Positions 1 to 32,000 of a stretch of 32,000 nucleotides of DNA are shown here, one piece after another (position 1 is the first letter of the stretch; each line of letters opens with the position of its first letter). A model generated the notes under the pieces. That model was not told the origin of the DNA. It did not search any database and saw only the letters and a program-made list of their open reading frames with translations. Source of the DNA: Mycobacteroides sp. CBMA 271. GTDB taxonomy: Bacteria > Actinomycetota > Actinomycetes > Mycobacteriales > Mycobacteriaceae. The translations under genes and the position numbers were made by a program. The DNA lies in contig NZ_VTHB01000006.1 in the NCBI RefSeq assembly GCF_009729205.1, positions 233,546 through 265,545 on the forward strand, read 5' to 3'.

Positions 1-229
1 TCCGCGACCCCTCCTCGTCTTTGCGAGACCAGCCACATTGGGTTGATCGCCTCAAGGAACTCAATGACACCCACCGACATGAGGCCGGAGACGAAACGCT
101 GAAGGCGGTGACACAGAATCTCGTGTCGTCCACCCGCGCGGGCGATATCGCTGCACGGACCTCGACTTCGAATCCGTTCGGCGGCCCGCGGATACGTCGC
201 TGTACGTCGCAAAAAGCGCCCGACTCTAG
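1..229 (+). pseudogene. GGDEF (diguanylate cyclase) domain remnant, cut by the window edge and internally deleted/frameshifted
   Basis: The frame of ORF 21..260 reads VDRLKELNDTHRHEAGDETLKAVTQNLVSSTRAGDIAAR, which fits the D-x-x-K-x-x-ND-x-x-GH-x-x-GD ... D-x-x-x-R first half of GGDEF domains. No GGDEF signature follows. A second frame from about 150 reads DLDFESVRRPADTSLYVAKSARL-stop (stop 227..229), which fits the AD-x-x-L-Y-x-AK-x-x-GR domain end. Roughly 50 codons expected between the two pieces are missing. Confidence 0.45.
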
Positions 230-1116
230 GGCATGTATGTCACCGGCAGCGTGGCCGTGAGGAATCTGCGTTCGGCGAACTCGTAGGAGTAGGGCGTCAT
301 CTCGTCGTCCAAGGCCTGGCCATAGTGATCCGCGAGTTCACGCCCGGTGGTCGTCTGCGTTAGCCACCCGTGCCCCGACAACCACTCGCCGGAAGGTGTC
401 CGGTCGTCGCTCGCTTGCGCGTGAGAGAGTTCTTCTGCCTGAAACATGTTGGGCGCCAGTGCATCACGGACGTCTGCCCAGGGGTGGCCGGAAGGCGCGA
501 TCCCGTCGGTATCAGTGGCAATGATGCTGCCCAGCGCCGACATCTCGATGACTCGCTCGAAGAGGGCGTCATGGCTCCTGCCAGGCAGGTGTGACACGAG
601 CGCTTCGGCGAGCCAGGCGGTGGGAAGGTCTGGGTCAAATCCTGCCGTCGTCAGATCGGACTGCCACGGCCCGCTGAGGAATGTGCCGACCGGCCGTCGA
701 TCGGCGTGCGGCTCCGAACCGATGTCGTCCACAACGGCTTGCTTGAAGCTCAGCAGTTCGGGGTAGTCAACCTCGAAGACGGTCACGTCCGCGGGCCAGT
801 CGAGCCGGTATGCGCGGGTGTCTAGGCCGCCGGCCAAGAGCACCACCTGGCGGGTGCCGGAATGTGCCGCGGCGACCAGGGAGTCATCATAATGACGGGT
901 CATCAACGCTCGGCACCGTGCGATGAACAATGCGTAGGCGCCCGCATCGTCCGTAGAGCCGGTGTGGGCCGATTCGAGTAATGCGCGCGTGTGGGGATCG
1001 CCCGAGGCAAGAACCAAATGTTCGGCGAGGGGGTCGATGAACCAGGGAACTGTTCGGTGCGACTCGATGGCGCGAGACGCTGTGAGTGTCAGTTGAATTC
1101 GTCTACCGCGGAACAA
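226..1116 (-). CDS. Class I SAM-dependent methyltransferase (mycobacterial putative O-methyltransferase / leucine carboxyl methyltransferase-like family)
   Basis: 296-aa ORF. VVLLAGGLDTRAYRL is the hallmark SAM-binding segment of this large mycobacterial paralog family. DPLAEHLV near the N-terminus and EVDYPELL also fit the family. Confidence 0.8.
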   Translation of the reverse strand: MFRGRRIQLTLTASRAIESHRTVPWFIDPLAEHLVLASGDPHTRALLESAHTGSTDDAGAYALFIARCRALMTRHYDDSLVAAAHSGTRQVVLLAGGLDTRAYRLDWPADVTVFEVDYPELLSFKQAVVDDIGSEPHADRRPVGTFLSGPWQSDLTTAGFDPDLPTAWLAEALVSHLPGRSHDALFERVIEMSALGSIIATDTDGIAPSGHPWADVRDALAPNMFQAEELSHAQASDDRTPSGEWLSGHGWLTQTTTGRELADHYGQALDDEMTPYSYEFAERRFLTATLPVTYMP

Positions 1117-1229
1117 CTCGGTTCACCCCCTGCGGTGGCACAGCAATCTGGCGACGACTCATCAACATCAGGTCCAGATTATCGGACAGGTTGCTGCGCG
1201 AACGTGCGCGTTTCGCTGTCCTGATAACA

Positions 1230-1273
1230 AGATCTCCCCCGTCTCGACCGAGAGCCGAGCCCGGGGGAGATCT
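1230..1273 (-). terminator. Stem-loop downstream of the first ferritin gene
   Basis: Perfect 12-bp inverted repeat agatctcccccg (1230..1241) / cgggggagatct (1262..1273) with a 20-nt loop that contains its own tctcg/cgaga pair. It lies 20 nt past the ferritin stop (1293) on the minus strand. There is no clean U-tract. Confidence 0.5.
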
Positions 1274-1292
1274 GTGGGCTGTTTCTGATCGC

Positions 1293-1838
1293 TTAGAGCG
1301 AGCCACCTGCCGCCGGCGGCGCGGTGGGATCGCTGGACGCGACGGAGATCTCTCGGGCCACGAACTCCTCGAGGTCGAAGTAGTTGTCCCCGGCACGCTC
1401 GGCGACCGTGAGCAGCGTGTCCATGAGGGCGACCTCTTCCACCTGCTCCTTGAGGAACCACTGCATGAACTGCTCGCCGATGTAGTCGCCCTCATCCCGC
1501 GCGGTGCGCGCAAGCTCGGTGACCTGATCGGTGACCGTCTGCTCCTGAGCGAGGGCCAGGGCAAGTGGCTCGCGTGGTGCGGTGAATCCGTTGGTGACCG
1601 CACCAACGGCGGGGATCTCGACGGAGACCTGTCGATCGATCAGGTACCGAACGATCATCATCGCGTGATTGCGTTCCTCGACCGCCTGCTTGTAGAAATG
1701 CGCGGCGAGCTGTGGGAGGTCGGCGTCGTCGAAATACGCACCAATTGCAATATATTGCTGAGACGCGGTGAACTCGTGGCCGATTTGGTCGTGGAGGAGC
1801 GCGTTAAATTTCGTCTTAGGGGTGTCGGTCGCGGTCAT
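1293..1838 (-). CDS. bfrB: Ferritin (BfrB-type, non-heme), paralog 1
   Basis: Read from the internal Met at 1838 (MTATDTPKTKFNALLHDQIGHEFTASQQY...) the protein is 181 aa and near-collinear with M. tuberculosis BfrB as I recall it. Shared segments: KTKF..L...QI.NEFTA.QQY.AIA.YFD..DLPQLA.HFY.QAVEERNHAMM, GEQFMQWFL.EQ.EEVALM, and a C-terminal AAGG tail. The 10 extra codons of the ORF track are probably upstream read-through. Confidence 0.9.
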   Translation of the reverse strand: MTATDTPKTKFNALLHDQIGHEFTASQQYIAIGAYFDDADLPQLAAHFYKQAVEERNHAMMIVRYLIDRQVSVEIPAVGAVTNGFTAPREPLALALAQEQTVTDQVTELARTARDEGDYIGEQFMQWFLKEQVEEVALMDTLLTVAERAGDNYFDLEEFVAREISVASSDPTAPPAAGGSL

Positions 1839-1890
1839 GAATTCGACAATAGACCAGGTCAGGGGCATTGTCAGCCAAGGTCAACCTTAA

Positions 1891-1909
1891 TGAGGTTACC
1901 GTCACCTAA
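1891..1909. promoter_or_regulatory. IdeR-box-like site (iron box) upstream of ferritin paralog 1
   Basis: tgaggttaccgtcacctaa matches the IdeR consensus TTAGGTTAGGCTAACCTAA at 14 of 19 positions by hand count. It sits in a visibly AT-rich spacer 53 nt upstream of the 1838 start. Confidence 0.45.
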
Positions 1910-1947
1910 GTTGCATGCGGATATTGCGTGGGCCAATTGATAAATTC

Positions 1948-1966
1948 TTAAGTTAGCCAAAGTTAA
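1948..1966. promoter_or_regulatory. Second IdeR-box-like site upstream of ferritin paralog 1
   Basis: ttaagttagccaaagttaa matches TTAGGTTAGGCTAACCTAA at 14 of 19 positions by hand count. Tandem IdeR boxes upstream of bfrB are the known arrangement in M. tuberculosis. Confidence 0.45.
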
Positions 1967-2010
1967 TTTCTTTACACCGACAATTGGAAATCTCTGTGCG
2001 CAAAATTAAT

Positions 2011-2568
2011 CTAGGCCGCTCCTCCTGCGGCAGGGGGCGCGGTCGGATCCTGGTTAATGGGGCGATTGAGTTCACGCTGCACGAAGTTCTCTAGGTCGAA
2101 CAGGTCGCGATCGGCGCGATCGACAACCGTCAGCAGGGTGTCCATGGTGGCGACCTCCTCCACCTGCTCCTTGAGGAACCACTGCATGAACTGCTCGCCG
2201 TAGTAGTCACCCGACGAGCGGGCCGCGCGGGCCAGCGCGGTGATCTGATCGGTGACGCGCTTCTCTTGCTCGAGCGCGAGGGCGATGGGCGCCCGCGCAT
2301 CGGCGAAATCGTTGACGACGGGATCGACGCCCGGGATCGTGACAGCCACGTTCTTGTCGATGAGGTAGCGGATGATCATCATCGCGTGAGTGCGTTCCTC
2401 GATCGACTGCGCGTAGAAGCGCTTGGCGAGCTGCGGCAGGTCGGCATCGTCGTAGTAGACCGCGATCGCGATGTACTGCTGCGAAGCCGTGAATTCGTTG
2501 CGGATTTGGTCACGCAAGAGTTCTAGGAACGGCGAGGACGCGCGTGCGTGGAGATCGGTGGTAGCCAC
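2011..2568 (-). CDS. bfrB: Ferritin (BfrB-type), paralog 2
   Basis: 185-aa ORF. It contains FLELLRDQIRNEFTASQQYIAIAVYYDDADLPQLAKRFYAQSIEERTHAMMIIRYLID and GEQFMQWFLKEQVEEVATMDTLLTV, and ends PPAAGGAA. It is clearly paralogous to the gene at 1293..1838. Confidence 0.9.
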   Translation of the reverse strand: MATTDLHARASSPFLELLRDQIRNEFTASQQYIAIAVYYDDADLPQLAKRFYAQSIEERTHAMMIIRYLIDKNVAVTIPGVDPVVNDFADARAPIALALEQEKRVTDQITALARAARSSGDYYGEQFMQWFLKEQVEEVATMDTLLTVVDRADRDLFDLENFVQRELNRPINQDPTAPPAAGGAA

Positions 2569-2586
2569 AGCGAAAAGCCTAGTGCG

Positions 2587-3828
2587 TCAAGGCGTCGGTG
2601 TGGTCGGGTCGGGCAACAGGTCGGCAGGAATCTGCTGACCGGTGCGCAGGGCCTCGAACAGGCGTCCCGAGGCGTCCTCGTCCCAGGTGACGATGTCGCC
2701 CGACCAGTTCGAGGAGAACGAACCGATGGGCATCGTCAGGGTCTGTACGGAACCGGCGAGGGCCCAGCCCAATTGGGTTAAGTTCCAGCTGTGATCGCCT
2801 TGCGCGATGGTGATGGCATCGGCGGTCGAGGTGGCCAGCGGATACCAGCGGAACGGATTGGCCCAGACCGCCGGACTGTTTATCCGGTGAAACAGCGCCG
2901 CCATAAACGCCCGCTGATGCGTCATGCGATCCAGGTCGGCGCGCGGCGTCGCTCGGCTGCGCACGTATCCAAGTGCGTTGGGTCCGTTGAGCATTTGACA
3001 TCCAGGCGGCAAGTTGATCCCGGCCAGTGGATCCTCGATGGGCTCATCAAGGCACATCGAGACGCCGCCGATCGCGTCGACAACCGAGGCGAATCCGCCG
3101 AACCCGACCTCTGCGTAGTGATCGATGCGCAGGCCGGTGGCCTGTTCGACGGTTTGAGTGAGCAACGCCGGGCCGCCCAACGTGAACGCGGCGTTGATCT
3201 TGTCGCTGCCGTATCCGGGGATCGGGACGTACGAATCTCGGGGGAGCGACACCATGGTGGCCGCTCCGCCGTCGTAGAACGGGGGTATATGTACCAACAA
3301 AATGGTGTCGGTTCGGCCGTCACCGGTATCTCCGCCGGTAGCGAGCTCTGCCTCCTGTTCTGGGCTGAGGGCCTGACGGCTGTCGGATCCGACCAGAAGC
3401 CAGTTGGTGCCACTGCTGGACGCAGGCCGCTCCGGGTAGTCGGTGAGGGCGTCGACATGGCGCAACCGCCCGTCCAGCCAGAAGGTCGTGCCGATGATGG
3501 CGCAGAACCCCACGAGTACGAGCGTCATCGCAAACAGAAATGTTCGTCGTATCCAGGTGCCCCACCGCCGTTTACGTCGCGGGCGCGGCGGCCCAGGGGG
3601 AGGTGGTTTGGTCGGAGGCGCGGTCCGGCGCGGTCGAGGATCGCGTGAGGATGGCCGGGGTGGCGGCATCTGCCCGCGGCGCGGGGACGGCGGAGGGCCC
3701 GGCCGGCGTGCCGGATTGTCCCGCGGCGGGGGTGGCGGCTGCGGGTGACGGCGAATGACCTGACTGTTCTCTCGCCGCTGCGGGCGACGCCCACGGAAGG
3801 GATCAGTGGGCAGCGAAGACCCGGTCAT
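2587..3828 (-). CDS. LytR-CpsA-Psr (LCP) family cell-wall glycopolymer transferase with an Arg/Pro-rich cytoplasmic tail and one TM segment
   Basis: 413 aa. The LCP core reads TDTILLVHIP...MVSLPRDSYVPIPGYGSDKINAAFTLGGPALLTQTVEQATGLRIDHYAEVGFGGFASVVDAIGGV. The N-terminus is PPPP/RR-rich and is followed by the hydrophobic stretch FLFAMTLVLVGFCAIIG. Its position next to bfrB matches Rv3840 as I recall it. Confidence 0.85.
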   Translation of the reverse strand: MTGSSLPTDPFRGRRPQRRENSQVIRRHPQPPPPPRDNPARRPGPPPSPRRGQMPPPRPSSRDPRPRRTAPPTKPPPPGPPRPRRKRRWGTWIRRTFLFAMTLVLVGFCAIIGTTFWLDGRLRHVDALTDYPERPASSSGTNWLLVGSDSRQALSPEQEAELATGGDTGDGRTDTILLVHIPPFYDGGAATMVSLPRDSYVPIPGYGSDKINAAFTLGGPALLTQTVEQATGLRIDHYAEVGFGGFASVVDAIGGVSMCLDEPIEDPLAGINLPPGCQMLNGPNALGYVRSRATPRADLDRMTHQRAFMAALFHRINSPAVWANPFRWYPLATSTADAITIAQGDHSWNLTQLGWALAGSVQTLTMPIGSFSSNWSGDIVTWDEDASGRLFEALRTGQQIPADLLPDPTTPTP

Positions 3829-3851
3829 CGCGGCAGTCCCATGAGATCAGG

Positions 3852-4604
3852 CTAATGGAGCCAACCCAGGTGATCCCGGAGCAACGCGAACCCAACGAAA
3901 GCCACCGTGTCGATCACGCCATGGGCAACGACCAGCGGCCATAGCCGTCCGGTGCGATGCCAGACATATCCGAAGACCAGACCCATCACCAGGTTTCCGA
4001 TACCCGCAGACACGCCTTGGTACAGGTGATAGCAACCGCGCAGCACTGCCGAGGACGCGATGGCGGTCGCCGTTCCGTATCCCAGCTGCCGCAGCCGCAT
4101 CTGTAGGTACGCGACCACCACGACTTCTTCGGCCCAGCCGTTGGCGAATGCGGACAGCACTAAGACCGGAACTCGCCACCAGGTGTCATCGAGCGACGCC
4201 GGAATCACCTGGACGCTCAGGCCCATCCAGCGTGCGCCGACATACAGCGCAAGCCCCGGAAGCCCGATGAGGGCCGCCAATCCGAGCGCGCCAAGCCCGT
4301 CGGCTCGCCAGCGCCAGCGGCCCAGCCCGATCGATGACAACGTGAATCCACTGCGCCACAACAGGTATAAGGCCAGCACCCCCCACGCCACCAGCCGCGT
4401 GATCGACACCAGGTTCAGGCCGAGGTCGATCAGGCTGAGCTCGGCGCGACGCGGATTGAGCGCGACGGTCTGATTGGACAGCCCCGCCAATGCGGCGGAG
4501 GCGAACTGCAGAAGGGCGCTCACGGCGCTCATCCCGAAGGAGATGGCGAGCACGATCCCGATCTCGACGCGGATCGCGCGTGGCGAGATGTCCGATTCGG
4601 CCAT
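3852..4604 (-). CDS. CPBP family intramembrane glutamic endopeptidase (CAAX protease-like)
   Basis: Starting at Met 4604 (MAESDISPRAIRVEIGIVLAISFG...) gives a 250-aa polytopic protein. It has the EE motif (NGWAEEVVVVAYL) and His motifs (CYHLYQG, VVAHGVIDT). The upstream 112 codons of the ORF track have non-protein-like composition and overlap the divergent gene. Confidence 0.7.
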   Translation of the reverse strand: MAESDISPRAIRVEIGIVLAISFGMSAVSALLQFASAALAGLSNQTVALNPRRAELSLIDLGLNLVSITRLVAWGVLALYLLWRSGFTLSSIGLGRWRWRADGLGALGLAALIGLPGLALYVGARWMGLSVQVIPASLDDTWWRVPVLVLSAFANGWAEEVVVVAYLQMRLRQLGYGTATAIASSAVLRGCYHLYQGVSAGIGNLVMGLVFGYVWHRTGRLWPLVVAHGVIDTVAFVGFALLRDHLGWLH

Positions 4605-4646
4605 GGCGCTCAGTGTGACGGGTACGCGGCTGGTATTGGTGGAAGA

Positions 4647-5336
4647 GTGTCCGATGTGGTGAGCACTCCGCGCTATGTAGCTTCGCCCGACGGGGTGCGG
4701 TTGAGCCTGACCGTGTCCGGCGAGGGGCCACCGTTGGTGATGGTGCACGGCGCGATGGATTCCGGTGCGACGTGGTCCGGTGTGGCTATGGAGCTGGAAC
4801 GGGACTTCACCTGCTTCGTCGTGGACCGGCGTGGTCATGGTGCGAGTACCGACGCGGCGGAGCACAGCCTGGCGCGGGAGGCCGACGACGTCATCGCGGT
4901 CGCTGCCGAGGTGGGGCCCGATGCGGTGATACTCGCCCATTCCTACGGCGCCGTCGTCGTGCTGGAGGCGCTGCGCCGCGGCCTGGATGTGGCGTCGGTA
5001 GTCCTCTACGAGCCGCCGCTGCCGGTCTCGGATCGAGTGTTGGCTGCGAATCGGGAGGCGGCCGAGTCGCTGCGGACGAGGTCGACGATCGTCGTTCGGG
5101 AATCAGAAGCGGTGCAGGAATGTGTCGGAGTGCTCGGTGAGTACACCCGGGTGGCGACCCCGATGCTGCTGCTGGAGGGGACGTATTCGCCGATGCAATT
5201 CCGCGAGCCGGTGGGTTACCTGGCGCAGCGGGTGGCCGGAGCGCGCGTCAAAGAGCTTGCCGGACAAGACCATTTTGCCCATCGCAAGGCTCCGGCGATG
5301 TTCGCCGCGGTGCTCCGCGAGCTGTTGCTGGGCTAG
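4647..5336 (+). CDS. Alpha/beta hydrolase fold protein (short form)
   Basis: 229 aa. PLVMVHGAMDSGATW is oxyanion/HG-like, VVDRRGHGAS fits the fold, the nucleophile elbow is AHSYGA, and a C-terminal His lies in QDHFAH. The start codon is uncertain (GTG at 4647 or 4656). Confidence 0.7.
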   Translation: MSDVVSTPRYVASPDGVRLSLTVSGEGPPLVMVHGAMDSGATWSGVAMELERDFTCFVVDRRGHGASTDAAEHSLAREADDVIAVAAEVGPDAVILAHSYGAVVVLEALRRGLDVASVVLYEPPLPVSDRVLAANREAAESLRTRSTIVVRESEAVQECVGVLGEYTRVATPMLLLEGTYSPMQFREPVGYLAQRVAGARVKELAGQDHFAHRKAPAMFAAVLRELLLG

Positions 5337-6118
5337 ATTTTGCGGGCGCGCAGCCCGTTGAGGAACGGGCAGCCGGCCAGAATGCGCAGTGCCTGGCTCA
5401 AGCCCGCGGTGTCATCGACGGGTTCGTTGAAGGGCAGCCGCACGTCATGGTCGCCGCCGGCGCCTTCCACACGTAGTTGGATGCCGTAGCGGTCGATGCC
5501 GAGCAGCCGCACCTCGCCGTGTTGCAGGTTCAGCGGAAGCCGCCGCGCCAATCGCTCGACGAGATCTCGGTGGTCCTGATCGATATGCGACAGCCACCCG
5601 GCCTCAAGGGCGCAAAAGGGATCGGGACGCGCTCCGAGCAAGGCAGAGACGTCCACTGATTCGGCTCCGGTGGAATCGGCGACAACGACGGATTCGACGG
5701 TCAGGCACAGCAGTGCCGAGCCCGGTTCCGTGCGCAGCCGCATGTCGGTGCGGATGTCCAGGAGTGCCGGGTTGGGTGTGCGGCTGGCGATGACGTCGAC
5801 GATGGCGCGGGCCTCCCGATCGGAAGCTGCCACCACGTTGCCGCGCACCCAGACCAGCGATCGGACCGGCTCGCGCAGCGGCAGCGGTGCCTGATCGGTG
5901 AGCTCCAGCAGTGCCGGCATCCCGGACCGACCGGCGGCGAGCACCGTCGCCGCCGTGGCGCTTTCCGACGGCACGGCGACCGCGAAGGTGCCGTCGTCGA
6001 ATAGATGGTGCAGCGCGGTACCGACCACGTCGGCACCGGCGATGGCGAGGGTCGAGCTCGCGGCCCGTGCGCAGGCCGAACGAACACGCTCGGCAGTGGT
6101 GGGCGGTGCTGCGGTCAT
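5333..6118 (-). CDS. Conserved hypothetical protein, DUF2470-type C-terminal domain (PNPOx/split-barrel-like N-terminus; Rv3839-like)
   Basis: 261 aa. The C-terminal part, HIDQDHRDLVERLARRLPLNLQHGEVRLLGIDRYGIQLRVEGAGGDHDVRLPFNEPV, resembles the DUF2470 pattern (H.N.DH...L...... v.l..iDr.G..lr....... RlpF). The position between the LCP gene and pheA fits Rv3839. The family assignment is from memory only. Confidence 0.55.
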   Translation of the reverse strand: MTAAPPTTAERVRSACARAASSTLAIAGADVVGTALHHLFDDGTFAVAVPSESATAATVLAAGRSGMPALLELTDQAPLPLREPVRSLVWVRGNVVAASDREARAIVDVIASRTPNPALLDIRTDMRLRTEPGSALLCLTVESVVVADSTGAESVDVSALLGARPDPFCALEAGWLSHIDQDHRDLVERLARRLPLNLQHGEVRLLGIDRYGIQLRVEGAGGDHDVRLPFNEPVDDTAGLSQALRILAGCPFLNGLRARKI

Positions 6119-6251
6119 GGTGACCCTCCTGATAACCCGGCGAACTGAGGTAAGCCTAAGTTAACAACGGACCGCGGAGAGTGCAAGGGACACCTGTGCT
6201 GACACCTGTGTCGGAGGTTCGCCGGGTAGTCGAGCGCCTAAGGTTTGACGT

Positions 6252-7178
6252 GTGCAGCGCATCACGTACCTGGGGCCGGAGGGCACGTTCTCCGAGGCCG
6301 CGCTGACCAAGCTGCGAACGACGGGGCAGATCCCCGGCTCGGCGGATGTGGAGTCGGTGCCCGCGGGCAGTCCGCGCGACGCATTGGTGCAGGTGCAAGA
6401 GGGTGCGGCACGCTATGCGTGCGTACCAATCGAGAGTTCGCTTGAAGGGCGGGTAGTACCGACCCTCGACACGCTGGCGGCGGGTGAGCCGCTGCAGGTT
6501 TTTGCCGAGACGGTGTTGCCGGTGTCCTTCACTATCGCGGTGCGCCCCGGCATCACGGCAGACGCCGTCAAAACCGTCGCCGCCTTCCCGATAGCCGCTG
6601 CGCAGGTGCGGGAGTGGTTGGCGACCCACCTGCCAAACGCCGAGCTGGTTCCCGCCAACTCAAACGCGGCGGCGGCCGAGGACGTGAAGGCGCAGCGGGC
6701 CGATGCTGGTGTGTCGACCGCGTGGGCCGCGCAGCGTCTTGGGCTGGATGCCCTGGCCAACGGTGTGGTGGATGAGGCGAACGCCCACACCCGCTTCGTG
6801 TTAGTGGGGCAGCCGGGGCCGCCTCCGGCAGCGACCGGTTCGGATCGCACCTCGATGGTCTTGGCACTGCGGAATGTTCCGGGAGCGCTTGCTGGCGCTC
6901 TGAATGAATTCGCGATTCGGGATATTGACCTGACGTTTATCGAATCCCGGCCCACCCGCACCGGTCTGGGTGTCTACCGATTCTTCCTCGACTGTGTCGG
7001 CCACATCGACGACATCGCCGTCAGTGAGGCACTTAAGGGACTGCATCGTCGTTGTGAGGACGTGCGGTATTTGGGATCGTGGCCAAGAGGAACGACAGCG
7101 ACGGGAGGCGCCAACCCACCCGAGCTGGACGAGGCGTCCGGGTGGCTCTCCGAGACACGGGAGGGAAAGCTGCGATGA
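6252..7178 (+). CDS. pheA: Prephenate dehydratase
   Basis: 308 aa with a GTG start. RITYLGPEGTFSEAA is the canonical N-terminus. The PDT domain is followed by an ACT domain with the ESRPTR motif (FIESRPTRTGLGVYRFFLD). Confidence 0.9.
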   Translation: MQRITYLGPEGTFSEAALTKLRTTGQIPGSADVESVPAGSPRDALVQVQEGAARYACVPIESSLEGRVVPTLDTLAAGEPLQVFAETVLPVSFTIAVRPGITADAVKTVAAFPIAAAQVREWLATHLPNAELVPANSNAAAAEDVKAQRADAGVSTAWAAQRLGLDALANGVVDEANAHTRFVLVGQPGPPPAATGSDRTSMVLALRNVPGALAGALNEFAIRDIDLTFIESRPTRTGLGVYRFFLDCVGHIDDIAVSEALKGLHRRCEDVRYLGSWPRGTTATGGANPPELDEASGWLSETREGKLR

Positions 7179-7861
7179 GCGGGCGGTTGGTCCTGGTCCG
7201 CCATGGGCAGTCCTACGGAAACGTTGAGCGCAGACTCGACACCAAACCGCCGGGCGCTCCGCTGACCGATCTGGGGTTGCAGCAGGCTCGACTGTTCGCG
7301 GAGCAGTACGGGGGACATCCGCCGGCGGTGCTTATCCATTCGGTGGCGGTGCGCGCCGTGGAGACTGCCGCCGGTATCGCCGAACACCTTGGGGTGCAGG
7401 CGCTTGCGGCCGAGGGATTGCACGAGGTGCAGGCCGGCGAGCTGGAGGACCGCACCGACATGGAGGCATTTGAGATATTCGATCGCACCTATGAGCGTTG
7501 GCATTTCGGGGATCTCGACGCCCGGATGCCCGGCGGCGAGTCCGCCCAGGATGTTTTCGACAGGTACCTGCCGGTGGTCGCTGATCTGCGGTTGCGTCAC
7601 TTGGAGAACGATGCGTCGGCCGGGGATGTGGTGATAGTGAGCCATGGGGCGGCGATTCGCTTGGTGGGCGCGACCCTTGCCGGGGTGGATCCGGGTTTTG
7701 CGGTGAACCGTCACCTGCGCAATGCGGAAGCGGTTGTGTTGGCACCGATTACCGATGGCAGGTGGAGCTGCGTGCACTGGGGAGATGCGGCAGCGCCCTT
7801 CCCGCATCAGGTGGCGACCAGCGCCGAGGAGTTGGCGCAGTCGCCCGACCCGATGGGCTAG
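7175..7861 (+). CDS. Histidine phosphatase family protein (phosphoglycerate mutase-like)
   Basis: The start ATG at 7175 overlaps the pheA stop (ATGA). LVLVRHGQSYGN is the RHG catalytic motif and VIVSHGAAIR carries the second catalytic His. 228 aa. Confidence 0.85.
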   Translation: MSGRLVLVRHGQSYGNVERRLDTKPPGAPLTDLGLQQARLFAEQYGGHPPAVLIHSVAVRAVETAAGIAEHLGVQALAAEGLHEVQAGELEDRTDMEAFEIFDRTYERWHFGDLDARMPGGESAQDVFDRYLPVVADLRLRHLENDASAGDVVIVSHGAAIRLVGATLAGVDPGFAVNRHLRNAEAVVLAPITDGRWSCVHWGDAAAPFPHQVATSAEELAQSPDPMG

Positions 7862-8085
7862 CTCGCTTGCGCTATCTCATTCTCGCAATTGCATTGCGTA
7901 ACAATGCAATCGACGACGAGGCTGTGCCGTAGTAGGTAGGGTCCATCGCAGTCGGCGGCGGTGCACTCGGCGTAGCGAGCGGAATGCACGATCAACGTGC
8001 CGTGGCAATGATCAACGTCGCGGGCGCAGTCACGGCATGCAACACCGCAGCTGATGGCGTGCCGCCAGTCCGGTGACTTCTTCAT
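7858..8085 (-). CDS. Hypothetical small Cys/His-rich protein (75 aa)
   Basis: From Met 8085: MKKSPDWRHAISCGVACRDCARDVDHCHGTLIVHSARYAECTAADCDGPYLLRHSLVVDCIVTQCNCENEIAQAS, with 9 Cys. Third-position GC is only moderate, and the 3' end coincides with the AT-rich palindrome, so coding status is uncertain. No family recognised. Confidence 0.35.
   Translation of the reverse strand: MKKSPDWRHAISCGVACRDCARDVDHCHGTLIVHSARYAECTAADCDGPYLLRHSLVVDCIVTQCNCENEIAQAS
7883..7913. terminator. AT-rich imperfect inverted repeat just past the phosphatase stop (candidate terminator or protein-binding palindrome)
   Basis: attgcatt (7888..7895) pairs with aatgcaat (7903..7910) around the 7-nt loop gcgtaac. The stem extends by tcg/cga across a 2-nt bulge. 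The palindrome gcaattgc overlaps it. No T-tract follows. Confidence 0.35.
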
Positions 8086-8239
8086 ACCGGTGTTGTAGCA
8101 CCGGATACCGACAAGTGGTCGGAGGCGAGCGGGAACTACGGGAAGAAGCTGAACTCTTGCCGGGCATGCCGCCGCGCGGTTCTCCACCGTGCGGCGAATC
8201 CGAGCGACGAGCCTTGCGGTTCTTCACCACAGTTCCGGA

Positions 8240-9160
8240 TCAAGAGCCGTTCTTCTGTGAGTGGGTGGCCAAATTCGGCAGCGTCTGATCGGCGTAGCCG
8301 GCGTCGCACGCTTCCCGAAACGTCTCGGACGCCGCAGAGAGGGAACGAAGGTTCACTCCGCGCTCTGCTGCGGCGTCGACGGCCAGACGGATATCTTTCG
8401 CTGCGTTCTCTAGGGAGATAGACAGCGCATCGGCGTCTTCTTCTAGCAGGTACTCGGTTATTTTCTGGAATATGCCGCTGTTTGTAGAACCCATGGAAAC
8501 GATGCCGCGCAGCGCACGGAGGTCGACATCCATGCTGGAGGCCAGTTGGCATGCTTCCGATGCAACCGCCGAGATGCCCATGGTCATCGCGTTGTAGACG
8601 ATCTTCATTTTGTGCGCGGATCCCGTTGGACCTACGCGCATGATGGTGGCGCTGTAGGCCGCGACGACGTCGATGAACTCCTGGAAATTGTCGTCGCAGC
8701 CCAGCATGCTGTTGAGAGCTCCCCGGCGTGCTTGTTCCGGGGATCTGGTCACGGGGGCGTCGACGAATCGGATGCCGAGGGCGGCTGCTTGCGCGGCGAG
8801 TTCGATGGTCGAGTGCGGCCACGCGGTAGTGGTGTCCAGGACAATTGTCTTCGGGGCAAGACCAGCGAGCAGGCCTCCCTGGCGGCATACGGCCTCGACC
8901 TGGGCGCTTGACGGTAGGGACAGCACTACCACCGCACAACCGTCGGCCAGTTGGGACAGTGAGTGGCTCTCTGACGCCCCGTGTTCGACCAGTTCGTTTA
9001 CGCCTGATCGATCCTTGTTCGCCATGACCCGCAACTCGGCGCCTTGGCCCAGTAGGCATCGCCCTATCCCTGTGCCCATGCGGCCGGCACCCACTAGTCC
9101 TACCGTGCGCCCGGACAGCTCTGGTTTGGCATCGATCCGTAACGTCGTCGCGGTTGTCAT
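8240..9160 (-). CDS. NAD(P)-dependent beta-hydroxyacid dehydrogenase family oxidoreductase (3-hydroxyisobutyrate / tartronate-semialdehyde reductase-like)
   Basis: 306 aa. It has an N-terminal Rossmann motif VGLVGAGRMGTGIGRCLL, a DAPVT segment, and GSAHKMKIVYNAM containing the family catalytic Lys. The start overlaps the upstream HAD stop (ATGA at 9157..9160). Confidence 0.8.
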   Translation of the reverse strand: MTTATTLRIDAKPELSGRTVGLVGAGRMGTGIGRCLLGQGAELRVMANKDRSGVNELVEHGASESHSLSQLADGCAVVVLSLPSSAQVEAVCRQGGLLAGLAPKTIVLDTTTAWPHSTIELAAQAAALGIRFVDAPVTRSPEQARRGALNSMLGCDDNFQEFIDVVAAYSATIMRVGPTGSAHKMKIVYNAMTMGISAVASEACQLASSMDVDLRALRGIVSMGSTNSGIFQKITEYLLEEDADALSISLENAAKDIRLAVDAAAERGVNLRSLSAASETFREACDAGYADQTLPNLATHSQKNGS

Positions 9161-9813
9161 AGCAAGTTCTCACGTTTGAGGACAGTGAGCAGCTCGTTGT
9201 GGTCGCGCACAACGTGATCGGCGCCCGCATCGCGTAACCGCGTTTCGGATGCCATTCCACCCGTCATCGCAACGCTGGTGAGACCCAGGGATCGGGCGAT
9301 GCCGACTTCCTCGGGAGTGTCGCCGACGATCACGGTGCGCTGCGGTGAGATGTTCTGCTCACGCATGTACCGATCCAGCATCTCGCCCTTTGTGAATCCT
9401 TGGTACTGGGATTCCCGGCTGGCATAAGCCAAGATGTGGGCGATCTTGCTCTCCACCCCCAGCAGAGCGATGTGCTCGCGGATGAGGCTCTCGATGTGGT
9501 TGCTGAGAATCAGCACGTCCGCGGCGTCTTTGAAAGCCTCAAGCGCACGCTCGGCGCCGACACGCAACCGCGACGCGGCGGCTAACGGTTGGTAGCTGCC
9601 GAAGAACAGTTCGTTGTCGTTTTCTTGTGCCGCAGACGGCAGTCCCAGTTTCTCGTAGAGGCGGCTGAACGGGAATTCGCACACCGCACGCAATGTATCC
9701 ACGTCAATCTCAGCTAGCTTGAAATGAGTGAGGACGGCGTTGATCGACGTCGTGAACGCGCCGGCATCATCCAATAGCGTTCCGTTCCAGTCATAAACGA
9801 CGGTTAGACGCAT
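9157..9813 (-). CDS. HAD-IA superfamily hydrolase (phosphoglycolate-phosphatase-like) with an atypical motif I
   Basis: 218 aa. Motif I is VVYDWNGTLLDD, where Asn replaces the usual second Asp of DxDGT. Motif II is LILSN, the motif III Lys lies in FTKGE, and motif IV is VGDTPEE. Confidence 0.8.
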   Translation of the reverse strand: MRLTVVYDWNGTLLDDAGAFTTSINAVLTHFKLAEIDVDTLRAVCEFPFSRLYEKLGLPSAAQENDNELFFGSYQPLAAASRLRVGAERALEAFKDAADVLILSNHIESLIREHIALLGVESKIAHILAYASRESQYQGFTKGEMLDRYMREQNISPQRTVIVGDTPEEVGIARSLGLTSVAMTGGMASETRLRDAGADHVVRDHNELLTVLKRENLL

Positions 9814-9817
9814 CCGA

Positions 9818-11416
9818 TCACCCTGCCATCTCTTCCTTCCCGAGGTGCTGTTCGAGGATCCGTAGGTACTCCTCGTCAGCGCGGACTTGGCCTATCGGCG
9901 TAGGCATACGAAACGTAAAGGGTGAGCAATCGTAGTCGTACTCGCCGCCAGGCAGAACGCGCGTCAATCGATGAAAGGGTAGGTATGTAACGCGCGTGAC
10001 GCCGATGGCCTTGGCGACGAGCGACTCGAAGAAATTGAGCAATTGCGGGTTCCTGGAGTTCAATTCGAGCCACGGCCGCTCTGGTTTGAAGGCAAGGGAG
10101 CTCCAGATCTGCCAGAAAATCAGCTCTTCCAGTGAGTTGACCCCCAATCCGTAGTAGCTCGGGGAAATGAATGGCGGCGATCCCACCACCCAGTGCACTG
10201 AGTGTGCGCCAGCGTCGAACAGCAGTCGAGCCACGGCCTGGCTGGTGTCCCCGCGGATCAACGCCTCGTCTACCACGACGATGTCGCGGCCGGTGACATC
10301 GATATCCCGCAGGCTGTACTTGCGTTCGATCAGCGCTTTGCGTTCACCCGGGATGCCGATGAGAGTGCGCTGGAGCAGCCCGATCTCTACCAGCTCTTCC
10401 CGCACGACCGCTTTCCCGTGTGGGTGCGCCTGCAGATACTCAAAAAGCCCGTCGGCGTATGGAATACCCGTCTTTGGCATGGACGCAACAACGAGGCCAC
10501 CTGTCCCCGTTGTGGTCTCGCCCAGCAGGGCTCCCAGTTCGAAACCTATCTTCCGGCGGGTATCCCAATGTGTCTCGCCATGGAAACGGGTGCGCGGATG
10601 CCCTAGGTAGAGGGTTTCGAAGACACATTTCTTGGGTCGGTGCACGGCCCTTCCGACGCACCCCACCTTGATCTCGCCTTCGCAGGCCGAATCGATGATC
10701 GCGATCTGGCTCGGCTGCAGCTCGATGAGGCTACCCGTCTCGGCAATGGCACTGTCGATCTCAGAGGCCACCGCGATCACATCGGAACGCTGGAGCACGC
10801 CCAAGGGGCGTAGGCCCTGCCAATTTCGGTACGCCACGACAATCCCGGCATCGTCAACGAGAACCGCGCTCACTGCGCCGTCAACTTTGAGGTCGACTTC
10901 CCGGAAAACATCCACATAGTCGGGCCTAAGGCCGCGGTTCACATACTTTGACAGACAGATCTGCTCCACCACCCGCGTAAGGATCTCGACGTCCGATCCC
11001 GCCGAGATCTCCATCCCAGCCGCTGAGAGTTCTTGTGCCAGTTCCGAAGTGTTTACTAGCCCGCCATCCATTGCCACGTGCAGCGTAAACGGCGCCGCGG
11101 GCTGCACTCCGGTGACTGATCGATCCGAGGCAAACGGCTGGTTGCCCAAGTCGTTCGATGTCTGGTGAACGTGGCCTAGGAGTGCGCGTAGCGGTGTGTT
11201 CCCAAGGCCTTTCGCGAGTGCTGCCTCGTCCACGCGGACGGCGGGGAACTCCGACAGATACCCGGATGGGGCTCCGCTGTTTTGTTGAGCGATCAGTGAA
11301 AACCCCCGCTGTCCGCGATGGCTGAGCTGCGCGACTAGCTGGCTTATCAGCCCCGCATTCTCCGATGGTTCGATTCCGCCGCCGTCTGCCCTTGCCAATG
11401 CCAAAATGCCAGCCAT
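9818..11416 (-). CDS. Amidophosphoribosyltransferase (PurF)-like protein: degenerate class-II amidotransferase domain plus type I PRTase domain
   Basis: 532 aa, collinear with E. coli PurF as I recall it. Paired segments (this protein / PurF): MAGILAL / MCGIVGI, LSHRGQ / LQHRGQ, QPF / QPF, SDVEIL / SDSEIL, GLRPL / GIRPL, CVFETLYLGHP / CLFEYVYFARP, RTLIGIPGER / RTFIMPGQ, and the PRPP loop IVVVDEALIRGDTS / VLLVDDSIVRGTTS. Confidence 0.8.
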   Translation of the reverse strand: MAGILALARADGGGIEPSENAGLISQLVAQLSHRGQRGFSLIAQQNSGAPSGYLSEFPAVRVDEAALAKGLGNTPLRALLGHVHQTSNDLGNQPFASDRSVTGVQPAAPFTLHVAMDGGLVNTSELAQELSAAGMEISAGSDVEILTRVVEQICLSKYVNRGLRPDYVDVFREVDLKVDGAVSAVLVDDAGIVVAYRNWQGLRPLGVLQRSDVIAVASEIDSAIAETGSLIELQPSQIAIIDSACEGEIKVGCVGRAVHRPKKCVFETLYLGHPRTRFHGETHWDTRRKIGFELGALLGETTTGTGGLVVASMPKTGIPYADGLFEYLQAHPHGKAVVREELVEIGLLQRTLIGIPGERKALIERKYSLRDIDVTGRDIVVVDEALIRGDTSQAVARLLFDAGAHSVHWVVGSPPFISPSYYGLGVNSLEELIFWQIWSSLAFKPERPWLELNSRNPQLLNFFESLVAKAIGVTRVTYLPFHRLTRVLPGGEYDYDCSPFTFRMPTPIGQVRADEEYLRILEQHLGKEEMAG

Positions 11417-11978
11417 TTGAACCCCGACTTCCCAGTGCCTTGACTGTTGGAATCTTGCGTGGTTGCAACGCGAATCAGGTGGTGCTGCTCTCTCAGGCCC
11501 GCGCCTCGGAGCGCGACGGCGATGGCCGCTCCCAGTCTTCTAAGTCCAACACAGGCGAGGGTTACGCGCGCGCCGAAGATTTTCGATGACCTGCCTGCTG
11601 ACGAGTTGACCCGCCGTGGCACCGATGCCCATTCTCGCTAGAATTAATGAAAACCCTTCTGCTGCACAGGCATCGGGCACAACGTACTGCTTCGCAGGTG
11701 TTGGGGTGCGTACCGTAAGAAAAGCGCAAAGAGAATGGAGGTGATGTCGCCGGTCGGAACATTGATCGGGTGGATACCGGAAATTCCTTTAAGCGCAACC
11801 AGATTCCAAAGCCCGTGATTGCTCTAGATACTTGGCTCGCCCAGTTCGGCATGGCCCTGGCGGTCGCAGAGGGCACACGCTGTGATCGGTGTCGACGTGC
11901 AGATATCGGTGTCTTCGTCGAATCTGCTGCCGAACCCGGCGCCTTCGACCTGAACCCCGTGCTGGGGTTGGTCGGTGC

Positions 11979-13013
11979 TTACGATGTGCCTGGCTGGGAG
12001 TTGTCGAGTTCGGTGATCTGACGGATGAAGTGCGCCATGTCGTCGATGGCGGCGCGAGCATCCGGCAGAAAATCGGCGCCGATCTGGAAGTCATGTACTG
12101 CGTGATCCCAGATCTGTACCGTGCACGGGACGTTCGCCCCAGCGCAGCGCTGGGCCAACTGCTCTACATCTGCCAGCAGCACTTCGAGCGAGCCGACCTG
12201 AATGAAGGTCGGTGGCATCCCATTGAAGTCGTGATTCACCGGCGACCAAGCAGGATCCAACTGGCCGTCGGGGGCCATACCCATTTCGCCCGGCACCGCG
12301 AGGATAACGCCGGACAACATGGCGTCGTGTGCTTCGTTCGGGTGGCTCCTCTTGGCCGAACAATCGAGGTCTGCCCACGGTGAGATGGCGGCGATGCCAC
12401 CGGGCATCGGCAAGCCGGCCTCGCGGGTGGCGAGCGCCGCACTGAAGGCCAGACCGCCACCGGCGGAGTCGCCGGCGAACACGATCCTTTCGGCTGCGAA
12501 CCCCTGGTCGAGCAGGTACCGATAGGCCTCTACGGCATCCGCCACAGATTCGGTGACATGCGCCAGCGGCAGCTGCCGATAGTCCACCGCCAAAAGACGC
12601 ATTCCGGCCGCGCGGGCGACGCGTGCAGTCATCCGTCGATGGCTGTGTAGACCACCCAGAATGAACGCCCCGCCGTGGAAGTACAGAATCGCACCCTGCC
12701 CAGGATTCTCGGGATCGGGAAGGTTCTTGTGCCATAACCATTCCGCACGGAAGCTGGGGAATGTCACCGCGCGCCGCCGGGTGCCGAAGCTCGGCCGCAA
12801 GGGGAAGGCCGCTAGCTCCAGGAAGTTGGCAGCCCGAAAACCGCGTGTCCGCAGCGAGGGATGGCGCGCGGCGATTCGTGCCAGGCCCTCCAGCGGTCGT
12901 CGGAGCATCAGCCGCGCCGTGGAGTGGGAAAACCGTTGCAAGGCCGAGCCGCTACCCAGCCTATCGATGGTTACCGTGCCACCGGGTTCAGAGATAGGTG
13001 CAGGATCGTTCAT
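11979..13013 (-). CDS. Alpha/beta hydrolase fold-3 (hormone-sensitive-lipase family) esterase/lipase
   Basis: From Met 13013 (MNDPAPISEPGG...) the protein is 344 aa. It has the oxyanion motif YFHGGAFILGG, the nucleophile motif FAGDSAGGGLA, and a C-terminal catalytic His in WDHAVHDF. The 198 upstream codons in the ORF track are Arg-rich read-through. Confidence 0.85.
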   Translation of the reverse strand: MNDPAPISEPGGTVTIDRLGSGSALQRFSHSTARLMLRRPLEGLARIAARHPSLRTRGFRAANFLELAAFPLRPSFGTRRRAVTFPSFRAEWLWHKNLPDPENPGQGAILYFHGGAFILGGLHSHRRMTARVARAAGMRLLAVDYRQLPLAHVTESVADAVEAYRYLLDQGFAAERIVFAGDSAGGGLAFSAALATREAGLPMPGGIAAISPWADLDCSAKRSHPNEAHDAMLSGVILAVPGEMGMAPDGQLDPAWSPVNHDFNGMPPTFIQVGSLEVLLADVEQLAQRCAGANVPCTVQIWDHAVHDFQIGADFLPDARAAIDDMAHFIRQITELDNSQPGTS

Positions 13014-13192
13014 GCGAGCACCTCCACGGGCTGCTTCTCGTAGTCGAGAAGTTCCTCGCGGGTGCGTTGCTGGGATTCGGCGCGGCGGACCCGCTGTCGC
13101 TGGTCGGACACCGCCACCTCCTCGGTTGAGACATTTGGCGCAGAGGTCTGGATGTCTACTGCAGACAGTTTTGCATACTGCCGATATCCCAA
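13010..13192 (-). CDS. Candidate small ORF translationally coupled to the esterase (33-60 aa depending on start)
   Basis: The stop TGA overlaps the esterase ATG (gcATGAac). The 3' two-thirds has high third-position GC like real genes here. A GAGGAG Shine-Dalgarno-like element directly precedes GTG codons at 13117 and 13111, giving VSDQRQRVRRAESQQRTREELLDYEKQPVEVLA. No family recognised. Confidence 0.25.
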   Translation of the reverse strand: MGYRQYAKLSAVDIQTSAPNVSTEEVAVSDQRQRVRRAESQQRTREELLDYEKQPVEVLA

Positions 13193-13231
13193 GGGGGGCT
13201 GTTCTGGGCTGGCGCGGCCGGATGCCCGGAC

Positions 13232-13975
13232 CTATTCGATGCCGAGACTCTTGAGCGCGTGGGACATCCGCTGCGCTGTCGCCGGCGTCAGCGTCGCCCA
13301 CAGCGCACCGTCGCCGGAAGTGCTCGGTGTCGACATGATCCGGCCAAAGGCAGTGTCGTACACCCCAACTCCACCGGGTGCGCGATCGGTCACTCCGTCG
13401 ATTCGGCGGATTGCGGTGATCTCGGTCATCGCGCCGCGACGTGCCATCGCCTTCGCGACAGTGACCGCGTCGGCCTTGGTGGCGCCGAGTGCCATGAGTC
13501 GACGAGCCATATCGCCAGGCTCGGCATTGAGCGCCAAGGCAAGCTGTTCGGCAGGTGCGTTGATGGACCCGAACTTCAGCGGAGTGGCGTCGCCCAGATA
13601 CCGCCACAGCTCGGCACCGAGTGAACCGGTGACCGACCGCATGGCCACGCCCTCGCCGTCATTGACCAGCAGCACGTACGCCTCGCCATGCTCAACCAGG
13701 CACAGGCGCAGCATCTGCGACCCGGCCCAGCGCCGCACCGCGACCTGACCGGTGGCCTTGCTGGCCGAGGTCAACATGTCGCGCAGCGTCGGGTGAAGGT
13801 CCTCGCCCTTCAGCAGATTGCGTTCCTTGAGTCTGGTGCGTGCACCCTCCAGGGCATCCCGGTGCTCGACTTCGTCCTCATGGCGCGGACCGGCGGCCAA
13901 CACCACCGGCAACAGGTCATTGCCGGTGATCTCGCGGGTCAGTTCCAGTTCGTCGAAGTCCAGGCGGACGGTCAC
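13232..13975 (-). CDS. espG: EspG-family type VII secretion chaperone-like protein
   Basis: 247 aa, and the GTG start overlaps the PPE stop (GTGA). The N-terminus LDFDELELTREITGNDLLPVVL matches the EspG opening pattern (l..dE...l.e.lg...lP.vL). Size and later segments (TEITAIRR..., VGVYDTAFGRI, ALWATLTPAT) fit EspG architecture. The position directly after a PE-PPE pair is typical. Confidence 0.7.
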   Translation of the reverse strand: MTVRLDFDELELTREITGNDLLPVVLAAGPRHEDEVEHRDALEGARTRLKERNLLKGEDLHPTLRDMLTSASKATGQVAVRRWAGSQMLRLCLVEHGEAYVLLVNDGEGVAMRSVTGSLGAELWRYLGDATPLKFGSINAPAEQLALALNAEPGDMARRLMALGATKADAVTVAKAMARRGAMTEITAIRRIDGVTDRAPGGVGVYDTAFGRIMSTPSTSGDGALWATLTPATAQRMSHALKSLGIE

Positions 13976-15009
13976 AGGTCAGCGCTCGCGCCGAGAACCG
14001 GAGGGGCCACCGCTCCCTTGGAGCCGCCACGTTCGAACAGCTTTGAGGCGTCGACGTTCTCGAAGTCGGCGACCTTGTCGCTACCCGACTTGTTGGTCAG
14101 GATGTCCGGCAGGTCGACGGGCTTGCTCTCATCACCCATGAAGACGCCGGTGGCGCCGATGGCAGTGAGCTTGTCGTCGTCCTCGTCTTCATCCTTCTTG
14201 CCGCCGTTGCCGACCTTGACGCCCTTACTGGCAGCGGCGCCTGCAGCCATCGCGCCGCCGGCCATCATGCCGCCCATGCCGCCCATACCCATGCCCATGC
14301 CGGTACCGCTGGCAGAGGTCGGGTTGCCGGCCAGCGATACGGCGGCCGCTCGGGCGCTCTGTGTGCCGGGAACCGAGTCCGGGCTCAGTGGGCTCGGGCC
14401 CATCTCGGACATGCCGACTCCGGCTGCGCTGACGCCGGTGTTGCCGCTGTTGGCTCCCGACTTCTCCTCCGGGTACTTGATGACCTCGGGTGCAGGCGGG
14501 AATTCGACCACCTTGGAGGCCGGCTCGCTGGCCGACTCGTAGGTCTCCATGGCCTTCGCGGCCTGTAGGTCGAGGTCCTGCTCCATACCCTCGGTGGTCG
14601 CGGAGAGCCCGAACAGCGGTCCGCCTGCGGACAGTGCCTCAGCCTTGGCCTTCTCCAGCTGGGCCAGGTCGCTGATGTGCGGCATATCCAGGACAGCGGT
14701 GCCGTACGACTCGGCGTACGTGTTCGAGGTATCGCTGACCTCCTGGGTCAGACCCGCCATCTTCTCCACCCACTCGGTGAAGGGGGTCAGCTTGGTCAGC
14801 GCGTCCTCGGCATGCGGCCCGCGGTACCCCTCGGTGAGCAGTTCGCCCACGCGCAGGCTGTTCTCGTGCACCTCGGCGAACGCGGTGCTGATCTCTTGCC
14901 AGGCCAGCGCACTGTCCACGACGTGAGTCGGTCCAGCGCCCGTGGTCAGGTCCAGGGCCAACCTCTTCGCCTTGCGTGCAACCCAGTTGACGCCAGTGAA
15001 TCCGGTCAT
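13972..15009 (-). CDS. Divergent PPE-family protein (no literal Pro-Pro-Glu motif) with a Gly/Met-rich and acidic C-terminal region
   Basis: 345 aa. The N-terminal ~170 aa follow the PPE helical pattern: TTGAGPTHVVDSALAWQEISTAFAE..., YRGPHAEDALTKLTPFTEWVEKMAGLTQEVSDTSNTYAESYGTAV (compare W.G.AS.AM..A..PY..WL...A..AE.....A..AA.AYE.A). It lies 3 nt downstream of a PE-like gene. Confidence 0.65.
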   Translation of the reverse strand: MTGFTGVNWVARKAKRLALDLTTGAGPTHVVDSALAWQEISTAFAEVHENSLRVGELLTEGYRGPHAEDALTKLTPFTEWVEKMAGLTQEVSDTSNTYAESYGTAVLDMPHISDLAQLEKAKAEALSAGGPLFGLSATTEGMEQDLDLQAAKAMETYESASEPASKVVEFPPAPEVIKYPEEKSGANSGNTGVSAAGVGMSEMGPSPLSPDSVPGTQSARAAAVSLAGNPTSASGTGMGMGMGGMGGMMAGGAMAAGAAASKGVKVGNGGKKDEDEDDDKLTAIGATGVFMGDESKPVDLPDILTNKSGSDKVADFENVDASKLFERGGSKGAVAPPVLGASADL

Positions 15010-15012
15010 GAT

Positions 15013-15384
15013 CTATTCCCCCACACCATTGATGCGAGCGGCGTTGGTCCGCTCCATATCGACGAATGCTTGCGAGTTGCGTCGGAAGGCCTCGGCGATG
15101 CGCTTGAACTGCTCAATGCCGTCCTTGGCGACCTTCTCGAAGTTCTCGTTGGTCTTCGCGGAGGCGTTCGCTACCGCGGTCGACACTTCGTCGCGGCCCG
15201 CCGAGCCGAACTTCGCGGTCTCTAGCTGCTTGTCGAGTGCATCCTGCAGCCGCTGCGCCATCGCGTCGTACTCGACGGCGGCTTGCTTCATGGCATCTGG
15301 ATCAACCTGCAGAACACTTCCTGGCTGGCTAGCCAAGTCCCAACGGATTTCCTCACGCTGGGCGGGCGCCGGTACGTCAGCCAT
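15013..15384 (-). CDS. Divergent PE-family protein
   Basis: From Met 15384 (MADVPAP..., preceded by a GGGGA Shine-Dalgarno-like element) the protein is 123 aa. LQVDPDAMKQAA corresponds to the PE motif region (Pro-Asp instead of Pro-Glu). SAGRDEVSTAVANA matches the conserved AADEVSAA.A helix-2 start. AFRRNSQAFVDME aligns with the FH.QFV...Y...E tail. Confidence 0.65.
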   Translation of the reverse strand: MADVPAPAQREEIRWDLASQPGSVLQVDPDAMKQAAVEYDAMAQRLQDALDKQLETAKFGSAGRDEVSTAVANASAKTNENFEKVAKDGIEQFKRIAEAFRRNSQAFVDMERTNAARINGVGE

Positions 15385-15529
15385 CTTCAGTCCCCTTTCC
15401 CCCACTTGTCTCGCGTCGTCCTAAGGGCAGATTTGCCCTTTCACTAAAGAAGGACGGCGGATCCCTCTATTCGGTTCCATCATTGTCCAAGATTTTTGGA
15501 TTTTTTTCTAGCAAACCTCAGTGGTCCCT

Positions 15530-15880
15530 TTAGCCCCAGCCCAGCTGGTGTAATCGCTCGTCGTCGATACCAAAATGATGGGCGATCTCGTGAATCACGG
15601 TGATCGTCACCTCATCGACCACTTCGTGTTCGCTGGAGCACATCTCCAGCAACGGCTCGCGATAGATCGTGATGGTGTCCGGAAGGGCGCCGGCGTAGAA
15701 ACTGTCGCGCTCGGTCAGTGCGATGCCCTCATACAGCCCGAGAAGCTCTGGATCCTCGGGATGACGCCCTTGGACCAGGACCACCACGTTGTCGATGGCG
15801 GCTGCAAGCTTCGGCGGCACAGTGTCGAGAGCGTCCGATACCAGCTCCTCGAACCGTTGCACGCTCATCTGGACAGGCAT
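15530..15880 (-). CDS. Small metallopeptidase family protein (zincin-like, DUF1025-type)
   Basis: 116 aa with the HExxH zinc motif in VIHEIAHHFGIDD. The sequence context is typical of the short actinobacterial 'metallopeptidase family protein'. Confidence 0.8.
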   Translation of the reverse strand: MPVQMSVQRFEELVSDALDTVPPKLAAAIDNVVVLVQGRHPEDPELLGLYEGIALTERDSFYAGALPDTITIYREPLLEMCSSEHEVVDEVTITVIHEIAHHFGIDDERLHQLGWG

Positions 15881-15908
15881 CAGGCGTCAGCCTCCGGGGC
15901 AGGCACAG

Positions 15909-17495
15909 CTAGGCGGGCCCGGGTGCCGGACCCTCCATCGGCGGGCCCCCTTCCATGGGCGGACCGTCCATTGGCGGAGGCGGTCCCGCCCCGGGGGGCA
16001 GCGTCGTCACGATCGTGTTCCCCGGCGGATTGCTGGGGTTCGGCGCTGCAGAGGACGTCGGAGGCTGCGAGGTCCGTGTCGGCTGCTGTGTCGTCTGCTG
16101 CGTTGGCTGTTGCGTGCGGGTTGGCTGCTGGGTGTACGTCGGCTGCTGTGTGTACGTGGGTTGCTGCGTCGGTGCAGGTGCAGGAGTGGTCGAGAGCGGA
16201 ATGGGCGGCATGTTCAGCCGGTCTGCGGGGATGTCCGGCGGCGGTATCGGCGGCTGTCCGTTGATCAGCAATTGCCCGCTCTTGGCGCTGTTGACCAGGG
16301 TGGACCATGCGCCGTTACCCAGGGTGGAGCCGATATTGCAGCTCACCTGCCGGCTACCGGCGGTCCAGCTGGGGAGGGTGATCGTGTTGTACGACAGCGT
16401 CAGCGTGGTGGCGCGGAAGCCGTCGGGATTGCCCATGTAGTCATTGGTCAACCGGGTGCAGTTGTCCTTGATGAACCCGTCCTGGTCGGGCTCGAGCGGA
16501 ACCGAACCCGGGAAATGCTCGGCCAGGCTCACCGTGCCGGTGATCTCCATGGCGTGGGCCTTATCGCAATCCACCGGGAGTTCGGTGGGCAGGTTTGTGG
16601 TGGCGTCGATGCCCAGGCACGTGCCCACGGGCCAGATCTTTGACTGATCCTGCGCGGCCACCTTCTCGCGGAAGAGTTGTTGCTGGTTATCGGCGCCGGG
16701 CAGCTGAAGCCCGCACAGCACTCGCCGCTCACCGGCCTCGATCCAGCCCTTATCTCCAGGCCACAACATGCCCATGGTGAACCGGCTGTTGGGGTCGTAC
16801 CGATCTCCCAAGTAGCGGTTGATGGCGACCTGGCACTGCTCTTGGCTGATTTCCTGGATGCGTCCTGCCGTGGGAGGTGGCGAATCGGGACCGTACTCCT
16901 TGCCGGGGAAGGTGCGCAGGTCGATGGATTCGGCGACCTCGAAGCGATGATCGTTGGCACAGTCGACGATGCTGACTTCGGCGGTGGAGGCGGGCCAGTT
17001 CAGGCATTCACCGGCCTTGGCCGAATTGAACGTGCTGTTGTTGGGTGCGCCCGTGCTCGGCACCGGATTTGAGTCGATCTTGTTGACCAATCGGTCCGCC
17101 GAGGTCCAGCCGTCCGGCAGTGCCTGGGTGAGACCTGCGATGAACAGACCGCCGAAGGTGACCAACAACAGTGCGCGGTGCGTGGAGCGCTCCTTGAGTC
17201 CCTCTTTCAAGCCGTCCCACCAGTGCGGCTTCTCGGATTCCGCGGCGTCGGCCGTGCCTTCGGGGGCCTGCTCGACGTCGGGGTATTCCAGGACTTCCGT
17301 GTGCAGGGCGTCAGCGGTGTTGACGGAAGCCTCGTCTGCCTCCGTGGACGGCACCTCAGCCTCCGGAGACTCGGCGGCGGAGTCTCCGGACGTATCGGTG
17401 CCCAGCGCGTCGTTGGTGGATTCGCCGCTGCCCGATTTTTGTGGGGCGGACTCTTCCTGTTCGACGTTCGGCGTGGGTTCTGCTTCGTCACTCAT
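15909..17495 (-). CDS. Septum-formation-family membrane protein (Rv3835-like) with an acidic N-terminus, one TM segment and a Pro/Thr/Gln-rich repetitive C-terminus
   Basis: From Met 17495 (MSDEAEPTPNVEQEE...) the protein is 528 aa. The TM segment is ALLLVTFGGLFIAGLTQAL. Two Cys-containing modules (GECLNW...IVDCANDHRFEV...QCQVAINRYLG...VLCGLQ and GTCLG...VDCDKAHAMEI...NCTRL...VSCNI) fit the Septum_form domain. The upstream 98 codons of the ORF track overlap the divergent ankyrin gene. Confidence 0.75.
   Translation of the reverse strand: MSDEAEPTPNVEQEESAPQKSGSGESTNDALGTDTSGDSAAESPEAEVPSTEADEASVNTADALHTEVLEYPDVEQAPEGTADAAESEKPHWWDGLKEGLKERSTHRALLLVTFGGLFIAGLTQALPDGWTSADRLVNKIDSNPVPSTGAPNNSTFNSAKAGECLNWPASTAEVSIVDCANDHRFEVAESIDLRTFPGKEYGPDSPPPTAGRIQEISQEQCQVAINRYLGDRYDPNSRFTMGMLWPGDKGWIEAGERRVLCGLQLPGADNQQQLFREKVAAQDQSKIWPVGTCLGIDATTNLPTELPVDCDKAHAMEITGTVSLAEHFPGSVPLEPDQDGFIKDNCTRLTNDYMGNPDGFRATTLTLSYNTITLPSWTAGSRQVSCNIGSTLGNGAWSTLVNSAKSGQLLINGQPPIPPPDIPADRLNMPPIPLSTTPAPAPTQQPTYTQQPTYTQQPTRTQQPTQQTTQQPTRTSQPPTSSAAPNPSNPPGNTIVTTLPPGAGPPPPMDGPPMEGGPPMEGPAPGPA
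16062..16172 (-). repeat. In-frame tandem 18-nt coding repeats (QQPTYT / QQPTRT units)
   Basis: The plus strand shows reiterated ggctgctg(t/g)gtgtacgt units, and the protein reads TQQPTYTQQPTYTQQPTRTQQPTQQTTQQPTRT. A second short repeat (PPMDGPPMEGGPPMEGP) lies at the extreme 3' end, about 15915..15990. Confidence 0.8.
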
Positions 17496-17580
17496 ACTGC
17501 AGTCATTGTTACAGGTGACGGCGAGGGTTAGCCCAGCGATGCAGTCCACATCCGCGGCTAGATTGAACTCTGTGACATCG

Positions 17581-18030
17581 ATGGAACCTGACCGTGATGA
17601 GGGCGGCGACGCCGGAGACCCTTCCGCGGGGGAAGCCGAACATCGGGCCCGTGTTGCCGAGCAGGTCGCCGGGCTCGCCGATGAACTGTTCGCCATGGCA
17701 AGGGAGGGAAATGCGTCCACCCTGGCCGCGTACCTGGATGCCGGCGCGTCGGTGGACCTGACTAACGAGGCCGGTGACACGCTGGTCATGCTGGCCGCGT
17801 ATCACGGGAACGCCTCGACGGTCCGGTCGTTGGTATCGCGCGGCGCGGACGTCAACCGCGCCAATGGCAAGGGGCAGACTCCGCTCGCCGGGGCCGTGTT
17901 CAAGGGCGCCGACGATATCGTCGACTTGCTGCTGAAGGCCGGTGCGGATCCCGCTGCGGGGACGCCATCGGCGGTTGACGCGGCGCGCATGTTCGGCAAG
18001 GACGAGTACCTGTCGCTGTTTGGCGCCTAA
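17581..18030 (+). CDS. Ankyrin-repeat protein (149 aa)
   Basis: From ATG 17581: an acidic N-terminus, then ANK-like units NEAGDTLVMLAAYHGNASTVRSLVSRGADVNRAN and GKGQTPLAGAVFKGADDIVDLLLKAGADP (G.TPL..A...G....v..Ll..GAd.n pattern). Confidence 0.75.
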   Translation: MEPDRDEGGDAGDPSAGEAEHRARVAEQVAGLADELFAMAREGNASTLAAYLDAGASVDLTNEAGDTLVMLAAYHGNASTVRSLVSRGADVNRANGKGQTPLAGAVFKGADDIVDLLLKAGADPAAGTPSAVDAARMFGKDEYLSLFGA

Positions 18031-18081
18031 CGGGCCTGACGGGTTAGTCGGCGTTTCGAACCTCCACGTAATGTTCTGCGA

Positions 18082-19338
18082 GTGATCGACCTCAAATTCC
18101 TGCGCGAAAACCCCGATGCGGTGCGTGCCTCGCAGCGTCTGCGGGGTGAAGATCCGGCCCTGGTCGATGTGCTCCTTGGTGCCGATACGGCACGGCGGGC
18201 CGCGGTGTCGACGGGCGACACCTTGCGTGCGGAGCAGAAGGGCGCCAGTAAGAAGGTGGGCCAGGCCTCGCCCGAGGAGCGTCCCGCGCTGCTGGCGGTC
18301 GCCTCAGAACTGGCGGCACAGGTCAAGGCGGCCGAGGCCGAGCAGGTTGTCGCAGAGGCGGCATTCACAGAGGCGCACAAGGCGATCAGCAATGTGGTGA
18401 TCGACGGCGTTCCTGCCGGCGGCGAGCAGGACTTTGTGGTCCGCGAGCTGGTCGGTGAGCCGAAGACCATCGAAAACCCCAGGGACCATGTGGAATTGGG
18501 TGAATCGCTGGGTCTGTTCGACATGGAGCGTGGCGCCAAGGTGTCCGGTGCGCGGTTCTACTTCCTCACCGGCTACGGAGCACTGCTGCAGCTGGGTCTG
18601 CTGCAGCTGGCCGTGCAGACCGCCGTGGCCAACGGCTTCACCATGTTGATTCCACCGGTGCTGGTGAAGCCCGAAATCATGGGCGGCACAGGGTTTTTGG
18701 GCGCACACGCCGACGAGGTGTATCACCTCGAGGCGGACGATCTTTACCTGGTGGGCACCTCGGAGGTGCCGATCGCGGGGTATCACTCCGGCGAGATCCT
18801 CGACTTAGGCAAGGGGCCGCTGCGCTATGCCGGGTGGTCCAGCTGCTTCCGGCGCGAGGCCGGCAGCTACGGCAAGGACACCCGCGGCATCATCCGGGTG
18901 CACCAGTTCGACAAGGTGGAGGCCTTCGTCTACTGCAAGCCCGAGGATGCCGAGGCCGAGCACGCGAAAATCCTGGGCTGGGAACAGCAGATGCTGGCCC
19001 ACATCGACGTGCCGTACCGCATCATCGATGTCGCCGCGGGCGATTTGGGCTCGTCGGCGGCGCGCAAGTTCGACTGTGAGGCCTGGGTGCCGACACAGGA
19101 GGCCTACCGCGAGCTGACCTCCACCTCCAACTGCACCACCTTCCAGGCGCGGCGGCTGGCGGTGCGGTACCGCGACGAGAACGGCAAGCCGCAGACCGCC
19201 GCCACGCTGAACGGCACCCTCGCCACCACCCGGTGGTTGGTGGCGATCCTTGAGAACCACCAGCTGCCCGACGGCAGCGTTCGGGTGCCCCCGGCACTGG
19301 TGCCCTTCGTCGGAACCGAAGTGTTGGAGCCCAAGTGA
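18082..19338 (+). CDS. serS: Seryl-tRNA synthetase
   Basis: 418 aa with a GTG start. [12 protein letters not shown] is the canonical SerRS N-terminus. Class II motifs include [25 protein letters not shown] and [18 protein letters not shown]. Confidence 0.95.
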
Positions 19339-20153
19339 ACAAGATGTTCGACGTCGAGCTGGACGAGTTGCGCACCTGGTTCGGTTTCGGGGTTGCCGGG
19401 AATTTCGCCGGCCATCTCGAACAGGCAGGGGAATCAGCGGATTTCGTGAATGTCATCTCTGACGGTGTCGCTCCCAAGGGGATCTTTCCGTGGTACGTCC
19501 CGGGTGACGAGGGCTTCCTGGGTCAGTTCCCGCTCTCGCAGGAGGCGACAGCGCTGCCAGAGAGCGATACCCCGCTGAACCTGCAGATCGAGCCCGAGGT
19601 GGGGTTGGCGTGCCGGGTGCACTGGCGCGGCGATGTCGTTTCCTCGCTGGAACCGTTCGCACTGGGTGCCTTCAACGACTGCTCGATCCGCCGGCCGAAT
19701 GCCCTCAAGATCAGCCACAAGAAGAACTGGGGTCCGGCGTCGAAAGGTGTTGCGCGACAGTTCTTCGAGGTCAGCGATCTCACCCCGGACGGCCCAACCG
19801 CCACACTGCGACTGAACTGCCATTTGCACACGGCGGACGGGCAGGAGCACGAATACGGCGTCGACAGCCCGCTGCTCGGATACTCCTACTACGGCGAGGT
19901 GCTGCTGGACTGGATCACCGAGCGGCTGGACAACCAAAAAGGTTCTCCGGATACGCCGTTGGAGGATGTTGGTGCGCTGATGGTTGCCGCCGGCCATCCC
20001 GAGCAGGTGCTGATCGGGATCGGTGCCACTAAGTACACGCCGCTGGGTGAGTCCACCTACCTGCAGGCGGGCGATGAGGCGGTGGTCCGCGTCTACAGCA
20101 CCCAATCCGATGAGATCTCCGAGCTGCGCCAACGGGTTCATAGCGTCCACTAG
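19335..20153 (+). CDS. Conserved hypothetical protein, possibly a distant fumarylacetoacetate-hydrolase-like fold
   Basis: 272 aa. The start overlaps the serS stop (GTGA at 19335, or ATG at 19344). EPEVGLAC and FNDCSIRR...[10 protein letters not shown] loosely recall FAH-family metal/substrate motifs (E.E..., NDvS.R..Q....W...K). The functional call is weak, but the ORF itself has good coding character. Confidence 0.5.
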
Positions 20154-20200
20154 GTGGGAGGGTCGACGCGTCGGGCCTGCGTTCCGGCTAGCGTCGAGGC

Positions 20201-20659
20201 ATGACCGACGGCGTGACCTCGGATACCTACCGGGAACTTTCTGAAGACGGTGTACAGAAGCACAATAACCGGATGATCAGGCTGCTCCGTGAGAACGGGG
20301 GCAAGCTGCCGGGTATGCCCGATGACGAGATGCGGGTCCTCATCCTGACGATCACGGGCGCGAAGTCGGGACTCAAGCGGCTGACACCGCTGGGGTTCTT
20401 CGAGCACGACGGCCGCCGGTACATCGCCGGATCCAACGGGGGACAGCAGACCGCCCCGGCGTGGATCTTCAATGTGCGCGCCCACCCCGCCGTCACGGTT
20501 GAGGTGGTTCCGAATATCTACGAAGCCGTTGTGCGTGAGCTAGATTCGGATGAGCGCGCACAGATGTTCCCGGCGTTGGTGGCCAAGTACGCGTTCTTCG
20601 GCGACTATCAGTCGCGCATCGACAGGGTGATCCCGATGTTCGAGATCGTGCCCGTCTAG
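20201..20659 (+). CDS. Deazaflavin (F420)-dependent nitroreductase family protein (Ddn/FDOR-A, DUF385)
   Basis: 152 aa. The pattern is LILTITGAKSGLKRLTPLGFFEHDGRRYIAGSNGGQQTAPAWIFNVRAHPAVTVEV, then a later ERAQMFPALVAKYAFFGDYQSRIDRVIPMFEI. This is the typical T.G.kSG..r..pl......g....vaS.gG....P.W..Nl.a.P pattern. Confidence 0.8.
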   Translation: MTDGVTSDTYRELSEDGVQKHNNRMIRLLRENGGKLPGMPDDEMRVLILTITGAKSGLKRLTPLGFFEHDGRRYIAGSNGGQQTAPAWIFNVRAHPAVTVEVVPNIYEAVVRELDSDERAQMFPALVAKYAFFGDYQSRIDRVIPMFEIVPV

Positions 20660-22209
20660 TCGAGTTTCTTTGACCGCAGCTCGTGGCCTTTGGAGGTTAG
20701 GCAGCGGCCATTCTCCAGGTTCCACTCCCACCCGTGCAGGTTGCAGGTGAGGTTCTTTCCTTCCACCACGCCGAATTTCGACAGGTCGGCCTTGAGGTGC
20801 GGACAGCGTCGCTGGATCTCCCAGCCGTCCATGGTGATCGACGCGCTGTCGTCGTGGGCCTCGGCGAACCAACCGTCGGCGTAGGCGATGCGCTCGTCGG
20901 TGAGGCACTTGAAGAATGTGTACAGATACTCGTTGTAGCCGCCGACGCGCCAGGCCCTGAACCGGGTCGACAAGAAAATAGTGTTCACCCAGTCGGGTTC
21001 GTCATCCCGCAGCACGGTGCGCACCAGCTCGGGTGCGATCCCGAACCCATAGCGGAACTTTTCATTGGGGATGGGTTCACGGACAATGCGTTTCGGAAAA
21101 TCCAGCGCCACCGTCTCGTCACCCATGCGCAGCTCGACGGGATAGCCGATGCCATCGCAGATCTGATCGGTCTGCGCCATGATCGGCTCGAATTTGGCAC
21201 GCAGCGGCCCCAGTAACGGCTCGCCTTCGGCGGGTGCCCAGGAGGCCTTTTCGGCGGCCAGCACGGGAGCCATCCGCTGCGCGTATTCCTCGATGTAGGC
21301 GGCCTTGCCGGCGCCGAAGATGTGTTCGGCCTCCTCGTCGGACACGGGGTGTATCAACGAATTCAGTTCGGAGGCAGTGAAATCGGCGGCGGTCCCGGGA
21401 ATCATCAGCAGGCCCCTGTCGTGGCCGTGCTGGCGCATCTGGTCCAGGAAGACCAGCTGGTCCGGGAAGATGTTCGCCGGATCGCCGTGGTCGTCGTTGA
21501 GGTCGCGCAATTCCGTATCCAGGAAACACGGCGGCCCCGCGGATGGGATCACCCAGGTGGCGCCCACCTGCGCGATGTATTGCCGGCACCGGTCCATTCC
21601 GCGCTGCCGCTTCTGGGTGCCGAACGCCTCCTTGGCGCGGGCGGGCATGTCGTAGACCATCGGGTACCAGATGGCGCCCGAGTACTGCAGCATGTGCACG
21701 TCAATGTGCCCGAACTCTTCGGCGAGTACATCCAAGTCAACGGGGCGCGCGTCGTTCATATTGAAAGCTGTTGTGGTGCCGTCCGACACCACGAGTCCGG
21801 AGTCGCCGATGGGTCCGTCGGCGGGCGCCCGCAGCGCGATGATCATGATGTCGAGATCACCCTTGGGGCCCGTGACGCGACGCTTCACCGAATTCTCGGT
21901 CTCCACGAACGTGTGGAAGCCCAGTGCTTCGAGCTCGCGCCGCAGGTCCGGCACCGGGTAATCGGGGAGTAGCACCACCGCGTCCTTGTTGACGTGGTCG
22001 GTCAGGGTCTTCGGATCGAAGTGGTCCTTGTGTAGATGCGAGACGTAGAGGTAGTCGCAGTTCCCGAGCCGGTCCCAGTCCAGGGTGCTGTTATCGGGGA
22101 ACGGGAACCACGAGGCGAAGTACGCAGGGTTGACCCACGGGTCGCAGAGAATGCTTCCGGCGGCCGTCTCGATGAAGAATCCGGCGTGGCCGACACTGGT
22201 GACGCGCAT
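20656..22209 (-). CDS. MBL-fold metallo-hydrolase fused to a C-terminal Rieske [2Fe-2S] domain (Rv3818-like)
   Basis: From Met 22209 (MRVTSVGHAGFFIETAAGSILCDPW) the protein is 517 aa. The MBL motif is YVSHLHKDHFD. The C-terminal Rieske ligands are RCPHLKADL...LTCNLHGWEW (C-x-H ... C-x-x-H). Confidence 0.8.
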   Translation of the reverse strand: MRVTSVGHAGFFIETAAGSILCDPWVNPAYFASWFPFPDNSTLDWDRLGNCDYLYVSHLHKDHFDPKTLTDHVNKDAVVLLPDYPVPDLRRELEALGFHTFVETENSVKRRVTGPKGDLDIMIIALRAPADGPIGDSGLVVSDGTTTAFNMNDARPVDLDVLAEEFGHIDVHMLQYSGAIWYPMVYDMPARAKEAFGTQKRQRGMDRCRQYIAQVGATWVIPSAGPPCFLDTELRDLNDDHGDPANIFPDQLVFLDQMRQHGHDRGLLMIPGTAADFTASELNSLIHPVSDEEAEHIFGAGKAAYIEEYAQRMAPVLAAEKASWAPAEGEPLLGPLRAKFEPIMAQTDQICDGIGYPVELRMGDETVALDFPKRIVREPIPNEKFRYGFGIAPELVRTVLRDDEPDWVNTIFLSTRFRAWRVGGYNEYLYTFFKCLTDERIAYADGWFAEAHDDSASITMDGWEIQRRCPHLKADLSKFGVVEGKNLTCNLHGWEWNLENGRCLTSKGHELRSKKLD

Positions 22210-22278
22210 GGCTCCCAGCCTATCGAGCAGCGATTTAGGTGCAAAAAGGTGCGGATGGGGTGCGCTGGTCCGATCCTT

Positions 22279-22758
22279 ATGCACAGAAATCCCCTGGATA
22301 ATGGACTGGTGCCCTCCACAGACGGCCTCAGCGCCGACGTCCTGACCGTGATTGCGCGGCTCAACCGCTGGGTGTCCAGCCATGCCGCGCTGCCGGTGCC
22401 CACCGGGCAAGCACGGCTACTCGCTCTGGTCGGTGAGATAGAGGATGCGCGGATCTCGGAGCTGGCGCAGGCCGACCACTGCAGCCAGCCCACGATGACT
22501 GTGCAGTTGCAGCGCCTGCAGGACGCCGGCTATGTCGAACGCCGCGTCGATCCCGACGACAAGCGCGCGCAGCGCATCAAGCTGACTCCGGCCGGACGTG
22601 AGGCGTTGGCCGCCATGCGTGCGGAGCGGCAAGCGGTTCTCGATCCCTGGTTGAGCACGCTGCCCTCCGAGGAGCAGCGCACCCTTGCCGAGGCCGCCAC
22701 GATTCTTGAAGGCCTTACCCGCCGGATGGCCGCGAAGGCTAGCCACTCGGCACGATAA
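22279..22758 (+). CDS. MarR family transcriptional regulator
   Basis: The winged-helix core reads ARLLALVGEIEDARISELAQADHCSQPTMTVQLQRLQDAGYVERRVDPDDKRAQRIKLTPAGREAL. The start is ATG 22279, or alternatively 22255. It is divergent from the MBL-Rieske gene. Confidence 0.8.
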   Translation: MHRNPLDNGLVPSTDGLSADVLTVIARLNRWVSSHAALPVPTGQARLLALVGEIEDARISELAQADHCSQPTMTVQLQRLQDAGYVERRVDPDDKRAQRIKLTPAGREALAAMRAERQAVLDPWLSTLPSEEQRTLAEAATILEGLTRRMAAKASHSAR

Positions 22759-24073
22759 ACAGACTTCGCAACGCCGGCCAGGTGGTGCGCGACGGAGGGT
22801 CGACAAGCTGTTGCACACGTAGGAAGGCCTCGGCCATGGTGATGTCCCGTGCCATTCCTGCGCAGATCCTGTCGAACCACCAGCGCCAGAGCCGTTGCGG
22901 AGCCGCCAGCCACCCGTGTCTATCGAAGACCGCCCAGTCAACCTGCAGGTAGGTAACCCATAAGGGCTGAATCACTGTTGTGGTGCGCCGGAAGAATCGG
23001 CGGGCCAGATTGGGGCCGCCGTCGGCGAGGCAGTCGCGCAACGCAATGGCCTCACACGCGGAGACAGCCATGCCTTGGCCGAAGATGGGATTGAGACTGC
23101 AGATGGCGTCGCCTATGGCCAAGAGCCCCGCAGGGAACTTGCGCATCTTGTCGTATCGATGCCAGGACGGGCCGGAATGGCGGTGCCGGGCAACCGGGGT
23201 GAGCGGCTCGGCGTCCCTCAGCACCTGCACCGTCGCCGCCGGAAACAGCTCGCCCGCGTAGGCGAGCATGCCGTCGCGATCCGCAGGGGCGCTGTCACCG
23301 TCCGCGTTGGTCACTGAGAAGACCCAGGTGTTGTGTTCGGCTTGCTGAAGAGCCCCACCTACCAAACGTCCTGGATCCGGCTGCCGCATGACCAGCTTCT
23401 CGTACAGCGCATGCGGGGGCAGGCGCAACCATTGGCTGGCATAGCTGAAGGGCCGCCGAATCTGTTGGAGCCGTGGTCGCGTGTACCCGTGGTTTTCCAG
23501 CAGCAGCGGAAGGCGTGAGCCCTGCCCCGTCGCCTCGATCACCAGATCGGCATGCAGTGCCTGCTCAATTCCGTTGTTACGGGCTGCGATCCGCACCCCG
23601 GTCACGCCGTGTGTGGTGTCGACGAGCAGATCTACCAGGTCGTGCCCGTCTAGAATCGAGACATTGCTGATGCTGCTGACACGCTGGCGGACAGTCGATT
23701 CCAGGAGAATCCTGCTGGGGAACCAGAACTTCATCGTGTCGGAATGCGCGAAACGAGCGGACCGATTCATCTCATGCCCACGAGTCCACAGTGAGACGCG
23801 GGAGAGGTCGCCTTCCTCACTGACCGCGACACCGGCCTGGCGCAACTCGCCGTCCAGGCCTGGGAACAGTTGTGTCAATGCCTGCATGCCGCCGAGTAGC
23901 AGCCCGTGCAGATGCCTCCCCTGGGGCACCCCGCGGCGCTGCTGCGGACCGTCAGGCAGCACGTCGCGCTCGACGACCGTCACGGCGTCATAGAACTCCG
24001 ACACCACTCGCGCCGCGGCCAGCCCGGCCATACCGGCACCGAGTACTACGGCGTGCACACCTCGTCGTTCCAT
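22739..24073 (-). CDS. FAD-dependent oxidoreductase / flavin monooxygenase-like protein
   Basis: 444 aa. The N-terminal dinucleotide-binding motif is HAVVLGAGMAGLAAARVVSEFYDAVTVVERD, and a later GDAICSLNPIFGQG segment is GD-motif-like. Confidence 0.8.
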   Translation of the reverse strand: MERRGVHAVVLGAGMAGLAAARVVSEFYDAVTVVERDVLPDGPQQRRGVPQGRHLHGLLLGGMQALTQLFPGLDGELRQAGVAVSEEGDLSRVSLWTRGHEMNRSARFAHSDTMKFWFPSRILLESTVRQRVSSISNVSILDGHDLVDLLVDTTHGVTGVRIAARNNGIEQALHADLVIEATGQGSRLPLLLENHGYTRPRLQQIRRPFSYASQWLRLPPHALYEKLVMRQPDPGRLVGGALQQAEHNTWVFSVTNADGDSAPADRDGMLAYAGELFPAATVQVLRDAEPLTPVARHRHSGPSWHRYDKMRKFPAGLLAIGDAICSLNPIFGQGMAVSACEAIALRDCLADGGPNLARRFFRRTTTVIQPLWVTYLQVDWAVFDRHGWLAAPQRLWRWWFDRICAGMARDITMAEAFLRVQQLVDPPSRTTWPALRSLFIVPSG

Positions 24074-24178
24074 TGGAGACTCCCGTCCGCCCCGACCTCC
24101 CCCGGGGAGTATTCAGGGATCGGGTGTGACCGACCGGAGTTCGCATCTCGATTGGGTTGCGACTCCCTAAGACGGTCC

Positions 24179-24523
24179 TTACCAGGCGCCGATCACATAT
24201 TCGAGCAGGGCAAGCGAGAGCGCGCCGAGTAAGGCGATGATGAAGGCGGCGCCGAGTGTGTACGGCACCGCGCGCTCGGGACACAGCCGCTCCGCTGCGA
24301 TACCCGCCGCGGAGCCCAGCCCGCCGATCACCACGAACCCGCCCAGCACCAGGTAGAAGACGGCACTGAACATCGCGGGCCACACCGCACCGAGACCGCT
24401 GAGGTAACCGGTCATGAACACCGGAAACCGGTACACAACCGCGGTCAGTGCGGCAGCGATGGGGCTGAACCCGATCGCGGCCACCGAGCCGATGACCGCG
24501 CATCGCATGTCTTGCTCCATCAT
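24179..24523 (-). CDS. Small polytopic membrane protein (about 114 aa, 3-4 predicted TM segments)
   Basis: The start ATGATG at 24518..24523 overlaps the stop (TGA, 24520..24522) of the upstream ATPase gene. Hydrophobic stretches are CAVIGSVAAIGFSPIAAALTAVV, AVWPAMFSAVFYLVLGGFVVIGGLGSAAGIAA and YTLGAAFIIALLGALSLALL. No family recognised. Confidence 0.5.
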   Translation of the reverse strand: MMEQDMRCAVIGSVAAIGFSPIAAALTAVVYRFPVFMTGYLSGLGAVWPAMFSAVFYLVLGGFVVIGGLGSAAGIAAERLCPERAVPYTLGAAFIIALLGALSLALLEYVIGAW

Positions 24524-25233
24524 TCGGCTGCAAACAGGTGGCGTAGGTATGCCTGCGGATCGGCCAGGAAGCGTTGCCAATGCCCCACCATGTCCAGCTC
24601 ATCCCAATCCCGCGGCTGTACACCGTCGTCCCCGAACTCCAGGATGGTGGCGCCGGGGAATGCTGCCAGCACCGGGGAGTGGGTGGCCATGATTACCTGG
24701 GATCCGGCGGCGACCACGGCGTCGAGCATCGCCATCAACTGCAGGCTTGAGGTGAACGACAGCGCCGCCTCGGGCTCGTCCAGGATGAACAGCCCGCGTT
24801 CCATGTCCCGCTCGGCCAGGAATGCCAGAAACGATTCACCGTGCGAGCGCTCGTTGAGCCTGCCGTCGAAGATCTGTTCCGGTGTGCGCCCGTCGACCGC
24901 CGTGAACAGCTGATGCATGGCCTCGGCACGCAGGAAGCATCCGCCGCTCGGTCGCGGATGCTCCGCGTCGAGGGTGAACGCCCAGTGCAGATCGGTGTCT
25001 TCCCCGCTGCTGTGTGCGCCCCAATGTTGCACGGCAGCAGGCAGTTTCCAGCGCCACGAGGAGGCCAGTGCCTCCAGGAAGGTGGACTTACCCGACCCGT
25101 TCTCTCCGACGATCACGGTGACGCCGGTGGTCAAGCGGAGGGGCTCCGCCGCCAGTTGCGCTATCGCCGGAATACTCAAATACCAGGCTTCAGGCTGCTT
25201 TTCGCGATCGATGGCAATCTGACGCAGGATCAC
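24520..25233 (-). CDS. Stand-alone ABC-type/AAA ATPase (COG3910-like predicted ATPase)
   Basis: 237 aa. Walker A is VGENGSGKST, the signature-like motif is RSHGESF, Walker B is LFILDEPEAALS, and the H-loop is IMATHSP. The GTG start overlaps the CHAP gene stop (GTGA at 25230..25233). Confidence 0.8.
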   Translation of the reverse strand: MILRQIAIDREKQPEAWYLSIPAIAQLAAEPLRLTTGVTVIVGENGSGKSTFLEALASSWRWKLPAAVQHWGAHSSGEDTDLHWAFTLDAEHPRPSGGCFLRAEAMHQLFTAVDGRTPEQIFDGRLNERSHGESFLAFLAERDMERGLFILDEPEAALSFTSSLQLMAMLDAVVAAGSQVIMATHSPVLAAFPGATILEFGDDGVQPRDWDELDMVGHWQRFLADPQAYLRHLFAAE

Positions 25234-25793
25234 TCGTAACGCCCATACCCGGTGATGCCCGCATCGTCGGCGGCCGTGTACGTGGACAAACCGACTCCGC
25301 GGCCCTCGCCGCCACCGACGGTGGTGAGGATGCCGTTGTCGTTGATCAGCACGATGTTTACATGCTGTCCCTTCGGACTCGGTTCGTCATACAGCACCAT
25401 GTCGCCGGGCTGCGGCGAGTAGTCACGGGTCTCGTACCGCCCCTCATCTTTGAGGTATGAGGTCAACGTCAGCACCCCGGGGATGCGCCAGTGCCCGGAG
25501 TTCGGGTTGGCGAACGGCTTGCCGGACGCGCGCATCACCCAACTGGTGAAGTCGGCGCACCACGGTTCGTCGTTGCCCTCCGAGTACTTCACCATGCCCG
25601 CCTGCTCGGTGTACTCCTGTCCCAGGATGCGCACCACGGCCGCGCGCCCTGGGGACATCGCGGTGGTGTCGACGACGGGAAATGCCGGTGCCGAGGTGCG
25701 GGAACGGTAGATCCCGATGGCGCTGCCGGCGACGACCGCCAGGGTCGCGGCAAGTGTTACCAGAAGCAAGGCCCGGCGGGTCCTAGTACGCAT
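25230..25793 (-). CDS. Membrane-anchored/secreted CHAP-domain (cysteine peptidase/amidase) protein
   Basis: From Met 25793 (MRTRTRRALLLVTLAATLAVVAGSAIG, a signal/anchor) the protein is 187 aa. The candidate nucleophile is in EPWCADFTSWVM, and the downstream His is in PGDMVLYDEPSPKGQHVNIVL. Spacing and context are typical of CHAP domains. The upstream 90 codons of the ORF track are discounted. Confidence 0.7.
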   Translation of the reverse strand: MRTRTRRALLLVTLAATLAVVAGSAIGIYRSRTSAPAFPVVDTTAMSPGRAAVVRILGQEYTEQAGMVKYSEGNDEPWCADFTSWVMRASGKPFANPNSGHWRIPGVLTLTSYLKDEGRYETRDYSPQPGDMVLYDEPSPKGQHVNIVLINDNGILTTVGGGEGRGVGLSTYTAADDAGITGYGRYE

Positions 25794-25830
25794 GCGATCC
25801 AGGTTACGGAAATTTGCCGCGGGGCGGCTT

Positions 25831-26532
25831 CTAGTCTTCTTTGTCCCACAACAGCCGGTAGTAGGCCATCCGCTCGGGATCTTCGGCGACGCCATAAGCC
25901 TCGAAGAAGGCGCGGTCCCAGCCATCGCCGTAATTCCACGCCAGCGACCAGCTGGCGACCGCAAGATCGGCCCAGCGATCGGCCACCCCAAGATCGCCGA
26001 AGTCCACATGCCCGCACCAGTTCCCGTCCTCGTCGAGAAGGGTGTTGGGTGCGCAGGCATCACCGTGGCACACCACCAGGTGATCGATGGGCGGAGGTTG
26101 CGTCAGCCCGTCGGGGTGGGCGACGCGGGCCAGTCGATCGGTCACCGACCAGCTGTAGGGGCAGTCGTCGACGGATAGCCGGTCGTGCAACGCACGTAGC
26201 CCCGTGCCGATGGCCCGGACCGCGGGCTCGGGGTTGTCGATCCAGCGGGGCGCTACCGCGCTGTCGCCGGGGATGCCGGAGGTGTGCAGCCAGTGCAGCG
26301 GGCCGTCGGTGTCCACGCCCAGAACCACCGGAACCGTCGCGTATCGGCCCGCCCAGGTGAGCTTCTCTGCTTCAACGCGCAGGTCGATCGCCGGATGGGG
26401 TGCCGATACCTTCACAAACTCACGGCCCGGCCCGTCGCCAATCCGGAAGGTATGACCGCCAATTTCGTTGTCCCACACCGGGAGTATTGGCCGGCCGGCA
26501 GCGAATTGCGACACGATGTCAGGGACGGTCAT
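25831..26532 (-). CDS. Aminoglycoside/antibiotic phosphotransferase (APH) family kinase (Rv3817-like)
   Basis: The catalytic loop is VVCHGDACAPNTLL and the metal-binding segment is HVDFGDLGVADRWADLA. The C-terminus YYRLLWDKED is typical of APH(3')-type enzymes. The start is Met 26532 (233 aa) or 26607 (258 aa). Confidence 0.8.
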   Translation of the reverse strand: MTVPDIVSQFAAGRPILPVWDNEIGGHTFRIGDGPGREFVKVSAPHPAIDLRVEAEKLTWAGRYATVPVVLGVDTDGPLHWLHTSGIPGDSAVAPRWIDNPEPAVRAIGTGLRALHDRLSVDDCPYSWSVTDRLARVAHPDGLTQPPPIDHLVVCHGDACAPNTLLDEDGNWCGHVDFGDLGVADRWADLAVASWSLAWNYGDGWDRAFFEAYGVAEDPERMAYYRLLWDKED

Positions 26533-26596
26533 CGGCTCGGTCGGAATCGTCACCGTTCCAGTCTGCCCGCAACGGACGAGGGGTACCGTGCCGGGC

Positions 26597-27370
26597 GTGA
26601 ACCTCAAAGACTTCCAAGCGCTCTACGACCTGTCTGGACGTACCGCCATCGTCACCGGCGGTACCCGGGGAATCGGGTATGCGATAGCCGAGGCACTCGG
26701 TGCCTGTGGGGCATCGATTGTGGTGTCGAGCCGGAAGGCCGACGCGTGCACCGCCGCGGCGAAGGAACTGCGGGACAAGGGGTATCGAGCGTTGGGTGTG
26801 CCCGGCCATATGGGTGACCTCGGCGATATCGAGACCCTGGTCGCGAGCACCGTCGACGAGTTCGGCGGTGTCGACATCGTGGTCAACGCGGCCGCGAACC
26901 CGGTGGCACAGCCGATGGGCAGCTACACGCCCGACGCGCTAGGCAAGTCGTTCGACGTCAACGTGCGCGGGCCGGTGTTCCTGGTCCAGGCGGCGTTGCC
27001 CCATCTGACCGCGAGCGAGCACGCCTCGGTGCTTAACGTCGTGTCGGTGGCGGCATTCCAGTTCGTGCCGATGCTGTCGATGTACGCGGCGATGAAGGCA
27101 ACGCTGATGTCGTTCACGCGATCGATGGCCGCCGAGTACAGCGGTCGCGGTATCCGGGTGAATGCACTGGCCCCCGGCACCGTCGACACGTACATGCTGC
27201 AGCAGAACCCGAAGGAGGTCATCGACGCGATGGCAGGTCAGTCATTCATGGGACGGCTGGCCTCAACCGACGAGATGATCGGCCCGGCATTGCTGCTGCT
27301 ATCGGATGCGGGTTCGTTCATCACCGGTCAGGTGATCGTCGCCGATGGAGGCGGCCTCGTGCAGCGTTAG
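26597..27370 (+). CDS. Short-chain dehydrogenase/reductase (classical SDR)
   Basis: The GTG start at 26597 gives 257 aa. The cofactor motif is TGGTRGIGYAIA, followed by NAAAN, and the catalytic YAAMK (YxxxK) is preceded by Ser in VVSVAA. The PGTVDT segment is present. Confidence 0.85.
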   Translation: MNLKDFQALYDLSGRTAIVTGGTRGIGYAIAEALGACGASIVVSSRKADACTAAAKELRDKGYRALGVPGHMGDLGDIETLVASTVDEFGGVDIVVNAAANPVAQPMGSYTPDALGKSFDVNVRGPVFLVQAALPHLTASEHASVLNVVSVAAFQFVPMLSMYAAMKATLMSFTRSMAAEYSGRGIRVNALAPGTVDTYMLQQNPKEVIDAMAGQSFMGRLASTDEMIGPALLLLSDAGSFITGQVIVADGGGLVQR

Positions 27371-27417
27371 GCGGGTATCGAGTGCGCTGGGTGCACTGCC
27401 AGCGCTAGGCTCGTCAT

Positions 27418-28203
27418 GTGGAGCCTGTCTATGGAACGGTTATCGGGCTTGCCCGTACCGTCTGGGCCGTTCAGGGCCTGAAGTTCACCGTTACGGGTAT
27501 CGAGAACCTGCCGACCGAGGGCGGGGCGGTGGTGGCGATCAACCACACCGGGTACATGGATTTCACCTTCGCCGGATTGCCGGCGTTCCTTCAGAAGAAG
27601 GGACGCAAGGTGCGGTTCATGGCGAAGAAGGAAACCTTCGACAACAAGATCACTGGGCCCATCATGCGGGGCTGCCGGCATATTTCCGTGGACCGCGTCG
27701 ACGGTTCCGCGTCCTATACAGAGGCGGTCGACAAGCTCAAGGCCGGCGAGTTGGTCGGGGTGTACCCGGAGGCGACGATCAGCCGGAGCTTCGAGATCAA
27801 GGAATTCAAGTCGGGCGCGGCGCGCATGGCCATTGAGGCCGGTGTACCGATCGTCCCGCACATCGTCTGGGGCGCACAACGCGTCTGGACTAAGGGGCAT
27901 CCCAAGAATCTCGGGCGCAGCAACACTCCGATCTCCATCGCAGTGGGCCCGCCCATCCAGCCGACCTTGCCCGTCTCGGAGCTCACCGCGCTGTTGCATG
28001 CACGCATGCAGCACCTCCTGTTGGAGGTGCAGGACGATTACGGCCAACATCCGGTCGGCGAGTACTGGGTGCCTCATCGGCTGGGCGGGTCCGCGCCGAC
28101 GCTGGCCGAGGCCGCGCGGTGGGACGCCCAGGACACCGCCGAACGCAAAGCGCAACGCGCCGCTCGTGAGGCAGAGAAGCAGGCGCATAACAAGGAGCAA
28201 TGA
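27418..28203 (+). CDS. Lysophospholipid (1-acyl-sn-glycerol-3-phosphate) acyltransferase family protein, paralog 1
   Basis: 261 aa. The HX4D motif is AINHTGYMDF, followed by VYPEATISRS and FKSGAARMA. A C-terminal YWVPHRLGGSAPT tail is shared with paralog 2. Confidence 0.85.
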   Translation: MEPVYGTVIGLARTVWAVQGLKFTVTGIENLPTEGGAVVAINHTGYMDFTFAGLPAFLQKKGRKVRFMAKKETFDNKITGPIMRGCRHISVDRVDGSASYTEAVDKLKAGELVGVYPEATISRSFEIKEFKSGAARMAIEAGVPIVPHIVWGAQRVWTKGHPKNLGRSNTPISIAVGPPIQPTLPVSELTALLHARMQHLLLEVQDDYGQHPVGEYWVPHRLGGSAPTLAEAARWDAQDTAERKAQRAAREAEKQAHNKEQ

Positions 28204-28204
28204 T

Positions 28205-28963
28205 ATGGAGCCGGTGTATCGGACCATCGAAATCATTGCCAAGGCAGCAGTTTTCGCCACGGGGACCAAAGTTTCCTATCGAGGCTTGGAGAACATCCCT
28301 GCCGCCGGGGGTGCGGTGCTCGCGATCAACCACACCAGCTACGTCGACTTCCTCCCCGCGGCTCTTGCCACGGTGCGTGCGGGTCGGCGGCTGCGATTCA
28401 TGGTGAAGGCCGAGTTGCAGGACGTGCGGATCGTCAGCTTTATGATCAAGCACACTAAGGCGATCCCGGTGGATCGCAGCGCCGGACACGGAGCATACGA
28501 AGCCGCAGTGTCCAGCCTCAAGGATGGCGAGATTGTCGCCGTGTACCCCGAGGCGACGATCAGCCGCAGCTTCGAGCTCAAAGAGTTCAAGAGCGGAGCC
28601 GCCCGGATGGCGCACGAGGCAGAGGTGCCGATCGTTCCGCTCATCGTGTGGGGTACGCAGCGGATCTGGACCAAAGACCATCTGAAGGATTTGGGGCGCA
28701 GCAAGATTCCGGTCACCGTCGAGGTCGGACGCCCGCTGGTCGCGGGGCCGGACTTTGAGCAGACCACCGCTGAGCTGTATGACGCCATGGAACAGCTGTT
28801 GATGCGGGCGCAGCAGCAGTATCCCCAAGAACCGGGCGCCTACTGGGTGCCACGACGCCTGGGCGGCAGCGCCCCGACCCTAGAGGAGGCCGCCGTGCGC
28901 GATGCCGCGGAGCTTGAGGAACGCGCGCGGCAGAAGGCCCGCAAGAAGACGGATGGCTCGTGA
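28205..28963 (+). CDS. Lysophospholipid acyltransferase family protein, paralog 2
   Basis: ATG 28205 begins 1 nt after the paralog-1 stop. It shares MEPVYRT (paralog 1 has MEPVYGT), AINHTSYVDF, VYPEATISRSFELKEFKSGAARMA and YWVPRRLGGSAPT. 252 aa. Confidence 0.85.
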   Translation: MEPVYRTIEIIAKAAVFATGTKVSYRGLENIPAAGGAVLAINHTSYVDFLPAALATVRAGRRLRFMVKAELQDVRIVSFMIKHTKAIPVDRSAGHGAYEAAVSSLKDGEIVAVYPEATISRSFELKEFKSGAARMAHEAEVPIVPLIVWGTQRIWTKDHLKDLGRSKIPVTVEVGRPLVAGPDFEQTTAELYDAMEQLLMRAQQQYPQEPGAYWVPRRLGGSAPTLEEAAVRDAAELEERARQKARKKTDGS

Positions 28964-29778
28964 GGGCTCCCGCGCTCATCGCGTCCGATGTGGACGGGAC
29001 GTTGATCGATTCCGACGAGGTGCTCTCGGAGCGGACCCGCGCCGTCATTGCCGCCGCCGTTGATTCAGGTGCTCACTTCGTACTCGCGACCGGGCGACCG
29101 CCCCGCTGGATTACGCCGATCGTCGATGCGCTGGGTTTCGCGCCAATCTCGGTGTGCGCCAACGGTTCTGTTCTGTACGACGCCGACGGTGACCGGATCA
29201 TCTCGGCAGAGACACTGGGGCCCGACGAATTGGCGGTGCTTGCCGAGGTGGCGCAGTCGGCCATTCCCGGGGTCGGGCTGGCCGTCGAGCGGGTCGGCCG
29301 CAGTGCGCATGATGCCGCGACGCCGCAGTTCGTGAGCTCGCCCGGATATGAGCACGCCTGGTTGAATCCGGATAACACGGAGGTGTCGCTGGCTGACCTG
29401 TTGAGCTTTCCGGCGGTAAAGCTCTTGGTACGCAAGGCCGGGGCACGCAGTTCGGATATGGCCACGGTGCTGGAGCCATTGGTGGCCCGGGCGGGCGCGG
29501 CGATCACTTACTCGACCAACAACGGGCTCATCGAAGTGATGCCCGCCGGAATCAGCAAGGCCAGCGGTATCGCCGTGGTCGCCGATCACATTGGGGTGCA
29601 GCCGGAAGCTGTCATCGCCTTCGGGGATATGCCCAACGATGTGGCCATGCTGCGCTGGGCGGGGCACGGGGTGGCGATGGGCAACGCGCACCCGGAGGCG
29701 CGCGCTGCGGCAGACGAGGTCACCGCCACCAACAACGACGACGGGGTGGCCAAGGTTCTTGAACGCTGGTGGGGCTGA
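28960..29778 (+). CDS. Cof-type HAD-IIB family hydrolase (sugar-phosphatase-like)
   Basis: 272 aa, and the GTG start overlaps the acyltransferase stop (GTGA). Motif I is IASDVDGTLID, followed by LATGRP, then GISKASG, and motif IV FGDMPNDVAML. Confidence 0.85.
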   Translation: MRAPALIASDVDGTLIDSDEVLSERTRAVIAAAVDSGAHFVLATGRPPRWITPIVDALGFAPISVCANGSVLYDADGDRIISAETLGPDELAVLAEVAQSAIPGVGLAVERVGRSAHDAATPQFVSSPGYEHAWLNPDNTEVSLADLLSFPAVKLLVRKAGARSSDMATVLEPLVARAGAAITYSTNNGLIEVMPAGISKASGIAVVADHIGVQPEAVIAFGDMPNDVAMLRWAGHGVAMGNAHPEARAAADEVTATNNDDGVAKVLERWWG

Positions 29779-29824
29779 GTCGCTTACGTGACCTCGCGCA
29801 GTGGCATCGTTGCAGTGGTTCGCC

Positions 29825-29944
29825 ACCGGTCTAGCCGGGCCGCATAGCTCGAGGGTGCGGATTTCGGTGAAAATTGGCCGAAAGTCACCGTAAACCGCAC
29901 ACTCGGCGCGAGACCCAGACGGTCACCCATACCGGTCTAGCCGG
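29825..29944. repeat. 14-bp perfect direct repeat pair flanking the intergenic hairpin
   Basis: accggtctagccgg occurs at 29825..29838 and again at 29931..29944. The second copy contains the amidase stop codon (cta at 29937..29939). Confidence 0.6.
29855..29900. terminator. Long imperfect hairpin between convergent genes (candidate bidirectional terminator)
   Basis: gtgcggatttcggtga (29855..29870) pairs with tcaccgtaaaccgcac (29885..29900) at 14 of 16 positions, around the 14-nt loop aaattggccgaaag. It lies between the Cof-HAD stop (29778) and the amidase stop (29937). Confidence 0.45.
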
Positions 29945-31676
29945 CGGCGGCGAACTGCTCCACCGGGGGAGGCGGCGGGGGCGGCTCCGGGGGAGGTGGC
30001 GGCGCCGCAGCGGGTGCTGCGGGAGCCGAAAACTGTTCGGGCAGGGCGTTTTGTGCGACTGGCGCCACTCCGAGGATCTCGCGGGTCTCCCCATTGATCA
30101 CACTCGAAACCCGGCCGCTGGCCCGGTCGTAGATCAGGGAGCCGTTCTGGAAGTTCTGCACGATGATGTTGGGCTCGCCCAGCTCGTCGGTCACGGGAAG
30201 TCCCAAAGGCCCGCGTTCAAAATCTGTTTCGGCCCAGGCGTGGTAGATCGCGCCGACGACGGGATGGGTGCTGGTGCCGGGGGAGAAGTACATCGCGCCG
30301 TTGCGGAATGTCGCGAAGCGGGCGTCACCGGCGGCCTGTTGTTCGACGGAGGTGGGTGCACCGAGTCCACTTTCGGTGCTGCCGAGCCGCATCCAAGTGT
30401 CGTAGATGGCGCCGCCGCGCATCGAATCCACCAGATCGGGTGGATCTCCGTTGGCCGCGCCGGCGGCGATATCGCGCAACCGGGGCATCAATCGGTAGGC
30501 GGCCTCGCCCGGGCATTCGGTGTTTCCGACGTCGCGGTGCGTGAAAATCGTTGGCAGCGTGACGACCTTGCCTCCGGCGACAGTGGTGAAGGGGCCGCCC
30601 TCGGAGGACAGATCCACTTGCCCGCGCGGATCCACCCCGGCCAGCTTCAGGCGCCAGCCCAGCATCCGGCCGGCGGCTTGCAGCATTGCGGGGGAGGGTT
30701 CGTCGCGGGTGAAGTCACCGATCAGCGCGAGACCCCAACTGTGCTCGTTGAATCCACCCGTGTGTGCGCCCTGCACGTTGTTGGTGATCCCACCGAAGCG
30801 TCCCTCGAAGATCTGGCCGTACTTGTCCACCAGCACGTTGTAGGCGATGTCGCACCACTTGAGAGTTTTGGTGTGATACGCGTAAATCGCCCGGATGATG
30901 GCGGCCGAATCATAGGGCGAGTAGTTGTTGCTTCCGGCGGTGTGGTGAACCACGCCCGCGCGCACGTCCCTATTGAAAACCGGTGGGCAGCGGTCTGATT
31001 CGTTGGCGCCCCATTGTGCACGGGTGATGATCCGTGGCCCGGCCTGTGGCAGGGCAACCGGTGCCGACCACCGTTCCTCGAACCGTGCCCCGTCGGAGGG
31101 TGCCAGTTTGGGGCTGATGAGTATGGCGTCGAGCCCGGTGGTCAACGGCTGCTCGATGCTCGCGGGCCGGTAACCCAGGCTGGGCGCGGCGGTACCGTCT
31201 GCCTTCGGCGTGACGTTCGCGCCGTACTTGGTCTGCACCGCCACCTGAGCCGATTGGGTGGATCCAACGAACACCGGTTCTGTCGCGGCCGGGATCCCCT
31301 TGTGTTCAGCGGTCGGGTCGCCGGACTCAACGGGGTCGAGTTCGTACCACTGTCCCCAGCTGCCATCGGTCTGTTGCGCACGTACCGAGACGTCGACGGA
31401 GGCCAGGTCTTCACCGCGCACCGCGATGAGACTGAAGGGGTTGTTCTGGTGGATGTCGTGGACCGTGGCCGGCGTGGTCGGACCGGGCAGGCCAACCTCG
31501 GAGGTCAAGACGTCGTGAGTCGCGGCATTGTGCAGTGACTGCGTGGTGATGGCGGTCTCTTCGGCCCGTTCCGTCTTGACGTGATCAACCACGCTGACGG
31601 TCATCACCGTCAGCGTCGCGGCAACGGCCAGCGCAAGCTGCCGCTTCGCGGGCATCTTGCTGAGGCGTACGGGCAC
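29937..31676 (-). CDS. Secreted N-acetylmuramoyl-L-alanine amidase (Amidase_2/PGRP domain) with C-terminal LGFP repeats and a poly-Pro tail (Rv3811/Csp-like)
   Basis: 579 aa. The N-terminal signal/anchor is KRQLALAVAATLTVMTVSVV. The amidase core reads VVHHTAGSNNYS...YHTKTLKWCDIAYNVLVDKYGQIFEGR...HTGGFNEHSWGLALIGDF. LGFP-like repeats are GLGAPTS..., GPLGLPVTDE.... The tail is PPPPPEPPPPPPP. Confidence 0.85.
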   Translation of the reverse strand: MPVRLSKMPAKRQLALAVAATLTVMTVSVVDHVKTERAEETAITTQSLHNAATHDVLTSEVGLPGPTTPATVHDIHQNNPFSLIAVRGEDLASVDVSVRAQQTDGSWGQWYELDPVESGDPTAEHKGIPAATEPVFVGSTQSAQVAVQTKYGANVTPKADGTAAPSLGYRPASIEQPLTTGLDAILISPKLAPSDGARFEERWSAPVALPQAGPRIITRAQWGANESDRCPPVFNRDVRAGVVHHTAGSNNYSPYDSAAIIRAIYAYHTKTLKWCDIAYNVLVDKYGQIFEGRFGGITNNVQGAHTGGFNEHSWGLALIGDFTRDEPSPAMLQAAGRMLGWRLKLAGVDPRGQVDLSSEGGPFTTVAGGKVVTLPTIFTHRDVGNTECPGEAAYRLMPRLRDIAAGAANGDPPDLVDSMRGGAIYDTWMRLGSTESGLGAPTSVEQQAAGDARFATFRNGAMYFSPGTSTHPVVGAIYHAWAETDFERGPLGLPVTDELGEPNIIVQNFQNGSLIYDRASGRVSSVINGETREILGVAPVAQNALPEQFSAPAAPAAAPPPPPEPPPPPPPVEQFAAAG

Positions 31677-31816
31677 GTCTTGTCTCCTGGATCAACCGGA
31701 CGCATCGCGCAGAGCGACACGACCACCAGGAATGTTACGTATGAGACAAATGTGACTGGTGATTCGACACGCGTCAATCGACGATCTTGACGTTTGACGC
31801 GTTCGTCACACGCAAC

Positions 31817-31848
31817 GACACCGCAGAGCCTCTGTGCCCTGCGGTGTC
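31817..31848 (-). terminator. Stem-loop downstream of the partial right-edge gene
   Basis: Perfect 10-bp inverted repeat gacaccgcag (31817..31826) / ctgcggtgtc (31839..31848) with a 12-nt loop. It begins 23 nt after the stop at 31871 on the minus strand. Confidence 0.45.
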
Positions 31849-31870
31849 GTTTCGCTACCTAGCTTGTGTG

Positions 31871-32000
31871 TCAGCCGGCCGGAGGCGGAACCGCCGCGGC
31901 GGCCGCCGGGATGGCGCCCTTGATGAGGTCGACCGCCTGAGTGATACCCAGCTGGTTGACCGCGGACATGGCGTCGTTGATGATGCTGCCACCACCGCCG
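31871..32000 (-). CDS. 3' end of an unidentified gene (Gly/Ala/Pro-rich C-terminus), truncated by the window edge
   Basis: My own minus-strand translation gives ...GGGGSIINDAMSAVNQLGITQAVDLIKGAIPAAAAAVPPPAG-stop (tca at 31871..31873). It has high third-position GC. The fragment is too short to assign a family. Confidence 0.35.
   Translation of the reverse strand, partial: GGGGSIINDAMSAVNQLGITQAVDLIKGAIPAAAAAVPPPAG

What the first reader, a model, noticed from the sequence alone, without database searches (positions are those of the whole stretch)
8240..11416. Tightly coupled PurF-like / HAD / beta-hydroxyacid-dehydrogenase operon with no recognisable pathway
Three minus-strand genes are packed with a 4-nt gap (9814..9817) and an ATGA overlap (9157..9160). 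A ~560-bp untranslated stretch precedes them. The set combines a PRPP-type phosphoribosyltransferase whose glutaminase half looks inactive, a phosphatase-type HAD enzyme and an NAD(P) oxidoreductase. That reads like a short pathway: phosphoribosylate an acceptor from PRPP, remove the 5'-phosphate, then oxidise or reduce. This is a hypothesis. No purine-biosynthesis neighbours (purM, purL and so on) are present. I do not recognise the trio as a described pathway. It also sits in a block that I do not recall in the M. tuberculosis serS-pheA region.
Basis: partly seen in the sequence, partly recalled or inferred. Interest (0 to 1): 0.7.

Follow-up and report, generated by a model that had tools for sequence, protein, structure and literature searches.

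The report
Mobile cysteine-less PurF, HAD, reductase cassette
Three tightly packed genes in this soil mycobacterium form a horizontally transferred enzyme cassette of unknown product, and nitrogen-fixing legume symbionts carry the same cassette on their symbiosis DNA and switch it on with the nitrogen-fixation regulator.

Summary
Three minus-strand ORFs (9818-11416, 9157-9813, 8240-9160) are joined by a 4-nt gap and an ATGA overlap, after a 562-nt leader.

The genes are real (dN/dS 0.10-0.20 against M. abscessus). They form a self-contained cassette that recurs in M. abscessus, Bradyrhizobium (symbiosis islands and plasmids, once in two copies), Rhizobium, Paraburkholderia and an unidentified bacterium. 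Flanks always differ and are often next to IS elements or integrases.

- **Protein 1** has the full PurF fold and PRPP loop, but no family member has the N-terminal cysteine. It cannot be a glutamine amidotransferase.
- **Protein 2** is a HAD enzyme with the motif D-W-N-G-T, so the general acid/base Asp is Asn.
- **Protein 3** is a beta-hydroxyacid-dehydrogenase-type reductase, probably NADPH-dependent, with an unusual V-T-R-S substrate loop.

All six alpha-rhizobial copies have a perfect sigma-54 promoter. The P. phymatum homologue is strongly NifA-dependent in nodules (published RNA-seq). A variant cassette pairs the same HAD and reductase with a PRPP-synthetase-like gene.

No described pathway matches. 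My best reading is a glutamine-independent phosphoribosyl-transfer, reduction and dephosphorylation route. The product is unknown. This is a new variant of a known logic and moderately to highly interesting.

The parts
9818..11416 (-). PurF-like phosphoribosyltransferase, 532 aa. It has both PurF domains but lacks the Cys1 nucleophile (N-terminus MAGILAL). The PRPP loop VDEALIRGDTS (382-392) and the flexible-loop residues R350/T351/R359/K366 are conserved. A family-specific insertion of about 25 aa follows YYG, and the protein has a long C-terminal tail.
   Evidence: purF TIGR01134 at 107 bits vs cut-off 350; alignments; PDB profile best hits are PurF, 2e-47; AF2 model pLDDT 69; Foldseek top hits PurF, TM 0.60-0.73; no MC- start in any member.
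9157..9813 (-). HAD-superfamily enzyme, 218 aa, PGP-like (COG0546-type) subfamily. Motif I is D8-W-N10-G-T. The Asp nucleophile, S104, K142 and D165/E169 (Mg site) are kept, but the Asp+2 general acid/base is replaced by Asn.
   Evidence: invariant DWNGTLLDD in 7 cassette copies; 107 of 120 subfamily hits read DWNGT.
8240..9160 (-). Beta-hydroxyacid-dehydrogenase-family oxidoreductase, 306 aa. It has the Rossmann motif GAGRMG and the catalytic Lys (K186, in HKMKIVYN). An N-K-x-R motif after beta2 suggests NADP(H). The invariant substrate loop is D-A-P-V-T-R-S-P-E rather than the usual V-S-G-G.
   Evidence: best hit L-threonate DH at 113 bits vs cut-off 350; Lys aligns with the residue mutated in 3w6z; invariant columns; loop aligns with YihU V-G-R-T-S.
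11417..11978 (-). 562-nt leader or intergenic region upstream of the cassette. It is host-specific and not part of the transferred unit.
   Evidence: No Rfam hit. One chance-level sigma-70-like site on the opposite strand. No sigma-54 motif. DNA homology to M. abscessus stops at 11405. Weak codon-position signal.
8253..11405 (-). Block of DNA homology (81% over 3160 nt) with the M. abscessus cassette. It coincides with the three coding regions and nothing else.
   Evidence: blastn L001 96-3252 against window 11405-8253. Cassette GC is 0.605 against 0.646 for the rest of the window.

Best explanation
The three genes are one horizontally mobile metabolic cassette. They are not part of purine biosynthesis.

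**Shown:**
- The cassette is conserved intact, with coupled junctions, in Mycobacterium sp. CBMA271, M. abscessus, Bradyrhizobium, Rhizobium, Paraburkholderia and an unidentified bacterium of about 46% GC.
- Only the coding block is shared between hosts. Its GC is below the flanks in every high-GC host.
- All three genes are under purifying selection.
- In alpha-rhizobia every copy sits behind a sigma-54 (-24/-12) promoter on symbiosis islands or plasmids. The P. phymatum homologue needs NifA for expression in nodules.

**Inferred mechanism:**
- Protein 1 keeps PurF's PRPP site and closing loop but has no glutaminase nucleophile. It would therefore transfer the 5-phosphoribosyl group of PRPP to free ammonia or another amine, without glutamine. 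That suits ammonia-rich bacteroids.
- The reductase (Lys catalyst, apparently NADPH-type, with a loop like that of an anion-binding aldehyde reductase) would then reduce the open-chain, still phosphorylated product.
- The atypical HAD (D-x-N) would remove or transfer the phosphate.
- The result would be an amino-pentose or pentitol-type small molecule.

The order of steps, the acceptor and the product are not established. In the mycobacterium the cassette is a foreign insertion expressed from a host-specific leader.
For: - **Conservation and order:**
- **Unit of transfer is the coding block:**
- **GC below flanks:**
- **dN/dS 0.155, 0.095 and 0.201:**
- **PurF fold with PRPP loop but no Cys1:**. 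The N-terminal 110 aa are the least conserved (13-20% identity between mycobacteria and rhizobia) and the PRTase core the most (about 50%).
- **Sigma-54 promoter TGG[CT]A[CT]-N5-TTGCT 70-167 nt upstream in 6 of 6 alpha-rhizobial copies:**. These are 5 of only 7 strict matches in 267 kb searched and the only conserved upstream block.
- **Perfect NifA UAS about 100 nt upstream in L089 and L094:**
- **Published RNA-seq:** BPHY_RS40825/Bphy_7471 has log2FC -5.75 in nifA-mutant bacteroids (PMC8305402). This is the same locus tag as hit H11.
- **Link to phosphoribosyl chemistry:** variant cassette L098 has orthologous HAD (43% identity) and reductase (48%, same motifs) next to a Prs-like ribose-phosphate diphosphokinase that passes the TIGR01251 cut-off.
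- **Precedent:** Cys1 mutants lose the glutamine-dependent function, and Cys-less archaeal PurF' has been proposed to be ammonia-dependent (PMC3261824).
Against: - No enzyme activity or product is known.
- The HAD lacks the Asp+2 general acid/base that phosphatases normally need. More distant members of the same HAD subfamily sit inside suf Fe-S operons, which does not fit a simple sugar-phosphate phosphatase.
- The reductase has been lost in B. elkanii and in strain BWA-3-5, and the cassette is reduced to a truncated first gene in P. phymatum. Selection in rhizobia is therefore not absolute.
- Phosphoribosylamine is very unstable, so a pathway through it needs tight coupling.
- In L098 the PurF-like gene is absent, so the HAD-reductase pair does not strictly need it.
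- Sigma-54/NifA control cannot apply in mycobacteria, where expression and role are unknown.
Confidence: 0.55

Rival explanations
1. It is an auxiliary ammonia-dependent PurF. Protein 1 simply makes phosphoribosylamine for purine or thiamine synthesis when ammonia is abundant and glutamine scarce (as in bacteroids). The HAD and reductase would be accessory or unrelated passengers.
For: PurF fold and PRPP loop are retained. Expression is NifA-dependent in nodules. A Cys-less archaeal PurF' has been proposed to be ammonia-dependent.
Against: The three genes travel as one unit with coupled junctions in five genera. The HAD and reductase are co-inherited, with identities as high as or higher than protein 1. 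The HAD-reductase pair persists without PurF-like in L098. No purine genes are adjacent in any locus.
Confidence: 0.15
2. It is a catabolic or detoxifying cassette for an anionic (phospho-, sulfo- or phosphono-) sugar or aldehyde. The PurF-like protein would act as a nucleotide- or PRPP-binding or regulatory subunit rather than a transferase.
For: The reductase loop V-T-R-S resembles sulfolactaldehyde reductase YihU (pocket described in PMC8006165). HAD motif I (D-W-N-G-T) is non-canonical. In Bradyrhizobium the cassette lies near sugar ABC transporter, ribokinase and PEP-hydrolase genes in two loci.
Against: No transporter or regulator is conserved with the cassette. The YihU pocket residues Asn174 and Ser178 are Tyr and Thr here. 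The PRTase core is the best conserved part of protein 1. The L098 variant adds a PRPP-synthetase-like gene, which points to synthesis from PRPP.
Confidence: 0.15
3. It is a set of catalytically impaired pseudoenzymes or decaying genes with no current metabolic role in the mycobacterium.
For: Protein 1 lacks Cys1 and the HAD lacks Asp+2. Truncated or partial copies occur in rhizobia. The cassette is rare in mycobacteria.
Against: dN/dS is 0.10-0.20 for all three genes between the two mycobacterial copies. Many catalytic and ligand motifs are invariant across phyla. The reading frames are intact and coupled.
Confidence: 0.07
4. It is an anti-phage defence system or a self-resistance copy of PurF against a PurF inhibitor.
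For: The cassette is mobile and sits next to integrases or IS elements. PurF is a known inhibitor target (PDB 8w7d).
Against: No PADLOC hit for any of the genes. A resistance copy would need Cys1 and glutamine-dependent activity, which the family lacks. NifA-controlled nodule expression does not fit defence.
Confidence: 0.03

Closest known systems
Glutamine PRPP amidotransferase PurF (TIGR01134; PDB 1ECF, 1AO0, 6LBP)
   Same: Two-domain Ntn plus type I PRTase fold. RGQ motif, oxyanion Gly, Asp127 equivalent, PRPP loop (D-[DE]-x-x-x-R-G-x-T) and flexible-loop R-T-x-I are all kept.
   Different: No N-terminal Cys (Ala, Ser or Asp-Arg instead). Arg73 and Tyr74 are lost in the mycobacterial copies. 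Three of four Fe-S cysteines are absent. There is a 25-aa insertion and a long C-terminal tail. The score is 107 bits against a cut-off of 350. The gene is not in a purine context and is always linked to a HAD and a reductase.
Crenarchaeal PurF' (Cys-less PurF paralogue; PMC3261824)
   Same: A PurF paralogue lacking the N-terminal Cys (Ala or Val), with the proposal that it may use ammonia directly.
   Different: PurF' lies next to purF and other purine genes. This family is bacterial and mobile, sits in a three-gene cassette without purine genes, and is NifA-regulated in rhizobia.
Ribosyl-transfer, dephosphorylation and redox logic: the mycobacterial decaprenyl-phospho-arabinose route (Rv3806c, Rv3807c, DprE1/E2), and the riboflavin steps RibD reductase plus HAD phosphatase (my own knowledge, not tested here)
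   Same: A PRPP-derived or ribosylamino 5'-phosphate intermediate is reduced or oxidised and then dephosphorylated. In riboflavin synthesis the phosphatase is a HAD enzyme.
   Different: The enzyme families for transfer and redox are entirely different (UbiA-type, DprE, RibD). The acceptor here is unknown.
Sulfolactaldehyde reductase YihU and other beta-hydroxyacid dehydrogenases (HIBADH, tartronate semialdehyde reductase, L-threonate DH, archaeal L-serine DH 3W6U)
   Same: Same fold, Rossmann motif and catalytic Lys. The substrate loop V-x-R-(S/T) is shared only with YihU among the aligned structures.
   Different: All equivalog cut-offs are missed by more than 230 bits. YihU pocket residues Asn174 and Ser178 are Tyr and Thr here. 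The family-specific motifs PVTRSPE and STNSGIFQ are invariant.
Rhizopine (mos) genes: a NifA-controlled small-molecule synthesis cassette on Sym plasmids (my own knowledge)
   Same: A small biosynthetic cassette on symbiosis DNA, expressed in bacteroids from a sigma-54/NifA promoter, with patchy strain distribution.
   Different: The proteins are unrelated. No catabolic counterpart or transporter has been identified for the present cassette.

Membership tests
PurF (glutamine PRPP amidotransferase) | N-terminal Cys nucleophile exposed after Met or propeptide removal | tested here: not met
   The window protein starts MAGILAL, M. abscessus MDRGLAL, rhizobia MSG(V/I)A and Paraburkholderia MAGIAAAF. 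No MC- start occurs in about 50 family members.
PurF (glutamine PRPP amidotransferase) | Type I PRTase PRPP-binding loop and flexible loop | tested here: met
   VDEALIRGDTS is invariant. R350, T351, R359 and K366 are invariant.
PurF (glutamine PRPP amidotransferase) | Score above the TIGR01134 equivalog cut-off (350 bits) | tested here: not met
   106.9 bits.
PurF (glutamine PRPP amidotransferase) | Two-domain PurF fold | tested here: met
   Foldseek top hits are 6lbp, 6czf, 1ao0 and 1ecf, E about 1e-26, TM 0.60-0.73. The model has pLDDT of only 69.
PurF (glutamine PRPP amidotransferase) | Glutamine-dependent PRA synthesis or complementation of purF auxotrophy | not testable with these tools
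   Needs enzymology or genetics.
HAD-superfamily phosphatase | Motif I D-x-D-x-(T/V): Asp nucleophile plus Asp+2 general acid/base | tested here: not met
   The motif is D8-W-N10-G-T. The nucleophile is present, but Asp+2 is Asn in all 7 cassette copies and in 107 of 120 subfamily hits (Asn in 118 of the 119 legible N-termini).
HAD-superfamily phosphatase | Motifs II-IV (Ser/Thr; Lys; acidic Mg2+ ligands) | tested here: met
   S104, K142, D165 and E169 are invariant. The Pfam families HAD_2 and Hydrolase score above their cut-offs.
Beta-hydroxyacid dehydrogenase (HIBADH/TSR/6PGDH-like) | N-terminal Rossmann GxGxxG plus NAD_binding_11 helical domain | tested here: met
   PF03446 at 101.6 bits and PF14833 at 54 bits. 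GAGRMG is conserved in six of the seven copies (GVGRIG in L092).
Beta-hydroxyacid dehydrogenase (HIBADH/TSR/6PGDH-like) | Catalytic Lys in the G-x-x-x-K-x-x-x-N motif | tested here: met
   K186 is invariant and aligns with the Lys that is mutated to Met in 3w6z.
Beta-hydroxyacid dehydrogenase (HIBADH/TSR/6PGDH-like) | Canonical substrate loop D-A-P-V-S-G-G and membership of a named equivalog | tested here: not met
   The loop is D-A-P-V-T-R-S-P-E. The best equivalog (L-threonate DH) scores 113 bits against 350.
NifA/sigma-54 regulon (rhizobial homologues only) | -24/-12 promoter TGGCAC-N5-TTGCW upstream of the operon | tested here: met
   Found in 6 of 6 alpha-rhizobial copies, 70-167 nt before the ATG. 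These are 5 of 7 strict matches in the 267 kb searched. Not found in the window, L001, L092 or L093.
NifA/sigma-54 regulon (rhizobial homologues only) | NifA upstream activator sequence TGT-N10-ACA about 100 nt upstream | tested here: inconclusive
   Perfect at -102 (L089) and -98 (L094). One mismatch in L088 and L005. A distant site in L004. None upstream in L002.
NifA/sigma-54 regulon (rhizobial homologues only) | Expression lost in a nifA mutant | tested here: met
   Published data: BPHY_RS40825/Bphy_7471 has log2FC -5.75 in P. phymatum nifA bacteroids (PMC8305402). Not tested for Bradyrhizobium, and not applicable to the window.

The most novel reading that the evidence does not exclude
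The Cys-less PurF-like enzyme has a new acceptor specificity: an amine or other nucleophile instead of glutamine-derived ammonia. Together with the D-x-N HAD and the V-T-R-S reductase it would make a previously unknown ribosyl- or ribityl-amine-type metabolite. Bacteroids would produce this under NifA control as a symbiosis-specific compound (signal, nutritional mediator or nitrogen carrier). Soil mycobacteria, including some M. abscessus strains, would have acquired the same cassette horizontally.
Probability: 0.25. Interest if true: 0.8.

Novelty: new variant of a known kind. Interest (0 to 1): 0.6.

Why it matters
- It defines a compact, mobile, three-enzyme module that is uncharacterised and strongly NifA-dependent in nodules. 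It is widespread on Bradyrhizobium symbiosis islands and plasmids, so it is a concrete candidate for an unknown bacteroid metabolite.
- It corrects the current annotations ("amidophosphoribosyltransferase", [quoted passage not shown]). No family member has the glutaminase nucleophile.
- It offers two enzymological puzzles that three recombinant proteins could address: a PurF scaffold without Cys1, and a large HAD subfamily with Asn at Asp+2, some members of which sit inside suf operons.
- It documents gene flow between rhizobial symbiosis DNA and mycobacteria, including the opportunistic pathogen M. abscessus.

Tried and rejected
- **Genome-wide locus scan:** wasted. I replaced it with neighbourhood look-ups, a plasmid tblastn and an exhaustive HMMER search.
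- **Riboswitch or leader RNA:** no Rfam match in 7800-12400. Promoter and terminator scans were at chance level.
- **Defence system:** no PADLOC hit.
- **Transposon ends:** no direct or inverted repeats bracket the cassette.
- **Phosphonatase reading of the D-W-x-G-T HAD:** rejected. There is no invariant cap-domain Lys, and only weak C-terminal hits to PhnX models.
- **Imine-reductase reading of protein 3:** rejected. The catalytic Lys is retained.
- **Structure of the 383-aa orphan in variant cassette L098:** AF2 gave pLDDT 39.5, which is unusable, and there was no PDB or Pfam hit. Its F-R-D-x4-N ... D-F-E motifs look kinase-like, but this is unverified.
- **Host of L093:** no plasmid match.
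- **Literature:** four searches for a described pathway found nothing.
- **Canonical purF in the CBMA271 genome:** I did not check whether a second, canonical purF exists there.


Full report
**1. Observation**

The junctions are as described. They read TGA-tcgg-ATG (4-nt gap) and CTATGA (ATGA overlap).

The next credible upstream gene is an Abhydrolase_3 esterase that ends at 11979. This leaves a 562-nt leader. The leader has no Rfam match, no above-chance promoter or terminator signal and only a weak codon-position GC signal. By contrast, the three genes show the normal coding pattern, with GC3 of 0.71-0.73.

**2. Host and setting**

The 532-aa protein is 100% identical to a protein of Mycobacterium sp. 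CBMA271. The window carries, in order:
- pheA (PDT+ACT)
- a His_Phos_1 phosphatase
- a 109-aa orphan ORF
- the trio
- an esterase
- EspG
- a PPE protein
- a Septum_form protein
- serS

. The cassette therefore lies inside extra DNA in the pheA-serS interval. Its GC is 0.605, against 0.646 for the rest of the window.

**3. The trio is a conserved, mobile unit**

The same three genes, in the same order, occur in the loci below.

| Locus | Host | Setting |
|---|---|---|
| L001 | M. abscessus | 82/85/79% aa identity; next to three tyrosine recombinases |
| L002/L003 | Bradyrhizobium sp. CCGB12 | Between nodIJ-nolO-nodZ and fixA-nifA-fixR |
| L004 | Rhizobium mongolense | After an IS fragment |
| L088, L094 | B. 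guangxiense symbiosis plasmid p53363 | Two copies; L094 is 3.4 kb from nodU |
| L092 | Paraburkholderia sp. CNPSo 3076 | Between two transposases |
| L093 | Unidentified, about 46% GC | No informative flanks |

- A tblastn search of PLSDB found the first gene on ten Bradyrhizobium symbiosis plasmids and on P. phymatum pBPHY02.
- Junctions are -4 to +10 nt in most copies.
- Between the two mycobacteria, DNA similarity (81%) covers window 8253-11405 only, which is just the coding block.
- dN/dS is 0.155, 0.095 and 0.201 for the three genes.
- In every high-GC host the cassette is less GC-rich than its flanks. In L093 and L098 it matches them. This suggests a lower-GC donor.
- Decay also occurs. 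The reductase is missing in B. elkanii and in strain BWA-3-5. P. phymatum keeps only a truncated first gene.

**4. Protein 1: PurF-like**

It has the PurF fold over both domains. A profile search of the PDB gives PurF at 2e-47. An AF2 model (pLDDT 69) matches PurF structures with TM 0.60-0.73.

The PRPP loop (VDEALIRGDTS) and the flexible-loop residues are invariant. However, it scores only 107 bits on the purF equivalog model, whose cut-off is 350.

No family member begins with Met-Cys. Rhizobia have MSG, Paraburkholderia and the window have MAG, and M. abscessus has MDRG. In the mycobacterial copies the Arg73 and Asn101 equivalents are also changed.

The N-terminal 110 residues are the least conserved part (13-20% identity between mycobacteria and rhizobia). 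The PRTase core is the most conserved (about 50%).

An exhaustive HMMER search shows that the Cys-less clade is small: Bradyrhizobium, Rhizobium, Paraburkholderia, mycobacteria and one unknown organism. A sister tier shares the long C-terminal tail but keeps Met-Cys and sits in other contexts: a glycan cluster (L090) and upstream of a his operon (L091). The loss of Cys1 therefore coincides with the association with the HAD and reductase genes.

A precedent exists in the Cys-less PurF' of Crenarchaeota, which has been proposed to be ammonia-dependent (PMC3261824).

**5. Protein 2: HAD**

It is a HAD of the PGP-like type. Motif I is D-W-N-G-T in all seven cassette copies and in 107 of 120 subfamily hits. 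The Asp nucleophile, motif II Ser, motif III Lys and the Mg ligands are kept. The Asp+2 general acid/base is Asn. It is therefore a member of the HAD superfamily but not a canonical phosphatase.

More distant members (35-38% identity) are embedded between sufC and sufD in suf operons. I cannot explain this.

**6. Protein 3: reductase**

It belongs to the beta-hydroxyacid dehydrogenase family. The catalytic Lys is retained, which rules out an imine-reductase type. An N-K-x-R motif occupies the position that is N-R-T-R in the NADP-dependent archaeal L-serine dehydrogenase. From this I infer NADP(H) use.

The substrate loop is invariantly D-A-P-V-T-R-S-P-E rather than V-S-G-G. Among the aligned solved structures, only sulfolactaldehyde reductase YihU has the matching V-G-R-T-S. 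YihU's sulfonate pocket uses Asn174, Ser178 and the backbone of Arg123 (PMC8006165). Here those side chains are Tyr and Thr, so the resemblance is partial. I take it as a weak hint that the substrate carries a bulky anion such as a phosphate.

**7. Regulation in rhizobia**

All six alpha-rhizobial copies carry a strict sigma-54 element, TGG[CT]A[CT]-N5-TTGCT, 70-167 nt before the start codon. Five of the seven strict matches in 267 kb of searched sequence (both strands) are these sites. The element is the only conserved block in otherwise divergent upstream DNA.

A perfect NifA upstream activator sequence (TGT-N10-ACA) lies about 100 nt further upstream in L089 and L094. L088 and L005 have one-mismatch versions.

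Independent published evidence agrees. In P. phymatum, BPHY_RS40825 (Bphy_7471) is exactly the homologue I found on pBPHY02. It falls by log2FC -5.75 in nifA-mutant bacteroids, which places it among the most NifA-dependent genes (PMC8305402).

The mycobacterial, Paraburkholderia CNPSo 3076 and L093 copies lack this promoter. Regulation is therefore host-specific. It is established knowledge that Actinobacteria lack sigma-54.

**8. A variant cassette ties the HAD-reductase pair to phosphoribosyl chemistry**

Locus L098 is a plasmid-like contig with relaxase and NikA-like genes. It carries:
- an orthologous HAD (43% identity, motif DWNGT)
- an orthologous reductase (48% identity, same PVTRSPE and STNSGIFQ motifs, ATGA-type overlap with the HAD)
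- upstream, a 383-aa orphan protein
- downstream, a Prs-like ribose-phosphate diphosphokinase (TIGR01251 at 131 bits, cut-off 113)

. It has no PurF-like gene. The orphan has only two homologues. Both appear to be on contigs that also carry this HAD type, judging by matching contig lengths.

**9. Interpretation**

*Shown:*
- The trio is a real operon.
- It is a conserved mobile cassette under purifying selection.
- Protein 1 has a PurF scaffold with a PRPP site and no glutaminase nucleophile.
- The HAD is non-canonical.
- The reductase retains its catalytic Lys.
- Rhizobial copies have sigma-54/NifA wiring.

*Inferred:*
- Protein 1 transfers the phosphoribosyl group from PRPP to ammonia or another amine, without glutamine.
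- NADPH-dependent reduction follows.
- Phosphate is then removed or transferred.
- The product is a small amino-sugar or amino-polyol.

Neither the product nor the step order is known.

*Rivals:*
- a stand-alone ammonia-dependent PurF
- a catabolic module for an anionic sugar or aldehyde
- pseudoenzymes
- a defence or self-resistance system

These are weighed in the rival-explanations section of this report. The last two are poorly supported.

**10. Novelty**

I found no paper describing this trio. Existing annotations call protein 1 an amidophosphoribosyltransferase or a class-II glutamine amidotransferase, which the missing Cys contradicts.

The logic of ribosyl transfer, redox and dephosphorylation has precedents: decaprenyl-phospho-arabinose synthesis, riboflavin synthesis and several nucleoside antibiotics (from my own knowledge). 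The enzyme families and the symbiosis context here are new. I rate it a new variant of a known kind, with interest about 0.6.

Noticed in passing
L095 7001-7708; L096 7001-7687; L097 764-1450; L099 7001-7684: More distant members of the same D-W-N-(G/S)-T HAD subfamily are inserted between sufC and sufD in suf Fe-S assembly operons (Rrf2-sufB-sufC-HAD-sufD-sufS-NifU_N-FeS_assembly_P), with overlapping starts and stops. I found no described role for a HAD enzyme there.
   Followed up: partly
L098 490-4558: Variant cassette on a relaxase-bearing contig: a 383-aa orphan, then the DWN-HAD, the VTRSPE reductase and a 403-aa Prs-like ribose-phosphate diphosphokinase. The orphan has no Pfam, NCBIfam or PDB hit and only two homologues. 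Its F-R-D-P-I-L-T-N and D-F-E motifs look like a small-molecule kinase catalytic loop. The AF2 model was unusable (pLDDT 39.5).
   Followed up: partly
L088 8683-11871 and L094 4695-7882 (NZ_CP022220.1, B. guangxiense p53363): The symbiosis plasmid carries two complete copies of the cassette about 33 kb apart, each with its own sigma-54 promoter. One copy is 3.4 kb from nodU.
   Followed up: partly
L090 8001-9659; L091 8001-9689: A sister clade of long-tailed PurF-like proteins keeps the Met-Cys N-terminus but is not linked to HAD or reductase genes. One member sits in a sugar/glycan-modification cluster. Another lies directly upstream of a complete his operon (hisG-D-C/B-H-A-F-IE).
   Followed up: no
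window 11979-15009: Next to the cassette, and also absent from the canonical pheA-serS interval as far as I can tell, are an Abhydrolase_3 esterase, an EspG and a PPE gene. That is an orphan ESX-associated pair outside any ESX locus, at host-like GC (0.65-0.67).
   Followed up: no
window 7858-8187 (-): A 109-aa Cys-rich ORF lies 52 nt downstream of the cassette and converges on the His_Phos_1 gene. Its codon-position GC looks coding-like, but it has no Pfam or PADLOC hit and is not shared with M. abscessus.
   Followed up: partly
L087 7711-7726: In P. phymatum pBPHY02 the only strict sigma-54 element near the truncated PurF-like gene (9010-10167) lies 1.3 kb upstream, before an unannotated 203-aa ORF (8081-8692). 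This may be the NifA-dependent promoter behind the published expression change.
   Followed up: no
L005 3084-5154; L094 9281-10960: In two Bradyrhizobium loci the cassette lies near UPF0261/PEP-hydrolase-family genes and sugar ABC transporter or ribokinase genes. This may be symbiosis-island synteny or a functional link.
   Followed up: no

Follow-up and report, generated by a model that had tools for sequence, protein, structure and literature searches.

PurF is a textbook channelling enzyme. Class-II amidotransferase homologues without the N-terminal cysteine (Cys1) include the AsnB-derived beta-lactam and carbapenam synthetases. The PRPP transferase Rv3806c, the phosphatase Rv3807c and DprE1/DprE2 act in decaprenyl-phosphoarabinose synthesis, and AlnA, the HAD phosphatase AlnB and oxidoreductases act in the ribosyl tailoring of alnumycin; AlnB dephosphorylates a ribosyl-5-phosphate intermediate of alnumycin biosynthesis. 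No bacterial equivalent of the beta-lactam and carbapenam synthetases on the PurF branch was described in the literature that we searched. The archaeal case is crenarchaeal PurF', a PurF homologue with Ala or Val in place of the N-terminal Cys, which has been suggested to depend on ammonia (Brown et al. 2011, PMC3261824). PurF is also a new tuberculosis drug target (PMC12328218). Here we describe a PurF-like protein encoded in the window, the 32,000-nucleotide stretch of Mycobacteroides sp. CBMA 271 DNA that was analysed, together with the cassette that it heads (Table 1).

Table 1. Coordinates of the PurF-like gene, its cassette partners and the residues discussed in the text
Feature	Position in window	Strand	Details
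PurF-like protein	9818..11416	minus	532 aa, ATG start; first gene of cassette
Ntn/class-II amidotransferase-like N-domain, residues 1-260	10637..11416	minus	without catalytic residues; Pfam GATase_7, residue table
Ala2 codon of PurF-like ORF	11411-11413	minus	
His84-Gln85-Thr86-Ser87	11156..11167	minus	replaces E. coli PurF Arg73-Tyr74-Pro75-Thr76; alignments
Met116-Asp117-Gly118-Gly119-Leu120	11057..11071	minus	replaces oxyanion-hole His-Asn101-Gly102-Asn-Leu; alignments
C-terminal type-I PRTase domain, residues 261-532 and stop codon	9818..10636	minus	
PRPP loop, residues 380-392	10241..10279	minus	VVVDEALIRGDTS
HAD-superfamily hydrolase	9157..9813	minus	218 aa; begins 4 nt past PurF-like stop codon
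HAD motif I, D8-W-N-G-T12	9778-9792	minus	Asn at the Asp+2 general acid/base position
Beta-hydroxyacid-dehydrogenase-family oxidoreductase	8240..9160	minus	306 aa; ATG overlaps HAD stop (ATGA)
Intergenic region upstream of PurF-like gene	11417..11978	minus	562 bp

The initial annotation had read the ORF as a glutaminase-dead PurF paralog, citing an N-terminus of MAGILAL against MCGIVGI in E. coli PurF, H-Q-T-S for R-Y-P-T, M-D-G-G-L for H-N-G-N-L, and a PRTase half that keeps its PRPP loop. The comparison with curated PurF that it proposed was carried out with HMMER alignments to the Arabidopsis and B. subtilis enzymes and a MAFFT residue table in E. coli numbering; glutaminase residues are lost and PRPP-site residues are present. 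All of these observations were confirmed: the E. coli sequence used is 100% identical to PDB 8w7d/1ecb, Cys1 is replaced by Ala2, Arg73, Tyr74, Pro75 and Thr76 by His84, Gln85, Thr86 and Ser87, and His100, Asn101 and Asn103 by Met116, Asp117 and Gly119, with Gly102 preserved as Gly118. Since the earliest Cys of the protein is residue 154, propeptide cleavage could not yield an N-terminal Cys. The N-domain, matched by GATase_7 over residues 99-222, retains Arg26, Gly27, Gln28, Gly102, Asp127 and Glu129; the [4Fe-4S] ligands are missing with the exception of Cys264, and an insertion of about 25 residues follows the YYG..EL motif in the PRTase domain. The PRPP-site equivalents of Tyr258, Thr304, Arg332, Thr333, Asp366, Arg371, Gly372 and Thr374 are retained, as is an acidic pair (D383-E384, D-E for the canonical D-D) within the loop V380-VVDEALIRGDTS-392, which corresponds to VDDSIVRGTTS of canonical PurF. 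The loop changes D367E, S368A and T373D could alter the donor substrate, and both channel residues Tyr74 and Phe334 (F334L) differ from PurF.

Profile and database scores mark the protein as a distant PurF homologue: it reaches 106.9 bits against the PurF equivalog TIGR01134, below the cut-off of 350, and 15 bits against Pfam Pribosyltran (cut-off 26), and its best PDB match has E = 5e-26. An AlphaFold model built with 65 sequences (pLDDT 89.1, pTM 0.91), which replaced an earlier run on a shallow family alignment (pLDDT 64), gave 17 top Foldseek matches that were all PurF (TM 0.68-0.84, >500 aligned columns), and on this model the ORF is predicted to be a full-length two-domain PurF fold.

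The protein belongs to a small family that spans two lineages of Mycobacteroides and some 50 species of Bradyrhizobium as well as Mesorhizobium, Rhizobium and Paraburkholderia, and that is monophyletic in 100/100 NJ bootstraps; no function for it was described in the literature searched, and its Bradyrhizobium symbiosis-island members are annotated as "hypothetical protein". Every member lacks Cys1 (Ser, Ala or Asp stands there) and Tyr74, most have Asp for Asn101, and Arg73 survives in 14/20, while the PRPP-binding residues are universal and the loop reads DEALIRGDTS in both Mycobacteroides copies and 19/20 sampled rhizobial members. In M. abscessus the orthologue, which is 82% identical and comes from a cluster of 43 sequences, begins fMet-Asp-Arg-Gly-Leu-Ala-Leu, and about 60 further members have Ser or Ala at position 2, with Ser in 53 of the 54 rhizobial loci that have a readable start and Ala in Bradyrhizobium STM 3562, Paraburkholderia CNPSo 3076 and the window; because this position varies between Ser, Ala and Asp, an N-terminal nucleophile is dispensable. 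A sister clade keeps MC(G/A), RY-T and FNGN and shares the 25-residue insertion, and since these nearest relatives retain Cys1, it was lost only once. Family-wide loss of Cys1, of Tyr74 and mostly of Asn101, set against their retention in the sister clade, supports the annotated loss of glutaminase function to the extent that sequence allows. The sister-clade genes stand alone amid housekeeping RuvX, FtsK and CarD genes, without HAD or dehydrogenase partners; these are probably normal PurF enzymes from uncultured lineages, and they offer no functional clue.

Most of the functional information is carried by the operon partners and by the rhizobial connection, neither of which figured in the initial annotation. 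The HAD gene lies directly downstream of the PurF-like gene in the window, in M. abscessus, in 9/9 metagenomic loci and in all but 3 of 54 rhizobial genome loci, the exceptions being L028, where it is inverted and displaced, and L033 and L034, where it was undetected. A dehydrogenase gene comes next at about 31 of the 54 genome loci, immediately behind the HAD gene at 30 of them, and at 4/9 metagenomic loci; about 40% of the rhizobial loci have none, and B. elkanii-type loci hold the PurF-like and HAD genes only. Pur genes were never found beside the PurF-like gene across the loci examined, and the neighbours of the window cassette are an esterase and a phosphoglycerate-mutase-family (His_Phos_1) gene. 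All three cassette genes are under purifying selection (dN/dS between the window and M. abscessus copies: PurF-like gene 0.155, HAD gene 0.095, dehydrogenase gene 0.20).

The window HAD protein scores 44 bits against Pfam HAD_2 (cut-off 23.8) and contains the nucleophile Asp8, the motif II Ser, the motif III Lys and the motif IV GD..E. Its DxN signature recurs in 49/49 non-redundant orthologues, and because the Asp+2 general acid/base is missing, a plain phosphatase role is uncertain; AlnB is its best solved relative, at a weak match (E = 5e-7). The dehydrogenase matches PF03446 (NAD_binding_2, 101.6 bits) and PF14833 (NAD_binding_11, 54 bits), has an intact catalytic Lys motif (GSAHKMKIVYN, G-x-x-x-K-x-x-x-N) and a substrate motif of DAPVTRS rather than DAPVSGG, and falls below every equivalog cut-off (the top one, L-threonate dehydrogenase, at 113 bits versus 350). 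An imine-reductase identity was set aside on account of the beta-hydroxyacid-dehydrogenase catalytic Lys. On a metagenomic, plasmid-like, relaxase-bearing contig, a single example, orthologue-level homologues of the HAD protein (43%) and the dehydrogenase (48%, motifs identical) adjoin a ribose-phosphate diphosphokinase and a PfkB sugar kinase, which on this one contig ties the module to PRPP supply. A 383-aa protein adjoining the L077 HAD-dehydrogenase pair showed no similarity to the PurF-like protein or to entries in Pfam, NCBIfam or the PDB. An anti-phage defence system was also considered and dropped, as PADLOC defence models matched neither the three cassette proteins nor their neighbours.

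In Mycobacteroides, the PurF-like gene is mobile and horizontally distributed and probably not a duplicate of the host purF. DNA similarity between the two Mycobacteroides loci is limited exactly to the three genes, phage-type integrases adjoin the M. abscessus copy, the GC content of the cassette is 0.60 against 0.65 in the flanks, and none of the Mycobacteroides species-representative genomes carries the cassette. When the flanking esterase and pheA were looked up by exact match, the only hit was the assembly of the window itself, GCA_009729375.1; the cassette was presumably inserted at this site. On the minus strand of the 562-bp upstream region there is no sigma-54 pattern and no convincing sigma-70 match, and simple sigma-70 and terminator scans around the window cassette gave nothing above shuffles.

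Outside Mycobacteroides the cassette is almost confined to nitrogen-fixation islands of legume symbionts. The rhizobial cassettes sit in symbiosis islands behind a sigma-54 promoter, with the -24/-12 pattern TGGCAC-N5-TTGCW in 54 of 56 upstream regions (1.2 expected from shuffles) and a perfect UAS (TGT-N10-ACA) about 100 bp upstream in 13 loci; actinobacteria are not known to have sigma-54. No tts box was found upstream at the 56 loci, and nod-box-like (15/56) and FixK-box (2/56) patterns were unremarkable. The Paraburkholderia phymatum homologue, Bphy_7471, is a published case of NifA dependence: it is down-regulated, with a log2 fold change of -5.75, in nifA-mutant bacteroids/nodules (PMC8305402). 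Recurrent rhizobial neighbours are a LacI regulator, a CoA-transferase III, a UPF0261/PEP_hydrolase/FAD protein, a pyruvate kinase, a DHDPS-like protein, an aldehyde dehydrogenase and a NodU-like carbamoyltransferase; they were rejected as fixed parts of the cassette, being variable island content.

We conclude with moderate confidence, judging from sequence and gene order, that the PurF-like protein is a PRPP-dependent transferase with a dead glutaminase half, which opens an accessory pathway of three steps and does not serve housekeeping purine synthesis. At the head of a mobile cassette whose genes are translationally coupled (PurF-like protein, DxN-type HAD protein, beta-hydroxyacid-type dehydrogenase), it would act as follows: (i) the PRTase domain would move the 5-phosphoribosyl group from PRPP onto free ammonia or another small N-nucleophile, drawn from solution and not from glutamine; (ii) the HAD enzyme would remove the 5-phosphate; and (iii) the dehydrogenase would oxidise or reduce the product, giving an accessory ribosyl- or ribityl-amine-type metabolite and not a purine precursor. 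We infer that PRPP is the substrate, that the steps run in this order and that the HAD protein acts as a phosphatase, and likewise what kind of acceptor and product are involved. The initial annotation had left a choice between free ammonia or another nucleophile and recruitment to a new PRPP-dependent reaction; the fixed linkage to HAD and dehydrogenase genes favours the latter over an ammonia-dependent PurF. With ammonia as the nucleophile, the product would be phosphoribosylamine (PRA), which is very labile and, once dephosphorylated, would become the even less useful ribosylamine; this lability and the two-gene loci of the B. elkanii type argue for a different acceptor. The proposed pathway also has to reckon with a PurF active site that suits a very small, channel-delivered nucleophile; in the present protein the channel residues Tyr74 and Phe334 are changed. 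More tentatively, the cassette may make a new PRPP-derived molecule of the N-ribosyl- or ribityl-amine type, formed with a nucleophile other than glutamine-derived ammonia, which in alpha- and beta-rhizobia would be a NifA-controlled, bacteroid-specific symbiosis metabolite and whose genes mobile elements would have carried into Mycobacteroides.

Several other explanations have to be weighed against this proposed pathway. An ammonia-dependent PRA synthase, turning PRPP and NH3 into phosphoribosylamine for purine or thiamine synthesis under conditions of plentiful ammonia and little glutamine, would account for the loss of glutaminase residues alongside intact PRTase residues, and Cys1 mutants of PurF and AsnB do retain ammonia-dependent activity. 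Nitrogen-fixing bacteroids are just such an ammonia-rich, glutamine-poor setting, which would explain the NifA control suggested by the sigma-54/NifA promoter and the response of Bphy_7471 (PMC8305402), and ammonia dependence has likewise been proposed for crenarchaeal PurF' (PMC3261824). We nevertheless consider such a synthase unlikely, as it leaves the linked HAD and dehydrogenase genes without a role in purine synthesis and fits poorly with the consistent absence of adjacent pur genes, the reduction of the gene to fragments in B. japonicum, B. diazoefficiens and P. phymatum, the presence of the mobile cassette in non-diazotrophic Mycobacteroides and the replacement of the channel/coupling residues. 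Lower still do we rate a non-catalytic relic of PurF, be it a PRPP- or nucleotide-binding regulator, a scaffold for the neighbouring enzymes or a decaying gene: PRTase folds have been recruited as regulators in PyrR and PurR, PyrR is a weak match of the window protein, several rhizobial lineages carry truncated copies, and dN/dS is higher in the N-domain (0.21), but it is 0.10 in the PRTase domain, whose catalytic as well as binding residues stay the same between phyla at an overall identity of about 40%, about 60 lineages keep the full length, and a DNA- or RNA-binding domain is absent.

The N-terminus M-S-G-(V/I)-A-(G/A)-A-F, found in those 53 rhizobial loci, raises the prospect that the N-domain is a live Ntn amidohydrolase, in which Ser1 or another nucleophile would release an amine from a non-glutamine donor and channel it to PRPP; Ser is the nucleophile of other Ntn hydrolases, and the amino-acid backbone binders Arg26, Gly27 and Asp127 are kept, together with Arg73 in many members. 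This is very improbable, since Tyr74 is lost throughout, the oxyanion Asn101 is mostly Asp and the C1S exchange abolishes glutaminase activity in PurF and AsnB (PMC3261824), and with Ala or Asp at position 2 in the window, CNPSo 3076, STM 3562 and M. abscessus, it is inapplicable to the window protein. A sequencing or annotation artefact, with a true Cys at codon 2 or a missed upstream start, deserves practically no credence and was excluded: reading upstream in frame, a stop is reached 39 codons ahead of the ATG and none of ATG, GTG or TTG intervenes, in agreement with the initial annotation, an identical protein is recorded in two contigs, the Cys is likewise absent from the M. abscessus orthologue and from every rhizobial member, and several other catalytic residues are changed too.

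A natural, conserved lineage that appears to have dropped glutaminase chemistry and kept the PRPP site would show how the PurF scaffold can be repurposed, and the cassette is a defined three-gene unit that can be directly expressed and assayed. In rhizobia, the NifA regulon appears to include it as an overlooked member across dozens of Bradyrhizobium symbiosis islands, so the cassette could encode a new bacteroid metabolite. In Mycobacteroides, a genus of opportunistic pathogens, it is an accessory mobile trait that should not be taken for purF when genomes are annotated or when target-based resistance is analysed.

To conclude, the window protein can be set beside four kinds of known system. 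With PurF (E. coli 1ecb/8w7d, B. subtilis 1ao0, Arabidopsis 6lbp) it shares the two-domain architecture and fold, the PRPP loop, the PPi-loop Thr304, the flexible-loop Arg332-Thr333 and Tyr258, and the glutamine-site backbone binders Arg26, Gly27 and Asp127; it differs in lacking Cys1, Tyr74, Asn101 and the Fe-S ligands, in its 25-residue insertion, in an identity of only 20-25% and in an operon of HAD and dehydrogenase genes instead of pur genes. Crenarchaeal PurF' is likewise a PurF homologue without an N-terminal Cys, but the archaeal gene adjoins purF and other pur genes (PMC3261824), whereas the genes of the present family, compared with it by description, are found in bacteria on mobile cassettes with HAD and dehydrogenase partners, and the closest relatives of the family still have the Cys and are of bacterial type. 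The proposed order of events, in which ribose-5-phosphate is attached, the 5-phosphate is dropped and redox chemistry follows on the ribosyl unit, resembles decaprenyl-phosphoarabinose synthesis and alnumycin tailoring, although the transferase folds there are unrelated (UbiA family and pseudouridine-glycosidase-like) and AlnB, to which the similarity is weak, has a normal DxD where the cassette HAD protein has DxN. Finally, as in beta-lactam and carbapenam synthetases, the Ntn glutaminase domain would be a retained non-hydrolytic module while the partner domain runs a new reaction, the partner being an adenylating synthetase in those enzymes and a PRTase in the PurF-like protein.

The initial annotation had held that no start codon lies upstream of the ATG of the PurF-like gene, and the frame indeed runs to an in-frame stop 39 codons away without an ATG, GTG or TTG; the earliest cysteine of the encoded protein is residue 154. 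A MAFFT alignment, numbered on an E. coli PurF sequence with an MCGIVGI start that is 100% identical to PDB 8w7d/1ecb, bore out the reported absence of the N-terminal cysteine (Cys1 to Ala in the window), the altered R-Y-P-T segment (Arg73 to His, Tyr74 to Gln, Pro75 to Thr, Thr76 to Ser) and the altered oxyanion segment (His100 to Met, Asn101 to Asp and Asn103 to Gly, with Gly102 kept), and the PRPP loop, VVVDEALIRGDTS, is retained as described. In Pfam, GATase_7 (class-II amidotransferase, 35 bits) was the sole domain above threshold, the PRTase domain scoring below it, and the PurF equivalog model TIGR01134 scored 106.9 bits against a cut-off of 350. Every one of the closest solved structures is a PurF (Arabidopsis 6lbp, E = 5e-26; B. 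subtilis 1ao0, 2e-21; E. coli 1ecb, 1e-15), and a confident AlphaFold model (pLDDT 89.1, pTM 0.91), built from a 65-sequence alignment, matched the entire two-domain PurF fold, PurF making up all of the top 17 Foldseek matches (TM 0.68-0.84).

Across the family, the Cys1 position is occupied by Ser in 19 of the 20 rhizobial proteins sampled and, among rhizobial loci whose start can be read, at 53 of 54, by Ala in the window, Bradyrhizobium STM 3562 and Paraburkholderia CNPSo 3076, and by Asp in M. abscessus. Tyr74 is missing from all members, Asn103 is replaced by Ala or Gly, and Asn101 has become Asp in both Mycobacteroides copies and 14 of 20 rhizobial members; Arg73 is retained in 14/20 rhizobial members, the Mycobacteroides copies having His instead, and Arg26, Gly27, Gln28, Gly102, Asp127 and Glu129 persist in the glutaminase half. 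Conserved in the PRTase half are Tyr258, Pro303, Thr304, Arg332, Thr333, Asp366, Arg371, Gly372, Thr374 and Ser375, alongside the fixed family-specific changes D367E, S368A, F334L and T373D, the last also found in part of a sister clade of relatives that keep Cys1; among the [4Fe-4S] ligands of B. subtilis-type PurF, Cys264 alone remains. With Ser, Ala or Asp at position 2 depending on the member, the family cannot require an N-terminal nucleophile for its function. Replacement of the equivalent Cys by Ala or Ser abolishes function in PurF and AsnB (PMC3261824), and together with the variable position 2 this makes a catalytically dead glutaminase half the best reading, in line with what the initial annotation had suggested for the window protein; across the family, Cys1 and Tyr74 are gone and PRTase residues conserved. 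The glutaminase half is still constrained, as dN/dS between the two Mycobacteroides copies is 0.21 in the N-domain (0.10 in the PRTase domain).

A word-indexed search of 5.8 billion proteins returned only about 47 close relatives, the closest being Mycobacteroides abscessus (82% identity, 43 sequences), with Bradyrhizobium/Rhizobium proteins at 37-46% and canonical PurF (25-28%) as the following tier. When one genome per prokaryotic species was scanned, the family appeared in about 50 Bradyrhizobium species, one Mesorhizobium and Rhizobium calliandrae, and in none of the Mycobacteroides representative genomes; a JGI metagenome scan added just nine loci, every one Bradyrhizobium-like. Plasmid records and cluster look-ups yielded Paraburkholderia members: strain CNPSo 3076 has the gene at full length, and P. 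phymatum pBPHY02 carries it in truncated form. In B. japonicum and B. diazoefficiens, truncated remnants are all that is left; B. jicamae (locus L058) also has one. Bradyrhizobium sp. BWA-3-5 carries three copies, two chromosomal and one plasmid-borne (L024, L026, L027), and B. zhengyangense two on a single contig (L036, L055). Variable copy number and integrity suggest that the cassette is dispensable in some symbioses. When 1.84 billion cluster representatives were searched exhaustively with HMMER, the next relatives, at 200-380 bits, carry the family's ~25-residue insertion after the YYG..EL motif and retain N-terminal MC(G/A), R-Y-x-T and F-N-G-N; sister-clade genes are solitary among housekeeping genes. 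A neighbor-joining tree (100 bootstraps) recovered the Cys-less family as monophyletic (100/100), the Mycobacteroides pair as sister of all rhizobial members (89/100), and the family together with the insertion-bearing, Cys-containing clade (100/100), a topology that places a single loss of the catalytic cysteine at the base of the family.

Features of the cassette and its immediate surroundings in the window
Feature	Position	Strand	Remarks
PurF-like ORF	9818-11416	minus	532 aa, ATG start
HAD-family hydrolase gene	9157-9813	minus	begins 4 nt past the PurF-like stop codon
HAD motif I, DWNGT	9778-9792	minus	inside the HAD gene (9157-9813); the full motif reads D-W-N-G-T-L-L-D-D
Beta-hydroxyacid-dehydrogenase-family oxidoreductase gene	8240-9160	minus	ATG overlaps the HAD stop codon
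Small Cys-rich ORF, MKKSPDWRHAISCGVACRDCARDVDHCHG...	7858-8085	minus	75 aa; the source assembly has it as a gene call
Hormone-sensitive-lipase-type esterase (GESAG subfamily match), EspG and PPE	11979-15009	minus	directly upstream of the cassette

Linkage was assessed by tblastn of the window's three cassette proteins against all fetched loci. The HAD gene lies directly downstream of the PurF-like gene in the window, M. abscessus, 9/9 metagenomic loci and, with three exceptions, the 54 rhizobial genome loci; L028 has it inverted and displaced, and in L033 and L034 it was not detected. The dehydrogenase, at 45-51% identity to that of the window, is present in about 31 of the 54 (30 right after HAD) and in 4 of the 9 metagenomic loci, and B. 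elkanii-type loci are without it. At the DNA level, the window and the M. abscessus contig match over precisely the three cassette genes (81% over 3160 bp), with no similarity beyond them, two phage-type integrases adjoin the M. abscessus copy, and dN/dS is 0.095 for HAD and 0.20 for the dehydrogenase; together these mark the unit as a mobile three-gene operon under selection, distinct from the purine gene of the host. GC content is 0.60 over window 9-12 kb versus about 0.65 on both sides. The surroundings are a mycobacterial core region (PE/PPE/EspG, serS, a septum-formation protein, DUF5718, pheA, a phosphoglycerate-mutase-family gene, DUF2470, LytR and ferritins), which we take to correspond to Rv3834c-Rv3841 of M. 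tuberculosis. A search for an empty insertion site recovered the cassette's flanking proteins from the window's own assembly, GCA_009729375.1, only, and defence-system models gave no match at the cassette. The small Cys-rich ORF, between the dehydrogenase and the phosphoglycerate-mutase-family gene, lies outside the segment common with M. abscessus; the esterase has a mechanical ORF of 542 aa (GTG start), far longer than the assembly's 344-aa gene call, and a PE gene follows further along the source contig, beyond esterase, EspG and PPE.

In rhizobia, a sigma-54 promoter, TGG(C/T)AC-N5-TTGCT, precedes the PurF-like start by 52-178 bp in 54 of 56 upstream regions (L005-L058), against 1.2/56 expected from mononucleotide shuffles, the loci being related and some duplicates; the five spacer bases vary and the GG and GC elements are invariant. 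A perfect NifA upstream activator sequence (TGT-N10-ACA) occurs about 100 bp upstream of the promoter in 13 loci. Transposases surround the rhizobial loci, nifA- and fixB-like genes are close by, and the setting is a symbiotic plasmid or a symbiosis island. In dual RNA-seq of P. phymatum nodules, Bphy_7471 showed a log2 fold change of -5.75 in nifA-mutant bacteroids (PMC8305402); this is BPHY_RS40825, the gene matched here. In many Bradyrhizobium symbiosis islands the cassette appears to belong to the NifA regulon without being annotated as such; in RefSeq the rhizobial genes go under 'hypothetical protein', 'HAD hydrolase-like protein' and 'NAD(P)-dependent oxidoreductase'. The window's upstream region has no sigma-54 promoter of the rhizobial type; sigma-54 is not known from actinobacteria, so the Mycobacteroides cassette has to be expressed by other means, and simple sigma-70 and terminator scans of the window cassette yielded no signal beyond the shuffled background. 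Within 10 kb of the cassette (L001, L012, L015, L020, L025, L045, L051), several distant rhizobia share a UPF0261/PEP_hydrolase-like/590-aa FAD_binding_2 trio, often accompanied by an AsnC regulator and, at B. elkanii-type loci, by a second pyruvate kinase; a LacI regulator together with a CoA-transferase III gene comes back in about 25 loci.

The HAD protein has the nucleophile Asp and motifs II-IV, and its Asp+2 general acid/base position is Asn in 49/49 non-redundant orthologues and in distant metagenomic homologues, including one from Bacteroidota. The DWNGT HADs form an unusual subfamily whose chemistry may be other than simple phosphate-ester hydrolysis; the best solved relative is AlnB (E = 5e-7), the phosphatase that takes the 5-phosphate off the ribosyl unit in alnumycin biosynthesis. 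A DWNGT-type homologue with 39% identity to the window HAD lies between genes read from Pfam domains as sufC and sufD in a suf iron-sulfur assembly operon of an uncultured bacterium (L076, 7001-7687), a context quite unlike the cassette. The dehydrogenase has NAD-binding domains, a family-specific DAPVTRSPE motif (DAPVSGG or DAPVTGG in relatives) and the catalytic Lys of beta-hydroxyacid dehydrogenases, which rules out an imine reductase; no equivalog cut-off was attained. On L077, a plasmid-like contig (JGI metagenome 3300079835; relaxase and NikA at 4689-7012), positions 1-4558 encode in order a PfkB sugar-kinase fragment, a 383-aa protein with no relatives detected in Pfam, NCBIfam or PDB, a DWNGT HAD (43%), a dehydrogenase with the same motifs (48%), both orthologue-level to the cassette proteins, and a ribose-phosphate diphosphokinase (TIGR01251, 131 bits versus a cut-off of 113). 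Here PRPP-supply genes and the 383-aa protein replace the PurF-like enzyme, giving, from this one contig, an independent link between the HAD-dehydrogenase module and PRPP supply.

The best-supported account, to which we give somewhat better than even credence, is a three-step route in which the PRTase domain would join PRPP to a nucleophile from solution (ammonia or another small N-nucleophile), the HAD would take the 5-phosphate off the product and the dehydrogenase would then modify it; we infer PRPP use, step order, the HAD's phosphatase role and the acceptor alike. Against this route stand the lability of phosphoribosylamine and its dephosphorylated form, a PurF site that fits very small nucleophiles, the atypical HAD and a dehydrogenase that is not universal. 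The chief alternative is that an ammonia-dependent PurF serves purine synthesis in bacteroids rich in ammonia. This is consistent with NifA control, but it leaves the obligate HAD linkage unexplained and sits poorly with the absence of pur neighbours, decay of the gene in model soybean strains and presence of the cassette in Mycobacteroides, and we consider it improbable. An amidase relying on Ser1 is excluded for the Ala-bearing window protein and unlikely for the family, and a non-catalytic relic is likewise unlikely, as the catalytic PRTase residues are conserved.

To conclude, the finding is real and conserved, and we place the PurF-like protein among class-II amidotransferase homologues, its glutaminase domain probably dead and its transferase activity predicted to depend on PRPP. 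It shares the fold and PRPP site of PurF but fails its defining tests of score, Cys1, Asn101 and Arg73/Tyr74. PurF', a Cys-less paralogue of Crenarchaeota described in 2011 with its function then unassigned (PMC3261824), adjoins pur genes, which are absent beside the present family. Full-text literature searches found no description of a bacterial Cys-less PurF family or of the cassette, which is directly testable and probably marks a NifA-controlled metabolite common to legume symbionts and an opportunistic-pathogen genus. Transfer, dephosphorylation and oxidation follow one another in decaprenyl-phosphoarabinose and alnumycin biosynthesis, and the route proposed for the cassette would obey the same logic.
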